Source: Polyangiales bacterium (GTDB lineage Bacteria > Myxococcota_A > Polyangia > Polyangiales > Ga0077539). Taken from it: a stretch of 64,000 nucleotides of DNA. The position numbers and the translations under genes were made by a program. The notes under the pieces are model-generated. The model was given only the letters and a program-made list of their open reading frames with translations, was not told the origin of the DNA and made no database searches. Position 1 is the first letter of the stretch. The number at the start of each line of letters is the position of its first letter. The stretch spans positions 352,001 through 416,000 of the forward strand of contig JBGARZ010000004.1 of assembly GCA_044229975.1 (NCBI GenBank). Reading direction: 5' to 3'. This document shows, piece by piece, positions 1 through 64,000 of the stretch.

Positions 1-2446
1 TGGGATCGGTGGTCAATACCTGGTGCAGTAAGTCGAGGGCGCGCGGGTCGCGGGTGGCGCCGAGGGCGAGCACGACCCGGTAGCGGACGTGATCGTCGGG
101 CAATCGGGCGACGAGGGCCTCGAAGGCGCCAGGGTCGCGGACCGAACCGAGAGCCCGGGCGGCGTCGAGGGTGGTGGCCTCGTCGGCGCTCCAGAGGGCT
201 TCGGTGAGGGCCTCGGTGGCGCGGTGGTCGCCGAGCGCGAGCGCGGCGCGCCATCGCCTCTCGGGCGGATCGCTGGTGAGCAGGTCGGCGAGGAGCGAGC
301 GGGCGCGTGCGTCGCCGGCGCGGCCGAGGGCGATGGCGGCTTCGGCGCGGACGTCGGCGGAGGGGTCGGCGAGCAGCGGCGTGAGGCGGGCGGTGAGGGC
401 GTCGTCGGCGAAGCGCGCGAGCAGGGTGACGGCCTCGGCGCGGGCATCGGCGGGGCGAGCGCGGTCGACGGCGAGAGCGACGAGGTCGGGCGCGGCCGAG
501 CGGTCGCCGAGACGACCACGGGCGAGGGCGGCGCCGCCACCGGACTCAGCCGCGAGGGTGGCGAGCCAGCCATCGAGCGCGGCGCGGAGGGCGGTGCGCT
601 CGGTGGGGAGAGACTCGACGAGGTTGCGGCGCTCGGCGGGGTCGCGGGCGAGGTCGAAGAGTTCTTCGGTGCCGTAGGTGAGGTCGACGATGAGCTTGAA
701 GGGCCAGCGAACGGCCGCGGCGCGGGTGTTCACCGCGGAGAAGACGGTGCGTGGTTGGGACGGCGGCGTGGGGAGGAGCCAGGGGCGGAGGTCGGTTCCG
801 CGCATGGAGGCGGGAGGGCGGTGGCCCGTCATGGAGAGCAGCGTGGGGGCGACGTCGACGAGCTGGGCGGGGGCGTCGACGACGCGCGCGGTCATGCCGG
901 GCGCGGCGATGAGGAGCGGGACGCGGACCTGTTCATCGTAGACGGTAGAGCCGTGGTAGACGCCGCCGTGCTCGCCAAACTCCTCGCCGTGGTCGGCGGT
1001 GACGGCGACGATGAGCGGGCGATGGAGCACCGCGCGGGCGTGGTCGAGCACCGTCGCGATGGCCGCGTCGACGTGGCGGACGCCGTCGTCGTACTGCGCC
1101 TCGGGCGTCGCGCCGGACCCTTGGTAGGGCGCGTGGGCGTCGAAGAAATGCACCCACGCGAACACGGGCGGTTCGCCGCGGCGCACGACGTCGTCGAGCT
1201 CGCGGTTGAGGGCCTCGGCCTGACCACGGGCGTCGCGGTCGACGTGGTCGGCCCGGGTGAAGCCGAGGTCGCGGTCGCGGTAGGCCGTGAGCCGCTCGCC
1301 CTCGGTGAAGAACACCCCGCGGGTGAACACCGCCGCCGTGGTGTAGCCCGCGCGACTGAGAGACTCGGCGAGGGTGTCGAGGGGCTGCGGCTGACCCAGC
1401 GGGACGGTCTCGTGCAGGTACTCGCCCGTGTGCAGCGACGAGAGCGAATAGCTGGAGTGGGGGGCCTGGGCGTAGGTGCGGGAGAAGAGGGTTCCGCGGG
1501 CGGCGAGGGCGTCGAGCGTCGGGGTGAGGGAGCGACCGGCGACGACGCGGCCGAGGCGGTCGGCGCGCATGGCGTCGACGGTGATGAGCAGGACGTGGGC
1601 GTCTTCCCAACGAGGGAGATGGGCGTCGTCGGAGGTAGAGGCAGTGCGGGCGGTGGGTGTGTAGGGACGCGCGGTCGGCGCAGGACGTAGTGCGGTGACG
1701 GCGAGCGCGGCGTGGCGGACGAAGGGCGCGTGGACGCCGAAGACCTCGGCGCGCACGTTGGGCCAGGCGTCGAGCCGGGTGAAGGACCACGGCGCGACGA
1801 CGAGCGCGAGCGCGCTCAGGATGACGGCGGGGCGTGACGGGTGTGGGCGCGCGAAGAGGGATGCGGCGACCGCGAAGGCGAGGAGGGTGAGCGCGCCGAG
1901 GGCGGCGTGGAGATACTCGTAGAGGCGCGGGAGCACGCGGTGGTCGACGGCGTGGAGGATGAGCGCGGCGACGACGAGGAGCGCGGCGGTGGGTACGCGA
2001 GCGCCGAGCGAGCGCGGGCGGAGCGCGGTCACGAAGCGGCGCAGGAGGGTGAGCGCGACGGCGGTGGCGGCGACGAGCGCGAGGGCCGTGAGGGGGCGGA
2101 CGATCCAGAGGGCGGGGAGGCGGCGCATGCGACCGCCAGTGAAGAGGAGCCACGCGACGAGCGAGAGCGCGGGGGCGGCGAGGAGGGCGTGGCGCGCGAG
2201 GGGGCGGGCGAGCGCGCGGGCGAGGAGGGCGTCGGCTGCGAGGAAGGCGGCGCCGACGAGGGCGCCGACCGCGGCGCCGAGCGGGAGGAGCACCGCGACG
2301 AGGCGGAGCTGGTCACGGCCGGGCGCGAGCCAGAGGATGGTGCTGGCGACGTCGGCGAGGGCCGAGAGGGCACCGGCGGTGGCGCCGAGGGTCAGGCCGC
2401 GAAGGGCGGCGGCGTTGGTTGAGGTGCGGATGGGATTTGAACCCAC
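1..2446 (-). CDS. Membrane-anchored sulfatase-like hydrolase/transferase with C-terminal HEAT repeats (partial, runs off the left edge; start uncertain)
   Basis: Hand translation (absent from the ORF track because no stop lies in the window): N-terminal hydrophobic helices, then VLLITVDAMRADRL, YAQAPHSSYSLSSLHTG, FAWVHFFDAHAPY, TADHGEEFGEHGGVYHG, then HEAT-like repeats (DVRAEAAIALGRAGD). No canonical CxPxR. Confidence 0.85.
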   Translation of the reverse strand, partial: MGSNPIRTSTNAAALRGLTLGATAGALSALADVASTILWLAPGRDQLRLVAVLLPLGAAVGALVGAAFLAADALLARALARPLARHALLAAPALSLVAWLLFTGGRMRRLPALWIVRPLTALALVAATAVALTLLRRFVTALRPRSLGARVPTAALLVVAALILHAVDHRVLPRLYEYLHAALGALTLLAFAVAASLFARPHPSRPAVILSALALVVAPWSFTRLDAWPNVRAEVFGVHAPFVRHAALAVTALRPAPTARPYTPTARTASTSDDAHLPRWEDAHVLLITVDAMRADRLGRVVAGRSLTPTLDALAARGTLFSRTYAQAPHSSYSLSSLHTGEYLHETVPLGQPQPLDTLAESLSRAGYTTAAVFTRGVFFTEGERLTAYRDRDLGFTRADHVDRDARGQAEALNRELDDVVRRGEPPVFAWVHFFDAHAPYQGSGATPEAQYDDGVRHVDAAIATVLDHARAVLHRPLIVAVTADHGEEFGEHGGVYHGSTVYDEQVRVPLLIAAPGMTARVVDAPAQLVDVAPTLLSMTGHRPPASMRGTDLRPWLLPTPPSQPRTVFSAVNTRAAAVRWPFKLIVDLTYGTEELFDLARDPAERRNLVESLPTERTALRAALDGWLATLAAESGGGAALARGRLGDRSAAPDLVALAVDRARPADARAEAVTLLARFADDALTARLTPLLADPSADVRAEAAIALGRAGDARARSLLADLLTSDPPERRWRAALALGDHRATEALTEALWSADEATTLDAARALGSVRDPGAFEALVARLPDDHVRYRVVLALGATRDPRALDLLHQVLTTDP

Positions 2447-2493
2447 GTATCACGGTTTTGCAAACCGTTGCCTGGCCACTTGGCTACCGCACC
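2422..2493 (-). tRNA. tRNA-Cys (GCA)
   Basis: Reverse complement GGTGCGGTAGCCAAGTGGCCAGGCAACGGTTTGCAAAACCGTGATACGTGGGTTCAAATCCCATCCGCACCT: acceptor stem GGTGCGG/CCGCACC, anticodon arm ACGGT-TTGCAAA-ACCGT, T-loop GGTTCAAATCC. CCA is not encoded. Confidence 0.96.
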
Positions 2494-2566
2494 ACCTCTC
2501 ACCGGAACGATGAGGGAGGCGGAGTTAGCACCAGGGCACCGGGCGCTGTCAACCGTTCGTGCGGGC

Positions 2567-3886
2567 TCAATCGCGGACGCGCAGGTCGAGCCAGCGGTCG
2601 CAGCGGGCGAGCCACTCGCGCGGGCCGCGGCGCGCATCGAGATGCTCCACGAGCTCGGCGGCCATGTGGACGCAGTGGTCCATGTTGCAGTGCAGGAAGA
2701 GACCCTGACGGCCGACGGGGTACACCTCGCCGAGGTCGATGGTGGTCGCGAGGGCGCCGCGCCAACGCTGCACCCAACCGCGCTCGTACAGCGGGTACAC
2801 CGAGGGGACGAAGGTCTGCCGCAGGGCAAGTGGTACGGCACGCGTACGAATGATCCCCGCGGCGCGGAGCTGCGCGACGAGCTCGTCGGCGCGGGCCACG
2901 AAGTCGACGTCGGCGCCCCAACGCCCTTCGGGAATCTCCACGCAGAGCACCTCGCGCCCATCGACCTGCAGCGCCGGGGAGAAGCGCTCGGGGCGCGACA
3001 CGCGGCCGAACCAGTAGCGCGCGTCGGGCACGTACCAGGTGTCGGCGTCGGAGAGTGATCCGCGGGGCAACGCGAGGTGCAGGAGGTACAGGCCGCGGTG
3101 GCGCAGGCCCGCCGCGGGCGCGAGCTCGGGCAGGCGACCGGTGAACACCACGGGGCGACCGACGCGCACGTCGTCGGAGCGGAAGGGGCGACCGAAGCGC
3201 GGCTCGACCCCGGCGCGACGAAGCTCCGCGACGAGGTGCTCGATGAGACCCGCCATGGCGCGCGTCGGGTAGAGGAAGGTCGCGCTCGTCGGCTTCGCCT
3301 GCGCGCGGAGCGAGTCCCATGGCGAGGCGACGGAGACACGCTGGCGGGCGATGGTGCGTGAGAGCTGCGCTGCGGGGGCACCCCACACCTTCTCCACGTA
3401 CGGTTGGTAGAAGCGCTCGAAGGCCGCGCTCCCCACCCGCGCGCGAACGAAGTCCGCGAAGCCCTCATCGCCTCCAGTGGCCTCGCCGCGGTCGGCCTCC
3501 CATCGTCGGAAGCGTCGGAGCTGCCCCGGTCGCAGCGCCCAGCCCGCGCCCATCGCCAGCGCCGCGCGTGGTCCTAGCGCGCGCAGAAACGCGCCGAGAC
3601 GCAGCGGGTACTCCACCGACCGATCGCCCAGCACCAGCACGCCGCGCCTCGGTCGTGGCGTCCAGTGCTCGGCAGCGGTGAGCTCGGTGAGCAGGGGATG
3701 GGCATCGGTGTGCACCCGGTGTGATCCTCGGTCGAAGCGGTGTCCCTCGAAGGGGACGCCTGCCAACAACCCTCCAGGCTCATCAGCGGCGTCGATGAGC
3801 TCGACCCGCCAGCCGCGGCGCGCAAGCAGGAGGGCGGCCGCGAGACCGGTGATGCCCGCGCCTACGACGAGGGCGTCAGCGGTCAC
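2567..3886 (-). CDS. FAD-dependent oxidoreductase (protoporphyrinogen oxidase/UDP-galactopyranose mutase-like)
   Basis: ALVVGAGITGL dinucleotide-binding motif, EPGGL, FDRGSH, C-terminal GRQGLFLHCNMDHC; GTG start overlaps the dinB end. Confidence 0.8.
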   Translation of the reverse strand: MTADALVVGAGITGLAAALLLARRGWRVELIDAADEPGGLLAGVPFEGHRFDRGSHRVHTDAHPLLTELTAAEHWTPRPRRGVLVLGDRSVEYPLRLGAFLRALGPRAALAMGAGWALRPGQLRRFRRWEADRGEATGGDEGFADFVRARVGSAAFERFYQPYVEKVWGAPAAQLSRTIARQRVSVASPWDSLRAQAKPTSATFLYPTRAMAGLIEHLVAELRRAGVEPRFGRPFRSDDVRVGRPVVFTGRLPELAPAAGLRHRGLYLLHLALPRGSLSDADTWYVPDARYWFGRVSRPERFSPALQVDGREVLCVEIPEGRWGADVDFVARADELVAQLRAAGIIRTRAVPLALRQTFVPSVYPLYERGWVQRWRGALATTIDLGEVYPVGRQGLFLHCNMDHCVHMAAELVEHLDARRGPREWLARCDRWLDLRVRD

Positions 3887-5093
3887 GGCGGAGGATCTCG
3901 TCGCGAAGGGTTCCGCGGTCGGCATCGAGCACGTCGGCGGGGCGCACGGCGCCGACCCCGAAGCGCGTGGCGATGGCGTCGAGGGCGCCGTTGAGCTTGC
4001 TCGCGCGGCGAGCGTCTGCATCGAAGAGGCCCGGTTGTTGGGTGGGCGCTTCGAGCAGCACCGCGCTCACGCCGCACAGGCGCATGGGTGTGAGGGCACC
4101 GTTGCGTTCTTCGCGGGCGAGGAGCTCGGCGACGGCCTCGTAGAGCTGCTGACCGTCGCTGGTGGGCGCGTCGAAGGTGGTGCGTCGGGTGCGCAGCTCG
4201 AAGTCGGCGGTCTTGAGCTTGAGCACGACACCGCGGGCGACACGGTCGGCCCGACGGAGGCGTCGCGCGACGCGCAAAGCCTGGGCGTGCAGGTGCGGGA
4301 GCAGGGCCTCGCGGGTGGAGAGGTCGTCGCCGAAGGTGTCCTCGGCGCCGACGCTCCTGGCGTCGCGGTCGGGTGTCACGCCGCGCGGGTCGATGCCGCG
4401 GGCGAGGTCGTGGAGGTGCGCGCCGAGCGAGCCGAGGAGGTGCTGGAGCGCGTCGCGGTCGTGGCGGGCGACGTCGTCGACGGTCTCGATGCCGACGTTG
4501 GCGAGGCGCTGGTGGGTGCGCGCTCCGACGCCCCACAGACGCGACACGGGGAGCGGCGCGAGGAAGGACACAACAGTGCCTGGAGGGACGACGCGCAGGC
4601 CATCAGGCTTGGCGAGGTCGGAGGCGATCTTGGCGACAAACTTCACCGGCGCGACGCCCGCCGACGCGGGGAGATGGAGCTCGTCGCGGATGCGTTGGCG
4701 GAGCGTTCGGGCGATGACCGCGGGCTCACCGAAGAGGGCGCGTGAACCGGTGACGTCGAGGAAGGCTTCGTCGAGGGAGAGCGGTTCGACGAGCGGCGTG
4801 ACCGACGAGAGGATGTCGTGGAGCTGCTCGCTGGCGGCGACGTAGGCCTCGAAGCGCGGGCGCACCACGACGACATCGCGGGGAGCGAGGCGCAGCGCGC
4901 GGGCCATGGGCATGGCGCTGCGGACGCCGAAGGGGCGCACCTCGTAGCTGGCCGCGAGCACGACGCCGCGCTGGTGGCCGCCGACGATGACGGGTCGACC
5001 GCGGAGGGACGGGTCGTCGCGCTGCTCGACGGACGCGTAGAAGGCGTCCATGTCGACGTGGACGATGGCGCGGTCGGCGGCCGCCGCGGTCAC
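3876..5093 (-). CDS. dinB: DNA polymerase IV
   Basis: IVHVDMDAFYASVEQRD, SYEVRPFGVRSAMP, SLDEAFLD, KIASDLAKPDG; GTGA overlap with the upstream gene. Confidence 0.95.
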   Translation of the reverse strand: MTAAAADRAIVHVDMDAFYASVEQRDDPSLRGRPVIVGGHQRGVVLAASYEVRPFGVRSAMPMARALRLAPRDVVVVRPRFEAYVAASEQLHDILSSVTPLVEPLSLDEAFLDVTGSRALFGEPAVIARTLRQRIRDELHLPASAGVAPVKFVAKIASDLAKPDGLRVVPPGTVVSFLAPLPVSRLWGVGARTHQRLANVGIETVDDVARHDRDALQHLLGSLGAHLHDLARGIDPRGVTPDRDARSVGAEDTFGDDLSTREALLPHLHAQALRVARRLRRADRVARGVVLKLKTADFELRTRRTTFDAPTSDGQQLYEAVAELLAREERNGALTPMRLCGVSAVLLEAPTQQPGLFDADARRASKLNGALDAIATRFGVGAVRPADVLDADRGTLRDEILRRDR

Positions 5094-6085
5094 TCGTGCC
5101 CGGCAGCCTGCACCCGCGCGAGGAAGCCCGGGTCGGGCAGCGTCGCCGAGACCCGCGAGCGGACCCGCGCGAAGATGTCGTTCCAGCGCTCGCGCTGTGG
5201 CGCGGTGAGTACGACCGTCTGCATGCCGCGCGCTTCGAGCGCCCGCACCGCGTCGCCGTCGGCGCGCAGAAACGCCGGGCGGTAGATGGTCGTGGCCTGC
5301 GCGATGACCTCCGTGATGGTCGTTCGTTGGGCGGGCGTGAGCGACTGCGCGGCCGAGCGCGAGATCACCAGTCCCGCCATGGACCCGCTGGCGGGGCGCT
5401 CGCTCATGTAGCGGACGTGCTGCGACCACTGGAGCGCGATGGCCGCCGACGGCGGCGCGAACACCGTGTCGATGCGGTGGGTCTGCAACCCGCCGAGCAC
5501 CTCGGGCAGTGCGAGCGGAACGCCCGTGGCGCCCGTCTCGGCGTAGAGCGCAGGGAGGATGGGGTCGTCGGTCCAGCGCCAGGGGCGCGCGGCGCGGAGG
5601 TCTTCGGGCGTTCGGATTTCCCGCGTGGAGAACATCCGCGGACCCGTTGCGGGCGACAGGTTGAGGATGGAGAAGCCCGCGCGCTCGAAGCCCGCTTCGA
5701 GGTCGGGCCGCAGTGTCGTGAACGCCCGCATGAAGCCCTCCGGGGTACGGAACACCGCGGGTAGCTGAAACGCCAGCACCGGCCGGTACACCTGCGCGAG
5801 CCCGGTCGCCGTGAGCGCGCCGCCGTCGAGGCGCCCCGAGCGGATCTTGCGCACCACCTCGGACTCGTCGCCCTGCACGCCGCCCACGTACCAGCGAAAC
5901 GACAGCTGTCCGCCGGTGCGCCGTCGCAGCTCGCGGTTCATCGCGTCGAGGACGCGCATCGGCAGCGAGCCCGACGGCGCGAGCGTGGCCATGGAGAGCA
6001 CGCGCTGCGCGAGGGCCGTGGTCGGCAGCAGCACCAGCGTCGTGACGAGTGCGCCCGCGAGGGCCCGTCGGGCGGTAGGTCTCAT
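5090..6085 (-). CDS. dctP: TRAP transporter substrate-binding protein (DctP family)
   Basis: Signal peptide; MATLAPSGS, GGVQGDESEVVRKIRSGRLDG, EVLGGLQTHRID. Confidence 0.8.
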   Translation of the reverse strand: MRPTARRALAGALVTTLVLLPTTALAQRVLSMATLAPSGSLPMRVLDAMNRELRRRTGGQLSFRWYVGGVQGDESEVVRKIRSGRLDGGALTATGLAQVYRPVLAFQLPAVFRTPEGFMRAFTTLRPDLEAGFERAGFSILNLSPATGPRMFSTREIRTPEDLRAARPWRWTDDPILPALYAETGATGVPLALPEVLGGLQTHRIDTVFAPPSAAIALQWSQHVRYMSERPASGSMAGLVISRSAAQSLTPAQRTTITEVIAQATTIYRPAFLRADGDAVRALEARGMQTVVLTAPQRERWNDIFARVRSRVSATLPDPGFLARVQAAGHE

Positions 6086-6125
6086 GGTGCCGCGCAGCGT
6101 ACCAGCAGCGCCGCGAATGGGGGTC

Positions 6126-6884
6126 CTACGCCCGCAGCGCCACGAGCAGCGCGCCGACCCCGCCGTGCTCATCGGGCGCCGTGCGCAGCGCGTCGATCTC
6201 GTTGGCCGTCGGCGCCGCCGCGAGCGCCTTCACCACCGCGTCGCACAGCACGGCCACGCCGCCGGGGGAGTTCTTCCCCTTGCCGCAGATCACCGCCACG
6301 CAGCGCAAGCCCCGCGCCCGCCGCGAGCGCACGAACTCCTGCACCCTCGCCGCGGCCTCCATCGACTCCAGCCGGTGCAGATCGCACGTCTCCTGCGGCA
6401 GCGCGAACCTTCCCAGCGCCTCCAATGAGAACTCGTGCCCGCGCCGAAACGCCACCACCGTCCCGTCGTCGCGCCAGCTCACGGCGAGCCCCGCGCCGCC
6501 CTCCGCCGCCGCCCGCTTGAGCTTCGTCTCCAGCGGAACCTTCCGCGGCTTCACCTCGCCCGCCGGGTCGCTCGCGCTCACCCGCGCGGCCTTCGCGTCG
6601 AGCGGCTGCACCCCCATCATCGCCGACGCGAAGAGCTGCCCCTCGTCCGGTCGCCACACGTCCACGTCGCCGCGCTTCATCGTCGGCGTCGGCGCTGTCG
6701 GCGCGGCCTTCGTTGGCTTCGCCTTCTCCTTCGGCAGCCCCAACCAACGTGCCTGCTCGGCCCGCGCCTCGGCCTTCTTCTTCTCCTCGGCGGCCTTGGC
6801 GTCGATCTCCGCCTGGAGCCCGTCCTTCACCTTCTGGAGCGCGGCGAAGGGGTGGTTGGCGTCGGGCCTGTTCTTCCTGCTCAT
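6126..6884 (-). CDS. Smr/MutS2 domain protein
   Basis: C-terminal CDLHRL...VICGKGKNS...HGGVGALLVAL Smr signature. Confidence 0.9.
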   Translation of the reverse strand: MSRKNRPDANHPFAALQKVKDGLQAEIDAKAAEEKKKAEARAEQARWLGLPKEKAKPTKAAPTAPTPTMKRGDVDVWRPDEGQLFASAMMGVQPLDAKAARVSASDPAGEVKPRKVPLETKLKRAAAEGGAGLAVSWRDDGTVVAFRRGHEFSLEALGRFALPQETCDLHRLESMEAAARVQEFVRSRRARGLRCVAVICGKGKNSPGGVAVLCDAVVKALAAAPTANEIDALRTAPDEHGGVGALLVALRA

Positions 6885-7126
6885 GACCGCGCGGGGACGC
6901 GAAACCTCGCCCGCAGCGCCGTCTGCGCCGCGAGCAGGCCCGCGAGGAGCCCGTCCTCGTAGTGGAAGTCCGAGTCGTCGAGCTCGCGGAAATCGTGGGC
7001 GTTGCGAACGTCCTCCGCGGTCAGGCCCGGCCGCAGTCGGCGCGCGAGCGAGAGCACCTTCTGCTCCTGGTGATCGACCATCCGTTGCAGCAGGTCTTCC
7101 ATCGCCGCAAAGCTCTCGGTGTCCAT
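6881..7126 (-). CDS. Small hypothetical protein
   Basis: ATGA overlap with the Smr gene; plausible protein MDTESFAAMEDLLQRMV...FHYEDGLLAGL. Confidence 0.7.
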   Translation of the reverse strand: MDTESFAAMEDLLQRMVDHQEQKVLSLARRLRPGLTAEDVRNAHDFRELDDSDFHYEDGLLAGLLAAQTALRARFRVPARS

Positions 7127-7151
7127 CAAAAACCTCTCTGCTCCCCTTTAG

Positions 7152-7451
7152 CTACCGTGCACCAAGCGCCTGCGTCAGCACCGCCGCGACGTCGTCGGCG
7201 GTCACCTCGATGAGGTGTTCGTTGTGCGGGTGGATCGCCACCGCGCAACCGCTCCGGGGACAATGCCCCAGACAGCCGGTCGCCGTCACCCACACCCTGG
7301 CCGACACCCCGCCACCCACCGTCGCCCGCTTGAGCGCGTCGAACACCGCGGGGCCCGTCGCGCCGCACCCCGAGCGCAACGGATCATCCGCCCGCCGCGC
7401 GTTGGTGCACACCAGCAGATGCACTCGCGGCCGCAGGGGTGAGGGCTTCAC
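7152..7451 (-). CDS. Thioredoxin-like (2Fe-2S) ferredoxin
   Basis: LLVCTN...SGCG...TGCLGHCP pattern; GTGA overlap with the upstream TPR gene. Confidence 0.85.
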   Translation of the reverse strand: MKPSPLRPRVHLLVCTNARRADDPLRSGCGATGPAVFDALKRATVGGGVSARVWVTATGCLGHCPRSGCAVAIHPHNEHLIEVTADDVAAVLTQALGAR

Positions 7452-8473
7452 CGCCGCACCGTCCGCAACGCTCGCAGGTGGGCTTCCGCGCGCTGTCGCC
7501 ACGGGTCGGTGGTCGGCGCGCGGTCGAGGTATCGCTGCCACGCGGCCGTCGCTTCGGCGCGGTGCTCGCGCGCCCGCTCGGCGTCGGGCGTCACGCCGAA
7601 GGGGTTGCCCGGCGACCACGCGCGGGCGATGGCCTCGTGGGCGATGCCCTCGTAATACTGGCGGTCGTAATCCGGGACGTAGAACACCCCGGGCGCGGAG
7701 AGCGCGTCGATGAGGGCGGCCGGGTCGAAGCCCGCCGCGGTGCGCGGGGTGGAGGCGTGTCGCATGGACTCGTCGGAGGCGGCGCGGACGGCCCGCGTCG
7801 CATCGGGCATCGGGTCGAGGCGTGCGCGGTCGCGGGCGAGGGCGAGGCCCAGCCAACCGAGCGCCCACTCGGGGCGCAGCGCGATGGCGCCCTCGTAGGC
7901 CGCGATGGACGTCTGCACATCGCCCAGCGCCATGAACGAATCCCCCAGGTTGCCCAGCGTGGTGGCGCGCTCGGAGCCGTCGAGGGGGAAGCGGAGCGAG
8001 GCGAGGTAGTGGTCGCGCGCCGCGGCGTGGTCGTTGAGCCAGGTGTGCGCCACCGCGAGGGCGAAATGAACGCTCGGCGCCGATGGCCCGTCGGGGTCGA
8101 GCGCGAGGGAGCGCGCGCCGTCGCGGAGTGCGCCTGCGAGGTCACCGGTTCGCTCGCGCAGGTGGGCGACCGCGGCGAGGACACCCGCGTCGTCGGGTCG
8201 CAACGACAGGGAGCGCTCGTAGTGGGTGAGCGCCTCGCGGTGCAGCTCGTCGCTGGAGGCGCGCTCACGCTCGCGGTCGATGCGTGCGCGGGAGTAGTCG
8301 GAGAGCCCGGCGAGGGAGGCGACCCAGTCGCCCATGCGGCGCTCGTCGTCGGCCTCACGCGCGGCGGGAGAGGCGGTGAAGCGCGCGACCGCGTCGACGG
8401 TCTGCGCGAGCGCAACGCTGGGCGTCGCGAGCGGAGCGCAGAGCGCGAGGAGGAGGGCGCGCGGGGTGCTCAC
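7448..8473 (-). CDS. Secreted tetratricopeptide repeat protein
   Basis: Signal peptide (RALLLALCAPLATPSVALAQ) and TPR-like repeats (ALTHYERSLSLRPDD, IAAYEGAIALRPE). Confidence 0.8.
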   Translation of the reverse strand: MSTPRALLLALCAPLATPSVALAQTVDAVARFTASPAAREADDERRMGDWVASLAGLSDYSRARIDRERERASSDELHREALTHYERSLSLRPDDAGVLAAVAHLRERTGDLAGALRDGARSLALDPDGPSAPSVHFALAVAHTWLNDHAAARDHYLASLRFPLDGSERATTLGNLGDSFMALGDVQTSIAAYEGAIALRPEWALGWLGLALARDRARLDPMPDATRAVRAASDESMRHASTPRTAAGFDPAALIDALSAPGVFYVPDYDRQYYEGIAHEAIARAWSPGNPFGVTPDAERAREHRAEATAAWQRYLDRAPTTDPWRQRAEAHLRALRTVRR

Positions 8474-8557
8474 GACGGCGGCGCACCGTAGCACCGGGCG
8501 CTCGGCCCTGTCGCGTTGTGGACCCTCCACACCGTCACCCGTAGAGTCCCCGGCCGC

Positions 8558-10474
8558 ATGAGCTACCTCGTCCTCGCGCGCAAGTGGCGGCCGCAGACCT
8601 TCGCCGATCTCGTCGGGCAGGAGCACGTCGTCCAGACGCTGCACAACGCCATCACGCAAGACCGCCTGTCGCACGCGTTTCTCTTCACCGGGGCGCGCGG
8701 CGTGGGCAAGACCACCATCGCCCGCATCCTGGCGCGCTCGCTCAACTGCCTCGGTCGGCCGGGCGTCACCGCCGAGCCCTGTCTGGAGTGCGCGGCGTGC
8801 CGAGAGATCGCGGACGGGAGGGACCCCGACGTGCAGGAGATCGACGGCGCGTCCAACAACGGCGTCGACGACGTTCGGCGCCTGCAGGAGACGCTGCCGT
8901 ATCGACCGCTGCGCGACCGCTACAAGGTCGTCATCATCGACGAGTGCCACATGGTCTCCACCAACGGGTGGAACGCCCTGCTCAAGACCCTCGAAGAACC
9001 ACCGCCGCATGTGAAGTTCATCTTCGCGACGACGGAGGTGCACAAGGTCATCCCGACCATCCTGTCGCGGGTGCAGCGCTACGACTTCCGGCTGCTGCCC
9101 ACGAAGCTCATCCGCGATCGCGTGGCGCACATCCTCACGAAGGAAGGCATCAGGTTCGACGACGACGCGGCGATGCTCGTGGCGCGCGAGGCGGCGGGCT
9201 CGCTGCGTGATGCGCTGACGTTCCTCGATCAGGTGCTCGCGGGCGTCGAGGGTGAGCTCACGGGCGCGGCTGCCTCGCGTCTGTTGGGCATCGCCAATCG
9301 CGGACTGCTCGACACGCTGGTGCGCGCGATGCTGACGGGCGACGCGGGCGGGGCGCTGGAGACGGTGGGGATGTTCGCGCGCGAGGGCTTCGACCTGCCC
9401 AACGCCGCGCGGCGGGTGCTCGGCGTGCTGCGCGACCTCGTGGTGGCGCGCGTCGCGAAGGACCCGGAGTCCATGCTCGACCTCGTCGACGACGAACGCA
9501 CCCAGGCGATGGCGCTCGCCGCGCAGCACGACCCGGCCGACCTGCAACGGCTCTTCACCGCGTGGGCGAAGGTGACCGAGGACGTGAGCCGCGCGCGCGA
9601 ACCGCGCTGGGTGTTGGAGATGGCCGCGGTGAGGCTCGCGCACCGGCCGACGTTGGTTCCGGTGGAGGAGCTGCTCGCGCGGTTGGGGGAGATGGAGCGC
9701 AGGCTCTCGTCGTCGGCCCCGCCGCCGCCGCGTCCGCCGACGACGCCATCGGGTGGGGGTGGCGGTGGTGGTGGCGCTCCGTCGGGTGGCGGTGGTGCGC
9801 CGACGGTGCAGCGCCCGACCACAGGGTCGCCTGCGCCGGGCGGTGGTTCGTCGAAGTTCTCTCTGCCGTCGCGCTCGTCGGCTTCGGCCGCGGTGGCGAC
9901 GGAGCTCGCCCCGACGCCAGCGCCCGTGGTGAAGCCCGCGGTGCAGCCGCCGAGGCCGGTGCTCATCCAGTCGCCAAGGGTTCCGAGCGCGCCACGGCCG
10001 TCCGACCCGCCGGAGCCGATGCCGTCGGTGCCGCCGCCAGCACCGGTTGCGACGGTGGACGTGTCGGGCGCATCGAGCGCGATGGAGGCGTGGCGGCGCG
10101 TGGTCGACGCCGTCGACAAGGCGCTGGTCCCGGTGCTGAAGAGCGCGGTGCCGCTGGAGGTGTCGGGCGAGCGCGTGCGGCTGGCCATCGACCTGCGGGA
10201 CAGCTTCTTCCGCAAGAAGCTCGCGACCGAAGAGGCGCAACAGGTGATCGCCGAGGCGGCGTCGCGGGTGTTCGGCACGCGGCCCACGATGGAGCTGGTG
10301 CAGGGGACGCTCCCCGACGACGCGCCCTCCATCGCGCGCCTGGAGGAGATGGCGCGGCAGGCGGAGCGCTACGGTCGCGAGTCGGCGCTGCGGGCTCACC
10401 CGCTGGTGCAGGCGGTGTGCGAGGTGCTCGGCGGCGAGGTCGCGAAGGTGAAGCTGGAGGGCGACCCGGACTGA
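8558..10474 (+). CDS. dnaX: DNA polymerase III subunit gamma/tau
   Basis: MSYLVLARKWRPQTF, Walker A GARGVGKTT, EIDGASN, IIDECH, LLKTLEEPP; Pro/Gly-rich linker. Confidence 0.97.
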   Translation: MSYLVLARKWRPQTFADLVGQEHVVQTLHNAITQDRLSHAFLFTGARGVGKTTIARILARSLNCLGRPGVTAEPCLECAACREIADGRDPDVQEIDGASNNGVDDVRRLQETLPYRPLRDRYKVVIIDECHMVSTNGWNALLKTLEEPPPHVKFIFATTEVHKVIPTILSRVQRYDFRLLPTKLIRDRVAHILTKEGIRFDDDAAMLVAREAAGSLRDALTFLDQVLAGVEGELTGAAASRLLGIANRGLLDTLVRAMLTGDAGGALETVGMFAREGFDLPNAARRVLGVLRDLVVARVAKDPESMLDLVDDERTQAMALAAQHDPADLQRLFTAWAKVTEDVSRAREPRWVLEMAAVRLAHRPTLVPVEELLARLGEMERRLSSSAPPPPRPPTTPSGGGGGGGGAPSGGGGAPTVQRPTTGSPAPGGGSSKFSLPSRSSASAAVATELAPTPAPVVKPAVQPPRPVLIQSPRVPSAPRPSDPPEPMPSVPPPAPVATVDVSGASSAMEAWRRVVDAVDKALVPVLKSAVPLEVSGERVRLAIDLRDSFFRKKLATEEAQQVIAEAASRVFGTRPTMELVQGTLPDDAPSIARLEEMARQAERYGRESALRAHPLVQAVCEVLGGEVAKVKLEGDPD

Positions 10475-10501
10475 CCGTGACGAGAGTTCGGAACAGGCGC
10501 C

Positions 10502-10678
10502 GGCAGCGTGGAAGGTGAGAGAGCCGCAAGGGCGCGAGGGTCGCAAGGAACGGATGAGTAGGGATTGGGCACGGCATTCGGAGCAGGCGACCCACAACCG
10601 AATCTGGTCCTCCCATCCATACCCATCCGCTCCTTGCGACCCTCGCGCCCTTGCGGCTCTCTCACCTTCCACGCCGCC
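10502..10678. repeat. Intergenic inverted repeat with ~60-bp arms (MITE/REP-like foldback)
   Basis: GGCAGCGTGGAAGGTGAGAGAGCCGCAAGGGCGCGAGGGTCGCAAGGAACGGATGAGTA reappears as its reverse complement ending at 10678 with few mismatches. Confidence 0.9.
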
Positions 10679-10751
10679 AACGCCCAATCCAACCTCCGAC
10701 GCGGTGACGAGACGCTTGCCTCCGGGCGCGTGATCGCGCCAAGGTGGACCC

Positions 10752-11084
10752 ATGGCGACCTCGACGAAGCGCAAGCAGACGACGAAGGCCACTGCGACCA
10801 CCCGGAGCGCGAAGGCGACCACCACCAAGGTCGTGGCCGCGCCCAAGAAGAAGAAGAAGCCCGCCGTCGTCGTCCGCCGCCCCGTGATGAGCGAGCCGGA
10901 GCGCTGCGCCACCGTCGCGCGCACCCTGCAACGCGCGCTGCGTCGGCACCCCAGGCTCAAGGGCGTGCGGGTCGTGGCGAAGGGCGTGCGGCTGTCGTTC
11001 TTCGAGGTGCCGCAGGAGAGCGTGGAGGTGTTCGCGACGATCCTCGAGAGGATGTGGTCGAAGGTTCGCCGGTACGTCGAGTGA
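10752..11084 (+). CDS. Small basic hypothetical protein with a Lys/Thr-rich N-terminus
   Basis: AAGGTGG Shine-Dalgarno-like sequence upstream; GTGA coupling to the downstream ATPase. Confidence 0.7.
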   Translation: MATSTKRKQTTKATATTRSAKATTTKVVAAPKKKKKPAVVVRRPVMSEPERCATVARTLQRALRRHPRLKGVRVVAKGVRLSFFEVPQESVEVFATILERMWSKVRRYVE

Positions 11085-12400
11085 CCGACGAGCTCGACGC
11101 GCTGAGGCAACGGCTTCGCGCGCAGGTGGCGCCCGTCGGCGCCGCGGCCTCGGGGCGACTGCTGGGGGTGCGGGGGCTGGCGCTGGAGGCCGACGTTCCG
11201 GGTGCGCGCGTGGGCGAGGTGGTGGAGGTCGCGCGCTCCGACGGTGACGTGCTGCGCGCCGAGGTGGTGGGCTTCGACGCGGCGCGATCGGTGCTGCTGC
11301 CGCTCGGGCACGCGCGCGGTCTCGGCGCCGACGACCGGGTGCGGCGCACGGGATCGGCGCTCACCGTGGCGTGCGGCGAAGGGTTGCGCGGGCGGGTGCT
11401 CGACGGACTCGGTGTCCCCAGTGACGGCGCCGGACCCGTGGTGGGAGAGACGGTGCTGCGCGAGGTGGACGCGTCGCCTCCCGAAGCGCTCGCGCGGCGG
11501 CGGGTGCGCGAGGTGCTGCCGCTGGGCGTGCGGGTCATCGACGGACTGCTGACGGTAGGCGCGGGGCAGCGCGTGGGGCTCTTCGCAGGATCGGGCGTGG
11601 GCAAGAGCGCGCTGCTGGGGCAGGTGGTGCGGCGCGCGTCGGCGGACGTGGTGGTGGTGGCGCTGGTGGGCGAGCGCGGCCGCGAGGTGAGGGAGTTCTG
11701 GGAGGACCACGTCGGCGACGCGCAGGGCCGCTCGGTGCTGGTGGTGGCGACGAGCGACGCGCCCGCGCTGGTGCGGCTGCGGGCGGCGTTTACGGCGACG
11801 GCGGTGGCGGAGCACTTCCGCGACGCAGGCGCGCGGGTGCTGCTGGTGATGGACTCGCTCACGCGGGTCGCGCGGGCGCAGCGCGAGGTGGGCCTCGCCG
11901 CGGGCGAGCCGGGCGTGCGTCGGGGATTACCGCCCAGCGTATTCGCGCTGCTGCCGCGGCTGCTGGAGCGGGCGGGTCCGGGCGCGGGCGCGGGGACCAT
12001 CACGGCGCTGTACACGGTGCTGGTGGAGGGCGGCGACATGGACGAGCCCATCGCCGACGAGGCGCGCGGCCTGCTCGACGGGCACGTGGTGCTCGACCGG
12101 GCGATCGCGGCGCGGGGGCGCTACCCCGCGGTGGACGTCCTGGCGTCGGTGTCGCGGCTGATGGACGCGCTGGTGGACGATGGGCACCGCGCGGCGGCGC
12201 AGCGGGTGCGGTCGCTGCTGGCGGCGTACGAGGCGCGGCGCGACCTCATCGCGCTCGGGGCCTACCGCGCGGGAACGGAGCCGACGACGGACGTGGCCGT
12301 GGCGAAGATGGCGGCCATCGAGGCGTACCTGACGCAGGGGCGCGGTGAGGTGGCGGGTTGGCCCGAGACGGTCGCGGGGCTCGCGGCGCTGGCGCGATGA
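11081..12400 (+). CDS. fliI: FliI/YscN (SctN) family type III export ATPase
   Basis: GQRVGLFAGSGVGKS, LVGERGREVREF, LVMDSLTR, EPIADEARGLLDGHVVL, YPAVDVLASVSR. Confidence 0.92.
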   Translation: MTDELDALRQRLRAQVAPVGAAASGRLLGVRGLALEADVPGARVGEVVEVARSDGDVLRAEVVGFDAARSVLLPLGHARGLGADDRVRRTGSALTVACGEGLRGRVLDGLGVPSDGAGPVVGETVLREVDASPPEALARRRVREVLPLGVRVIDGLLTVGAGQRVGLFAGSGVGKSALLGQVVRRASADVVVVALVGERGREVREFWEDHVGDAQGRSVLVVATSDAPALVRLRAAFTATAVAEHFRDAGARVLLVMDSLTRVARAQREVGLAAGEPGVRRGLPPSVFALLPRLLERAGPGAGAGTITALYTVLVEGGDMDEPIADEARGLLDGHVVLDRAIAARGRYPAVDVLASVSRLMDALVDDGHRAAAQRVRSLLAAYEARRDLIALGAYRAGTEPTTDVAVAKMAAIEAYLTQGRGEVAGWPETVAGLAALAR

Positions 12401-12443
12401 GGGGCCATGCGGCCCACCGGACGTGAGAAGCTCCGCCCGCCCC

Positions 12444-13154
12444 ATGAACCGCGCCCTACTCCCCTCGCTCTGTCTCGCCATCGCCTCCCTGTCGTGCTCG
12501 AACGATCCGCCCGTGCGCCCCGGCATCTTCTCGACGGATGCCACCGTCGCGCTGACTGATCTCGGCGCGTTCGACGTCCCGGCCGCGGACGTCCCGCGGA
12601 GCGACCAACCGACGACCACGACGGACTCTCCTTCGACGACGGACACCGGGTCGTCGATCGACGCCACGAACACCACGGACACGGGCGCTGTCACCACCAC
12701 GGACACCGGCTCGACGACGACCGACGCGGGCACCGTCACCACCACGGACTCGGGCTCGACGACGACCGACGCGGGCACCGTCACCACGGACATCGGCTCC
12801 CCCGCGACCGACGCGGGCACCGACGCCGGATCGACCACCGACACCGGCGCCTGCGCGGCCGCGCTCACCGCGTGCAGCGTCGACGGCGGCACTCCCATCT
12901 GCACCAACACCCGCGTCGACACGCTCAACTGCGGCGCGTGCGGCGTGCGCTGCTGCCTCGCGACCGACACCTGCGCCGCGGGCGTGTGTACGGCGCGCTG
13001 CCCCACGCTCCAGACCTCGTGCCCCGCGGCCCCGACGGACGCAGGCTGCGTCTCGACCCGCTGCGTCGACACCAACGTCGACGACCTCAACTGCGGCGCG
13101 TGCGGTCGCGCCTGCCCCGATGGCAAAGGCTGCGTGAGCGGTCGCTGCCTCTGA
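12444..13154 (+). CDS. Cys-rich lipoprotein with Thr-rich repeats and DxxNCGACG modules
   Basis: Lipobox-like SLSC; TTTDAG repeats; two DxLNCGACG motifs. Confidence 0.75.
   Translation: MNRALLPSLCLAIASLSCSNDPPVRPGIFSTDATVALTDLGAFDVPAADVPRSDQPTTTTDSPSTTDTGSSIDATNTTDTGAVTTTDTGSTTTDAGTVTTTDSGSTTTDAGTVTTDIGSPATDAGTDAGSTTDTGACAAALTACSVDGGTPICTNTRVDTLNCGACGVRCCLATDTCAAGVCTARCPTLQTSCPAAPTDAGCVSTRCVDTNVDDLNCGACGRACPDGKGCVSGRCL
12690..12790 (+). repeat. Intragenic 45-bp tandem repeat (about 2 copies)
   Basis: TCACCACCACGGAC..GGCTCGACGACGACCGACGCGGGCACCG repeated; encodes VTTTDxGSTTTDAGT. Confidence 0.8.
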
Positions 13155-13159
13155 CGCCG

Positions 13160-13630
13160 ATGGCCTCTGACCTCGTCCACGTCGACCGCCTCCGTGCGCG
13201 CGGCGCCGCTCCGACCAGGGACTGCGGCCCGTGCACGGCCTGCTGCACCGTCATGGCCGTCACCGAGCTCAACAAGCCCATGCGCCGGGCGTGTGATCAC
13301 GTCGGCCGCGACGGCTGCCGCATCCACCCCGAGCGCCCGTCGAGCTGCCGGGAGTTTCATTGCCTCTGGCTGCGCGGCGCGGTCGGCGACGGCGACGAGA
13401 CCCGGCCCGATGCGCTCGGGGTGATGTTCGATCACTTCACCACCCGCGGAACCGACGACGTCCACACCCTCGCCTTCGAGCTCTGGCCCGGCGCCCTGGA
13501 GTCCTCCGTCGTCCTCACCCTCCTCGACGCCCTCGCGGCCGATCGCGTCGTCCAGGTCGCCCGCCGCGATGGCACCATCACCCCCCTCGGCCCGCTCTCT
13601 CCTCTCGGGGAACATCCCGCCGCCCGTTGA
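13160..13630 (+). CDS. YkgJ-family cysteine-cluster (Zn/Fe-chelating) protein
   Basis: CGPCTACC...CDH...CRIHPERPSSCREFHCLWL. Confidence 0.8.
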   Translation: MASDLVHVDRLRARGAAPTRDCGPCTACCTVMAVTELNKPMRRACDHVGRDGCRIHPERPSSCREFHCLWLRGAVGDGDETRPDALGVMFDHFTTRGTDDVHTLAFELWPGALESSVVLTLLDALAADRVVQVARRDGTITPLGPLSPLGEHPAAR

Positions 13631-13667
13631 CGTTCCCCCTTTCGCCGTGGTGTCTCCGCCCCCTGCC

Positions 13668-14837
13668 ATGCGTCGCGTCGCCCTCTCCCTCGCCGCCCTC
13701 CTCGCTGCCCCCGCGGCGTGGGCGCAGCTCGTGCCGTTCAACTTCGTGTCCCGCAACGGCAGCCCCCGCGGCGTCACGACGCTCGCCGCCCGCATCAACC
13801 GCGTCGACTGCGCCGCTGGCGAGACCATCACCGTCTCGGTCACGCTCCCGTCGCCCGCGGTGGGCGTCCCCGAGCTCTGGGTGAGCGAGACCGTCCAGTG
13901 CGACCCCACGATGCGCGAGCCCCTGCTGGGCGCGACGTGCTTCCCCATCTGCGGCGCCGCCGTCCGCCGCTCGTGCACCATCCCCTACGCAGACGGTGAG
14001 CGCGAGTACACGTTCACCGTCCCCGTCCGCTGGATCATCGACCCGCGCACCGGCATGTGCTCCGCCGTCGCGGGCCGCCGCTACCTCCAGCTCCTCTCCA
14101 ACAGCGAGGTCGTCGCCCGCAGCTCGCCCTCGATGCGCGTCGACCTCGTCGCCCCGCAGGCGCCGCTCTCCGTCGTCGCCACCCTCGGCGGCGTCGAGGA
14201 GTCCGCCGTCGTCACGTGGACCTACGCCACGCCCGACGCCGGCACCGTCGTGGTGGACTCCGGCTCCACCGACGTCATCGACGCGAGCACCGACGTCGCC
14301 GAAGCAGGAACCGACGCGGGTGTGGACGTGGTCGACGTGGTGGACGTTCCGGTCGACAGCGGCGGCCCGAGCGCCGACCCGGAGGTCGAGACGGTGTCGC
14401 AGTTCTATGTGCTGTGCGATCCGGCACCGGGCACCAACCCGATGACCCCGATCGACGGCGGCGTGTGTCCGAGCAACCCCTTCGCCTCCCTCGACGTGAC
14501 CGACGACGCCCAGCTCCAGCGCCTGCGCTGCACCCGAGCCGACCTCACCAGCGCCGCGCGCAACGTCACCCTCGACGGGCTGCCACCGGGGGTTCCGCAT
14601 CGCTTCGGGGTGGTGGCCGAAGACCTCGCGGGCAACCGCAGCGCCGTCACGCTCTCGGGGGACTGCGCCACGCCCCGCGCGGTCAACGACTTCTGGGAGG
14701 AGTACCGCCGACAGGGCGGTCAGGCCGCGCCGGGCGCGTGCGCCGTGGGCCTCGTGGGGACGCGCTCGACGGGCGCCGGTGGGCTCGCCCTCGGGCTGCT
14801 GGGCCTCGGCTGGGCGCTGCGTCGGCGACGGCGGTAG
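13668..14837 (+). CDS. Secreted surface protein with a MYXO-CTERM-like sorting tail
   Basis: Signal peptide; Fn3-like segment (VVAEDLAGNRS); C-terminus GACAV...GLALGLLGLGWALRRRRR. Confidence 0.75.
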   Translation: MRRVALSLAALLAAPAAWAQLVPFNFVSRNGSPRGVTTLAARINRVDCAAGETITVSVTLPSPAVGVPELWVSETVQCDPTMREPLLGATCFPICGAAVRRSCTIPYADGEREYTFTVPVRWIIDPRTGMCSAVAGRRYLQLLSNSEVVARSSPSMRVDLVAPQAPLSVVATLGGVEESAVVTWTYATPDAGTVVVDSGSTDVIDASTDVAEAGTDAGVDVVDVVDVPVDSGGPSADPEVETVSQFYVLCDPAPGTNPMTPIDGGVCPSNPFASLDVTDDAQLQRLRCTRADLTSAARNVTLDGLPPGVPHRFGVVAEDLAGNRSAVTLSGDCATPRAVNDFWEEYRRQGGQAAPGACAVGLVGTRSTGAGGLALGLLGLGWALRRRRR

Positions 14838-14880
14838 CACCTACGGGTTGCGCCGCTTGCAGTGCAGGGAGCGCGACGAA

Positions 14881-15357
14881 TCAGCGACGGGCGGGCGCGG
14901 GACGACGCCCGGCGCCGACCGTGGGTGCACGCTCGCCGGGGCGGGCCTCGCCGCACGCGCGCACGAGCACCTCGACGCTCGCCGGAGGCAGCGTGCGACG
15001 GAGCTGGCCGAGCGCATTGCGGACGTACAGGCATGACTCGTACGTCTGGTCGAAGCCGGCATCCCAGACGTCCGTGGCGCGCACCGCGACCATGTCGTCG
15101 GTGCCGATGCTCACACGGACGCCGGGCCCCTCGAAGGTCTGTGCGGGGGCCTGGCCGTTGTCGAGCGTGATGACGTCGGCGAGCACGTAGCCGGGTAGCC
15201 CGGAGTCCACCGCCGTCGGGGCAGCCGGAGGGGGCAGGGTGGCGGGTCGGTTGCGTAGCGCCGGGGGGACCACCCCCCCAGCGTCGCGTCGGGCATCGGC
15301 TCGGTGACAGCTCGCAACCAGCGGGAGGACGACCAGGAGGAGCAGCGCGCGGGTCAT
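14881..15357 (-). CDS. Hypothetical lipoprotein
   Basis: MTRALLLLVVLPLVASC lipoprotein signal. Confidence 0.6.
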   Translation of the reverse strand: MTRALLLLVVLPLVASCHRADARRDAGGVVPPALRNRPATLPPPAAPTAVDSGLPGYVLADVITLDNGQAPAQTFEGPGVRVSIGTDDMVAVRATDVWDAGFDQTYESCLYVRNALGQLRRTLPPASVEVLVRACGEARPGERAPTVGAGRRPAPARR

Positions 15358-15376
15358 GGCGGTGTGATGGGCCCTT

Positions 15377-16027
15377 TCAGGCGGCGTCAACGCTCTTGGC
15401 GGCGCGGCTCTTCCACCACTCCAGCACCATCGGCATCACGGAGATGAGGATGATGAGGATGACCACCTTCTCGAAGTGCTTCTGCACGATGGGGAGGCGG
15501 CCCAGGAACGCTCCGGCGCCCATCATCGAGCTCACCCACGCCACGGCGCCGATGATGTTGAAGGTGATGAACTTCGGGTAGCTCATCGCGCCGGCGCCCG
15601 CGACGAAGGGCGCGAAGGTGCGGACGATGGGGACGAAGCGCGCGAGGATGATGGTCTTGCCGCCGTACTTCTCGAAGAAGGCGTGGGTCTTGTCGAGGTT
15701 CTTCCGGCTGAAGAGCTTGGACTCCTCGCCCTTCATGACGCGCGGGCCGATGGCCTGGCCGACGTGGTAGTTGACCGTGTCGCCCACGATGGCCGCGGCG
15801 ATGAGCGCGGCGCCCAGCAGGAAGATGTTGAGCTCGCCGGTGCTGCTCGCCACGAAGCCCGCCGTGAACAGCAGCGAGTCGCCCGGCAGGAAGGGCGTCA
15901 CCACCAGGCCGGTCTCGGCGAAGATGATGACGATGAGGATCCAGTACATGGCGGTGCCGTACTGGTGGGTGAGCGCGCGCAGGCCGTCGATGGTGGCGAG
16001 CGACTTGATGAAGTGAAGGAGGGCCAT
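15377..16027 (-). CDS. dedA: DedA family membrane protein
   Basis: FAETGLVVTPFLPGDSLLF, ILARFVPIVRTFAPFVAG. Confidence 0.95.
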   Translation of the reverse strand: MALLHFIKSLATIDGLRALTHQYGTAMYWILIVIIFAETGLVVTPFLPGDSLLFTAGFVASSTGELNIFLLGAALIAAAIVGDTVNYHVGQAIGPRVMKGEESKLFSRKNLDKTHAFFEKYGGKTIILARFVPIVRTFAPFVAGAGAMSYPKFITFNIIGAVAWVSSMMGAGAFLGRLPIVQKHFEKVVILIILISVMPMVLEWWKSRAAKSVDAA

Positions 16028-16079
16028 GACGTGCCGCGGGACTACGACGAAGGGCCCCGCGAAGGGAAGTAGGCTGCGG

Positions 16080-17444
16080 TCAGAATTCGGTGCGGGTCAT
16101 GAGCGAGCGACAGGCGCCGGGCTGCTCGGGCGACCACCCGTCGAGCAGGGCGTCGGTCACCGATCGATCGTCGGCCACGAGCGGGAGGATCGGGTCGAGG
16201 TAACGGCGCTCATCACTGCCATCGGCGCCCAGCAACGCGCGTCGGCGCAGGGCCTCGACCGCCACCGGGAGCAGTGCCCGCAGCAGGGCGCCCACCGTGG
16301 TGTTACCGATCGGTGTAAGGAGACCGTCGGCGGCGATGCGCGGGCGCAGCGACTGCCACGCGTCGTAGCCGTATGGGACGAAGGTCTCCTCGACGGCGGT
16401 GAGGCACGCGTCGTCGTAGAGCACGGCCGTCCACAGCGCGGCCATCGCAGCAGCGTACGGCAGCGGAACCGAATCGACCCCGCGCACCTCCAGCGTGTGG
16501 GCCAGCCGCACCTCGGGAAACATCGTCTTCAGGTGCGTCTCCCAGTCTCCCTGCGTGGCCCGGGCGCCCTCGAAGCCCTCGGTCATGAAGCGACGGAAGG
16601 TGTGCGTCGTGGCCTGCGTCGCGACGCCGTCGCGCTTGACGAGAAACATCGGCGCGTCGAGCGCCCAGCGGACGTAGTCGCCGAGCGACGCGTCCTTCTT
16701 CCAGGCGAAGGGGAGGAAGCCCGATCGGTCGGGGTCCATGCCCAGCCACACGAGGGCGCGCTCGCTCTTCACGGCCTGCCGAACGCCCTCCTTCATGGGG
16801 CTGTTGGCGAAGAGGCCCGACACGGCGGCGGAGAGACCGAGGGCCGCGCGGAGCTTGCGCATGGCGTCGCGCTCGGAGCCGAAGTCGAAGTTGGCCTGCA
16901 CCGTGGCGGTGCGGCGCATCATGTCGAGCGCGCGCGGACCTCGCGTGGGGAGGTATCCGCGCATGATGGGGTAGCGGGACTTGGGGACCCAATCGAGGTC
17001 GTCCTGCCGCGCGTACGGTTGGAAGCCGAGGCCCAGGAGGTGGAGCTTCGGGGTGGTGTCGAGCGAGCGCATCTCCGCGCGGTGGGTGCTGAGCTCTTCG
17101 TGGAGCGCGTGGAGCGTGTCGTGGGGCGCGCCGGAGAGCTCGAACTGCGAGCCGGGTTCGAGGGTGATGTTGGCGCGACCGCGTTCGAGGCCCAGCACGG
17201 GGCCGCCGTCCTTCTCGGGGGGAGTGGGCGTCCAGCCGTAGCGTTGGATGAGCTGCGCGAAGAGGTCGTCGACGCCGGGGTGGGAGTCGCGCGAGTGATA
17301 GTGGAGGGGGGAGCCGTCGTCGTAGAGGGCGACGCGCTCGGACTCGATGCCGACGGCGCGCTTGTCGGGGCGGTAGGAGTGCTCGAAGACAGCGAGCAGA
17401 TCTCCGTCGCCGCGGAGTGGTTCGTCGTGGCCGTTGGCAGTCAT
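16080..17444 (-). CDS. gshA: Glutamate-cysteine ligase (GCS2, plant/alphaproteobacterial type)
   Basis: VGIESE, ITLEPGSQFELSG, WVPKSRYPIMRGY, MMRRTATVQANFD, FANSP, MFPEVRL. Confidence 0.9.
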   Translation of the reverse strand: MTANGHDEPLRGDGDLLAVFEHSYRPDKRAVGIESERVALYDDGSPLHYHSRDSHPGVDDLFAQLIQRYGWTPTPPEKDGGPVLGLERGRANITLEPGSQFELSGAPHDTLHALHEELSTHRAEMRSLDTTPKLHLLGLGFQPYARQDDLDWVPKSRYPIMRGYLPTRGPRALDMMRRTATVQANFDFGSERDAMRKLRAALGLSAAVSGLFANSPMKEGVRQAVKSERALVWLGMDPDRSGFLPFAWKKDASLGDYVRWALDAPMFLVKRDGVATQATTHTFRRFMTEGFEGARATQGDWETHLKTMFPEVRLAHTLEVRGVDSVPLPYAAAMAALWTAVLYDDACLTAVEETFVPYGYDAWQSLRPRIAADGLLTPIGNTTVGALLRALLPVAVEALRRRALLGADGSDERRYLDPILPLVADDRSVTDALLDGWSPEQPGACRSLMTRTEF

Positions 17445-17533
17445 GGCGCGCGAACATAACCCGAGGGGTCACCGGGGCAACGAGGGTCGAGACGCCGCGG
17501 GGCGATTGGGGGTAGTGTCCGCGCCCCAACACC

Positions 17534-18139
17534 ATGAGCAGCAGGATTGAATCGGGTCTGACCATCGAGGGCAGCGTTCGCGGCGAAGGGGAGCTGGTGG
17601 TCGCCGGTCGACTCCGCGGCGCGCTGGTGTTGCAAGGCACGCTGGTGGTCGAAGAGGGCGGCGTCGTCGAGGCCGAGGTGGAGGCCAGCTCGGTGGTGGT
17701 GGCGGGCGTTCTGTCGGGGAGCGTCACGGCCCACGACGAGATGCGCATCCTGTCGGGCGGCTTCGTCGACGCGCGGGTGCGCGCGGCCCGGCTGGCGTCG
17801 GCCGAGGGCGCGGTGTTTCGTGGCGAGCTGCAAGCGGTGCTGACGCCGTCGGCCGCGCCCGCGCTCGCGCCCGCGGCGACGAGGGAGCGGCTGTCTCCGT
17901 CGGCGCCGGCGCCTCGCGCGCTGGAGCCGGTGGTGCCGGCGGTGGCGGTTCCGACGGCGCCTCCGGTGCCGGTGCCGACGGCGCCGAAGCGGCGGGCGTT
18001 TGCGTCGCCGTCGGTGACACCGGTGGGGACGCCGTCGAGCGCGCCGACGATGGTGGTTCCGCCGAAGCCCGCGGCGCCGTCGGGCCCGCCGCGGATGCCC
18101 GCGCTCCCGAAGGGGCGCAGCAGCTTCCAGGGACGGTGA
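17534..18139 (+). CDS. Bactofilin (polymer-forming cytoskeletal protein) with a Pro-rich C-terminal tail
   Basis: IESGLTIEGSVRGEGELVVAGRLRG...VVAGVLSGSV...EGAVFRG beta-helix repeats. Confidence 0.88.
   Translation: MSSRIESGLTIEGSVRGEGELVVAGRLRGALVLQGTLVVEEGGVVEAEVEASSVVVAGVLSGSVTAHDEMRILSGGFVDARVRAARLASAEGAVFRGELQAVLTPSAAPALAPAATRERLSPSAPAPRALEPVVPAVAVPTAPPVPVPTAPKRRAFASPSVTPVGTPSSAPTMVVPPKPAAPSGPPRMPALPKGRSSFQGR
18060..18137 (+). repeat. 78-bp direct repeat, copy 1 (bactofilin 3' end; left island boundary)
   Basis: Matches 28483-28560 with 7 mismatches by hand alignment. Confidence 0.9.
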
Positions 18140-18155
18140 CAGCGGGGCGGGGGGA

Positions 18156-18195
18156 AGACACTTTCACGGTGAGTTGGGTCACTGAGAAAGTGTCT
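18156..18195. repeat. ~40-bp palindromic site, copy 1
   Basis: AGACACTTTCACGGTG-AGTTGGGT-CACTGAGAAAGTGTCT. Confidence 0.9.
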
Positions 18196-18291
18196 CGGCG
18201 CGATGGGCTCTGGGCCTTGTGAAGCGAGGGTGGGCGTCGGCGGGGCGGAGGTCGTGCGCGAGGCACGCCAAGTACTCGTCGACCGTCACAC

Positions 18292-18993
18292 TCACGGGCT
18301 CGCACTCGGTCGCGACGGCGGGTCCTGCACCTCCACCCAGAGTGTGGTTTCGTCGTCAGCTTCGCCGCTCGCGAACCGTACCGACACGCCGTCCGGGCGC
18401 CAGCGGACGTCCGAGTCGTAGCTCATCTCCGCCGGGCTCTCGAAGGTGCGCTGCGTGCCGCGGGTCAGGTCGATGAGGACACCGCCGCGGTGGTTGCCAT
18501 CGACGGACAGCGCGCGGCGACCGTCGGGCGAGCGCTCTACGGCCAGTCCGACGGCGTCGACGAGGACGGTGCCGTCGCGGCCGTAGAGGGCACCCATCTG
18601 ACACGCCGCGCCGCAACCCCAGACGTGCCAGAGGTGGTCCCCTGCGGTCCACTCCAGCGAACCGCCCGTGCCGGGCGCCCAGTGACCCACACGCTCGGGC
18701 TGCGCCCCACGCCGCGCGGGGACCGCGAACACGTCGATCTCGCGCGGCGTCTCGTCGGGCTTCGACCACACATAGAAGAAGCGCCCCGACGGCGAGAAGC
18801 TCGCTTCGACGAACGAGCGGTACGGCAGCGCGGCGAAGCGCACCCACGTGGTGCACGCGCTCCCCTCGCAGGCCTCGACGCGCAACCCGTCGCGGAGCGA
18901 GCCGCGCGCTCTCAACCGCGGCGGGTCGGCGTGCGCTGTGGCGGGCAGCGCGACAAGACCGACGGCCAACGCGACGAGGACGTCCCGCACCAT
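18292..18993 (-). CDS. Secreted hypothetical protein (WD40/TolB-like repeats)
   Basis: Signal peptide (ALPATAHA); SFSPSGR, RSPDGRR, WRPDG motifs. Confidence 0.65.
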   Translation of the reverse strand: MVRDVLVALAVGLVALPATAHADPPRLRARGSLRDGLRVEACEGSACTTWVRFAALPYRSFVEASFSPSGRFFYVWSKPDETPREIDVFAVPARRGAQPERVGHWAPGTGGSLEWTAGDHLWHVWGCGAACQMGALYGRDGTVLVDAVGLAVERSPDGRRALSVDGNHRGGVLIDLTRGTQRTFESPAEMSYDSDVRWRPDGVSVRFASGEADDETTLWVEVQDPPSRPSASP

Positions 18994-19088
18994 GCGAGTG
19001 GCCGTAGCAGCCGCGCGGTGCGGGCGTCCAGAATGCGGTGCACCATGCTCCCTTGGTGTCAGTCGAGAGCGGCGCGATACTCGACCGC

Positions 19089-19661
19089 ATGGGGTCCCTG
19101 CACACTCTCTCCCTCTTCGCTCTTCTGCTCGCCTGCAAAACCGAGGGGGAGGAGACGGCGAGCGTCATCCCGGGAATCAGGCTTCCTCCCCCGGCGCCAT
19201 CCGGCGCCAACTATGCGAACGCCGACCTCCACGGTCAGGACCTGCATCACCGACGTTTCCACGAGGCAACGTTCACGGGGGCGAACCTGAGTGGGGCGAA
19301 CCTGATGACCTCCGACCTCTCCCGCGCGAACCTCACCGGCGCCGACCTGCGCGGCGCCAACCTGACGACGACAGCCTTCCTCCGCGCGAACCTTACGAAC
19401 GCCAACCTCGAAGGCGCCACGTTGAGGGCCACCGCCCTTATGCGGTCAAACCTTACCGGCGCGAACCTCACGAACGCGGATCTGTCGGCTGCAGTCCTGA
19501 CCGGCGCGAACCTTACCGGCGCGAACCTCACCGGCGCGACACTGATGGCTACCAACCTCCGGGGCGCAAACCTCACGGGGGCGATCCTGACGGGCGTTCA
19601 CTGCGCGCCCGGCATCACGACCTGGCCGGACGGCTTCGAACCGCCGCCGTGCCTGCCGTAG
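19089..19661 (+). CDS. Pentapeptide-repeat lipoprotein
   Basis: LLLAC lipobox; tandem A(N/D)L(T/S/R)G repeats. Confidence 0.85.
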   Translation: MGSLHTLSLFALLLACKTEGEETASVIPGIRLPPPAPSGANYANADLHGQDLHHRRFHEATFTGANLSGANLMTSDLSRANLTGADLRGANLTTTAFLRANLTNANLEGATLRATALMRSNLTGANLTNADLSAAVLTGANLTGANLTGATLMATNLRGANLTGAILTGVHCAPGITTWPDGFEPPPCLP

Positions 19662-19924
19662 GAGCGGTCGCGGCGCTCTACAAGATGCCCGCACGACCCC
19701 GCCGTCGGCGCGGCGCGCCGAGCCAACGAGCTCTCCAACGAATGCGCGGGGAGATCCCCTGCGACGTCGCCGAGAGGGGTACTTCGTAAACTGGGCGTTC
19801 GGTCAGCCAGAGCGGACCCGTGCCGACGATGGTGCCCGTTGGACCTCCGGCCACGGCAACGAGGCCACACGAACGGATTTCTTGACAGCTCCCAGCCGGC
19901 GGAGATCTATGCCAGCACATCGCC

Positions 19925-22711
19925 TTGAACGCCGTTGAGATCGAACAGGCCGTCACAGACCTTGCGGAGCAGTCTTTTGACCCCGCGGTCTTCCCTTATG
20001 CATTCCTTGAAGCCTTTGGCAACAAGGAGACGACGATCAAGAAACTTCGTGTGGGGGGATCGAACAAGTCCGATCTTGCCGGCGGTGTTCTACAGACCAA
20101 CAACATCCACATTCTGACCTGCGATACAGGCGAGGTATCGAAGGCGTTCAAAGTGCTCAAGGACAGCCCCGCCACGACCAAGGCCAAGGCGAAGTTCATC
20201 CTCGCTACTGACGGCATGGACTTCGAGGCGGAGGATCTGATAAGCGGTGAGACGGTCGCCTGCGCGTTTAAAGACTTCCCCAATTACTTCGGCTTCTTCC
20301 TGCCGCTTGCAGGGATCACGACCGTTCGGCAGATTACCGAGAACGCCTTCGACATCCGGGCAACCTGTCGCCTCAATCGCCTCTACATTGAACTACTGCG
20401 AGACAACCCCGAATGGGGAAAGGCCGCGCGTCGCCACGACATGAACCACTTCATGGCGAGGCTCATCTTCTGTTTCTTCGCCGAAGACACCGACATTTTC
20501 GTCGGCAAAGGCAAGTTCACTGAGACCGTCGCGCAGATGAGCGCGAAGAATCCGTCTGATACAGATAAGATCATCAGCACGCTGTTTCTCGCCATGAACA
20601 CCAAGCGAGAGGGACGAGTAGCGGCTAAGACTCCCCGCTGGGCCGACGACTTCCCGTATGTGAACGGCGGCTTGTTCTCCGGTAGCATGGACGTGCCGAA
20701 GTTCAGCAGGATCGCACGATCTTACCTCTTGCATGTTGGCAGCCTTGACTGGACCAGGATCAACCCAGACATCTTCGGATCGATGATCCAAGCCGTTGCG
20801 GACGACGAGGAGCGTGGCGAGTTGGGGATGCACTACACAAGCGTCCCCAATATCCTCAAGGTACTCAAGCCGCTTTTCCTCGACGACCTGCGAGCGCGGC
20901 TTGAGGAAGCCAACACCCCTCGTACCCTGTTCAATCTGCGCAAGCGCATGGCGAAGATCAGGGTCTTCGACCCCGCATGCGGTTCAGGCAACTTCTTAGT
21001 CATCGCCTATAAGGAGATGCGCGAGATCGAGGCGGAGATCAACAAGAGGCGGGGAGAGCCGGCTAGAGCCTCAGAGATTCCGCTTACGAATTTTCGCGGG
21101 ATCGAACTGCGCGACTTCCCTGCCGAGATTGCTCGCCTCGCACTGATCATTGCTGGCTACCAGTGCGACGTGCTCTATCGTGGAAAGCAACTGGCCTTGG
21201 CCGACTTCCTGCCTTTGCGCAATGAAAATTGGATTACCTGCGGTAATGCGCTGCGACTGAACTGGCTTGCTATCTGCCCGCCGACTGGAACCGGAGTGAA
21301 GGTGAAGGCCGATGACCTGTTTGGCACCCCGCTCGACCAAGCCGAGATCGACTTCGAGAACGAAGGCGGCGAGACGTATCTTTGCGGCAATCCACCGTAT
21401 GTGGGCAGCAGTTTGCAGTCCAATTCTCAGAAGGAAGACTTAGAAGATTTGTTCGCGTCGGTTCTTGAGTCTTGGAAGAACCTTGATTACATTGCGGGCT
21501 GGTTCTTCAAGGCTGCACAGTATGCGGAGGCCGTGATCTCCGACTTCGCTTTTGTCAGCACGAACTCAATCTGCCAGGGCCAACAGGTCCCACTGCTGTG
21601 GCCTCTCATGTTTCAGCGGGGCATTCACATTCACTTCGCTCACACGTCATTCAAGTGGTCCAACTTGGCGGCGGCCAACGCCGGCGTAACCGTGGTCATT
21701 GTGGCCGGCACGACGCGCCCGCGTTCCTCAGCGATCTTGTTCTCGTACGACGACGCCGGGTTGCCGCTTAAGCAGAGTGCGGTTCACATCAACGCGTACT
21801 TGGCCCTTGGGGCGGATGTCATCGTCGAGCCTCGAAGCAAGGCGCCAGACTCGCGAGGCCTGATGATGAAAGGGAACATGCCGTCGGACGGCGGATATCT
21901 CGTGCTCTCCTCCGAGGAGCGCGCCGACATCGTTCGTGATGAGAGTCATGCTGATAAGTTTATTTACGGCTATTGCGGCTCTCACGAACTCATCCACAAC
22001 GAAATGAGGCACTGTCTTTGGATACGTGACGACGAGGTTGCCCAGGCGAGTGCCGTTCCGCATATCAAAGTGCGACTGGATGGCGTGCGCGACTTTCGGG
22101 CGAACGCCAAAGCGCCGACAACGCGCCCTTACGCTGCGTTTCCGAACCGCTTTCGTCAAGTTCAAGAAGTCGCACGTAAATTCTCTATTGTCATCCCAAG
22201 GCACTCGTCTGAAAGCCGAGAGTACCTGCCTGTTGGAGTGCTTCCAGCGACCTTCATCATTTCCGATGCCGCCCTGGTCATCTACGATGCTCCGCTTTGG
22301 AACATGGCACTCATCGCGTCGCGGTTGCACCGCTCCTGGATCGCTACGGTGTGTGGACAGTTGGAGACGCGATTTCGCTACTCCAACACCCTCGGTTGGA
22401 ACACCTTCCCTCTCCCAACACTCACAGACAAGAACAAGGCCGATCTCACCCGCTGCGCCGAAGACATTCTACTTACGCGTGAGCGTCACTTCCCGGCGAC
22501 CATCGCAGATCTTTACGATCGGGACGCGATGCCCGATGACTTGCGAGCGGCGCACAATCGCAATGACGAAGTGCTGGAGCGCATCTATATCGGGCGCCGC
22601 TTCAGGAATGATACCGAGCGATTGGAGAAGCTGTTTGATCTGTACATGAAGATGACCGCCACAGCACCACTGCCCAAAGGCAATAGCCGCAAACCGAGAG
22701 CCAAAGCATGA
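19925..22711 (+). CDS. yeeA: YeeA/DnmA (MmeI-like) N6-adenine DNA methyltransferase with specificity domain
   Basis: FPYVNGGLF, IFGSMIQ, GMHYTS, FDPACGSGNFL (motif I), GNPPY (motif IV), FVSTNSICQG, RYSNTLGWNTFP; TTG start; lower GC. Confidence 0.92.
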   Translation: MNAVEIEQAVTDLAEQSFDPAVFPYAFLEAFGNKETTIKKLRVGGSNKSDLAGGVLQTNNIHILTCDTGEVSKAFKVLKDSPATTKAKAKFILATDGMDFEAEDLISGETVACAFKDFPNYFGFFLPLAGITTVRQITENAFDIRATCRLNRLYIELLRDNPEWGKAARRHDMNHFMARLIFCFFAEDTDIFVGKGKFTETVAQMSAKNPSDTDKIISTLFLAMNTKREGRVAAKTPRWADDFPYVNGGLFSGSMDVPKFSRIARSYLLHVGSLDWTRINPDIFGSMIQAVADDEERGELGMHYTSVPNILKVLKPLFLDDLRARLEEANTPRTLFNLRKRMAKIRVFDPACGSGNFLVIAYKEMREIEAEINKRRGEPARASEIPLTNFRGIELRDFPAEIARLALIIAGYQCDVLYRGKQLALADFLPLRNENWITCGNALRLNWLAICPPTGTGVKVKADDLFGTPLDQAEIDFENEGGETYLCGNPPYVGSSLQSNSQKEDLEDLFASVLESWKNLDYIAGWFFKAAQYAEAVISDFAFVSTNSICQGQQVPLLWPLMFQRGIHIHFAHTSFKWSNLAAANAGVTVVIVAGTTRPRSSAILFSYDDAGLPLKQSAVHINAYLALGADVIVEPRSKAPDSRGLMMKGNMPSDGGYLVLSSEERADIVRDESHADKFIYGYCGSHELIHNEMRHCLWIRDDEVAQASAVPHIKVRLDGVRDFRANAKAPTTRPYAAFPNRFRQVQEVARKFSIVIPRHSSESREYLPVGVLPATFIISDAALVIYDAPLWNMALIASRLHRSWIATVCGQLETRFRYSNTLGWNTFPLPTLTDKNKADLTRCAEDILLTRERHFPATIADLYDRDAMPDDLRAAHNRNDEVLERIYIGRRFRNDTERLEKLFDLYMKMTATAPLPKGNSRKPRAKA

Positions 22712-24765
22712 GTGACAAGATCCAATCTATTCCGTCTGTCTCTGTCACCTACGCTCGCAACGGCGCATCTACGAAGGCCAACGCCTTTGGGATGCGGCCC
22801 ATGCAAGAGCGTGTCTACGAGAAGCGCGGTGAGCAGTATCTCCTCATCAAGTCACCCCCTGCGTCGGGCAAGAGCCGCGCCCTCATGTTTGTTGCGCTCG
22901 ACAAGCTGAAGAATCAAGGCTTGAAGCAGGCTATCATCGTCGTGCCGGAGAGGTCCATCGGAGCCAGCTTTAACGATGAGCCGCTGTCCAAATTCGGCTT
23001 TTGGTCCGACTGGCATGTCGAGCCAAAGTGGAACCTCTGCAACGCCCCCGGGAATGACAATGGCGGCAAGGTCAAGTCGCTCGGTGCGTTTCTCGAATCC
23101 GACGACAAGGTGTTGGTATGCACGCACGCGACGTTCCGGTTCGCCGTTGACGCCTACGGCGTGGAGGCCTTCGATGATCGCCTCATCGCGGTTGATGAGT
23201 TCCATCATGTTTCGGCCAACCCCGATAATCGGCTAGGCACGCACCTCGGGCAGCTCATAGCACGGGAACGCACTCACATCGTCGCCATGACCGGATCCTA
23301 CTTCCGAGGCGACGCTGAGGCCGTTCTTAGCCCGAAGGATGAAGCCAATTTCGATACCGTCACTTACACTTATTACGAACAGCTCAATGGCTATGAGTAT
23401 TTGAAGCAGCTCGATATCGGCTATTTCTTCTACAGCGGCCCTTACGTCGACAGCATCCTCAGTGTTCTAAACCCCGCCGAAAAGACGATCATCCACATCC
23501 CTAACGTCAATGCGCGCGAGAGCACAAAGGACAAGGTGCGCGAAGTGGAAGACATCATCGGGGCGTTAGGCGAGTGGCAGGGCGCCGACGCCGCGACGGG
23601 CTTCCAACTTGTCAAGCGACCTGATGGTCAACTGCTGCGCGTCGCCGATCTTGTCGATGACGATCCCGTCAAGCGCGACCGCGTGTCTGCTGCGCTCAGG
23701 GTTTCAGCACAGAAGATGAACAGGGAGTATGTGGACATCATCATCGCGCTCGGCATGGCGAAAGAGGGCTTTGACTGGATTTGGTGCGAACATGCGCTGA
23801 CTGTTGGCTACCGCGCCAGCTTGACCGAGATCGTGCAGATCATCGGTCGCGCAACCCGCGACGCGCCCGGCAAGACTCGCGCGAGGTTCACCAACCTGAT
23901 CGCCGAACCGGACGCCTCCGAAGAAGCCGTGACGGAGGCCGTTAACGACACCTTGAAGGCCATCGCCGCGAGCCTCCTGATGGAGCAGGTTCTCGCTCCG
24001 CGCTTCGAATTCAAGTCGAAGAACGCGGATAGCGGCCCAACGCCTGACTACGACTACGGCGAGGGCGGCTACGATCCAGACAAGTCCAACATTGGCTTCA
24101 ACCATCAGACGGGACAGGTGCAGATCGAGATCAAGGGGCTTGCGGAACCCAAAAGCAAAGAAGCTGCCCGCATTTGTCTGGAGGACCTGAACGAGGTGAT
24201 CGCCACCTTCATCCAGGACAAAACCGCTATCGAACGCGGCTTGTTCGATGATGAACTGGTGCCGGAGGAACTGACGCAGATTCGCATGGGCAAGATTATC
24301 AAGGACAGGTACCCCGAGCTTGACGCGGAAGATCAGGAGTCCGTACGTCAGCACGCCATAGCCGCCCTCAACCTGACGCAACAGGCAAAGCGGCTTGTCA
24401 CGGGAGTTGAAGGCGATAAGACCTCCCGAAACACCGCCTTGCTCGACGGCGTGCGCCGCTTTGCTATGGACGTTCGCGAACTAGACATAGACCTGATCGA
24501 TCGCATCAATCCCTTTGGTGAAGCCTACGCTATCCTCGCTAAGACCATGAGCGAGGGAACCTTGAAGCAGGTCGCGGCGGCAATCTCCGCCAAGCGAGCG
24601 AACCTGACGCCCGAGGACGCGAAGGAACTTGCGATCCGTGCCTTCCAGTTCAAGAGGGAGCGTGGTCGGGTGCCCGCGCTGGATTCGCAGGATGCATGGG
24701 AGCGCCGCATGGCCGAAGGGGCGGCTTCCTTCATGCGCTATAAGAAGGAGGGGCGTTATGAGTGA
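22708..24765 (+). CDS. yeeB: YeeB-like superfamily 2 (DEAD/DEAH-type) helicase
   Basis: PPASGKSRA, VDEFHH, MTGSYFRGD, MAKEGFDW, QIIGRATR; ATGA overlap with the methyltransferase. Confidence 0.9.
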   Translation: MSDKIQSIPSVSVTYARNGASTKANAFGMRPMQERVYEKRGEQYLLIKSPPASGKSRALMFVALDKLKNQGLKQAIIVVPERSIGASFNDEPLSKFGFWSDWHVEPKWNLCNAPGNDNGGKVKSLGAFLESDDKVLVCTHATFRFAVDAYGVEAFDDRLIAVDEFHHVSANPDNRLGTHLGQLIARERTHIVAMTGSYFRGDAEAVLSPKDEANFDTVTYTYYEQLNGYEYLKQLDIGYFFYSGPYVDSILSVLNPAEKTIIHIPNVNARESTKDKVREVEDIIGALGEWQGADAATGFQLVKRPDGQLLRVADLVDDDPVKRDRVSAALRVSAQKMNREYVDIIIALGMAKEGFDWIWCEHALTVGYRASLTEIVQIIGRATRDAPGKTRARFTNLIAEPDASEEAVTEAVNDTLKAIAASLLMEQVLAPRFEFKSKNADSGPTPDYDYGEGGYDPDKSNIGFNHQTGQVQIEIKGLAEPKSKEAARICLEDLNEVIATFIQDKTAIERGLFDDELVPEELTQIRMGKIIKDRYPELDAEDQESVRQHAIAALNLTQQAKRLVTGVEGDKTSRNTALLDGVRRFAMDVRELDIDLIDRINPFGEAYAILAKTMSEGTLKQVAAAISAKRANLTPEDAKELAIRAFQFKRERGRVPALDSQDAWERRMAEGAASFMRYKKEGRYE

Positions 24766-25960
24766 CCCCAACCTTGACGAACTAGCCTCAGAGCTGTCCG
24801 AGTTTGCCGCGCCTGAGAAGTCGGGTGGCCGCCCGCCGCGCGAGGAGCGCTTGATTGCCGGGTTCGAACAAATTCAGCGGTTTGTCGCGAAGCACGATCG
24901 CGCTCCGCAGCACGGGGAAGATCGCGACATTTTTGAGCGGCTGTACGCCGTTCGCTTGGATCGACTGCGAGCACTACCGGAATGCCGCGCGCTCCTCACT
25001 CCGCTAGACCATCAAGGCTTGCTCGGGAGCACGGAAATGGCGTCGGAGGCTGCCCTCACCTACGACGTGGATGAGTTGGCCGCTGAACTCGCGGGCGCAG
25101 CCGAAGTGGACGACATCACCGTTCTGCGCCACGTCCGCACGAGTGTCGACAAGCGCGCCGCCGAGGAGATCGCCGACCGCAAGCGCTGCGATGACTTCGA
25201 GAACTTCAAACCGCTGTTTGAGCGCGTGGAGGCGGACCTCAAGACGGGACTGCGCCAGTCCCATCCCATTGAGGCGGGCCGCCGCGCGATTGAGGCCGGA
25301 GACTTCTTCATCCTCGACGGCATCACCCTCTACGTCGCAGAGGTGGGCGAGCCGTTGAAGACGACTGCTAATGAGGTGGATCGCCGTTTGCGGGCAGTCT
25401 TCGCCAACGGCACCGAGAGCAATCTCCTGCTACGCTCGCTCCAACGTGCGTTCTACAACGATCCCGCCGCACGGCGGTTGGTATCCCGAGAGAGCGGACA
25501 ACTTTCGTTCGGCGGCGAGTTTGAAGCAGACGATGTTGAGAGCGGTACGATCTACGTCCTTCGCTCGTCGTCTGATGACCCCTATGTCGCGCAGCACCGC
25601 GACCTGATCCACAAGATTGGCGTGACGGGCGGCAGGGTAGAGACTCGCATCGCCGACGCCGAGCACGACGCTACATACCTTCTGGCTAAGGTCGAAGTGG
25701 TCGCCACGTATAAGCTGGCAGGCATCAACCGCACTCGAATGGAAAAGCTGTTTCACCGACTGTTCGCGTCGGCTCGACTGAACATCACCATCAAAGACCG
25801 TTTCGGTCACCCCGTGCAGCCGCAGGAATGGTTCCTCGTTCCACTGTTCGTCGTTGACGAAGCCGTAGAGCGCATCAGGGACGGGTCGATAACCAACTAC
25901 GTTTATGATCCCGAGGCAGCGCGTCTGGTAATGCCGATTTCTGCGTCGCGCGAAGGCTGA
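24758..25960 (+). CDS. yeeC: YeeC-like GIY-YIG/T5orf172 nuclease-domain protein
   Basis: SGTIYVLRS...HKIGVT...MEKLFHRLF...PQEWFLVP; overlaps the helicase stop; AAGGAGG RBS. Confidence 0.88.
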   Translation: MSDPNLDELASELSEFAAPEKSGGRPPREERLIAGFEQIQRFVAKHDRAPQHGEDRDIFERLYAVRLDRLRALPECRALLTPLDHQGLLGSTEMASEAALTYDVDELAAELAGAAEVDDITVLRHVRTSVDKRAAEEIADRKRCDDFENFKPLFERVEADLKTGLRQSHPIEAGRRAIEAGDFFILDGITLYVAEVGEPLKTTANEVDRRLRAVFANGTESNLLLRSLQRAFYNDPAARRLVSRESGQLSFGGEFEADDVESGTIYVLRSSSDDPYVAQHRDLIHKIGVTGGRVETRIADAEHDATYLLAKVEVVATYKLAGINRTRMEKLFHRLFASARLNITIKDRFGHPVQPQEWFLVPLFVVDEAVERIRDGSITNYVYDPEAARLVMPISASREG

Positions 25961-26223
25961 ACAGGCAGACTCAATGCTTCTACGCACGGCGATTGGGTGT
26001 GCCCTCCAGCGAGGTCTCCTACGGCGCGCGAGGAGATCCCAATCGACATCGCTGCCAAATGAACTTCGTGGTCTGGGCCATCTGGTAGAGCGGATCCGTG
26101 TCGACAAGGGTGCCCCGCTGGACCTCCTATTGGCCGTCGCTGTCAACCGCGGCGCGTCGACCCCACTGACGCGCGCTCGTGCGCCGTCGCTGCGCGCCCG
26201 GTGCGCTGGTACGGTGCCGCCCG

Positions 26224-26985
26224 ATGGGCATTCGGGGAGTCTTGGTCGGGGCGCTCGCGATGCTCGGCTGCGGCTCGACCGCGGCCTCGACCGACGCCGG
26301 GTCGGACGCACGCCCGGGCTTCGACGCCTCGCAGGCGTGCGGGCTCCAGCAGTATCAGTTGGCGTCGCAGCTCCTCGCGCCGAACGAAGGGCGGCCCGCG
26401 TGCTCGGTGGTCGTGAGGATCTCGGCGACCACGATGCGTCCGACGGGCTTTCAGGCGTTCTGCGGAGCTGCGACGGGCGCGACGGACGCGCAGGCCGCGG
26501 CGCTCGCGGAGGCGGCGATGATTCCCTCCGCGACGCCGCAGCGCGTGGAGGCCGCGACGCCTGCGGATGCGTTCTTGTTCTACGCGCCGCCTAGCGACCT
26601 CGGCGGCATCGTGGCGGTGAGTGCGCGGCTGGGCGTGACGGTGTTCGCGGCGCCCGTGGTGTGGGGCAACCCCGAGCAGACCTTCGTCCCCGCGCAGTGG
26701 CGCGACGGGTCGGAGCTCGCCTACGGCTGCGGCACCGGCGTGGTGATCCCGCGTGTGCGCGGCGTGAACCTGTCCAGCGGCGCGGCCCTCGACGCGGCGA
26801 CGATCGAGCCGGTGACCGACGCGATCCGCCGCACGATGCTGCCGGGCGCGCTCGCCGACCGGGGCGCGGTGCTCGACGCGGTGGTGTTCGGCTACGACCC
26901 GACGCCGGGGCGCGACGGAGACGGCGACGACGGCCCGCTGTGGATCGCCATCGTCAACGCAGGAAGGGACGACCCGACGCCATGA
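26224..26985 (+). CDS. Hypothetical lipoprotein
   Basis: MGIRGVLVGALAMLGC lipobox; host-like codon usage. Confidence 0.7.
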   Translation: MGIRGVLVGALAMLGCGSTAASTDAGSDARPGFDASQACGLQQYQLASQLLAPNEGRPACSVVVRISATTMRPTGFQAFCGAATGATDAQAAALAEAAMIPSATPQRVEAATPADAFLFYAPPSDLGGIVAVSARLGVTVFAAPVVWGNPEQTFVPAQWRDGSELAYGCGTGVVIPRVRGVNLSSGAALDAATIEPVTDAIRRTMLPGALADRGAVLDAVVFGYDPTPGRDGDGDDGPLWIAIVNAGRDDPTP

Positions 26986-27284
26986 AGTTCATCGACCTCG
27001 TCGCGCCGCGCCGCCTGGGCGCGCTGGCGCTGGGCGCGGCTGTCACGCTCTCGTGGGGCGAGCGCGCCGCGGCGTGCCGGTGTCGGCTCTACGATCAGGA
27101 GCAGCTCACGCTGGAGCTCGAATCGGTCACGGTCGACGGCGCGCCGACCGCCGACGTCGCGGCCTGGCAGCGGAACGACGTGACGCTCCATCCCGACCCC
27201 AATGGCGAGGTGCTCACGCTGCGATGGCACGAGCGTGATGGCGGCGCAGGCGAGGGGAGCGAGCGCTATGACCCGATCCGTTAG
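26982..27284 (+). CDS. Small secreted hypothetical protein
   Basis: ATGA overlap; signal peptide ending AAA-CRC. Confidence 0.6.
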   Translation: MKFIDLVAPRRLGALALGAAVTLSWGERAAACRCRLYDQEQLTLELESVTVDGAPTADVAAWQRNDVTLHPDPNGEVLTLRWHERDGGAGEGSERYDPIR

Positions 27285-27558
27285 CCTGCTGTTCGCGGCG
27301 CTCGCGGTCGCCGCCGCGGGGTGCGGGAGCGAGCGATTCGGCTCGTGCGAGGGGGTCGTGTGCCCGCCGCTGCAACGGGTCGCGGTCCGCGCTGGGTCTT
27401 ATGAGGGGTAGCTCGCGACGACCGTGACGCCGTCGGCGGTCCCGTTTCCGCGCGACGAGTCGCGGCGGACGTTGGTGGTTGACCGCGACGCGGGGGTGGT
27501 GACCATCACCGCGGCGCGCGACGGCAGCGTGGTCGTCGAGCGCTGGCGCATCCGTTAG
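27268..27558 (+). pseudogene. Small lipoprotein gene interrupted by an in-frame TAG (27409-27411)
   Basis: AAAGC lipobox; the frame continues past the TAG with typical codon usage to VVVERWRIR*. Confidence 0.55.
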
Positions 27559-27609
27559 CGGGGGTTCAGCCCGAGCGCTCGATCACACCTCCCCCGCGTG
27601 ACCCGCCGC

Positions 27610-27649
27610 AGACACTTTCACAGTGACTCGACCCACCGTGAAAGTGTCT
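27610..27649. repeat. ~40-bp palindromic site, copy 2 (inverted relative to copies 1 and 3)
   Basis: Reverse complement AGACACTTTCACGGTG-GGTCGAGT-CACTGTGAAAGTGTCT. Confidence 0.9.
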
Positions 27650-27659
27650 CCCGCGCCCC

Positions 27660-28394
27660 CTACGCCCCGCCCTTGCGCGCCGCGGCGACCAGTGACACCA
27701 GTGCCGCCAGCGGCATTCGCACCTGCGCGTCGGCGCCGCTTTCCTTGCGCGTCGCGATGAGCTTCGCGGCCACGCCTTCGTCGTCGCCGACGATGGCCCG
27801 CAGCCGCTTGACCGTCGCATCGAAGCGGCGCTGCTCGACCGCGCTCACGGTGAGCCCGCGGCGCGTCGCTCCTGTCGCGGCCGCCCCACGCCGTAGCGTC
27901 GCGGCGGCGTCGTTGATGGCCTGCACCGTCGCCTTCGCCACGTCGAGCACGGCGCCCGACGGGAGCGCGAGCTTCGCCGCCAGGAGGTCTTCGACGCGGT
28001 CGTCTTCGGGCGTGGCGTCGGCGAGGTTCATCAGCGCCGAGGCGCGGTCGGTGCCGAGCTCGCGCACCAGCGACGCGTCGAGCTTCTCGTAGAGCTTGAT
28101 GAGCAGGTCGGCGCGCGTCACCGAGAGGTCGAGCTTCTTCGCGCACAGCGTCTCGAAGGAGCCGTAGCCCATCGCGTCGGCGACCCCCTTGCTCTTCAGC
28201 ACCTGGAGCGCGCGCCCCATCGCGAGGAAGTCGTCGCTGATCTTCGTGCGCAGCGCCTTGATCGCGCTCAGCGCCTTGAATCCCTCATCGGCCAGGCGCT
28301 GTCGTTTCGCATCCCGTTGGGCCCGGGCGTTTCTCTCCAGCGCTGCGGGGAGCTTCGATCGGGTCGCTGCGGTCGAGGTCTTCTTCGTCGCCAT
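27660..28394 (-). CDS. Hypothetical basic helical protein, possibly DUF3102-like DNA-binding
   Basis: Clean ORF; FLAMGRALQVLK...MGYGSFETLCAKKLDLSVTRADLLI resembles DUF3102-type helical domains (family call is inference). Confidence 0.65.
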   Translation of the reverse strand: MATKKTSTAATRSKLPAALERNARAQRDAKRQRLADEGFKALSAIKALRTKISDDFLAMGRALQVLKSKGVADAMGYGSFETLCAKKLDLSVTRADLLIKLYEKLDASLVRELGTDRASALMNLADATPEDDRVEDLLAAKLALPSGAVLDVAKATVQAINDAAATLRRGAAATGATRRGLTVSAVEQRRFDATVKRLRAIVGDDEGVAAKLIATRKESGADAQVRMPLAALVSLVAAARKGGA

Positions 28395-28482
28395 CGACGG
28401 AGGACGTTACCGTTTGCGGAGATGGACCGCGACCCAACGCTGCCGCCGAGGACGCGGCATCTCCTCGCGGCGACTACTTCGG

Positions 28483-28560
28483 CGCCGAAGCCCGCGGCGC
28501 CGTCGGGTCTGCCGCGGATGCGCGCGCTGCCGAAGGGACGCAGCAGCTTCCATGGGCGGT
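28483..28560 (+). repeat. 78-bp direct repeat, copy 2 (orphan bactofilin 3' end; right island boundary)
   Basis: Encodes PKPAAPSGLPRMRALPKGRSSFHGR versus PKPAAPSGPPRMPALPKGRSSFQGR in the intact gene. Confidence 0.9.
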
Positions 28561-28563
28561 TTA

Positions 28564-28879
28564 TACCGATTCACCCCGTCGACGTTCGCGAAGTGGGGGG
28601 CCGGGGTTCACGGTGCAGGCTCCGCGTCCGTCGGGCTCCGTTCACCCCGGTCAATGGTAGGGGGTCACCCCGCCGCTGCGCGACGGGGTTGCAACGGAAG
28701 TCACTGCCCCCCGCTTTTCGTCGGTCAGGAGTGTGACGGATCTCGGGCCTGCAACCCCGTCGCGTAGCGGCGGGGTGACCCCCTACCATTGACCGGGGTG
28801 AACGGAGCCCGACGGACGCGGAGCCTGCACCGTGAACCCCGGCCCCCCACTTCGCGAACGTCAACGGGGTGAATCGGTA
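28564..28879. mobile_element. 316-bp foldback MITE-like element with 130-bp inverted arms and a TTA target duplication
   Basis: Arms 28564-28693 and 28750-28879 (2 mismatches), 56-bp spacer, ends TACCGATTCACCCC/GGGGTGAATCGGTA, flanked by TTA at 28561-28563 and 28880-28882. Confidence 0.8.
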
Positions 28880-28897
28880 TTAGTCCCGGAGCGGGAG

Positions 28898-28936
28898 AGA
28901 CACTTTCACGGTGAGTCGGGTCACTGCGAAAGTGTC
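28898..28936. repeat. ~40-bp palindromic site, copy 3
   Basis: AGACACTTTCACGGTG-AGTCGGGT-CACTGCGAAAGTGTC. Confidence 0.9.
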
Positions 28937-29030
28937 CCGACGAGGCTCACCCATCGCCGCGCACACCGCGGCGACCGTTGGCGCTATGGTCCGCGCCGCT
29001 CACTTTCGAGCGACGAAGGATCACCCCCCA

Positions 29031-29537
29031 ATGGTCGCAGCGCAGATCGCCCAGTTCACCAAGATGCTCGAAAACCTCGACCGCTGGCTCGACAAAGCCG
29101 AGGCCCACGCCGCGAAGAAGTCCTTCGACGTCAACGTCCTCGCGGCCGCGCGGCTCGCGCCCGACCAGTACCCGCTCTCGCGGCAGGTGCAGGCCGCCTG
29201 CGACGCCGCGAAGTTCGCCGCCGCGCGGCTCTCGGGCCAGGAACCGCCGAAGCACCCCGACACCGAGACCACCTTCCCCGAGCTCAAGGCGCGCGTCGCG
29301 TCGGTGCTCGGCTACCTCAAGACCTTCACCCCCGCGAGCTTCGAGGGCGCCTCGTCGCGGGTGGTTCCGCTGTCGTTTCTCCCCGGCAAGGGGCTCGCGG
29401 GCGAGGACTACCTGAACGAGTTGTCCGCGCCCAACTTCTACTTCCACGTCACGACCGCGTACGCGATCCTGCGCCACAACGGCGTCGACGTCGGCAAGAG
29501 CGACTACATGGGTTCGCTCAACCTCCGCGACCTGTGA
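29031..29537 (+). CDS. DUF1993 family (DinB-like fold) protein
   Basis: ARLAPDQYPLSRQVQAACD, PNFYFHVTTAYAILRHNGVDVGKSDY. Confidence 0.92.
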   Translation: MVAAQIAQFTKMLENLDRWLDKAEAHAAKKSFDVNVLAAARLAPDQYPLSRQVQAACDAAKFAAARLSGQEPPKHPDTETTFPELKARVASVLGYLKTFTPASFEGASSRVVPLSFLPGKGLAGEDYLNELSAPNFYFHVTTAYAILRHNGVDVGKSDYMGSLNLRDL

Positions 29538-29610
29538 CGCGCAGAGCCTCAGGTCTCGGAGGCACCACCGTCGCGTCGCGCGAGTAGTTGCCGGTCCGCG
29601 TGGCGTGGCC

Positions 29611-29967
29611 TCAGTCGCGATCGCAGTACGGCGCGTCGGCGGGCGCGGTGCAGTGGTAGTGCGCGGGGCAGATGAACGCCGCGCAGGGGTCGCGCGTCGG
29701 GCTCGGCGCGGGGGCGGGGGCGGGGGGCACGCAGCGCGGGCGCGACACCACGCGGTTGCCCTCGGCGTAGTCGGGGCTGGGCTGCAACTCGCAGCGCGTG
29801 CCCGCGGGGCAGACGGCGGCGCGGCAGGGGTCCGACGCAGCGTCGGGCGCGGACGCGTGGGAGGGGGCGGGCGCCCCGTGGACGGCGGGCACCGCGGAGG
29901 GCGGGGGGGCGGCCGCGCACGCGGCGCTACCAAAGACCCAGGCGGTGAGGGCGAGGGGATTGCGCAT
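29611..29967 (-). CDS. Small secreted Cys-rich protein
   Basis: Signal-like N-terminus; two DPC..xxCPxxxxC modules. Confidence 0.6.
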   Translation of the reverse strand: MRNPLALTAWVFGSAACAAAPPPSAVPAVHGAPAPSHASAPDAASDPCRAAVCPAGTRCELQPSPDYAEGNRVVSRPRCVPPAPAPAPSPTRDPCAAFICPAHYHCTAPADAPYCDRD

Positions 29968-30228
29968 CGCGGCGGAGTAGCGCAGCGGCGACGCTCGCGC
30001 GAGCGCGAAGACGTGCCCCTGTTCCGGTGCGGCCATCGGCGCGGGGCCGATGGCGACTGCCGCGGTTACGGCGCCGGCGCGAGCGTCACGCAGAGCCGGC
30101 GCTGCCGAAGGGGCGCAGCCGCTTCCAGGGGCGGTGACTGCGCGTCCGCCACGGCCGCCGTCACCGGGCCCCACGCCGCAACGTCAGCAAGGCGCGCAAC
30201 GGTCTGGCCCCGGTCGACGACCGGCCCG

Positions 30229-31176
30229 CTATCCGAAGAAGGTGCGCCGCCCGCGGGCGAGCTCGTCGAGCGAGGCCTGCATGGCCGCGCGCACTTCGTC
30301 GTAGCAGCGCTGGAGGGTCGCCGGATCATCGGCCGCCGAGGGGTCGAGCTCGGGCCACGCGATGGGGGCGCCGAACTGCAGCGTGGTCTGCGCGGGCAGC
30401 GGGAGGTACGGCAGGACGCCCAGGGTCAAGCCCCACGGCACGTTGAGCACCACGGGGAAGACCTCCAGCCGCAGCCACCGCTTCGCGCCGACCCAGCGGG
30501 CCAGCGAGTCGCCGCGGGTGAGCACGATCCACTGCTCGTGCGTCCCTACGCTCACCACCGGGACGATCGGCGTCCGCTCCCGGATCGCCAGCTTCAGGAA
30601 GCCCTTCCGTCCGCCGAGCTCGATCTTGTAGCGGTCCTTGAAGGGCCGCGTGGCGTCGAGGTCCGAGCCCGGGTAGACCAGCACGAGGTGCTCGCCCTGC
30701 AGCGCCCGCGCCGCGCCCTCGTGCCCCGCGCGGAGGACGCCCGCCCGCGAGGCGATCCGGCGCAGCGTCGCGTTGGAGTGCAGCACGTCGTGCGAGAGCG
30801 AGTACAGGCGCCGCGCGTCGCCGAAGCGGTTGTAGATCGCGGCCAGGGTGAGCGCGCTGTCGCTCACCATGAGGCCGCCGTTGTGGCTGCCCACGAGGAG
30901 CGCGCGGCCGGAGGCGGGGACGTGCTCGATGCCGCGCACCTTCCAACGGAAGTAGCGTTCTCCGATGGCCGTGAACGCCTCGCTCCACGCGCGCACCGCC
31001 TCGGGGTCGAAGGCGTCGAGGTCGTGCGAGGGCAGGTGTCGGTCGGGCGCCGTGACGTACTTCGTCAGCGCGTAGGCGAAGCCGGGCGGCGTGAGCAGCG
31101 CGAGCCCGTCGGGGCCGACCTCGCGCGCCACGCGCGTCCACCAGCTCGCCCGCTCGTCGGTCGTCGGTGTGCTCAT
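30229..31176 (-). CDS. Lysophospholipid acyltransferase family (PlsC-like)
   Basis: LLVGSHNGG, LVYPGS, GFLKLAIRERTPIVPVVSVG. Confidence 0.9.
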   Translation of the reverse strand: MSTPTTDERASWWTRVAREVGPDGLALLTPPGFAYALTKYVTAPDRHLPSHDLDAFDPEAVRAWSEAFTAIGERYFRWKVRGIEHVPASGRALLVGSHNGGLMVSDSALTLAAIYNRFGDARRLYSLSHDVLHSNATLRRIASRAGVLRAGHEGAARALQGEHLVLVYPGSDLDATRPFKDRYKIELGGRKGFLKLAIRERTPIVPVVSVGTHEQWIVLTRGDSLARWVGAKRWLRLEVFPVVLNVPWGLTLGVLPYLPLPAQTTLQFGAPIAWPELDPSAADDPATLQRCYDEVRAAMQASLDELARGRRTFFG

Positions 31177-31286
31177 GCGCAGGCGAGAGCGTACGCCATC
31201 GGCGTGTCGGGCGAGACGACCGCAAGGCACCTCGCATCACGAGACGCGCGCGCGCCCACCTTTGCGATTACCCTCGACCCCTCCCG

Positions 31287-32558
31287 ATGACCACAGCCCG
31301 CGTCTCCCTCTTCGCCGCCCTGCTCGTCGCCTGCACGGGCGCGTCCTTCGACCCGGTGACGCCGGTCGCCGACGCCTCCATCGCCGACGCGCCCATCGCC
31401 GACGCACCCACCGCCGACGCGCCCTCGTGCGTAGCCTCCGCCACGCAACCTGTCCCGCGTGGCGATGCGGTCGGCGCGGTCGACCCCCTGACCGGCGACT
31501 TCTACCTCTTCGGCGGCGACGTCGGCCCCGTCGAGACGTGCATGGCACGACCGCGGTTCAGCAACGAGACGTGGCGCTACGACGCCCGCTGCGTCAACTG
31601 GGAACGCCTCCAGCCCGAGTCGTCCCCGTCGCCCCGCTCGCGCGCCGCGTACGCCCTCGACGCGCGCCGCCGTCGCCTGCTCGTCTTCGGCGGCCGCTCC
31701 CGCGAGGCATCGAGCGGCGCGTACACCCTCTACGACGAGCTGTGGTCGCTCGACCTCGCCGAGCAGCGATGGACGATGCTCTCCACGAAGGGCACCGGTC
31801 CCACGGCGCGCGCCAACGCCACCCTGGTCACCGACGACGCCTCGGACGCGGCGATCGTGTTCGGTGGCAACACCAGCAGCGACGGGGCGCGCTTCACCCC
31901 GCGCAACGACACCTGGCGCCTCGACCTCGCCTCGCTCACCTGGACTCGGATCGCCAGCACCCGCAGCCCTCCGGCGCGGCAGTTTCACGCGGCGGCGGCG
32001 CGTGACGGGGCGATGCTCGTGCTGGGGGGCGGCGACACCAACGCCTTCACCGGCCCCTTCCTGGGCGACGCGTGGCGCCTCGACGTCGCGCTCGGGCAGT
32101 GGTCGCGGCTGGACCTCTCCGGCGACGCGGACGAACTCGGTGGGCGCATCAGCCACGCCCTGGTCGCGCGCGAGGGCGGCTGGGTGACCGTCGGCGGCCA
32201 TGACGACGGTGCGCTGGGCAACCGCAACGACGTGCTCGCGCTCACGGACGACGGCGTGGTCACCCGGAGCCGCGTGGGCGACACGCTACAGACGCCGGGC
32301 AACGGGTTCTGCGACTTCCCCGCGGACTTCGCGGCGATCGACGACACCTCCCCGGAGCGCCGCAGCGCCTTCGTGCTGGCCGTCGATGCGCCACGGCAGC
32401 GGGCGATCGTCTACGGCGGCAAGACCGACTGCGGAACCGCCAGCGACCTCTGGTCACTCGACCTGCGAACGCTGACGTGGACGGTGCTCCGGGCCGCCAC
32501 CGACGGCCTGTCGTGCGGCCGCACCGGGCGCGAGCGCTGCGTCGGCCTCTGCGGCTGA
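31287..32558 (+). CDS. Kelch-repeat lipoprotein
   Basis: LVAC lipobox; repeated YLFGG/VFGG...W Kelch motifs. Confidence 0.85.
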   Translation: MTTARVSLFAALLVACTGASFDPVTPVADASIADAPIADAPTADAPSCVASATQPVPRGDAVGAVDPLTGDFYLFGGDVGPVETCMARPRFSNETWRYDARCVNWERLQPESSPSPRSRAAYALDARRRRLLVFGGRSREASSGAYTLYDELWSLDLAEQRWTMLSTKGTGPTARANATLVTDDASDAAIVFGGNTSSDGARFTPRNDTWRLDLASLTWTRIASTRSPPARQFHAAAARDGAMLVLGGGDTNAFTGPFLGDAWRLDVALGQWSRLDLSGDADELGGRISHALVAREGGWVTVGGHDDGALGNRNDVLALTDDGVVTRSRVGDTLQTPGNGFCDFPADFAAIDDTSPERRSAFVLAVDAPRQRAIVYGGKTDCGTASDLWSLDLRTLTWTVLRAATDGLSCGRTGRERCVGLCG

Positions 32559-32615
32559 CGCTCCGTCGAACGGGCTGATCCCGCTGGAGCGGTCAGCAGC
32601 TCCGACGCCCCGGCG

Positions 32616-32927
32616 CTATCCGACGAACGCGACGCCCTCGCGCAGGAGGTCGAGCCATCGCTGCCGGTCGGGGGTCGGCACCGAGAGCCACTCCCTGAAC
32701 ACCCTTCCCGCCGGAGCGAAGTCCTGGCCGACGCCGGCCGCGATGAGCGCCGCGACGCGGGCCTTCGGCAGCTTCACCACCAGCCCCGACCCCTTGTAGT
32801 CGACCAGCGCCAGGAACTCCTTCCCGACGCGGAGGCAGCGGCCGTTCATGATGGTGCCCTCGACGACGCGAGGGTCGGCGGCTCGAAGCTCGGCTGCGAG
32901 CTCCCAGAAGAGTTCTTCGTCGGTCAC
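32616..32927 (-). CDS. Small TfoX-N/MmcQ-like protein
   Basis: CLRVGKEFLA...LVVKLP...GRVFREWLSV; GTGA coupling to the sigma factor. Confidence 0.7.
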   Translation of the reverse strand: MTDEELFWELAAELRAADPRVVEGTIMNGRCLRVGKEFLALVDYKGSGLVVKLPKARVAALIAAGVGQDFAPAGRVFREWLSVPTPDRQRWLDLLREGVAFVG

Positions 32928-34195
32928 GTCGTTGTCCTCATGGTGGTGGTGTCGATGCCTCCGAGCGCCTCGATCCGTCCGCGGATCTGGGCCCGCTCGT
33001 GAGCGTTGCGCGCGGCCTGCTCGGCCCGTCGCAGCGACGACCGCGCCTCCTCCTGGTGCCCCATCTCCGCGAGGAGCGTTCCACGCACGACGTGGACGTA
33101 GGGGCAACCAGCCGGGTCGACGGTGGCGTCGCGCTCCAAGAGGCGCAGCCCCGCCGCGGGACCCCGGGCGCGCGCGACCGCGAAGGCCCGGTTGACGCGC
33201 ACCGTCGGCGTCGGACGGTGGCCTTCGAGGAGCGCGTAGAGGTCCGCGATCTCCATCCACTCCGTGTCTTCCGCGCGGCGCGCGCGGCAGTGCACGGCGG
33301 CGATCGCGGCCTCGATCTGGTGCGGTCCCGGCCGCCCGAGGGCGAGCGCGCCGTCGAGGATCGTGGTCGCGGCGACGATCGCCTCCCGGTCCCAGCGCCC
33401 GCGGTCCTGCGCGGGAAGCGGAACCGACTCGCCGTTGCGATCGCTTCGCGCGCCGCGACGCGCGTCGTGGAGCAGCACGAGCGAGAGGAGCCCCGCCGCC
33501 TCGGCCTCGTCGGGAAACGCGGCGACGGTCGAGCGCGCGAGCCCGATCGCGAGGCGACACAGGTCGGCCCGGATGGGGGCGTCGTCGCGCGCCGACCAGT
33601 AGCCCTCGTTGAAGAGCAGGTGGATCGTGCGCAGCACCGCGGCGATGCGATCGCGGCCGTCGCCCGCCGCCACGCCGTCGCAGTCGCCCCGCTCGCGCAG
33701 CCGGGAGCGCGCCCGCGCGAGGCGCTGCTCGACCGCGCGCGGTGCGACGAGGAAGGCCGCCGCGATCTCCAGCGTCGACAGCCCCACCACCGTCGCCAGC
33801 GCGAGCGCCGCGCTCTCGCCCTCGTCGAGCACCGGGTGGCAGCAGGCGAAGAGGAGACCGAGGAGCTCGTCCTTCCACCCCCGCGCGACGGCCTCGTCGG
33901 CCACGGCGACGCGCGCCCACGGGCTCCATTGTGCGAGGGTCTCCAGGGCGTCCTCGCGGGGCGCCTCTCGTCGCCCCCGCCGAAGACGGTCGCGGTGGCA
34001 GTTGGTCGCGACGGTCACCAGCCACGCTTCGGGAGAGTCGGGAGCGCCGCGCTCGGCCCATCCCCGCAGCGCGCGCTCGACCGCGTCGTGCACGGCGTCC
34101 TCCGCGTCGGGGACGCTGCGGGTGAGCCTCAGCGTCTTCGCGAGCACGCGGGGGTAGAGCAGACGCAGCGCCTCCGCGTGCGCGGCCGGGCTCAC
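32924..34195 (-). CDS. ECF sigma factor with C-terminal TPR extension (ECF42-like)
   Basis: AEDAVHDA, LLFACCHP, LLFNEGY, QDRGRWD, QIEAAIAAVH; adjacent DGPF/YciI gene. Confidence 0.88.
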   Translation of the reverse strand: MSPAAHAEALRLLYPRVLAKTLRLTRSVPDAEDAVHDAVERALRGWAERGAPDSPEAWLVTVATNCHRDRLRRGRREAPREDALETLAQWSPWARVAVADEAVARGWKDELLGLLFACCHPVLDEGESAALALATVVGLSTLEIAAAFLVAPRAVEQRLARARSRLRERGDCDGVAAGDGRDRIAAVLRTIHLLFNEGYWSARDDAPIRADLCRLAIGLARSTVAAFPDEAEAAGLLSLVLLHDARRGARSDRNGESVPLPAQDRGRWDREAIVAATTILDGALALGRPGPHQIEAAIAAVHCRARRAEDTEWMEIADLYALLEGHRPTPTVRVNRAFAVARARGPAAGLRLLERDATVDPAGCPYVHVVRGTLLAEMGHQEEARSSLRRAEQAARNAHERAQIRGRIEALGGIDTTTMRTTT

Positions 34196-34551
34196 GGGCC
34201 CCGCCGCCAGGTCACGGGGCGCACCTCGACGACGTGCGAACGATCGGGACAGAGCCGCCGCGCCCGCGCGATGGCCTCGTCCTCGCTCGCGCAGTCGACG
34301 ACGTAGAAGCCGACGAGCCACTCCTTCGTCTCGATGTACGGACCGTCGGTCACCTCGTGCGCCCCCACGCCGGGTCGTACGGTGCGCGCCGTCGGGGCGT
34401 CGTCGAGGCGGGCGACGAGGTGCAGCTCGCCGCGCGCCGACGCCTCGGCCTGGACCGCGCGGTGACCCGCGAGCGCCGCCCGCTCCTCGAGCTCCGGGAT
34501 GGGCTCCGACGGGGGCGCCATGCGGTAGATGAGCAGCGCGTAGGTCACCAT
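34192..34551 (-). CDS. YciI/DGPF family protein
   Basis: VTDGPYIETKEWLVGFYVVDC...VEVRP. Confidence 0.9.
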   Translation of the reverse strand: MVTYALLIYRMAPPSEPIPELEERAALAGHRAVQAEASARGELHLVARLDDAPTARTVRPGVGAHEVTDGPYIETKEWLVGFYVVDCASEDEAIARARRLCPDRSHVVEVRPVTWRRGP

Positions 34552-34626
34552 CACGTGGGCGCGACGATACCAGCGCGCTCGGGCGGGGCGTCGAACGACA
34601 CCACGTTGCGCGGCGTCGTCATCGCT

Positions 34627-34965
34627 TCATGCCTTCTGCCAGAGGGCGATCGCGGCGCCCCCGGGGTCGCGCACGACGACGAACTCGCCGGCCGGCCCAC
34701 GTGTCTTCGGCGCGATGATCTGGGCGCCCAGCCCGACGGCCTTCGTACTGGCGGCGTCGACGTCGTCGACCTGGACGTAGGGGAGCCACGCCGTCGCGCC
34801 GTCCTCCGTGGGGCGGAGGCTGGCGAAGGGGCCCTTCTCGCCGACGAACATCGTCATGCCCCCGGGGCCCTCGGTGGTCTTCCACCCGAGGAGCCCCTCG
34901 TAGAAGGCCGTCGATTCGGTGGGCTTGCTGCTGCTGTTGTGAAACCAGACGAACGCGTCGGACAT
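34627..34965 (-). CDS. VOC/glyoxalase family protein
   Basis: AFYEGLLGW, WLPYVQVDDVD, RDPGGAAIALWQ; AAGGAG RBS. Confidence 0.9.
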   Translation of the reverse strand: MSDAFVWFHNSSSKPTESTAFYEGLLGWKTTEGPGGMTMFVGEKGPFASLRPTEDGATAWLPYVQVDDVDAASTKAVGLGAQIIAPKTRGPAGEFVVVRDPGGAAIALWQKA

Positions 34966-35108
34966 GGACCTCTCCTTCGAGGACGGGCTCCCGGGATGGG
35001 GCCTCGTGAGGGGAGACGTCCGGGGTCGACCGACTACGACAGGGGGTCGCGACGATTTCTGGGGAGCACCCGGACGCCGCCCTCGCACCTCGAAGCTCCG
35101 GTGGCGAG

Positions 35109-35444
35109 CTACGGCTTGCCGAACAGGCCCTTGAGATCGTCGACGATGCGACGTGCGAGGGCCTTTCCTGCGGGTGAGATCCGCGTCCAGGGGACGCCTT
35201 CCAGGGTCGCCACGACCCCGACGACGGCGTTGACGTTGAGGCGTTCGGGGAAGCGCTCGACGTAGCGGCGGCACACCTCGTCGGCGCCGAGGCGCTCGAT
35301 CTGGTCGACGGTCGTGATGCCGAGGGCGGCGAACTCGGGGAGGGTCACGGGCCCGAAGTTCACGACGTCGGCGAGGGGCGTCGGTTCGCCGGGTCGTCGT
35401 TGGGCGAGCGCGCGGGTCCGTGCGTCGGGTCGCTTCGTGGTCAC
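35109..35444 (-). CDS. TfoX C-terminal-like (HhH) protein
   Basis: VNFGPVT...LGITTVDQIERLGA...LEGVPW. Confidence 0.7.
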   Translation of the reverse strand: MTTKRPDARTRALAQRRPGEPTPLADVVNFGPVTLPEFAALGITTVDQIERLGADEVCRRYVERFPERLNVNAVVGVVATLEGVPWTRISPAGKALARRIVDDLKGLFGKP

Positions 35445-36229
35445 CGCGCACGCTCCCGGAAGAACGCGGCGCTGGCCTCATCCGCCGGGAACATGAGCTC
35501 GACCCGCAGCTCCGACGCCGTGACCTCGACGGCCGTGTCGAAGCGGAGCACGGTGGAGACCGTACGGACGAGGCGTCCGCCGATGCGAAACCGGGGACAG
35601 ACGACCGGCAGATCCGTCGGGGCCGGGCGCTCGGCGGGGAGCGCGTGCTCCGCATGGGCCTCGGCGCGACGCAGCAACGCGAGCACCTCGGGGTCGGCCG
35701 TCTGCCGTGCCTCGCGGCGCAGGCTGTCGACGCCCGCCCACGCAACGTCCTCCCAGTTCTCGACCATCTCCCGGAAGGGCCCCGGCGCGAACCACAGGTC
35801 GATGACCGCCTCGGGCGCCATGGCGCAGAGTCCGGGGAAGAGCGCCTCCGCGGCCCGGTTCGCCGCGAGCGCCCGCAACCCGCGTGCGTAGACCCACGCC
35901 GGAAAGGGGTCGTGGGTGCGAAGCACGCGCTCGATGACGTCCGCGATGGGTTGCATCGCCGCCGCCGAGAGCGCGTGCGCGGGATACTCAGGGGCGAGCC
36001 CCGCGGCGCTCAGCAGCGCGTTGCGCTCGCGAATGGGTACGTCGAGCGCGGCGGCGAGGCGAAGCACCAGATCCCTGCCAGGTCGAGAGCGGCCCGTCTC
36101 CAGGAACGAGAGGTGGCGCGGGGTGGTGCCCGCCTGGGTCGCGAGGAGGAGCTGCGAGAGGCCGCTCCGTCCCCGCCAGTGACGCAGATGCTGTCCGAAT
36201 GGGTTCGACGGTCGGGTGTCCTTCGCCAT
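35441..36229 (-). CDS. XRE-family HTH regulator with MmyB-like ligand-binding domain
   Basis: FGQHLRHWR...RHLSFLETGRSRP...RNALLSAAG...ELRVELMFPAD. Confidence 0.9.
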   Translation of the reverse strand: MAKDTRPSNPFGQHLRHWRGRSGLSQLLLATQAGTTPRHLSFLETGRSRPGRDLVLRLAAALDVPIRERNALLSAAGLAPEYPAHALSAAAMQPIADVIERVLRTHDPFPAWVYARGLRALAANRAAEALFPGLCAMAPEAVIDLWFAPGPFREMVENWEDVAWAGVDSLRREARQTADPEVLALLRRAEAHAEHALPAERPAPTDLPVVCPRFRIGGRLVRTVSTVLRFDTAVEVTASELRVELMFPADEASAAFFRERAR

Positions 36230-36252
36230 CGCGGGACGGTATCGCGAGGGCG

Positions 36253-36651
36253 TCATCGACGGAGTGCGACGAGCATCATCGCGAGGCCGACCCAGCTCGC
36301 GACCCAGAGTGCCGAGCGCAGCCCGGGAACCCCCGAGAGGTACGCCGGCACGTACAGCACGCGCGCGACCAGGAACCACGCCGCGCCGACGCTCGCGGAC
36401 GCCGAGGGCGTGCGACCCGCCACGTGCAGGAGCGCGACCGTCAGGAAGACCGGCAGCGCCTCGTGAAGGTTGCCGAGCGCACGCTCGGCGCGGGACCCGA
36501 GGTGCGAAATCGGAGGTTGGACGTCGCGCGGCCCGAGCGCGATGCGGAGGCGTTCGCCGACGCCGGGGCCCGCGAAGAGATAGCGGAAGGACGCAGGAAG
36601 CAGCGTCTGCGCGACGAACAGAGCAAGGACAGCGAGGATCCATCGGGTCAT
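36253..36651 (-). CDS. MAPEG family membrane protein
   Basis: RAERALGNLHEALPVF...ARVLYVPAY. Confidence 0.88.
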   Translation of the reverse strand: MTRWILAVLALFVAQTLLPASFRYLFAGPGVGERLRIALGPRDVQPPISHLGSRAERALGNLHEALPVFLTVALLHVAGRTPSASASVGAAWFLVARVLYVPAYLSGVPGLRSALWVASWVGLAMMLVALRR

Positions 36652-36774
36652 TCCCAGAGGATGCAGGGGGCGCGGAGCCACGCGCGATTCCCGAAGCGGG
36701 AGTCGCGCCGCGGATGACGCCCGCCGCTCGTCGTCCCGCGACGAAGGGGCGCGGGAAGGCCGCGCGGTGACGGG

Positions 36775-37557
36775 TCAGTGCCCGGCGGCCTCGTCCTCCA
36801 GCGCGACGAGGCGCGCGTCGATCTCCCCCAGCAGCTCCTCGGCGGCCTCGGCGCCGATGGCCCCCTCGCGGTGTGCGTGCTGCGCCGCGTCCTTCTCGAC
36901 GAGCAGGAGCTGCCGCGCCAGCGCGTGACGCTCCTCGCGCCGGAGCGCCTCGTGGGCGAGGTGCATCGCGCGCAGGTGCTCGTCGCTGGCCGCGAGCCGT
37001 TGGTTGTACTCGTCGCGGAGCTCGGTGAGCACCGCGTCGGACAGTCCGCCCTTCCCGGCCGCCTGCTGGAGCGCGGCGAGCGCGGCGGTCGTCGCGCGCT
37101 GCTCCCCCCGCACGACCTCGTAGCGAACCCGGTCGGTGCCCGCCGCGACGAGCCCGAGGCGCCGCAGCAGCGGGGCCATGGTGAGGCCCTGCCCCAGGAT
37201 GGACACCACCACCACGCCGAAGGTCATCGTCACGATCAGCTCGCGGTGCGGAAGCGACCGCGGCAGCGCCAGGGCGAGCACCATCGAAAGCCCCCCGCGC
37301 AGCCCGCCCCAGGTGAGCACCGCCGCCCACGACGCGGGGAAGCGCTCGCGGGTGCGCCGCAGCGCGAGGCCCACGAGCGCCACCACCACGCCCCGGGCGA
37401 TGGTCACGGCGACGAAGGCCACGAGGATGGGCCTCCAGGCGTGCAGCAGCGCGCCGAGGCGCACCTCGAAGCCGATGAGCAGGAAGACCACCGAGTTGAG
37501 CGCGAAGGCGACGTACTCCCAGAACGACTCCACCGCGAGGCGCGTCGACGGCGACAT
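36775..37557 (-). pseudogene. 5'-truncated duplicate of the CPA1 Na+/H+ antiporter (C-terminal ~260 aa)
   Basis: About 14 substitutions versus 53385-54173 by hand comparison; 5' half lost through an 835-bp deletion at a GCGACATGC microhomology. Confidence 0.88.
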
Positions 37558-37585
37558 GCGTGATCTCGACCAGTTCAACCGGTGG

Positions 37586-37632
37586 AGATGGCGGCCCGAC
37601 CATCCGTTGTCCTGCAACCAGCGGTTGCACCC
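37586..37632 (-). promoter_or_regulatory. nhaA-I RNA motif (Li+-I riboswitch), copy upstream of the truncated antiporter
   Basis: GGGTG-CAACCGCTGGTTG-CAGG-ACAAC-GGATGGTCGGGCCGCCATC; matches the recalled GGGUG..CAGG..GGUCGGGCCGCC consensus. Confidence 0.75.
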
Positions 37633-37737
37633 TGCCGTGGCGTCGGCGGGTCGTCCATCACGGCGGCGGGCGCGGCATGTCACCGCGTGCGTTTCCTTTG
37701 CGCGCGGCGCGCGTTCGGTGTTTGTCTCGACGCGCCG

Positions 37738-38217
37738 ATGCCACGACGTCACACGCGACCGCCGCAGCCCGGGAGGCGCCACGGGACGCCCTCCCCAGAG
37801 GCGATCGAGCCGATGCTGGCGCCGTGGGTGCCCGACCCGCAGGACCGTGCCTTCGTGGCCCGCTGCCTCGGCGACGAGGGCCCGCCGCACCACCGCGGAT
37901 CGACCCTCGCGCTGCTGATGCTCCTGCAACGCGCCCTCGACCGCGTCCCGCCGGTCTCCACGGCCGCCCCAGCCGAGCCGATGGCGTCGCTCCCGCTCCG
38001 CGTCCCGCCGCACGTCCGCGAAGCCCTCGACCCCGACGAGCGCGAGTACCCGCTCGCGATGCCGACGGCGGCGCTGCGGCGCGCGTTCCCCGACGACAAC
38101 GACCTCGCCTTCGTGGCCGAGAGCCTCGCCGACGGGCCGCCCCACCACGCGCTCGCCAACGCGCTGATGGTGGCGATGCTCGACGAGCTGCTGCGCCGCC
38201 TCGGGGACGCGCCGTGA
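37738..38217 (+). CDS. Hypothetical protein with two internal GPPHH repeats
   Basis: DRAFVARCLGDEGPPHH and DLAFVAESLADGPPHH; GTGA coupling to the next gene. Confidence 0.7.
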   Translation: MPRRHTRPPQPGRRHGTPSPEAIEPMLAPWVPDPQDRAFVARCLGDEGPPHHRGSTLALLMLLQRALDRVPPVSTAAPAEPMASLPLRVPPHVREALDPDEREYPLAMPTAALRRAFPDDNDLAFVAESLADGPPHHALANALMVAMLDELLRRLGDAP

Positions 38218-38852
38218 CCCCGCTGCCCCCGTCCCTCGGCCGCACCTTCGTGCTGGCCGCGGGCGAGCTCGGGTTCTTCTCCGCGTCGAAGATCTTCGTC
38301 CGCGAGACCGCCGAGGCCTACGGCCACGAAGGGGTGATGGCGCTCCGCGAGCAGCACGGCCGGGAGTACTCGGTGCTCGACGCGGTGGCGTCCTGTTACC
38401 TCGACACGGGCGCGACCCCGGAGCCCGACCCGGGCGCCGCGGCCGACGCCCTGCGCTCCGCCTCCCGCGTGCTCGTCGTCGGCCTGGAGGCCGACGCGCT
38501 CGACCGCCTCGCGCCGCTCCTCCCGCCGGTGCCGACGGGGCTCCTGCTCCAGCGCTCGATCGGCCCGGTGGACTGGGACCGCGTGCTCGCCAACTACGCC
38601 GGCCGCTTCGTCGGCGTCCCCTTCGACGACCTCCAGCGCTGGGCGGGCGCGCGCGCGGCGCTGCTGACCTTCGTCTACGGCACCGCCGGGTCCCTCGCCC
38701 ACGTCTCGTCCGAGTGGCTCCGGGTGCTCGGCCCGGACGTGCGCCCGCAGTTCCGCTCGCTCCTCGGATGGAACCTCCTTCCGACCGGCCCCGACGTGTA
38801 CCCGCGCTGGCTCGCGGACGTGAGCGTCGACACCTTCTCGGCGCTGGTGTAG
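38214..38852 (+). CDS. Hypothetical cytoplasmic alpha/beta protein
   Basis: Coupled on both sides; host-like codon usage; RVLVVGLEAD strand-helix motif. Confidence 0.7.
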   Translation: MTPLPPSLGRTFVLAAGELGFFSASKIFVRETAEAYGHEGVMALREQHGREYSVLDAVASCYLDTGATPEPDPGAAADALRSASRVLVVGLEADALDRLAPLLPPVPTGLLLQRSIGPVDWDRVLANYAGRFVGVPFDDLQRWAGARAALLTFVYGTAGSLAHVSSEWLRVLGPDVRPQFRSLLGWNLLPTGPDVYPRWLADVSVDTFSALV

Positions 38853-38855
38853 CCG

Positions 38856-40184
38856 ATGGCGCTCCGGCAGATCGTGCCGCCCGCCCTGCTGCTCGCCACC
38901 CTGGTCGCGCAGGCGCTGCTGCCCGATCTCCGGCTGCTGCTGGTGATGACGGGCGCGGCCCTGTGCTGCCTCGCCTGCTCGCTCACCGGCATCGCCACCA
39001 CCGAGGCGCTGCTCACCGAGGTCCCGTGGGGCGTGCTGGTCATCCTCGTGGGCCTCGGGCTGCTCGCCGAGCTCCTCGCGGCGGGCCAGGTGTTCGGCCC
39101 GCTCGCGGCGCGGGCGGCGCGGGCGAGCGGCGGGCACCCGCAGCGGCTGCGGCTCGCGTTCGCGGTCGGGATGTACGCGGTCTCCGGGCTGGTCAACAAC
39201 CTCACCGCGCTCGTGCTGGTGCTCCCGGTGCTGCTGGTGCTCCTGCGCGCTGGCGACGCGCGGCCCCGCACCGTGCAATGGACCGTCGGGACGCTCCTCG
39301 TCGCCTGCAACCTCGGCGGCGCAGCGACCCCCATCGGGGACTTCCCGGCCATCCTGCTGCTCTCGCGCGGGAGCATGCGCTTCGGCGACTACCTCGCGCG
39401 CGCCCTGCCCGCCACGGCCGTCGCGCTCGGGCTGCTCCTGGCCGCGGTCACGCTCCTCGCGCGGCCCGAGCGCAACGTGGCCGACGACCCGCTCGCGCGC
39501 CGCCTCTCGCTCGCCGTGACCGCCGCGCTGCACCGTCGCGTGAGGCCCTCGGTCGCGCTGGTGCGCCCCGCGCTCGCGGCCCTCGGCGCGATGCTCGCCG
39601 CGTGGACCTTCCTGCCCGAGCGCCTGCACGTCGGCCCGGCGCTCGTGTGCTGGGTCGGGGTGTGCGGCGCGCTGCTGGCCCGCGGCCGACAGGGCGAGCG
39701 CCTCGCGCGCACGAAGGTCGACGTCGAGGCCGTGCTCTTCCTGCTGGCGCTCTTCGTGATGGTGGCGGCGGTGCGCCGCGCGGGGGTCTTCGAGGCGCTC
39801 GGCGAGTGGCTGCTGCACCTCCCGCTGGCGCCGAGGGGCCGGCTGGTGGTGTTCCTCCTGCTCGCGGGCGTGCTCACGGGGCTGTTCTCCGCCGGGCCCG
39901 GCATGGCGGCGCTGCTCAACGTGGGCGAGGCGCTCACCCGCGAGCTCCCCGGCCCCGCGGTGTACGTCGGCCTGGCCCTCGCGGTGTGCGCCGGGAGCTC
40001 GCTCTTCCTCACCGCGGCGACGTCGGGGCCGCTCGCCCAGGCGCTCGTCGAGCGCGCCGACCTGCGCGACCAGGAGGGGCGCCCGGTGCGCTTCGGGTTC
40101 GTGTCGTTCCTGCCGGTGGGGCTGCTGTCCTTCGCCCTCATCGAGGGCGTGGCGATCGCCTACGGGATGCTCGCGACGCGATGA
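38856..40184 (+). CDS. Ion-transporter (IT) superfamily permease (ArsB/NhaD/SLC13-like)
   Basis: SGLVNNLT, CNLGGAATPIGDFP; multiple transmembrane segments. Confidence 0.85.
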   Translation: MALRQIVPPALLLATLVAQALLPDLRLLLVMTGAALCCLACSLTGIATTEALLTEVPWGVLVILVGLGLLAELLAAGQVFGPLAARAARASGGHPQRLRLAFAVGMYAVSGLVNNLTALVLVLPVLLVLLRAGDARPRTVQWTVGTLLVACNLGGAATPIGDFPAILLLSRGSMRFGDYLARALPATAVALGLLLAAVTLLARPERNVADDPLARRLSLAVTAALHRRVRPSVALVRPALAALGAMLAAWTFLPERLHVGPALVCWVGVCGALLARGRQGERLARTKVDVEAVLFLLALFVMVAAVRRAGVFEALGEWLLHLPLAPRGRLVVFLLLAGVLTGLFSAGPGMAALLNVGEALTRELPGPAVYVGLALAVCAGSSLFLTAATSGPLAQALVERADLRDQEGRPVRFGFVSFLPVGLLSFALIEGVAIAYGMLATR

Positions 40185-41155
40185 ACCCCTGGGTCGCTCT
40201 CACCGGCGGGGCCCTCCTGCTCTACTTCGGCGCCGAGTGGTTCGTCGGCGGCGCGTCGGCGCTGGCGCTGGCCTTCCGGGTGCCGCAGATCCTCGTCGGG
40301 CTCACGGTGGTCGCCTACGGCACCTCGGCGCCGGAGATCATCGTCGGGGTCCACGCCGCGCACGCGGGACACGGCGGCGTCGCGCTCGGCAACGTGGTCG
40401 GCTCCAACATCGCCAACGTCGGGCTCATCCTGGGCGCGGCCCTCCTCGTGCGCGCCGCCCGCGTCGACGGCGCCCTGCGCTCGCGCGAGCTGCCCGTGCT
40501 GATGGTCAGCACCGCGCTCGTCCCGCTGGCGCTGCTCGACGGGGTGGTGAGCCGCGTGGAGGGCGCCGCGATGCTCGCGCTGGCGGTGCTCTACACGGGC
40601 TGGATGGTCCGATCGTCGCGCTCCGCGTCGGCGGTCGCCGCGGCGGAGGCGGGCGCCGTGGCCGCCGAGGAGGCGTCCGACGCCGCGGGCGCGCCGAGCC
40701 CGGAGGGTCCGCGGAAGGCCGCGCTCACGGCCGCGGCAGGGCTCGGCGTGCTGCTCATCGGCGGCAACCTCTTCGTCGACGCGGCGGTGCTCGTGGCCCG
40801 CTCCCTCGGCATGAGCGAGCGCCTCGTGGGCCTCACCATCGTCGCCGTCGGAACCTCCCTCCCCGAGCTCGTCACCAGCGTCATCGCGGCGCGCCGCGGT
40901 CACTCCGACATCGCCATCGGCAACGTCGTCGGCTCCAACATCTTCAACGTCCTGCTCTGCCTGGGCGCCGCGTCCGCGGTGGCTCCCGTGCGGGCTTCGT
41001 TGGGCTCCATCGCCGTCGACCTCGTCGCGCTCGGCGGCATGACGGCGCTGATGGCGTGGTTCCTTCGGAGGGAGCAGACGCTGTCGAAGGCGGAGGGCGC
41101 CGTGGCGCTCGTCGGCTACGCGGCGTTCACGGTCATCGCGATCGCCCGGGGGTGA
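40181..41155 (+). CDS. Ca2+/Na+ (cation:Ca2+, CaCA/YrbG) antiporter
   Basis: Alpha-1 GLTVVAYGTSAPE...GNVVGSN and alpha-2 GTSLPE...GNVVGSNIFN repeats. Confidence 0.93.
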   Translation: MNPWVALTGGALLLYFGAEWFVGGASALALAFRVPQILVGLTVVAYGTSAPEIIVGVHAAHAGHGGVALGNVVGSNIANVGLILGAALLVRAARVDGALRSRELPVLMVSTALVPLALLDGVVSRVEGAAMLALAVLYTGWMVRSSRSASAVAAAEAGAVAAEEASDAAGAPSPEGPRKAALTAAAGLGVLLIGGNLFVDAAVLVARSLGMSERLVGLTIVAVGTSLPELVTSVIAARRGHSDIAIGNVVGSNIFNVLLCLGAASAVAPVRASLGSIAVDLVALGGMTALMAWFLRREQTLSKAEGAVALVGYAAFTVIAIARG

Positions 41156-41249
41156 CGCGGGGGCGCCGACGCCCCGGGGCGTCGCGGGCCGATCCGTGAG
41201 CCCACCACCGATCGTGTGTGGTAGTGGCGTCATCACTTCCAACTCCCAC

Positions 41250-41295
41250 GGGTGCGGCCTCGGCCGCAGGACAACGGATGGTCGGGCCGCCATCT
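41250..41295 (+). promoter_or_regulatory. nhaA-I RNA motif (Li+-I riboswitch) upstream of nhaA
   Basis: GGGTG-CGGCCTCGGCCG-CAGG-ACAAC-GGATGGTCGGGCCGCCATC; the first hairpin differs from the other copies but still pairs. Confidence 0.8.
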
Positions 41296-41325
41296 CTACC
41301 GGCAACGTGACCGGCGAGAGCGACC

Positions 41326-42735
41326 GTGCCCGATCCCCACGACCCGACGTCATCGACTCCCCCGGAGGCCTGGGCTCCCCTCGTCCGGCTGCGGCGCTTC
41401 GCCCGCCGCCCGGTCGCGCGCTTCCTCCAGGTGGAGGCGGCCAGCGGCGTCCTCCTGCTGGTCGCCGCCACCGTCGCGCTCGTGTGGGCGAACTCCCCCT
41501 GGGCCGCGAGCTACGCGCGGTTCTGGCACGCCCCGGTCGGCATCCGTCTGGGACATCGGGCCTTCGAGCGACCCATCGAGTGGTTCGTCAACGACGCCCT
41601 CATGGCGGTCTTCTTCTTCGTGGTCGGGTTGGAGATCCGCCGCGAGATCGATCACGGCGAGATCTCCGCGTGGCGGCGCGCGGCGCTCCCGGCCGCCGCG
41701 GCCCTCGGCGGCATGGTGGCGCCGGCCCTCATCTACCTCGCGCTCGCCGGCGCCCCGTCCGCCCGCGCGGGCTGGGGCGTCCCGATGGCAACGGACATCG
41801 CCTTCGCCGTCGGCGCGCTGGCCCTGCTGGGGCGGCGGGTGCCCCCCGCGCTGCGCGTGCTCCTGCTGGCGCTCGCGGTGCTCGACGACCTCGGGGCGAT
41901 CGTGGTCATCGCGCTCGCCTACTCGTCGGGCGTCTCGGCCGCGGGCCTGCTCGTCGCGGCGCTCGGGCTCGGCGGCATCCTGGCGCTGCGGCTCTTCGGG
42001 GTGCGCGCGAAGGCGCTCTACGTGGCCCCGGCGCTCGTCGTCTGGGCTGGCACCTACGCGGCGGGCGTTCACCCCACGATCGCGGGCGTGGTCGTGGGCC
42101 TCGTGACGCCGGTGCGGGCGTGGCTCGGGACGAGCGGCTTCGTCCGGGGCGTGCGCGTCGAGCTGACCCGCCTGTCCGCGGCGGACGACGGCGAACTCTC
42201 CACCCACGACGTCGCCCTGACGCTGCGCCGGGTCGACGTCATCCGCCGCGAGGCGGTGTCCCCCGCGGAGGGCCTGATCGAGCGCCTGCACCCGTGGGTG
42301 GCGTTCGTGATCATGCCGCTCTTCGCGCTCGCCAACGCCGGCGTGGCCATCCGCGGCCCGTCCCTCGACCGCGCGTCGACCACCATCGCCGCCGGGGTCG
42401 CGATCGGGCTGCTCGTCGGCAAGCCCGCCGGGGTGCTCGCAGCCAGCGCGCTCGCGCTGCGCCTGCGCGTCGCCGCGCTCCCGCGGGGCCTGGGCGCGCG
42501 CCACCTGCTGGTCCTGGGCGTGGTCGCGGGCGTGGGCTTCACGATGTCCCTGCTGGTCGCGCAGCTCGCGTTCGCCGACCCCGTGAAGCTCAACGCCGCG
42601 AGGCTCGGCGTGCTCGCCGCGAGCGGCGTCGCGGCCCTGCTCGCGCTGGCGCTGGGCCGCGCCCTCCTGGCCGTGCGCGCGCCGGACGGAGCCGCCCGGA
42701 GCGTCGAGGAGGCGGAGGCGTCCACCGAGCTCTGA
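41326..42735 (+). CDS. nhaA: Na+/H+ antiporter NhaA
   Basis: VNDALMAVFFFVVGLEIRRE, GWGVPMATDIAF, LAVLDDLG, GVHPTIAG, GVGFTMS. Confidence 0.95.
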   Translation: MPDPHDPTSSTPPEAWAPLVRLRRFARRPVARFLQVEAASGVLLLVAATVALVWANSPWAASYARFWHAPVGIRLGHRAFERPIEWFVNDALMAVFFFVVGLEIRREIDHGEISAWRRAALPAAAALGGMVAPALIYLALAGAPSARAGWGVPMATDIAFAVGALALLGRRVPPALRVLLLALAVLDDLGAIVVIALAYSSGVSAAGLLVAALGLGGILALRLFGVRAKALYVAPALVVWAGTYAAGVHPTIAGVVVGLVTPVRAWLGTSGFVRGVRVELTRLSAADDGELSTHDVALTLRRVDVIRREAVSPAEGLIERLHPWVAFVIMPLFALANAGVAIRGPSLDRASTTIAAGVAIGLLVGKPAGVLAASALALRLRVAALPRGLGARHLLVLGVVAGVGFTMSLLVAQLAFADPVKLNAARLGVLAASGVAALLALALGRALLAVRAPDGAARSVEEAEASTEL

Positions 42736-42753
42736 CGCGCCCGCGTGGTGAGG

Positions 42754-43833
42754 TCACGTCGGCGGGGGCGGGGCGGCGGTCGCTCGCGGGACGCGCTGCA
42801 CGTACACGGTCTGGGTCGGGTAGGCGAAGCCGATGCCGCGCTCGTCGAAGCGGCGGAAGATCGTGAGGAGGATCTCCTGCTGCGCGTCCATGTGGACCGT
42901 GTAGTCCGGGTCGAGCGCGTAGTAGACGACCTCGAAGTCGAGCGACGACGCGGCGAAGGACTTGAGGTGCGCGCGGTCGAAGCGGGTGCGCGGCGTCGCC
43001 TCGACGGCCTCGCGGACCATCCCCGGGATCGCCGCGAGCTGCTCGGCGGTGGTCTGGTAGAGCACCCCGAAGGAGAGCACCACGCGGCGCTCGGCGAGAT
43101 GCTTGTAGTTGTGGAGGCGGCTGCGCAGGAGGTCGCCGTTGGAGAACACGATCTGCTCGCCCGACAACGACCGCACGCGGGTGGTCTTCAGGCCGATGTG
43201 CTCGACGGTGCCCGCGAGCGAGTCGACGACGATGAAGTCGCCCACGACGAAGGGTCGGTCGAGCGCGATGGACAGCGACGCGAGGACGTCGCCCAGGACG
43301 TTCTGCACCGCGAGGGCGACGGCCACGCCGCCGACGCCGAGGCCCGCGAGCAGCGAGCCGATGTTCACCCCGAGGTTGTCGAGGAGGAGGAGCAGCAGCA
43401 GGGCCCAGAGCACGGCGCGCGCGGCGAAGGTCGCGAAGGTGGCCGTGGTGCGCGCGGCGCCCTCCCCGTCGTCCCCGGCGACGTGGGCCGCGATCACGTG
43501 ACGGATCACGGCCTGTCCCCAGAGGCCGATCTGTAGCGCGAGGGTGACGACGAAGAGCCCGCGCAGCAGGGCGTGGATGGACGGGGGCAGCGACAGCATC
43601 GTCGCGGCGACGAAGAGCGCCGCCGCCCACAGGAACCACCGCCGCAGGCCCGTCGCCAGCTCCCCGGCGAGCGCGATGAACTTCGCGTCGCTCGTCGCCG
43701 CGAGGGAGGTCAGACGCCGGACCGCGACCCGGCGCGTCGCCGCCAGGGTGACCAGCAGGGCGATCGCGACCACGATCGCCCACGCCCAGCTCGCCACCGT
43801 GTTGCCCTCGAACTGATACTCGAACATCCGCAT
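42754..43833 (-). CDS. Small-conductance mechanosensitive channel (MscS family)
   Basis: LGVGGVAVALAVQN, DRPFVVGDFI, GTVEHIGLKTT, FAYPTQ; AGGAGG RBS. Confidence 0.93.
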   Translation of the reverse strand: MRMFEYQFEGNTVASWAWAIVVAIALLVTLAATRRVAVRRLTSLAATSDAKFIALAGELATGLRRWFLWAAALFVAATMLSLPPSIHALLRGLFVVTLALQIGLWGQAVIRHVIAAHVAGDDGEGAARTTATFATFAARAVLWALLLLLLLDNLGVNIGSLLAGLGVGGVAVALAVQNVLGDVLASLSIALDRPFVVGDFIVVDSLAGTVEHIGLKTTRVRSLSGEQIVFSNGDLLRSRLHNYKHLAERRVVLSFGVLYQTTAEQLAAIPGMVREAVEATPRTRFDRAHLKSFAASSLDFEVVYYALDPDYTVHMDAQQEILLTIFRRFDERGIGFAYPTQTVYVQRVPRATAAPPPPT

Positions 43834-43884
43834 CGGCACTCCTCCTCCTTCGACTCCCTCCGCCGGTACCCCGCCGCGCGGCGG

Positions 43885-45126
43885 CTATGCGTTGGCGGGC
43901 GGGGCCGCCGCCCAGGAGTTCGCGGCGACGACGTCGGACGACGAAGCGTCGTGGCGCCAGGTCGCCGCGAGCGCCTCGACCACGGCGCGAACCGATCGGC
44001 TCCGCGCGAAGGTCACCCGCTGCCGCTCGGACGACGTGCCCCCCTTGATCAGCCGCTCGACCAGGCCGAGCTCCCGCGCGCAGCCGAGGGTCCGCGCGGT
44101 CGGGTAGAGGGACGCGACGAGCGCCTCGGCCTCGCTTCGCAGCCGTCGGGTGTGGCCCTCGTCGTCCACCAGGAGGTCCGCGTCGAGGCCCCAGCGCGCC
44201 GCGCGCCACTTGTTCTCGCGGAGGCGCCACTGCGCCGGCCGGGGCGGCGGCTCCCGGGCGTCGATGCGCGCCGTGACATCGGCGGCGAGGCACTGCACCA
44301 ACGCGACGAGCGCCAGGGTGTCCTCCATCGACGACGGCACATCGCAGACCCGGACCTCCAGCGTGCCGAAGCGCGGGCTCGGGCGCAGGTCCCACCAGAG
44401 GTCCTTGGGGGACGTGACGGCGCGGCTCTGACGGAGCCGACGGTAGAGGCCGACGAAGTCCGACCAGTCGGCGAAGACCGGCGGCGTCCCGGCCGTGGGC
44501 TGGCTCTCGAACACCGTCGCCCGCGCCGACGAGAGGCCCGTGTCCTCGCCGTCCATGAAGGGCGAGCTGGACGACAGCGCGAGCAGCATCGCGAGGTGCG
44601 GCAGCATGCCGTTCATCACCGCGACGGCGTGGTCGCCGTCGCGCATCCCCACGTGGACGTGGAGGCCGAAGATCGCGAGGCGACGGGCGATCCACTGGTT
44701 GCGGTCGATCAGGGTCTGGTACCTGGGCGACGGGTACGCGAGGCGCTCGTGCGAGCGGGCGAAGGGGTGCGTGCCCGCGGCCACCACCTCGACGTCGCAG
44801 AGCTCGGCCGCGACGAGGACCGCCTCCCGCGCCGCGCGCAGGTCGCGCTCGACCTCGGCGAGCCCTGGGCAGATGCCCGTGCGGAGCTCGAGCATCGACT
44901 GGAAGATCTCCGGGGCGACGCGCTCCTCCATCCCCTGGATGGCCGCGAGCAGCCGGGGAGCGGCCGGGCACAGGTCCTTGGTGCGCCAGTCGATGAGCTG
45001 CACCTCGGCCTCCACGCCGAGAGTGAGCACGCCCGCGCTCTTGAATTCGAGGCGCTCGGACTCGTCGCCCGGGTCCCCGGTGGGGGTCCCGATGGATGGG
45101 TTGCTGGTGCGAAGGGGCTCATGCAT
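43885..45126 (-). CDS. ybdK: YbdK-family carboxylate-amine ligase (glutamate-cysteine ligase 2)
   Basis: TLGVEAEVQL, FGLHVHVG, LALSSSSPF, LWWDLRP, GTLEVRVCD, ENKWRAARWG. Confidence 0.9.
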   Translation of the reverse strand: MHEPLRTSNPSIGTPTGDPGDESERLEFKSAGVLTLGVEAEVQLIDWRTKDLCPAAPRLLAAIQGMEERVAPEIFQSMLELRTGICPGLAEVERDLRAAREAVLVAAELCDVEVVAAGTHPFARSHERLAYPSPRYQTLIDRNQWIARRLAIFGLHVHVGMRDGDHAVAVMNGMLPHLAMLLALSSSSPFMDGEDTGLSSARATVFESQPTAGTPPVFADWSDFVGLYRRLRQSRAVTSPKDLWWDLRPSPRFGTLEVRVCDVPSSMEDTLALVALVQCLAADVTARIDAREPPPRPAQWRLRENKWRAARWGLDADLLVDDEGHTRRLRSEAEALVASLYPTARTLGCARELGLVERLIKGGTSSERQRVTFARSRSVRAVVEALAATWRHDASSSDVVAANSWAAAPPANA

Positions 45127-45309
45127 CACGCGAATCTCCTCTCGTGGGTGGTCCAGGTCGCTTCGGTCGACCGTCGGGCAGGCCGGCGGCCGCAGACCAG
45201 ATCTACCCCCCGGGGTCTGGCGTAGAAAATTTCGAAAAGTCGTACGGATGTTTCGATGAAACCGACGAGAGGCTGGCGCGCCGTCACGCCTCGTACGATG
45301 CTCCGCCCG

Positions 45310-46275
45310 ATGCCCTCCCGAGCCATCGACGCCGACGAGCAGGCCCCCCAGGCGTGGCTCAACTACCACCACCTGTTCCACTTCTGGGTGGTGGCGCGCG
45401 AGGGTGGCATCTCCCGCGCGGCCGCGCGACTGCGCATCACCCACTCCACCCTCTCCACGCAGGTCGCCGCGCTCTCCGACGCCCTGGGCTCACCGCTGTT
45501 CGAGCGGCGCGGTCGGGGGCTGTCGCTCACCCCCTTCGGCGCCGACGTCCTCGCCCGCGCCGACGAGATCTTCCGCGCCGGCCACGAGCTGCTCGACCTC
45601 GCGCGCGGCCACGACACCCGCCGCCGCGCGCTCTTCCGCGTCGGCGTCATCGCCGCCGTGCCGCGCACCGTCGCCTGGCAGCTGCTCTCCCCGGCCATGG
45701 CCGGCGAAGAGCGCGCCACCGTCCGCGTGGTGCACGACCGGCTGGAGCCGCTCCTCGACGCCCTCGCGCTGGGGCGGCTCCACCTCGTGCTGGCCGACCG
45801 ACCGCCCCCGCAGGGCGGCGCCCTCCGACTGCACGCCCACCGCCTCGGCGAGAGCGGCGTCGCGCTCTACGGGGCGCGGCGCCTCGCGCGGAAGTGGGCG
45901 CCGCGGTTTCCTGGCCGCTTCGACGGCGCGCCGCTGCTCCTGCCGGTGGAGGGCTCCTCCCTCCGGCGCGACATCGACCGCTGGCTGGCCGAGCGCGACA
46001 TCGCGGTGCGCGTCGAGGGAGAGTTCGACGACGCCGGGCTGATGCGCACCTTCGGCCTCGGGGGCGCCGGGCTCTTCCCGGTGCGCGAGGCGCTCGCCGC
46101 CGAGGTCGAGGGCTTCGCGGGGGTCACCCGGGTCGGGCTGCTCGCGGGCGTCACCGAGGCCTACTACGCCATCACCGCCGAGCGGCGCATCCGCCACCCC
46201 TCGTCCGTCGCCGTGGTGGAGTCGGGGCCGCGGCAGTTCAAGCCGATCCGCCGTCGATCGGCCCCTGCGACGTAG
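45310..46275 (+). CDS. nhaR: LysR-family regulator, NhaR-like
   Basis: WLNYHHLFHFWVVAREG, GEFDDAGLMRTFG, YYAITAERRIRHP. Confidence 0.88.
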   Translation: MPSRAIDADEQAPQAWLNYHHLFHFWVVAREGGISRAAARLRITHSTLSTQVAALSDALGSPLFERRGRGLSLTPFGADVLARADEIFRAGHELLDLARGHDTRRRALFRVGVIAAVPRTVAWQLLSPAMAGEERATVRVVHDRLEPLLDALALGRLHLVLADRPPPQGGALRLHAHRLGESGVALYGARRLARKWAPRFPGRFDGAPLLLPVEGSSLRRDIDRWLAERDIAVRVEGEFDDAGLMRTFGLGGAGLFPVREALAAEVEGFAGVTRVGLLAGVTEAYYAITAERRIRHPSSVAVVESGPRQFKPIRRRSAPAT

Positions 46276-46443
46276 CGCCGACCCGTCGGTCGCATCGACG
46301 GGTCGCGTCGATGTTTCGCACCCCAGGGCCGTCGCCAACGGCCGCAAGCTACGCGGCGGCGTCGTCGCGATGGGAGCACCAACACACCACACCCCTCCGT
46401 GCGCCGACCGCGCCCGGAGCGCTCCCCCGCGGAGGTCGGCCCG

Positions 46444-47880
46444 ATGAAGTCACCCCCCGACGCCGCCCGCGGCGAGGTCATCCGCACGGACATCCCGGCG
46501 CGCCTCGACGCGCTCACGTGGTCGCGCTGGCACCGGCGCGTCGTCGTCGCGCTGGGCATCACGTGGATCCTCGACGGCCTGGAGGCGAGCCTCATCGCCA
46601 ACCTCGCGCCGACGCTCCAGGACGCGCGGACCCTCGGGCTGCGGGTCGCGCAGATCGGCCTCGCGAACACCGTCTACCTCGCGGGTCAGGTGCTCGGCGC
46701 GCTGCTCTTCGGTCACCTCACCGACCGCTACGGCCGCAAGCGGCTCTTCCTCGTCACGCTCGGCCTCTACCTCGGCGCCACGGCGGCGAGCGGCGCCGCC
46801 CCGAACTTCCCGGCGTTCCTGCTGTGCCGGCTCCTCGCGGGCGCGGGCATCGGGGGCGAGTACTCGGCCATCAACTCCGCGATCGACGAGCTCATCCCGG
46901 CGCGCCTGCGCGGCCAGGTCGACCTGGGCATCAACGGCAGCTACTGGATCGGCGTCGCGCTCGGCGCCCTGCTCACCCTGGTGCTGCTCGACCCGGCGCG
47001 GGTGCCCGTCCACCTGGGCTGGCGCCTCGTGTTCGGGCTCGGGGCGGTGCTCGGGCTCGTGATCCTGCTCGTGCGCCGGGACGTCCCGGAGAGCCCGCGC
47101 TGGCTCCTCATGCACGGCTTCGTCCGCGAGGCCCGGGCGACCATGGACCTCATCGAGTCGCGCGCTCGCGGCCACGGCGCGTCGGCGGCGCTCGCCGTGC
47201 GGGAGGTCGAGATCCGCGTGACGGGCGCGGTCGGCGCGGGCCACGTGATGCACGCGCTGCTGCGGCGCTACCCCCGGCGCTCGGCGCTCGGGCTCGTGAT
47301 GATGGTCGCGCAGGCGTTCTTCTACAACGCGATCTTCTTCAGCTACGGGCTCATCCTCCAGCGCTTCCACCACGTGCGCGCCGACCGCGTGGGGCTCTAC
47401 ATCCTCCCCTTCGCGGCCGGAAACTTCCTCGGCCCGCTGCTCCTCGGCCCGCTCTTCGATCGCTGGGGACGCCGCGTGATGATCCCCGCGACCTACGCCG
47501 CCTCCGGGGCGCTGCTGCTGCTCACGGGCGCGCTCTTCCGCGCGGGCGTGCTCGACGCGGTCACGCAGACCCTCGCGTGGTCGGTGGTCTTCTTCTTCGC
47601 CTCGGCGGCGGCGAGCTCGGCGTACCTCACGGTCAGCGAGCTCTTCCCGGTGGAGGTCCGCGGCGTCGCGATCGCCCTCTTCTACGCCGTCGGAACCGCC
47701 GGCGGCGCCGTCGCCCCGTCGCTCTTCGCGCGGATCGTCGAGGGCGGAGACCCGACTCGCCTGCTCGCGGGCTACGGGTTCGCCGCCGCGCTCATGCTGA
47801 TCGCCGCGGCCGTCGCGCGCCGCCTCGCCGTGGACAGCGAGGGACGCTCCCTGGAGGAGCTCACGCGGGACGGCGCGTGA
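46444..47880 (+). CDS. MFS transporter (sugar porter/aromatic acid-like)
   Basis: LTDRYGRK, GGEYSAINSAIDE, PESPRWL, SELFPVEVR. Confidence 0.92.
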   Translation: MKSPPDAARGEVIRTDIPARLDALTWSRWHRRVVVALGITWILDGLEASLIANLAPTLQDARTLGLRVAQIGLANTVYLAGQVLGALLFGHLTDRYGRKRLFLVTLGLYLGATAASGAAPNFPAFLLCRLLAGAGIGGEYSAINSAIDELIPARLRGQVDLGINGSYWIGVALGALLTLVLLDPARVPVHLGWRLVFGLGAVLGLVILLVRRDVPESPRWLLMHGFVREARATMDLIESRARGHGASAALAVREVEIRVTGAVGAGHVMHALLRRYPRRSALGLVMMVAQAFFYNAIFFSYGLILQRFHHVRADRVGLYILPFAAGNFLGPLLLGPLFDRWGRRVMIPATYAASGALLLLTGALFRAGVLDAVTQTLAWSVVFFFASAAASSAYLTVSELFPVEVRGVAIALFYAVGTAGGAVAPSLFARIVEGGDPTRLLAGYGFAAALMLIAAAVARRLAVDSEGRSLEELTRDGA

Positions 47881-47937
47881 CCTCACCCTCGACCCGATCC
47901 CCACCCCGGAGCCCGCGTCGGTCGGGGCGGGTCGCGA

Positions 47938-49806
47938 TCACCCGCCGGGATGCGTCGTGAGTGCGGAGTGCTCGCCGGTCTGCGACGCGCGCGGGTCGCT
48001 CGTCACCTCGAAGCGGAGCAGCACGCCGACCACGTCGTTCATCGAGAGGACGCCCAGGAGGTGCCGCCGCACGGGGTCATCGACCACCATCATCAGCCGC
48101 ACCCCGAGCCGGTTCATGGTGACCAGCGCGGCGCGCAGGCTCTGCTGCGGGACGAGCGTGCCGCGTAGCCGGGCGTGCTCGGTGATCGCCTCGGCGCCCC
48201 GCCCCTCGGCCTGCAGGCGGCGCAGGCGCGCCTCCGTCACCACGCCGACGAGGGAGCGGTCGGGCCCCAGCACAGGGATCGTCTCGAAGGGCAGGCCGGC
48301 GAGCGTCGCGAGGGCCGCGTCGACCGTGTCCGTGGTCGCGAGCGACACCACGTCGGACTTCATGGCGTCGCCCACGCGGTGCGACGTCAGCGCGGGTGAC
48401 GCGAGGTGCGTCTGCGGCATGTGCCGACCGTCCTGTTCGAGGAGGGCGTCGTAGATGGGCGTCGGACTCCGGGCGCGCGCGGTGACGTACGCGACCGCGT
48501 TGGCGACCATCAGCGGGAGCACCAGCTTGTAGCTCCCGGTCATCTCGAACACGATGAGGATGCTCGTCATGGGCGCGCGCACCACCGCCGCGAAGAAGGC
48601 CCCCATGCCGACCAGCGCGAAGGCCCCGAGCTGCGTGTCCGAGTGCATGAGCACGTGGCGGTCGACCTCGCCCATCAGCCCCCCGAGCATCGCTCCGACG
48701 AAGAGCGTCGGCGCGAAGATGCCGCCCGCGCCGCCGCTGGAGTACGACGCGATGGTCGCGGCGAACTTCGCCACGAAGAGCACCGCCATCACCTTCACCG
48801 GGAGGTTTCCCCGTAGCCCGACCACCAGCGTCTCGTAGCCGCCGCCCGCGACGCCCAGCGTCCCGACGAGCTCGAACGCGGCGAGGGCGATGAGCCCCGT
48901 GAGCAGACCTCCGACTGCGGGGCGCGCCCAGGGCGGGATCTTCGTGAGGTCGCGGAAGGCGCGGCGGGTGCTCAGCAGGCCCTGCGAGAAGGCGTGGCCG
49001 AGGAGCCCCGCGATGACCCCGAGCGCGGCGAAGACGAGCAGCGACGAGGCGTGCGTGAGCCCGTAGGAGCCCGGCACCGCCAGGACCGGGCGCTCGCCGA
49101 GGATCGAGTGCTCGACCGCGGCGGAGAGGGCCGCGGCCACGACCACGCCTGAGAGGACGGTGGTGTCGAGGCCCCCCACGAGCTCCTCGATGACGAAGGT
49201 GACGGCGGCGATGGGCGCGTTGAAGGCCGCCGCGATGCCCGCCGCCGCGCCGACCGGGATGAGCCGCCGCTGGTTGCTGGGCGAGAGCGCGAAGAGGCGG
49301 CCGAGCGCGCTCGCCACCGTCGCGCAGATCTGCACGGTGGGGCCCTCGCGACCGAGGGAAGAGCCGGTGCCGATCTGTAGCGCCGCCAGGACGAACTTCG
49401 CGGCGCCGTCGCGGTTGCGCAGCCGACCCGCGCGCGCGCCGTACACCCACTTCACCTGCGGGATGCCGCTGCCGCGCGCCTCCGGGGCGAAGCGGTGCAG
49501 CGCCGCGCCCGCGACGAGCGCACCCGACGCCGGGACCACGATGAGCCCGACGACGCGCGTGACCCCGCTGGCCTCGGTGACGCGCGCGAGGAAGGTCGCC
49601 TCGACGAGCCGGATGAAGAGGTGGAAGCCCACCGCCGCGAGGCCGCAGGCCGCGCCGACGGCGATGGTGAGCCCGAGCAGGCGGTTCTGCTCCGAGGGGG
49701 TGGCCCGCTCGACGGCGCGGAGCAGGAGGCGGTTGAGGCGCGCCCCGGCGCGCGAGGCGAAGCCGATCAAGGGACGACGGTCGGGGCTCGGAAGGGACGG
49801 GCGCAT
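47938..49806 (-). CDS. CLC chloride channel/H+ antiporter with C-terminal CBS domains
   Basis: GSGIP, GREGP, AAFNAP, GGIFAP, CBS pair; start uncertain. Confidence 0.93.
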   Translation of the reverse strand: MRPSLPSPDRRPLIGFASRAGARLNRLLLRAVERATPSEQNRLLGLTIAVGAACGLAAVGFHLFIRLVEATFLARVTEASGVTRVVGLIVVPASGALVAGAALHRFAPEARGSGIPQVKWVYGARAGRLRNRDGAAKFVLAALQIGTGSSLGREGPTVQICATVASALGRLFALSPSNQRRLIPVGAAAGIAAAFNAPIAAVTFVIEELVGGLDTTVLSGVVVAAALSAAVEHSILGERPVLAVPGSYGLTHASSLLVFAALGVIAGLLGHAFSQGLLSTRRAFRDLTKIPPWARPAVGGLLTGLIALAAFELVGTLGVAGGGYETLVVGLRGNLPVKVMAVLFVAKFAATIASYSSGGAGGIFAPTLFVGAMLGGLMGEVDRHVLMHSDTQLGAFALVGMGAFFAAVVRAPMTSILIVFEMTGSYKLVLPLMVANAVAYVTARARSPTPIYDALLEQDGRHMPQTHLASPALTSHRVGDAMKSDVVSLATTDTVDAALATLAGLPFETIPVLGPDRSLVGVVTEARLRRLQAEGRGAEAITEHARLRGTLVPQQSLRAALVTMNRLGVRLMMVVDDPVRRHLLGVLSMNDVVGVLLRFEVTSDPRASQTGEHSALTTHPGG

Positions 49807-49867
49807 GCGGTGGTCGCTCTTCGGTGGAGGGCCCTGCGCCCGCGACGGCGCTTGCCCTAGCACCGTT

Positions 49868-50916
49868 TACTTGGTGATCCAATCATCGACCGGCGCGCCG
49901 CCGGTCACCGAGCGCGCGCTCGCTGCGGACGGTCACGTCCGAGGTCGCTTCGGGCGCGATGAAGTTCCCCCGCGACGCTCGCGAACCGACGGCCGCAAGG
50001 GAGGGGGCGGCATCTTCGATCGCTGCGGGCCGACCCCTCCCGGAATCTAGTTGGAGTTCCAATCTTATTGCACTAGACACGGTTGCCATGGGACTTCTGG
50101 GACGACGCGCGGTGTGGTCCGGGCCCCCTCCGGGCGGCGGCGAGCGGGGGCGGCGCGGCCTGAACGGCGGAGACTTCATTGGAGATCAAGGGACGATCGG
50201 GCATCCTCGCGCCCAAGGTGGCAGAGCCGACGGACGAGACGAGCGAGTTCCCCATGGGCCCGGTGCTGGATCTCCTCCGGGAGTGGTGGGCGCTCGACCA
50301 CGCCATCGAGCAGACGTCCCGGCGCATGGCGTCGCGGCTCGGGGTCACGGCGCCCCAGCGCATCGCGCTCCGCGTGATCGGGCGCTACCCCGGCATCGGC
50401 CCGGGCGCGCTCGCCGAGCTGCTCCACCTCGACGCGGGCACCATCTCGGCGACGATCCGACGCCTGGAGGAGATCGGCTTCGTGAAGCGACGGCCCTCCA
50501 CCCAGGACCGTCGACGCGTGGCGCTCGGGCTCACCGCCAGGGGGCGGGCGCTCGACGTCGACGACGAGCACACCATCGAGGGAGCGCTCGGCCGGGTGGT
50601 CGCGGGGGTCCCTGCGGCGGACGTCGCCGTGATGCGGAGGTTTCTCGCGCGCTTCGCCGAGGAGCTCGACCGGGAGCCGCTCGACGTCGCGGCGCCCAGG
50701 CGGGCCCGATAGGGGCTCAGCCGCGTCGGCCCAACCAGTTCAGGAGTCGACAGAGCGGGCCGTCCTGCTCGGGACGGCTCGGCGCCGCCGAAGCGCTCCC
50801 CTCGAAGCGAAACACCGTCACGCTGACGACCCCACCGGGCATCACCAGCACCTCGCGTCGCGCCGGCTCGGAGCGCTCCGCAGATCGAGGATCGGATCTC
50901 ATTGGGCCTCCAAGTA
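49868..50916. promoter_or_regulatory. Three copies of TA(C/G)TTGG-N4-CCAAT, putative MarR operator (49868-49884, 50048-50064, 50900-50916)
   Basis: TACTTGGTGATCCAATC, TAGTTGGAGTTCCAATC and (reverse complement) TACTTGGAGGCCCAATG upstream of clc, marR and otsAB. Confidence 0.6.
50254..50712 (+). CDS. MarR-family transcriptional regulator
   Basis: LGVTAPQ, LAELLHLDAGTIS, LEEIGFVKR...DRRRVALGLT. Confidence 0.9.
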   Translation: MGPVLDLLREWWALDHAIEQTSRRMASRLGVTAPQRIALRVIGRYPGIGPGALAELLHLDAGTISATIRRLEEIGFVKRRPSTQDRRRVALGLTARGRALDVDDEHTIEGALGRVVAGVPAADVAVMRRFLARFAEELDREPLDVAAPRRAR

Positions 50917-51037
50917 CATCACACATCGGCGGCGATGTCGCGCCGCGCGTGTCGGGGGAGGGGCGCGTCCCCCTGGCCGCGCCACCGGGTCGCGCGAGCC
51001 GCCCCTCCCTCTCCCCCAACCCGAAGGTGAGCGCCCG

Positions 51038-53251
51038 ATGAGCCGCGTCCTGATCGTCTCCAACCGCCTCCCCATCACGGTTCGCACGGGCGCCGACGGC
51101 GTCGTCGTCGAGCGCAGCAGCGGCGGCCTCGCGACGGGCCTCAAGTCCGTGCACGAGGACGGCGGCGGCGCGTGGATCGGCTGGCCCGGCTCGACCGGCG
51201 CGCTGACCGACGCGCAGCGACTGGCGCTCGACGAGCGCTTCGCGGCGCTGCGGGTGGTCCCCGTGGCCCTCTCGGACGCGGAGATCGAGCAGTACTACGA
51301 GGGGTACTGCAACGGCGTGCTGTGGCCGCTGTTCCACTCCTTCCCCAGCCAGCTCCCGCTGGAGACGGCGGACTTCTCGCTCTACCGCGAGGTCAACCAG
51401 CGCTTCGCCCAGGCGGTCGCGCGGCAGTACCAGCAGGGCGACCTCGTCTGGGTCCACGACTACCAGCTCATGCTCGTGCCGAGGATGCTCCGCGAGCTCA
51501 TCCCCGACGCGATCGTCGGGTTCTTCCTCCACATCCCCTTTCCGTCGCCCGACACCCTCCGCACGCTCCCCGCGCGCGAGGCGATGCTCGACGGCCTCCT
51601 CGCGGCCGACCTCATCGGCTTCCACACCGCTTCGTACATGCGCAACTTCGTCTCGTCGGTGCTGCACGTGCTCGGCGCCGGCGCCGACGTCGACCGCGTC
51701 ACCTGGGAGGGACGCGTGGCCAACCTCGGGGTGTTTCCCATGGGCGTCGACGCCCACGCCTACCGGCGCCTGGGCGAGTCGCCCGAGGTCCGCGCGCTCG
51801 CCGAGGAGTTTCGCGGGGCGCCCGACGAGCGGGTGCTCGTGGGCATCGATCGCCTCGACTACACCAAGGGCATCCCGCGCCGGCTGCTGGCCTACGAGCG
51901 CCTGCTCGCCGACCACCCCGAGCTCCACGGGCGCGTCCGCCTCGTGCAGGTCGCGGTGCCCTCGCGCACCAACGTCGAGGCGTACGCCGACTTCCGTCAC
52001 CAGGTCGACGCGCTCGTCGGGCGCATCAACGGCCGCTTCGGCTCGCCGCGCTGGTCGCCCGTCCACTACGTGTACCGCGGGCTCTCCGAGCAGCACGTGG
52101 CGGCCCTCTACCTCGCCGCCGACGCGCTCCTCGTGACGCCCATCCGCGACGGCATGAACCTCGTCGCCAAGGAGTTCGTCGCCACCCGCGCGGATGAGGA
52201 CGGCGTGCTCGTCCTGAGCGAGTTTGCCGGGGCCGCCGCCGAGCTCGCCGAGGCCGTGCACGTCAACCCCTACGACGTCGAGCGCTCCGCCCTCGCCTAC
52301 CACCGCGCGCTCGTGATGCCCGCGCCCGAGCGGCGGGCGCGCATGCAGACGCTGCGGCAGCGGGTGTTCTCCTACGACGTCCACTGGTGGTCGCGGGCGT
52401 TCCTCGGTCAGCTCACGCGCAGCGGGCACCGGCCCGACCACCACCCCGCCGAATACTCGCGCCCGGCCGACATCGCACGCGCGACGGCCGACCTCGTCGC
52501 AGCCTCGGTGAACGGCCCGCTCGTCCTGCTGCTCGACTACGACGGAACCCTGGTGCCCATCGCCGCGACGCCCGACCTCGCGCGCCCGGACGACGCCCTG
52601 TGCGCGCTGCTGGCCCGGCTCGCCGGGCGGCCCAACGTGCAGGTCCACGTCGTGAGCGGCCGCGGGCGCGACGTGCTCGACGGCTGGCTGTCGTCGCTCC
52701 CCATCGGGCTGCACGCCGAGCACGGGCAGTGGTCCCGGACGCCCGACGGCGCCTGGGCGGAGATCGAACGGCGCCCGGACCAGTGGCGCGCCCGCGCCCT
52801 GGAGATCTTCGAGGACTTCGCGGCGAGGACGCCCGGGTCGCTCGTCGAGCAGAAGCGCTCCGGGCTCGCGTGGCACTACCGCATGGCCGACGCGGAGTAC
52901 GGGCTCCTCCAGGCCAACGAGCTCAAGGCACACCTCGCGTCGCTGCTCTCCAACGCGCCCGTCGAGGTGCTGTCGGGGGACAAGGTCGTCGAGCTCCGAC
53001 CCTTCGGCGCGCACAAGGGGCGCGTGGCGAACGCCGTGCTCGCCCACGCCTCGGCGGACGCCGTGGTCGCGGCCTTCGGCGATGACAGCACCGACGAGGA
53101 CATGTTCGCCGCGCTCCCGCCGACCGCCCGGACCTTCCACGTGGGGGCCGCGGCGAGCCGCGCGCGGCTGCGGCTGCGATCGTTCGAGGACGTACGATCG
53201 ATCCTGACGCGGCTGGCGGACGCGGAGGGCGCGCCCTCGGGCGATCGGTAG
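51038..53251 (+). CDS. otsA: Bifunctional trehalose-6-phosphate synthase/phosphatase
   Basis: [38 protein letters not shown]-terminal HAD domain DYDGTL...GDDSTDED. Confidence 0.95.
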
Positions 53252-53388
53252 CAGCTGCGAGAGCGCTCGACCGCGCTCAGGTCGCGGCGGCGTCGTTCGT
53301 TTTCGGGGCGAGCCCGGCGCTGGGAGGGCGGCGAACCCGGGGAAGGGTCACGGGCCCGACGCTCACGACCTCGCTCAACGGCGTCGGG

Positions 53389-54951
53389 TCAGTGCCCGGC
53401 GGCCTCGTCCTCCAGCGCGACGAGGCGCGCGTCGATCTCCCCCAGCAGCTCCTCGGCGGCCTCGGCGCCGATGGCCCCCTCGCGGTGTGCGTGCTGCGCC
53501 GCGTCCTTCTCGACGAGCAGGAGCTGCCGCGCCAGCGCGTGGCGCTCCTCGCGCCGGAGCGCCTCGTGGGCGAGGTGCATCGCGCGCAGGTGCTCGTCGC
53601 TGGCCGCGAGCCTCTGGTTGTACTCGTCGCGGAGCTCGGTGAGCACCGCGTCGGACAGCCCGCCCTTCCCGGCCGCCTGCTGGAGCGCGGCGAGCGCGGC
53701 GGTCGTCGCGCGCTGCTCCCCCCGCACGACCTCGTAGCGAACCCGGTCGGTGCCCGCCGCGACGAGCCCGAGGCGCCGCAGCAGCGGGGCCATGGTGAGG
53801 CCCTGCCCCAGGATGGACACCACCACCACGCCGAAGGTCATCGTCACGATCAGCTCGCGGTGTGGGAGCGAGCGCGGCAGCGCCAGGGCGAGCACCATGG
53901 ACAGCCCCCCGCGCAGCCCGCCCCAGGTGAGCACCGCCGCCCACGACGCGGGGAAGCGCTCGCGGGTGCGCCGCAGCGCGAGGCCCACGAGCGCGACCAC
54001 GACGCCCCGGGCGAGGGTCACGGCGACGAAGGCCACGAGGATGGGCTTCCAGGCGTGCAGCAGCGCGCCGAGGTGCACCTCGAAGCCGATGAGCAGGAAG
54101 ACCACCGAGTTGAGCGCGAAGGCGACGTACTCCCAGAACGACTCCACCGCGAGGCGCGTCGACGGCGACATGCCAGTTCGCGCGCCGTAGTTGCCGCAGA
54201 GCATCCCGGCCACGACGGTCGCGATGACCCCGGATAGGTGCACGCGCTCGGCGAGGGCGAAGGAGCCGTAGGCCGCGATGGTGGTGAGGGTGATCTCGAG
54301 CATCGGGTCCTCGATGCGCTGGGTGGCCTTCGAGGTCGCGTAGCCCACCGCGGCGCCGACGAGCAGACCGCCGCCGACGGTGCGCGCGAAGGTGACGCCG
54401 ACCTCCGCGGCCGAGAGCGACTCGCCGCTGACGAACGCGAGGACGAGGGAGAACACCACCACCGCCGTGCCGTCGTTGAGCAGGCTCTCGCCCTCGATGA
54501 GCACCATCAGCCGCCGCGGCGCGCCGAGCGACTTGAAGAGGCCGACCACGGCGATGGGGTCGGTGGCGGCGAGCAGCGCGGCGAAGACCAGCCCCTGCGC
54601 GAGGGTGAAGCGCTCGACCAGGTGCAGGGTGTTGGTCACCGGCACGAGGATCAGCGCGGTGAGGGAGATGGCGACGACGAGCCCGGGGACGGCGAGCGCG
54701 TGGATGGCCAGCTTGTTCGCCCAGAACTTCTTGAAGTCGAGGTGGAAGGCCGCCTCGAAGACCAGGCCCGGGAGGAAGACGGCGTAGAGCAGCTCGCGGG
54801 TGAGGTGCGGGGGCGAGAGGGCGTGCGTGGCGCCGAGCGCGAGCCCGGTGACCACGAGGGCCACGGTGTAGGGCGTGCGGAGCGCGCGCGCGACCAGCGC
54901 GACGGCGGTCGCGACGAGGAAGAGCGCGACGAAGATGAGCTCATGACCCAT
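53389..54951 (-). CDS. CPA1-family Na+/H+ antiporter (NhaP/NhaG-like)
   Basis: ATDPIAV, EGESLLNDG, SGVIATV, WGGLRG. Confidence 0.94.
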   Translation of the reverse strand: MGHELIFVALFLVATAVALVARALRTPYTVALVVTGLALGATHALSPPHLTRELLYAVFLPGLVFEAAFHLDFKKFWANKLAIHALAVPGLVVAISLTALILVPVTNTLHLVERFTLAQGLVFAALLAATDPIAVVGLFKSLGAPRRLMVLIEGESLLNDGTAVVVFSLVLAFVSGESLSAAEVGVTFARTVGGGLLVGAAVGYATSKATQRIEDPMLEITLTTIAAYGSFALAERVHLSGVIATVVAGMLCGNYGARTGMSPSTRLAVESFWEYVAFALNSVVFLLIGFEVHLGALLHAWKPILVAFVAVTLARGVVVALVGLALRRTRERFPASWAAVLTWGGLRGGLSMVLALALPRSLPHRELIVTMTFGVVVVSILGQGLTMAPLLRRLGLVAAGTDRVRYEVVRGEQRATTAALAALQQAAGKGGLSDAVLTELRDEYNQRLAASDEHLRAMHLAHEALRREERHALARQLLLVEKDAAQHAHREGAIGAEAAEELLGEIDARLVALEDEAAGH

Positions 54952-55034
54952 GGCGACAATGCCCCAGAGAATCGTGTGGGATGGATAGGACGGAGGCGAG
55001 CGACATGCGTGATCTCGACCGGGTCAACCGGTGG

Positions 55035-55081
55035 AGATGGCGGCCCGACCATCCGTTGTCCTGCAACCAGCGGTTGCACCC
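55035..55081 (-). promoter_or_regulatory. nhaA-I RNA motif (Li+-I riboswitch) upstream of the CPA1 antiporter
   Basis: Same motif as 37586-37632, located in the 5' UTR of the intact antiporter. Confidence 0.8.
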
Positions 55082-55197
55082 TGCCGTGGCGTCGGCGAGT
55101 CGTCTATCACGGCGGCGGCGGGCGCGGCACCATGATCGGTCGGAGGGCCCCAACCCCCCCACCACGCGCGCGAGGGCGGACGAAATCGCGGACGGCT

Positions 55198-55225
55198 GAA
55201 ACCTTCCCGAAGCCCCGGTCGTAGG
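55198..55225 (+). promoter_or_regulatory. Putative ECF promoter of the MNIO operon
   Basis: GAAACC-N16-CGTAGG, similar to the GTAACC-N15-CGTAGA sites at 58031 and 61213. Confidence 0.5.
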
Positions 55226-55272
55226 CCCGTCGCAGCCGGTCGGGTACCGGCTCACGAAGGAGCAGAGAGACC

Positions 55273-55701
55273 ATGAACAACGACATCCGCGCGAAGCTTC
55301 TGGTGATGGTGACCGCCGCCCTCGGTGGCGCCGCGATCGAGGGCTGCGCGAGCAGCGCGCCGCCCGCGACGGCCCAGCCCATGGCATCGAGCAGCGCGGG
55401 CGGTCAGGCCGCGAGCTGCGGTGCTCACGCCAGCGCGGGCGGTCAGGCCGCGAGCTGCGGCGCGCACGGTGCGGCTCCCGTCGCGCCGGTGGCCGCACAG
55501 GCCGCGAGCTGCGGCGCCCATGCGCCCGCCGCCACGCCGACCCCCGAGACGGCCCAGGCTGCGAGCTGCGGGCAGACCGGGAGCTGCGGCGCCTCCAACA
55601 CCGCCCACGCCCCGGGCACCACCGCCGCGATGCCCGCCACTCCGGCGGCGATGCCTGCCCCCGCCACCACGGCCGCGGCTCGTCCCCGCGCCACGCGCTG
55701 A
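55273..55701 (+). CDS. Putative MNIO RiPP precursor: exported, lipoprotein-like, with five SCG motifs
   Basis: AAGGAG RBS; hydrophobic signal ending IEG-C25; QAASCGAH x3, QAASCGQ, GSCGA; first gene of a DUF692 operon. Confidence 0.82.
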   Translation: MNNDIRAKLLVMVTAALGGAAIEGCASSAPPATAQPMASSSAGGQAASCGAHASAGGQAASCGAHGAAPVAPVAAQAASCGAHAPAATPTPETAQAASCGQTGSCGASNTAHAPGTTAAMPATPAAMPAPATTAAARPRATR

Positions 55702-55708
55702 GCGACCG

Positions 55709-56542
55709 GTGGCGCGCGTCGAGGGCGTCGGCCTGGGCTTGCGGGCCCCGCTGTTTCGCGACCTGATGTCGCGGGCGCCCCCGGCGTTGCGCTGGGTCGA
55801 GGTCTCTCCCGAGAACCACCTCGGGCGCGGCGGGTTCTTCGAAGCGATGCTGGCGGAGACCCGCGCGCGCTTCCCGGTGGTGACGCACGGCGTGAGCCTC
55901 GGGCTCGGCGATCGTGAGCCGCCGGCGCGCGACCTGCTGCGCGCGATGCGGGGCTTCCTCGAAGCCGTGCAGACGCCCTGGCACAGCGATCACCTCTGCT
56001 TCGGCGCGGTCGACGGCGCCCACCTCCACGACCTGCTCCCGCTGCCATTCACGGAGGAGAGCGTTCGTCGCGTGGTGAGCCGGGTGCGGCTCCTCGAAGA
56101 CGCGCTCGGCCTCCCCATCGCCGTCGAGAACATCTCCTGGTACGCGCACCCCGGCGAGGCCGAGATGGACGAGGCCGACTTCCTCCACGAGATCACCGCG
56201 CGCAGCGGCGCCCTGCTGCTGCTCGACGTCAACAACGCCTACGTCAACGCCCGCAACCACGGCACCGACGCGCGGGATTTCATCCGGCGCATCCCCGCCG
56301 ACCGCGTGGTGCAGATGCACGTCGCGGGACACCTCGTGGGCGCCGACGGCTCGCGCATCGATACGCACGGCGAGGCCGTCTGTGACGACGTGTACGCGCT
56401 GCTCGCGGAGGCCCTGTCGCGCACCGGTCCGGTGCCCGTGCTGCTGGAGCGCGACGGGGGCTTTCCTCCGTGGGAGGAGCTCGCCGCGGAGATCGAACGC
56501 CTCGACGCCATCGTGCGCGCGTCGGCGGAGTCCGCGCCGTGA
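55709..56542 (+). CDS. DUF692 multinuclear non-heme iron oxidase (MNIO; MbnB/TglH/ChrH/BufB/HvfB family)
   Basis: GVGLGLR, EVSPEN, HGVSL, SDHLC, HDLLPLP, VENIS, LLDVNN, HVAGH, IDTHG, LLERD. Confidence 0.95.
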   Translation: MARVEGVGLGLRAPLFRDLMSRAPPALRWVEVSPENHLGRGGFFEAMLAETRARFPVVTHGVSLGLGDREPPARDLLRAMRGFLEAVQTPWHSDHLCFGAVDGAHLHDLLPLPFTEESVRRVVSRVRLLEDALGLPIAVENISWYAHPGEAEMDEADFLHEITARSGALLLLDVNNAYVNARNHGTDARDFIRRIPADRVVQMHVAGHLVGADGSRIDTHGEAVCDDVYALLAEALSRTGPVPVLLERDGGFPPWEELAAEIERLDAIVRASAESAP

Positions 56543-57270
56543 GCGGGCTCGACGCGCAGCAGCGGGCCATCGCGCGGCTGACGCTCGGGGCCGAGCTCGA
56601 CGAGGCCGCGCTGGCCTCGCTGGGTGGCGATCGCGCGCGCTGGCTGGTGTACCGCGACCTGGTGCGCAACCGCCTCTGGGGACTGCTGCTCGAAGCGTTG
56701 CCGCGCACCTTCGCGGCGGCCGGGAGCGAGCGCTTCGGCGGGTGGTTTACCCGCTACCTCGACGAGGAGGCGCCGCGCACGCACTTCGTCCGCGAGGTGG
56801 CGCCGGCCTTCGGTCGGTGGGTGCGCGCGGCGGAGGCCGACGGGCTCGCGGCGCCGTCGCCATGGCTGCCCGAGGCGCTCTCGCTCGACCTGGCCGAGCA
56901 CCACGTCGGGCTCTCGGCGGCGCGCGTCGACGAGTCACGGCTGACCGACTTCGCGATGCACCTCCCAGCGGCCCTCGATCCGACGCACCAACGGTTGCGC
57001 CTCTCGTGGACCCCAGCGGGCGCTTCCGAGGGGCGGGCGTTGCTCCTTCACCGTCACCCGGTGCGGCACACCGTGGAGACGCTCGCGCTCACGCCCATGG
57101 CGGCCGACGTGCTCGACGCGATGGACGACGGGGTGACGCCCGCGGCCGAGGCCGTGCGCGCGGTGCTGGCGCGCGGCGACGTGGTCGCGGGGTCGGCCTT
57201 TGTGGAGAGCTTCGCGGGCCTGCTCGCCGAGCTGATGGAGCGCGGCGTCTTGCGGGGCTCGCTGCGGTAG
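56539..57270 (+). CDS. MNIO partner protein (DUF2063/BufC/HvfC-like)
   Basis: GTGA coupling; RWLVYRDLVRNRL...ALPRT N-terminal motif; winged-helix-like C-terminus (LAELMERGVL). Confidence 0.8.
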   Translation: MSGLDAQQRAIARLTLGAELDEAALASLGGDRARWLVYRDLVRNRLWGLLLEALPRTFAAAGSERFGGWFTRYLDEEAPRTHFVREVAPAFGRWVRAAEADGLAAPSPWLPEALSLDLAEHHVGLSAARVDESRLTDFAMHLPAALDPTHQRLRLSWTPAGASEGRALLLHRHPVRHTVETLALTPMAADVLDAMDDGVTPAAEAVRAVLARGDVVAGSAFVESFAGLLAELMERGVLRGSLR

Positions 57271-57271
57271 C

Positions 57272-57982
57272 TCAGGAGGCGTGGCGGAAGGCCGTGAGGT
57301 CGACGCGCACGCGGATGTCGTTGCTCACCTTGAGGCGCAGCAGCGCCGGGACGCTGATGCCGTAGTCGGTGAGCGCGAGGTGAAACTCGCCCTGCACACG
57401 GAGCATGTCGGCGTTGATGCCGATGCCCTCCATCCCGGCGTACTCGCCCGAGAGCGGGATGAGGCGCACCGTCACCGGGACGGTCACATCGTGGGTGACG
57501 CCGTGCAGGGTGAAGCGCCCGCGCACGCGCGCCGCGGTGGGGCGGTTGGCGACGATGGGCGTCGCGAGGGTGGTGCCGGTGAGCTCCAGCGTGATGCTCG
57601 GGTGGTGGGCGGCGTCGAGCCAGCTGTCGCCGCGGAGGTGCTCGTCGCGGAGGTCGACGCCGGTGCGCAGCGTGGTGGCCGTGACCTCGACGCGCCCGGA
57701 GAGCTGTCGCGAGGGGTTGGCGAGGTCGACGGTGAAGCCTCCGGCGGTGGAGGTGGAGATGCCATCGACGGTCTCGAGCGGCGCGTCGGAGGTGAAGAGC
57801 ACGCGCGACTGACCGTTGGTGCGGAGGTCGAAGCGCTGCACCCCCGTGGGCGCCGCGGCGGGCGCGGTCATCGCGGGAGGCGCCATCATGGTGGGCGTCT
57901 GCTGCGCGCTGAGCGGAGCGGCCGCGGCGAGCAGGGTGACGGCGAGAAACGATGCGAGGCGGGGGCGTTGGGCGAGCTTCAC
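57272..57982 (-). CDS. YceI family secreted lipocalin-like protein
   Basis: TGVDLRDEHLRG..WLDA, GRFTLHGVT, DYGI; GGAGG RBS. Confidence 0.92.
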   Translation of the reverse strand: MKLAQRPRLASFLAVTLLAAAAPLSAQQTPTMMAPPAMTAPAAAPTGVQRFDLRTNGQSRVLFTSDAPLETVDGISTSTAGGFTVDLANPSRQLSGRVEVTATTLRTGVDLRDEHLRGDSWLDAAHHPSITLELTGTTLATPIVANRPTAARVRGRFTLHGVTHDVTVPVTVRLIPLSGEYAGMEGIGINADMLRVQGEFHLALTDYGISVPALLRLKVSNDIRVRVDLTAFRHAS

Positions 57983-58030
57983 GGGGGACCTCCGACGTGT
58001 TGGTGGGACGCTGCGATTCGCGCGTCGGCC

Positions 58031-58060
58031 ACGTCTACGTCGGGGGCATTGAACGGTTAC
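58031..58060 (-). promoter_or_regulatory. Putative ECF promoter of the YceI gene
   Basis: GTAACCGTT-N12-CGTAGACGT, with boxes identical to those at 61213-61242. Confidence 0.7.
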
Positions 58061-58092
58061 TCACGCCTCGGTGATGGTCGCCGTCGCCGCGC

Positions 58093-58341
58093 TCACCCCC
58101 GTCGCCACGCGCGAAACGCCTCCAGCACCGCCGGCGGCACCGACGCGACGGGGCGCTCGCTCCCTCCTGCGCGCGCGGCCGACACCGTCGCGCGAACCTG
58201 ATCGACGTACTCCCGGCACGCCGAGCAGATCACCAGGTGCGCCTCGAAGCGCGACCGCGCGTCGGGGCCCAGGTCGCCCTCCAGGTAGTCGGTCACCGCC
58301 TCGACGAGGTCGCGGCAGGCGAGGTCGTCATCGTTCGTCAT
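58093..58341 (-). CDS. Small soluble zf-HC2 anti-sigma factor
   Basis: LACRDLVEAVTDYLEG...FEAHLVICSAC (HxxxCxxC). Confidence 0.9.
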   Translation of the reverse strand: MTNDDDLACRDLVEAVTDYLEGDLGPDARSRFEAHLVICSACREYVDQVRATVSAARAGGSERPVASVPPAVLEAFRAWRRG

Positions 58342-58996
58342 CGTTGCCCTCGTCCATGAGCCGCTCGACCACGCGGCGCACGCGCGACCGCGCCCGGTGC
58401 AGGATCACCCGCTCGTTGGCGGCGCTCAGCCCGAGCGCCTCGCACGCCTCGCTCGCCGTGCAGCCCTCGACGTCGCGCAGGGTCATCACGGCCCGCTGCG
58501 CCGTCGGCAGCGCCGAGATCGCGTCGCCCACCCACGCCAGCAGGCGCTTGCGGGCGAGGTGGTCCTCGGGCGACGTCGACCAGGGACGCGGCGCCGTCGC
58601 CCAGTGCCCGGGCCAGCGCGGGTGGTCGGCCGGCAGGAAGCGCGCGGGCTCGACCGCGTAGTCCTCGTGGGGCTCCGCCACCAGGGGGTGCCGCGACTCG
58701 CGGACGGCGCGCGTGCGTGCGCGGTGCACCACGATGCTGAAGATCCATGAGCGCAGCGACGCGCGGCCCTCGAAGCCGTCGAGCCCGCGCAGCACCGCGA
58801 CCCACGCCTCCTGCGCGACCTCCTCGGCCATCGACCGTTCGCCCACGAACGCTGCCGCGAGGCGCACCATCGCCCCGTGGTGGCGCGTCACCAGCTCCGC
58901 AAACGCCGCCTCGTCACCGTCCCGCAACGCGGCCTTCCAGCGCTCGGCCTCGCGGGTGTGGTCTGCCCCGTCCATCGTGGCGTCTGACGAATCCAT
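58328..58996 (-). CDS. ECF RNA polymerase sigma factor
   Basis: GDEAAFAELV, AEEVAQEAW, FEGRASLRSW, ERVILHRARSRVR; start uncertain. Confidence 0.92.
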   Translation of the reverse strand: MDSSDATMDGADHTREAERWKAALRDGDEAAFAELVTRHHGAMVRLAAAFVGERSMAEEVAQEAWVAVLRGLDGFEGRASLRSWIFSIVVHRARTRAVRESRHPLVAEPHEDYAVEPARFLPADHPRWPGHWATAPRPWSTSPEDHLARKRLLAWVGDAISALPTAQRAVMTLRDVEGCTASEACEALGLSAANERVILHRARSRVRRVVERLMDEGNDDER

Positions 58997-59140
58997 GGGC
59001 CGCGTCGCCGCGGATGGTCGTGCCTCCCGCCGTTCGCGCGCTACCTCCGCGACCACGAAATCGAACGCGCGTGTGTAACGCCTGACGGTCGTTCCGAGAC
59101 TCCAGACGACCTGATCCCTCGTGTCCCGCAAAGGAGTCCC

Positions 59141-59830
59141 ATGCGATCTGCTTCTCTCCGACGTCTGTCTCCCTACGGCTCTCTCGCGTCGCTGCTGCTC
59201 GCGAGCGCCTTCGTCGTCCCCGGCTGCGGCGACGACACGCCCTCGTCCGCCGCGACCACCACGGACGTCCCGGCGTCCCCACCCGACGCGGGTTCGATGG
59301 CCCTCGATGTCGCCATGGTCGTGGACGTCGCGACGGTCGACGTGGCCGTGATGGACGGGGGCGCTCTCACGACGGACATCGGTCGCGACGCGGGCTCACC
59401 GGCGACGCTGGCGCCGGGCCCGCAGACGCCTCCGTCCTCGGGGCGGGTCGACATGGAGGCGTGGATCGCCGCGGGCCACTACCGCGCGTGGCACTGCGAG
59501 CCGACGCCGCACGCGTCCCGCCCGGGGTCGCCGCACGGCACCAACCGCATCTGCTCCAACGACCTGCTGAGCGGTTCGACGGGCGACGGCCCCTACCCCG
59601 TCGGCGCCGCGGCCGTGAAGGAGCTGTACGGCACGCCCGGAACGGTGACCGGCTACGCCGTCTACCTGAAGGTCGCGGACGGAACCGACGGCGCCAACTG
59701 GTACTGGTTCGAGCGCATCGGCGCGCGCAACGTCGCCGACGGCCTCGGGGCGAGCGGATCGGCGCGCACCATCTGCGTGGGCTGCCACGCGAGCGCCCCG
59801 CGGGACTTCGTCTTCACCCACGTGCGCTGA
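59141..59830 (+). CDS. Lipoprotein with C-terminal heme-c motif, cytochrome P460-like
   Basis: VPGC lipobox; YPVGAAAVKE, GANWYWF, CVGCH...DFVF. Confidence 0.75.
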   Translation: MRSASLRRLSPYGSLASLLLASAFVVPGCGDDTPSSAATTTDVPASPPDAGSMALDVAMVVDVATVDVAVMDGGALTTDIGRDAGSPATLAPGPQTPPSSGRVDMEAWIAAGHYRAWHCEPTPHASRPGSPHGTNRICSNDLLSGSTGDGPYPVGAAAVKELYGTPGTVTGYAVYLKVADGTDGANWYWFERIGARNVADGLGASGSARTICVGCHASAPRDFVFTHVR

Positions 59831-59869
59831 GCGGCGCCGCGGTGGTCGCCTCGCGGTGGGACGGCGCTC

Positions 59870-60178
59870 GCCCGCCTTCGATCGTGCTGACGGAGGTGCA
59901 ACCCGTCGGCGTCGCGCACGCCGCGCCGTCGCGAAAGGCGATCTCCGTCCCCTCGTGCGTGCAGAGCGTCGAGTAGGCGAAGTAGCCGCCGGCGTCGCGC
60001 CCGACGATCACCTTCTGCCCGGGTACAGCTTCCACGTCCCGACGGCGTGGTCGGCCGCGCGTCCGCCGCTGAAGGGCGCCGTCGGCATCGATGCGTCCCC
60101 GCAGCCCGCGGCCAGGCCCGCGACCCCCAGCACGCACAGGAACGTCCTGCGCTCCAGGCGCTTCGTGTCTTCGTTCGT
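59870..60178 (-). pseudogene. Rieske (2Fe-2S) protein pseudogene
   Basis: Tat-like RRTFL signal with ACG in place of ATG; 1-nt frameshift near 60018; CTHEG box 1 present but no box 2. Confidence 0.7.
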
Positions 60179-60214
60179 GTGGGCTCTCCCGATGTCGTCG
60201 AGCGCGCGCCGCGG

Positions 60215-61171
60215 CTACGGCGCGACCATCGGGCAGTTGACGTTGACGGGCAGCGGACCGGCCACGTTGGCGAGCGCCGTCGCCCAGTCGCGCACGCCGT
60301 CGAAGCCCGCGAGGTTGCCCCGCTGATGGGCCCAGAGCGACGAGTACCCGGGCTGCCCCGGGAGCACCTGCACCACGTTGTGGGTCATGCCTCCGGCCTC
60401 GGTCTGGAAGCCCATGGAGGGGTCGGTGTCGTTGCGGAAGATCACCACGATGCCCGCGCTCGGGACGCGCCCGTTGGCGGTCACCTGGAGGTCGGTCTCG
60501 AACTGCATGAGCGGCGCGATCATGCCGCGCACCCAGGCCCGGTAGCCGGTGACCACGTTGCCCTGGAAGCGCATGGTCGCCGTCGACCCGGCGGGCACCA
60601 CGGCCCAGTCGACGATGCGCGTGGTGAGCGTCGCGGTGGCGTCGCCCTCGGCCACGGCGGCCAGCACGTCGGCCTCGCTGGTGAGCGAGTTGACGTTGTA
60701 CCCGGCGTGGGTGCGCACCTCGGTGATGCGCATGAAGTCGTTGTACCCGGCGTCGCCGGGGATGCCCGTGAGCACCGGGAGCTGCCCCGGGATGCTCTCC
60801 CCGTTGGGGCCGAGGATCACGTACGCGCGGCCGGGCACCACGGGGACGATGTCGAGCGAGTAGTAGGTGACGCGCTCGCCGCCGGGGCCGAACGAGCGCA
60901 CGCCGAAGAGCTGGTCGAAGTTGATGGGCGCGTTGGGGGCGGGCACCACGGGCCGGACGTTGGCCGGGTCAAACACCGGGCCGCTGCGCTTGAACAGCGT
61001 CGCGAAGCTGTCCTGGAAGCGGTCGACGGACACGATCGCCGCCGTGTCGGGGTTGACCGTCGCGCGGTCGGACGTCGTCCCGCAGTGCGCGAGGAAGACG
61101 GTGAAGCAGGCGACGGAGAGGGCGTGACGGGGCGATCGAGGCGTGGCCTTGGCACACATCGGACGGGGCAC
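60215..61171 (-). CDS. Lipoprotein with two internal PG..GY(N/S).. repeats and a C-terminal NCP motif
   Basis: Signal ending LAHC; IPGDAGYNDFM and LPGQPGYSSLW; ends VNCPMVAP. Confidence 0.75.
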   Translation of the reverse strand: MPRPMCAKATPRSPRHALSVACFTVFLAHCGTTSDRATVNPDTAAIVSVDRFQDSFATLFKRSGPVFDPANVRPVVPAPNAPINFDQLFGVRSFGPGGERVTYYSLDIVPVVPGRAYVILGPNGESIPGQLPVLTGIPGDAGYNDFMRITEVRTHAGYNVNSLTSEADVLAAVAEGDATATLTTRIVDWAVVPAGSTATMRFQGNVVTGYRAWVRGMIAPLMQFETDLQVTANGRVPSAGIVVIFRNDTDPSMGFQTEAGGMTHNVVQVLPGQPGYSSLWAHQRGNLAGFDGVRDWATALANVAGPLPVNVNCPMVAP

Positions 61172-61212
61172 CTTTGGTGTTCGCGAGACCCTCCAGTGAG
61201 CGTCGCGTGCCG

Positions 61213-61242
61213 ACGTCTACGAGCGCGAGCGCCAACGGTTAC
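61213..61242 (-). promoter_or_regulatory. Putative ECF promoter
   Basis: GTAACCGTT-GGCGCTCGCGCT-CGTAGACGT about 40 bp upstream of the 61171 gene. Confidence 0.7.
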
Positions 61243-61478
61243 AACGCTCGTCTCGGCGGCTGCGCTGCTGGGACGGGCGCGGTGGTCATCTACCCGGTCG
61301 GGGCGAGCTGGTAGACGCCGACGACGAAGTAGCCGGGGCCCGTGGAGCGGGTCGTGTCGCTGCGGAGACTCGCAATCGCGGGTGAGGAGTTCGTGGACTT
61401 CGCCCTCGGTGACCGGGGGCATCCGGCGATGCGCCGGGTAGCGCAGGTTGGCCGATCGGGCGATTGAAGCCTCGACGC

Positions 61479-61652
61479 ATGAGCGCCGACCCGCTCCACC
61501 TTCCCCATGACGACGAGTACGCTGAGCGGTTTGCGCGCCTGCCGGACGAAGACCCCGCGGAGTTCTGTGACCTCGCCGCGGCGGTGCCGATCCGATGGGT
61601 CGACGGTATCGGCTGGGTCGAAGATCCCGCGCCCGGCAACGACGCGCCGTGA
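61479..61652 (+). CDS. Possible small acidic protein
   Basis: 57-aa ORF with host-like codon usage; no recognisable family. Confidence 0.35.
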   Translation: MSADPLHLPHDDEYAERFARLPDEDPAEFCDLAAAVPIRWVDGIGWVEDPAPGNDAP

Positions 61653-61816
61653 CAGGTTTGCCCCGCGGCACCGTGCTGCTCATCGATCTCGCGCCTGTCG
61701 TCGGCCACGAACAACAGAGCATCCGCTCCTGCAACGCGTCGACGACGCCCTGCGGTTATTTCTGGGGTTGTAACGGGGGCGCGCCGGGCGGGTGAAGGCG
61801 CTGCTGCGCGGGTGGG

Positions 61817-63166
61817 TCAGCGGTTGGCCCGGCCCGGGCCGCGGCCCGGCACGAAGGACGAGATCATTTCGCGCATCGCGTCCTCGAACTCCGCGTAGTG
61901 CTCGACGGTGCTCGACCCCACCACGGTGTATGCCTCCGCCTCGGTGGTGACGAGGCCGATGATCCAGCGCCGCCGCACGCCCTCATCGGTGGCGTCGTAG
62001 CGCAGGAGCGTTCCTTCGCCCGCCGTGAGGTGCAGCGCCTCCTCGCCAAGCCACACCGTCACGCTGGGGCCCACCACCCGGCGAAACTCGCGCACGTACA
62101 TCTGGTGATCGAAGACGCTCCCCGCCTCGGCGCGCTCGCCGGTCACGTAGAGCGTTCCGTACGAGTACGGGACGGTGAGCCACCGGTCGACGGTCGCGAG
62201 CTCGGCGGCCGCCTCGGCCTGGTTGCGCAGGTACCACCCGGGCGCCACGCGCATCGTGTAGTCGAAGGCGCGGCCCCGCAGCACGCCGCCGGCAACCGCG
62301 GAGACGTGGTCCTCTCCATTGGCGCCGCCCGCGTTGTTGGGCAGCCCCTCGAACGGCAGCAGCTCGAAGCCGCGCATCGCGTCGGACATGCCCTGCCACG
62401 TCTCCGCGGTCGAGCGCGCGTCGGCGAAGCCCATGAGCTGCACCATCTGCGGGCCCGCGACGAAGGCCGCGAGGCGGTAGCGCAGGCGCAGCGAGGCGCC
62501 GCCTCCATTGGGGGCGAGGGTGACCTCGACCTCGGCCAACGGCACGCCGGGGTGCCCCGCGAGCTCGCGGCGGGGTAGCTCGCGCGCGTCGGTCCCGCTG
62601 CCGCGGATGTGCTCGATCATAGTCCGCAGCACCACCGCGGCGTCGCCCACGTGGTCCGGGGCGATGGTCTCCGCGATCACGGCGACGTGCGCGTCGTGGG
62701 CGGGGTTGGTGATCCACTGGTCGTAGAGCTCGTTGGCGGCGTGCGCGGAGGCTTGCGTGTGCGCGATCCACGCGGGCGGCAGCGGCAGGCGGTAGCGGCC
62801 GCGCACGCCGCGCACCTCGCGGGGGTTGGGGTGCACGTACTCGGGCGACCGCGCGGCGAGGCTCGCGAGGGGGCGGTCGAGCGCGCCCGAGAGGACCAGC
62901 AGGCCGAGGGCCTCGCCGACGAAGCACAGCCCGACGAGCAGAAGCGAGGCGACGAGGCGCGCGCGGCCGGGTCGCCCGACGAGGAGCCCGAAGATCGCGA
63001 CGGCGTAGGCGACCTGTATCGCGACGGTCGCCCAGTCGGACGACGCCGCGTGGGTCACGAACGAGAAAAGGGTGCCCACGGCGATGCGGAAGAGGATCCA
63101 GGTGCGTACGCGCTCGCTGCCCTGGAGCAGCGCCCAGGGAGATCCTGGGTCATCGCGCGATATCAC
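61817..63166 (-). CDS. Hypothetical membrane protein with two PsbP-like extracytoplasmic repeats
   Basis: Three N-terminal transmembrane segments; YRLPLPPAW and YTMRVAPGW repeat pattern. Confidence 0.65.
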   Translation of the reverse strand: MISRDDPGSPWALLQGSERVRTWILFRIAVGTLFSFVTHAASSDWATVAIQVAYAVAIFGLLVGRPGRARLVASLLLVGLCFVGEALGLLVLSGALDRPLASLAARSPEYVHPNPREVRGVRGRYRLPLPPAWIAHTQASAHAANELYDQWITNPAHDAHVAVIAETIAPDHVGDAAVVLRTMIEHIRGSGTDARELPRRELAGHPGVPLAEVEVTLAPNGGGASLRLRYRLAAFVAGPQMVQLMGFADARSTAETWQGMSDAMRGFELLPFEGLPNNAGGANGEDHVSAVAGGVLRGRAFDYTMRVAPGWYLRNQAEAAAELATVDRWLTVPYSYGTLYVTGERAEAGSVFDHQMYVREFRRVVGPSVTVWLGEEALHLTAGEGTLLRYDATDEGVRRRWIIGLVTTEAEAYTVVGSSTVEHYAEFEDAMREMISSFVPGRGPGRANR

Positions 63167-63215
63167 CCGCCTCGTGTGCGGTTGGCAATCCAGTGGTCGG
63201 AGCGCGGGGCGCGGA

Positions 63216-63517
63216 TCACAGGTCCAGACGAATCACGTTGAACGACAGCCCCGTGCCGACGATGGCGAAGAGCCTGTCGCCCTCGACGTCGAGGAGCCCG
63301 CCGGCGCTCATCGACGGGAGCATGCGGGAGCGGCCGTCGGCGCGATCCACGCGAGGGCGACGAGGGCGACGAGCAGGAGCACCGTCGAGGCCACCTGCCA
63401 GACCGCGCGGGCTTCGCGCGGCTGGGCGAAGCGGTTGAGGTCCAGCAGCAGGGACCGACCGGTGTCGGGGAGAGCGGCGGCGCCCGCCGACGGAGACTCG
63501 ACGCGGTGCTGATGCAT
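63216..63517 (-). pseudogene. Fused gene remnants (desaturase-like 5' end plus an unrelated 3' end)
   Basis: LNRFAQPREARAVWQVASTVLLL resembles a membrane fatty-acid desaturase N-terminus and then breaks off; another frame gives ...LLDVEGDRLFAIVGTGLSFNVIRLDL*. Confidence 0.4.
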
Positions 63518-63733
63518 CCCTCGACGCTCCCTTCGCGGGCCTCGCGGCCGGTGTGAGGAAGGGTCAAGAGCAGCCCGCGTGCCCGCGGTTCGCCGCGCTC
63601 GGGAGCCTGAAATTAAGCTGTATTGTGAGGGTCGCGGTCGTGGCCGGTCAGTGGCCGGTCAGTGGCCGGCCGTCGGGCCGCGGGCCCTTCCCTCGACTGG
63701 AACTGCACCCGGCCGCCGTGGTACGCGCGCCCC

Positions 63734-64000
63734 ATGGCACAGAAGATCGTCGATCGACGCAAGCGCAGCGCGGCTCCGGCCCTGGTGGAGTGGATCGGCG
63801 GATCGCTCACGACGCTGGACGGTGAGTCCGCGGTGTTGTGGGTGCACCGCGGCCGACCGGTGGCGCAGCGCCCGCTCGCGGGGGCGACGGTGGCCGACGC
63901 GCTGCGGTCGCTCATCGAGGGCGCGGACGCCGAGCGGCGGCCGACGCGGCTGCGGGTCGACGCGGCGACGGCCGAGGCGCTGGGGCCGGAGGTGGCGGGC
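63734..64000 (+). CDS. Hypothetical protein (partial, runs off the right edge)
   Basis: Open frame MAQKIVDRRKRSAAPALVEWIGG... to the window end. Confidence 0.6.
   Translation, partial: MAQKIVDRRKRSAAPALVEWIGGSLTTLDGESAVLWVHRGRPVAQRPLAGATVADALRSLIEGADAERRPTRLRVDAATAEALGPEVAG

Follow-up and report, generated by a model that had tools for sequence, protein, structure and literature searches.

A predicted ParB-like protein family and its linked doublet site at the borders of inserted, defence-rich cassettes in myxobacterial genomes

Background

Tyrosine-recombinase systems depend on a cognate enzyme with an R-K-H-R-H/W-Y catalytic domain, and REP/REPIN sequences are characterised by a high copy number, a 5' tetranucleotide and a linked HUH (Y1) transposase (RAYT). 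Among the ParB-parS systems, sopC and P1 parS consist of palindromic units situated beside the gene, often just downstream of it.

The pdif sites of Acinetobacter plasmids comprise one XerC site and one XerD site with 6 bp between them (11-6-11 bp) and are acted on by host enzymes, and the modules that they delimit undergo shuffling and excision between direct sites (PMC13141974). Additive flexible genomic islands gain and lose cassettes at a fixed chromosomal position, with a duplicated target fragment for each event (PMC5217437).

The present analysis concerns a stretch of 64,000 nucleotides from a Polyangiales bacterium (assembly GCA_044229975.1, contig JBGARZ010000004.1), hereafter the window, in which a sequence-only reading had described three palindromes of about 40 bp associated with a gene for a basic 244-aa protein. 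The flanking of an asymmetric core by inverted arms, a trait of the clade represented in the window, recalls Cre-loxP; short palindromes past stop codons, in doublets, recall REP/REPIN-RAYT; and palindromic units of 17-18 bp adjoining the gene, as in sopC and P1 parS, together with a predicted HTH and C-terminal domain in register with ParB (a moderate profile match), recall ParB-parS and the ParB analogues Borrelia PF49, Chlamydia pGP6 and DUF3102. Cargo modules split by short two-part sites, with no recombinase encoded in the module, are a likeness to pdif (PMC13141974), and the duplication of the target end, with three bactofilin 3' ends here, is a likeness to additive flexible islands (PMC5217437).

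Results

Extent and cargo of the insertion

On its left side the insertion is bordered by the 3' end of a conserved bactofilin gene (17534-18139, + strand; Pfam PF04519), which is present in 9/9 genomes of the genus. For comparison of the flanks, eight same-genus relatives were found, two of them ending at contig edges and six having enough flank, and in all six the bactofilin gene is directly followed by the gene at window position 63734; the homology of the relatives breaks off at 18139 and restarts at 63714-63717. The adjacency of the two genes in 6/6 relatives thus delimits a lineage-specific insertion of ~45.5 kb (about 18140-63713) between bactofilin and the conserved downstream gene. 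Site copies 1 and 3, which had been taken for the two ends of the island, are therefore not its ends, the insertion spanning ~45 kb.

Low GC is confined to ~19.7-26.0 kb of the insertion and the low-GC defence cargo (19925-25960, +) comprises an MmeI-like type IIG restriction-methyltransferase, a helicase and a T5orf172/MUG113 protein. The adjoining cargo block (26136-27558, +) is paralogous, at 84% identity, to a block on contig C24, and the homology between them stops ~50 bp short of site 2. Beyond this left defence part, the Pfam scan assigned the cargo to transport, regulation and metabolism, the first cargo gene past site 3 being a DUF1993 gene (29031-29537, +).

Sequence comparison showed that the 3' end of the bactofilin gene recurs twice, as a second copy (28483-28560, +, 91%) and as a third, more decayed one (30069-30142, +). 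Between the 244-aa gene and site copy 3 lies a 319-bp hairpin with 131-bp arms (28561-28879), a member of a separate, REPIN-like repeat family that numbers about two dozen copies across the genome. It is a separate, recent insertion, which the contigs of the public runs X1 and X2 omit exactly; once it is removed, the junction at copy 1 can be aligned with that at copy 3 for ~140 bp. Neither the bactofilin 3'-end copies nor the hairpin figured in the sequence-only reading. In a further run, X3, single contigs switch to other DNA at two points, one (depth ~2) having other DNA before 28960 and one departing from the window sequence at 30101.

Site copies in the window and the genome

The three palindromes lie at the positions and in the orientations first described for them, with a G-rich tract ahead. 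Copy 1 (18156-18195, +), a doublet of 17-bp dyads with a period of 21 bp, is found 16 bp past the bactofilin stop; copy 2 (27610-27649, -) follows the 244-aa gene (27660-28394, -), with 10 bp between the stop and the site; and copy 3 (28898-28937, +) is a 40-bp palindrome. When a matrix made from the copies was applied to either strand of the 10-Mb genome, five sites scored 45-74 and all else at most 14, and since these five stand clear of the background the copies are not due to chance. The genome-wide count proposed in the sequence-only reading is thus five, the two further copies (G000:C19:273155 and C36:295436, G000 being the source genome) being alike over ~79 bp, flanks included, at 89%.

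The palindrome is better understood as a pair of 17-bp dyads at a distance of 21 bp, the inverted form of a doublet with CAC-N7-GTG occurring twice at 21 bp. As its arms pair across 17 bp with a 6-nt loop, the division into 16+8+16 is only one among several readings. Neither a canonical parS-like site nor a single merged palindrome accounts for the sites. When as many as three mismatches were allowed, the motif was present in 2/41 genomes, the source genome and G003, which are the two carrying the clade of the 244-aa gene. An exact-pattern scan of GTDB located it at two places, both on contigs of one genome, and none was found in viral contigs.

The 244-aa protein

The gene product was modelled (pLDDT 82, pTM 0.56) as a basic tail, a long N-terminal helix, a helical bundle with a predicted ParB-type HTH region, a beta-hairpin and a C-terminal alpha-beta-beta-alpha domain. 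Searches of Pfam, NCBIfam and PADLOC gave no family for the protein and PHROGs gave unnamed families only; among individual profiles, Pfam HTH_ParB and TIGR00180 did not match the gene, nor did DUF3102 (PF11300), which matched 1/80 family members at E 0.048. Neighbours in the Atlas (DUF3102, Borrelia PF49 and pGP6-type proteins) serve as leads only, the likeness to DUF3102 consisting solely of a language-model similarity of 0.91-0.94.

A word search returned 18 homologues, and 706 cluster representatives were obtained at E <= 0.001. Over 80 homologues, the residues kept at >=90% are G, A, L, R117, T128, D132 and R168, and neither Tyr nor His nor a nucleophilic Ser attains 90% conservation at any position. 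In an HMM-HMM comparison with seven ParB-family sequences, the 80-member profile matched their HTH and C-terminal domains in register, scoring 31.0 (local) and 26.2 (global). The reversed alignment scored 16.1 and 6.4, and the best values among 40 block shuffles were 23.2 and 10.0. In this profile check, which the sequence-only reading had suggested, the match exceeded all controls, at an hhalign probability of just 31% (local) and 62% (global). Set against one ParB sequence by itself, the protein gave no significant match, and an N-terminal ParB_N CTPase domain is absent, the N-terminus consisting of the basic tail and one long helix.

The fold search suggested along with it was uninformative. 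Foldseek against the PDB returned nothing at E <= 0.001 with either model and no recombinase fold; its matches to Cre (E 0.67, TM 0.12) were set aside as noise. VIA-align matched the N-terminal helix alone, a BFVD search found uncharacterised phage proteins (best E 2.9e-4) and a PDB sequence search found nothing. The protein is predicted to be a ParB-like DNA-binding protein devoid of a CTPase or catalytic domain.

Linkage of gene and site across the family

The family is present in multiple copies in the host family (135 matches in 24/31 genomes) and is patchy across the phylum (30/301, including relatives with the N-terminal half only). Homologues with 80% identity, in G003 and on two metagenome contigs, have the site 11 bp past the stop, with a double-sided change in the arms, which answers the test of homologues proposed in the sequence-only reading. 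Its further proposal that gene and palindrome form a linked pair holds in this shared clade and extends to other clades, which have doublets of their own.

For a wider survey, 91 loci were taken from the 135 host-family matches, mostly chosen by score, together with one metagenome locus. At many of these, two 17-18 bp dyads spaced 21-22 bp apart lie beside the gene, with a clade-specific sequence. Gene-adjacent doublets were recorded at 44/92 loci (upstream flanks 15/82, downstream 32/89) by a detector devised after the flanks had been viewed, which in its strict form misses the site of the window itself; a relaxed form recovers that site and gives 43/92 loci. In control flanks of ordinary genes of the source genome, assessed with the strict form only, a doublet was present in 0/800 upstream and 1/800 downstream. 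About half of the family loci are without a detected doublet, including that of a close homologue (L036). What the family conserves is a pair of short dyads with a spacing of 21-22 bp, mostly in direct orientation (30 direct, 16 inverted; n=46), and the long palindrome is therefore not a conserved trait.

Site and protein are linked clade by clade. Sites are at least 75% identical in 14/16 protein pairs of >=75% identity versus 5/845 other pairs, 28 site families are represented among 42 loci, and the spacer class (7 or 8 bp) changes twice on the protein tree as compared with 11.8 times when labels are shuffled (41 loci). Each site family is inherited with its protein clade; since kin share sites, the concordance with the tree signifies co-inheritance and not binding. 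Out of sample, a genome of another family (G270) has doublets at 6/8 paralogue loci, further loci from G235 and G012 (n=2) have none, and no doublets were found at conserved single-copy relatives that share the N-terminal half only. The upstream sites of two other intact paralogues in the source genome have no clear extra copies there. When the whole genome was scanned for doublets under relaxed settings, 85 places were returned, the majority of them 7-codon repeats, so that such a scan is unspecific without the gene.

Sites at cassette borders in other loci

A set of 33 larger loci, each with a doublet beside its gene, was searched for further copies of that doublet, mostly over ~12 kb in one direction. 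At 15/33 loci such copies occurred at a distance of more than 100 bp (19 direct, 4 inverted), and a cross-locus control gave 12 matches in 1,056 pairs, all of them between loci of the same clade. These copies surround or divide cargo in which defence genes abound and in places form arrays, with six doublets in 12 kb at L319 and four at L308; the smallest units consist of site-gene-site only (L267, L325, L326). The cargo, rich in toxin-antitoxin and defence functions, includes HEC-01, type III methylase, McrBC-like, PIN, DarTG and HNH genes. The proposed association of the palindrome with captured defence cargo accordingly stands in so far as sites border inserted, often defence-related, cargo, and fails as regards island ends. 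Doublets of five other clades, used as queries, gave further copies, often paired on one contig. Of 17 genome-by-family cases of site occurrence, the window family counted, 13 had the cognate gene; for the other four, the sites are in draft genomes and no cognate gene was found.

Both filled and empty alleles are available. An 8.9-kb unit on G002:C19 has a doublet at each end, with the gene just ahead of the last one, and is flanked by a 19-23 bp target duplication; its empty allele in G004 (97% identical flanks) and G003 has a single target and no doublet. The recA 3' end occurs in three states, with a solo doublet in G004, site-gene-site in G008 and site-cargo-gene-site in G003, and a solo site at recA in a relative has hybrid flanks. 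Variable inserts begin right past doublets at recA, at the 3' end of a TPR-kinase gene and at the eutB start, and the G000:C36 copy is situated at the edge of DNA inserted past a conserved gene. A solo doublet in G003 is a clean insertion of ~35-39 bp at a kinase 3' end, absent from three orthologues. Clear duplications of the DNA upstream of the site were seen at 4/34 sites and are 23-78 bp long. Two candidate target duplications were rejected, that at L310 being absent from its G002 counterpart and that at L264 belonging to a paralogous block of ~1 kb.

An integrase does not recur at these loci. No tyrosine recombinase (PF00589) is encoded within the window, and a Pfam scan of 37 ORFs of 16-63 kb revealed no integrase, transposase or RAYT, in agreement with the sequence-only statement that the window has neither a recombinase nor a RAYT; the nearest of the 12 PF00589 matches in the genome is 19 kb past the window end. 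Among 73 neighbouring and 61 cargo ORFs at family loci there is no integrase, and the only transposases are two of IS91 type and a single RAYT, which is one of the 73 neighbours and comes with its own repeats. Five low-cover runs contained no joint indicating site-to-site excision or inversion in the window, their cover being too low to tell.

Discussion

The gene and its site constitute a real, linked system that is wider than the three copies of the window, and from these arrangements we infer its mechanism. The explanation towards which we lean, with modest confidence, is that the doublet, inherited with the gene, marks the borders of cassettes, that the protein likely binds and pairs the sites and that host recombination adds or removes the cassettes. 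Judged from sequence, the 244-aa protein very probably binds its doublet. Two protein dimers would occupy the two dyads on the same face of the helix, 21-22 bp corresponding to two turns; pairing of the sites would set incoming or excised DNA beside a resident site; and host enzymes would carry out the crossing over, in the site or beside it. Crossing over by the host would explain both the variable flank duplications (19-96 bp) and the solo sites left after loss. Within the window, the bactofilin end with site 1 and the bactofilin-end copy with site 3 would represent such a duplicated junction.

The alternative that survives best, though we consider it unlikely, regards the doublet as the operator of a ParB-like repressor, or as a roadblock, that governs the expression of the cassettes and of the gene, or insulates them, and hitchhikes at borders, the cargo being moved by ordinary recombination in flexible islands. 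Doublets located 60-145 bp ahead of the start, a promoter-like position, at 15/82 loci would suit an operator, as would partner copies that in some cases precede promoter-like stretches and a protein without catalytic residues, and toxic cargo would favour insulation. However, most doublets lie past the stop codon (32/89), and what comes after them is often a convergent gene or a set of repeats. Doublets also stand at either end of a unit flanked by a target duplication, and one solo doublet was gained by clean insertion.

Still less probable is the action in trans of XerC/D or another tyrosine recombinase, for which the doublets would be pdif-like crossover sites and the 244-aa protein an accessory or directionality factor. 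The dyads with spacers of 7-8 bp, the direct-repeat arrays, the hybrid-flanked solo site at recA and the 12 tyrosine recombinases of the genome are consistent with it, but one host enzyme is unlikely to read 28 unrelated, coexisting site families, of which there are several per genome, and flank duplications of variable length do not fit a precise crossover. Relative to pdif (PMC13141974), half-sites are ~5 bp here versus 11 bp, the units being ~5+7/8+5 bp; there are at least 28 unrelated families, each with its own small protein; and the sites are chromosomal with duplicated flanks, as opposed to plasmid-borne.

It is highly improbable that the 244-aa protein represents a new kind of recombinase or transposase with these sites as its substrate, in the manner of loxP: units of site-gene-site only and a gene adjoining the terminal site, where integrases often sit, speak in favour of it, but the protein has no conserved catalytic Tyr, His or Ser, its Foldseek matches to Cre are insignificant, its profile fits the ParB binding domain and, in contrast to Cre-loxP, there is no recombinase, the long palindrome is unconserved (30/46 doublets direct) and the junctions are imprecise, so that the original loxP analogy is abandoned. 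It is equally improbable that the palindrome acts as a hairpin in RNA, whether terminator or stabiliser, or is a repeat of REP type with no cognate protein, for although the three window copies lie past stop codons or a gene-end copy and some arm changes preserve pairing, the motif is no generic repeat, with just five copies tied to one gene clade, no U-tract, no match in an Rfam scan of the site, no 5' tetranucleotide and a partner that is not an HUH transposase as in REP/REPIN-RAYT, the site sequence tracks the protein clade and most family doublets are direct repeats, which cannot form one long stem.

The system also differs from the remaining known systems that it resembles. ParB-parS differs in having the ParB_N CTPase domain, which is lacking here, and no ParA recurs (one ParA/MinD-like ORF in 134 neighbouring and cargo ORFs), while many orthogonal paralogues occur per genome with their sites at cassette borders. 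In contrast to additive flexible islands (PMC5217437), the targets are ends of protein genes (bactofilin, recA, lon, kinases) and not tRNAs, there is no integrase on the site and a dedicated doublet is present at the junction. The anatomy of the system is unlike any known kind tested, and the full-text literature searched, with subscription papers and supplements outside its scope, yielded no description of the family or the doublets.

More tentatively, the system may represent a class of integrase-free mobile units in which a non-catalytic, CTPase-less ParB derivative and its own doublet of 38-40 bp would suffice for integron-like arrays of defence cassettes. Such a protein could seed solo sites at gene ends, pair them and steer host recombination, with dozens of orthogonal pairs in a genome.

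Conclusion

To our knowledge, integrase-free defence hotspots are common, and there is little to explain how their cassettes are added. In the system described here, the junctions of such hotspots are marked by a small protein family together with a site defined by its sequence, and both filled and empty alleles are known. The at least 28 diverged protein-site pairs offer a set for studying specificity change in ParB-type domains and may supply orthogonal parts for DNA pairing or targeting. The doublet signature further lets the borders of cassettes be predicted in myxobacterial genomes.

Relatives and paralogues of the family gene

A conserved single-copy protein (loci L136-L147, L153 and L157, and G000:C32:149354 in the genome carrying the window) has no more than the N-terminal half, with its helix and HTH, in common with the family of the 244-aa protein, and carries a lysine-rich tail. 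Most genomes of one related family, among them a complete genome of 1.8 Mb, encode this relative, and no doublets (paired dyads of the kind found at family sites) were found beside the genes encoding it at these loci. The chromosomal parB (G000:C19:562264) is located on the same contig as the window, at a distance of ~180 kb.

The family paralogue L003 (G000:C36:145451) is flanked by an Hcp gene and an epimerase, a position which is retained by its orthologues (L037-L041 and L064) in most genomes of the genus. One conserved dyad with a variable 8-bp core lies ~60 bp upstream of these genes, and L003 and its orthologues look like a domesticated, autoregulated copy of the family gene.

Repeats, duplications and further sites

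The 319-bp hairpin with 131-bp arms at window 28561-28879 is one of about two dozen members of a REPIN-like family in this genome, and is a recent insertion, because near-identical strains in the sequencing runs X1 and X2 lack it. A second hairpin, with 85-bp arms (window 10484-10696), represents a short repeat family that is far commoner genome-wide than that of the 319-bp hairpin. Within the lineage-specific insertion, a Na+/H+ exchanger gene and its flank are duplicated (window 36765-37669 and 53379-55129) over ~900 bp, the copies being 95-98% identical and separated by 16.6 kb. The block encoding an MbnB/TglH-type RiPP enzyme, DUF2063, YceI and an ECF sigma factor (window 55255-61246) has a paralogue, 83-90% identical, on contig C31.

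Four intergenic-looking doublets with the 21-22 bp period (G000:C10:15093, C20:172149, C25:174677 and C23:144907) match no known paralogue site. In the closest homologues of the 244-aa gene, a 35-bp repeat array, which flanks a RAYT-like Y1 transposase, lies beyond the site (L020:5850-6812; L023:4100-4350). At three further loci (L296, L297 and L319), a remnant of the 3' end of the family gene itself precedes the upstream partner sites; these remnants suggest that insertions have occurred more than once at the site belonging to that gene.
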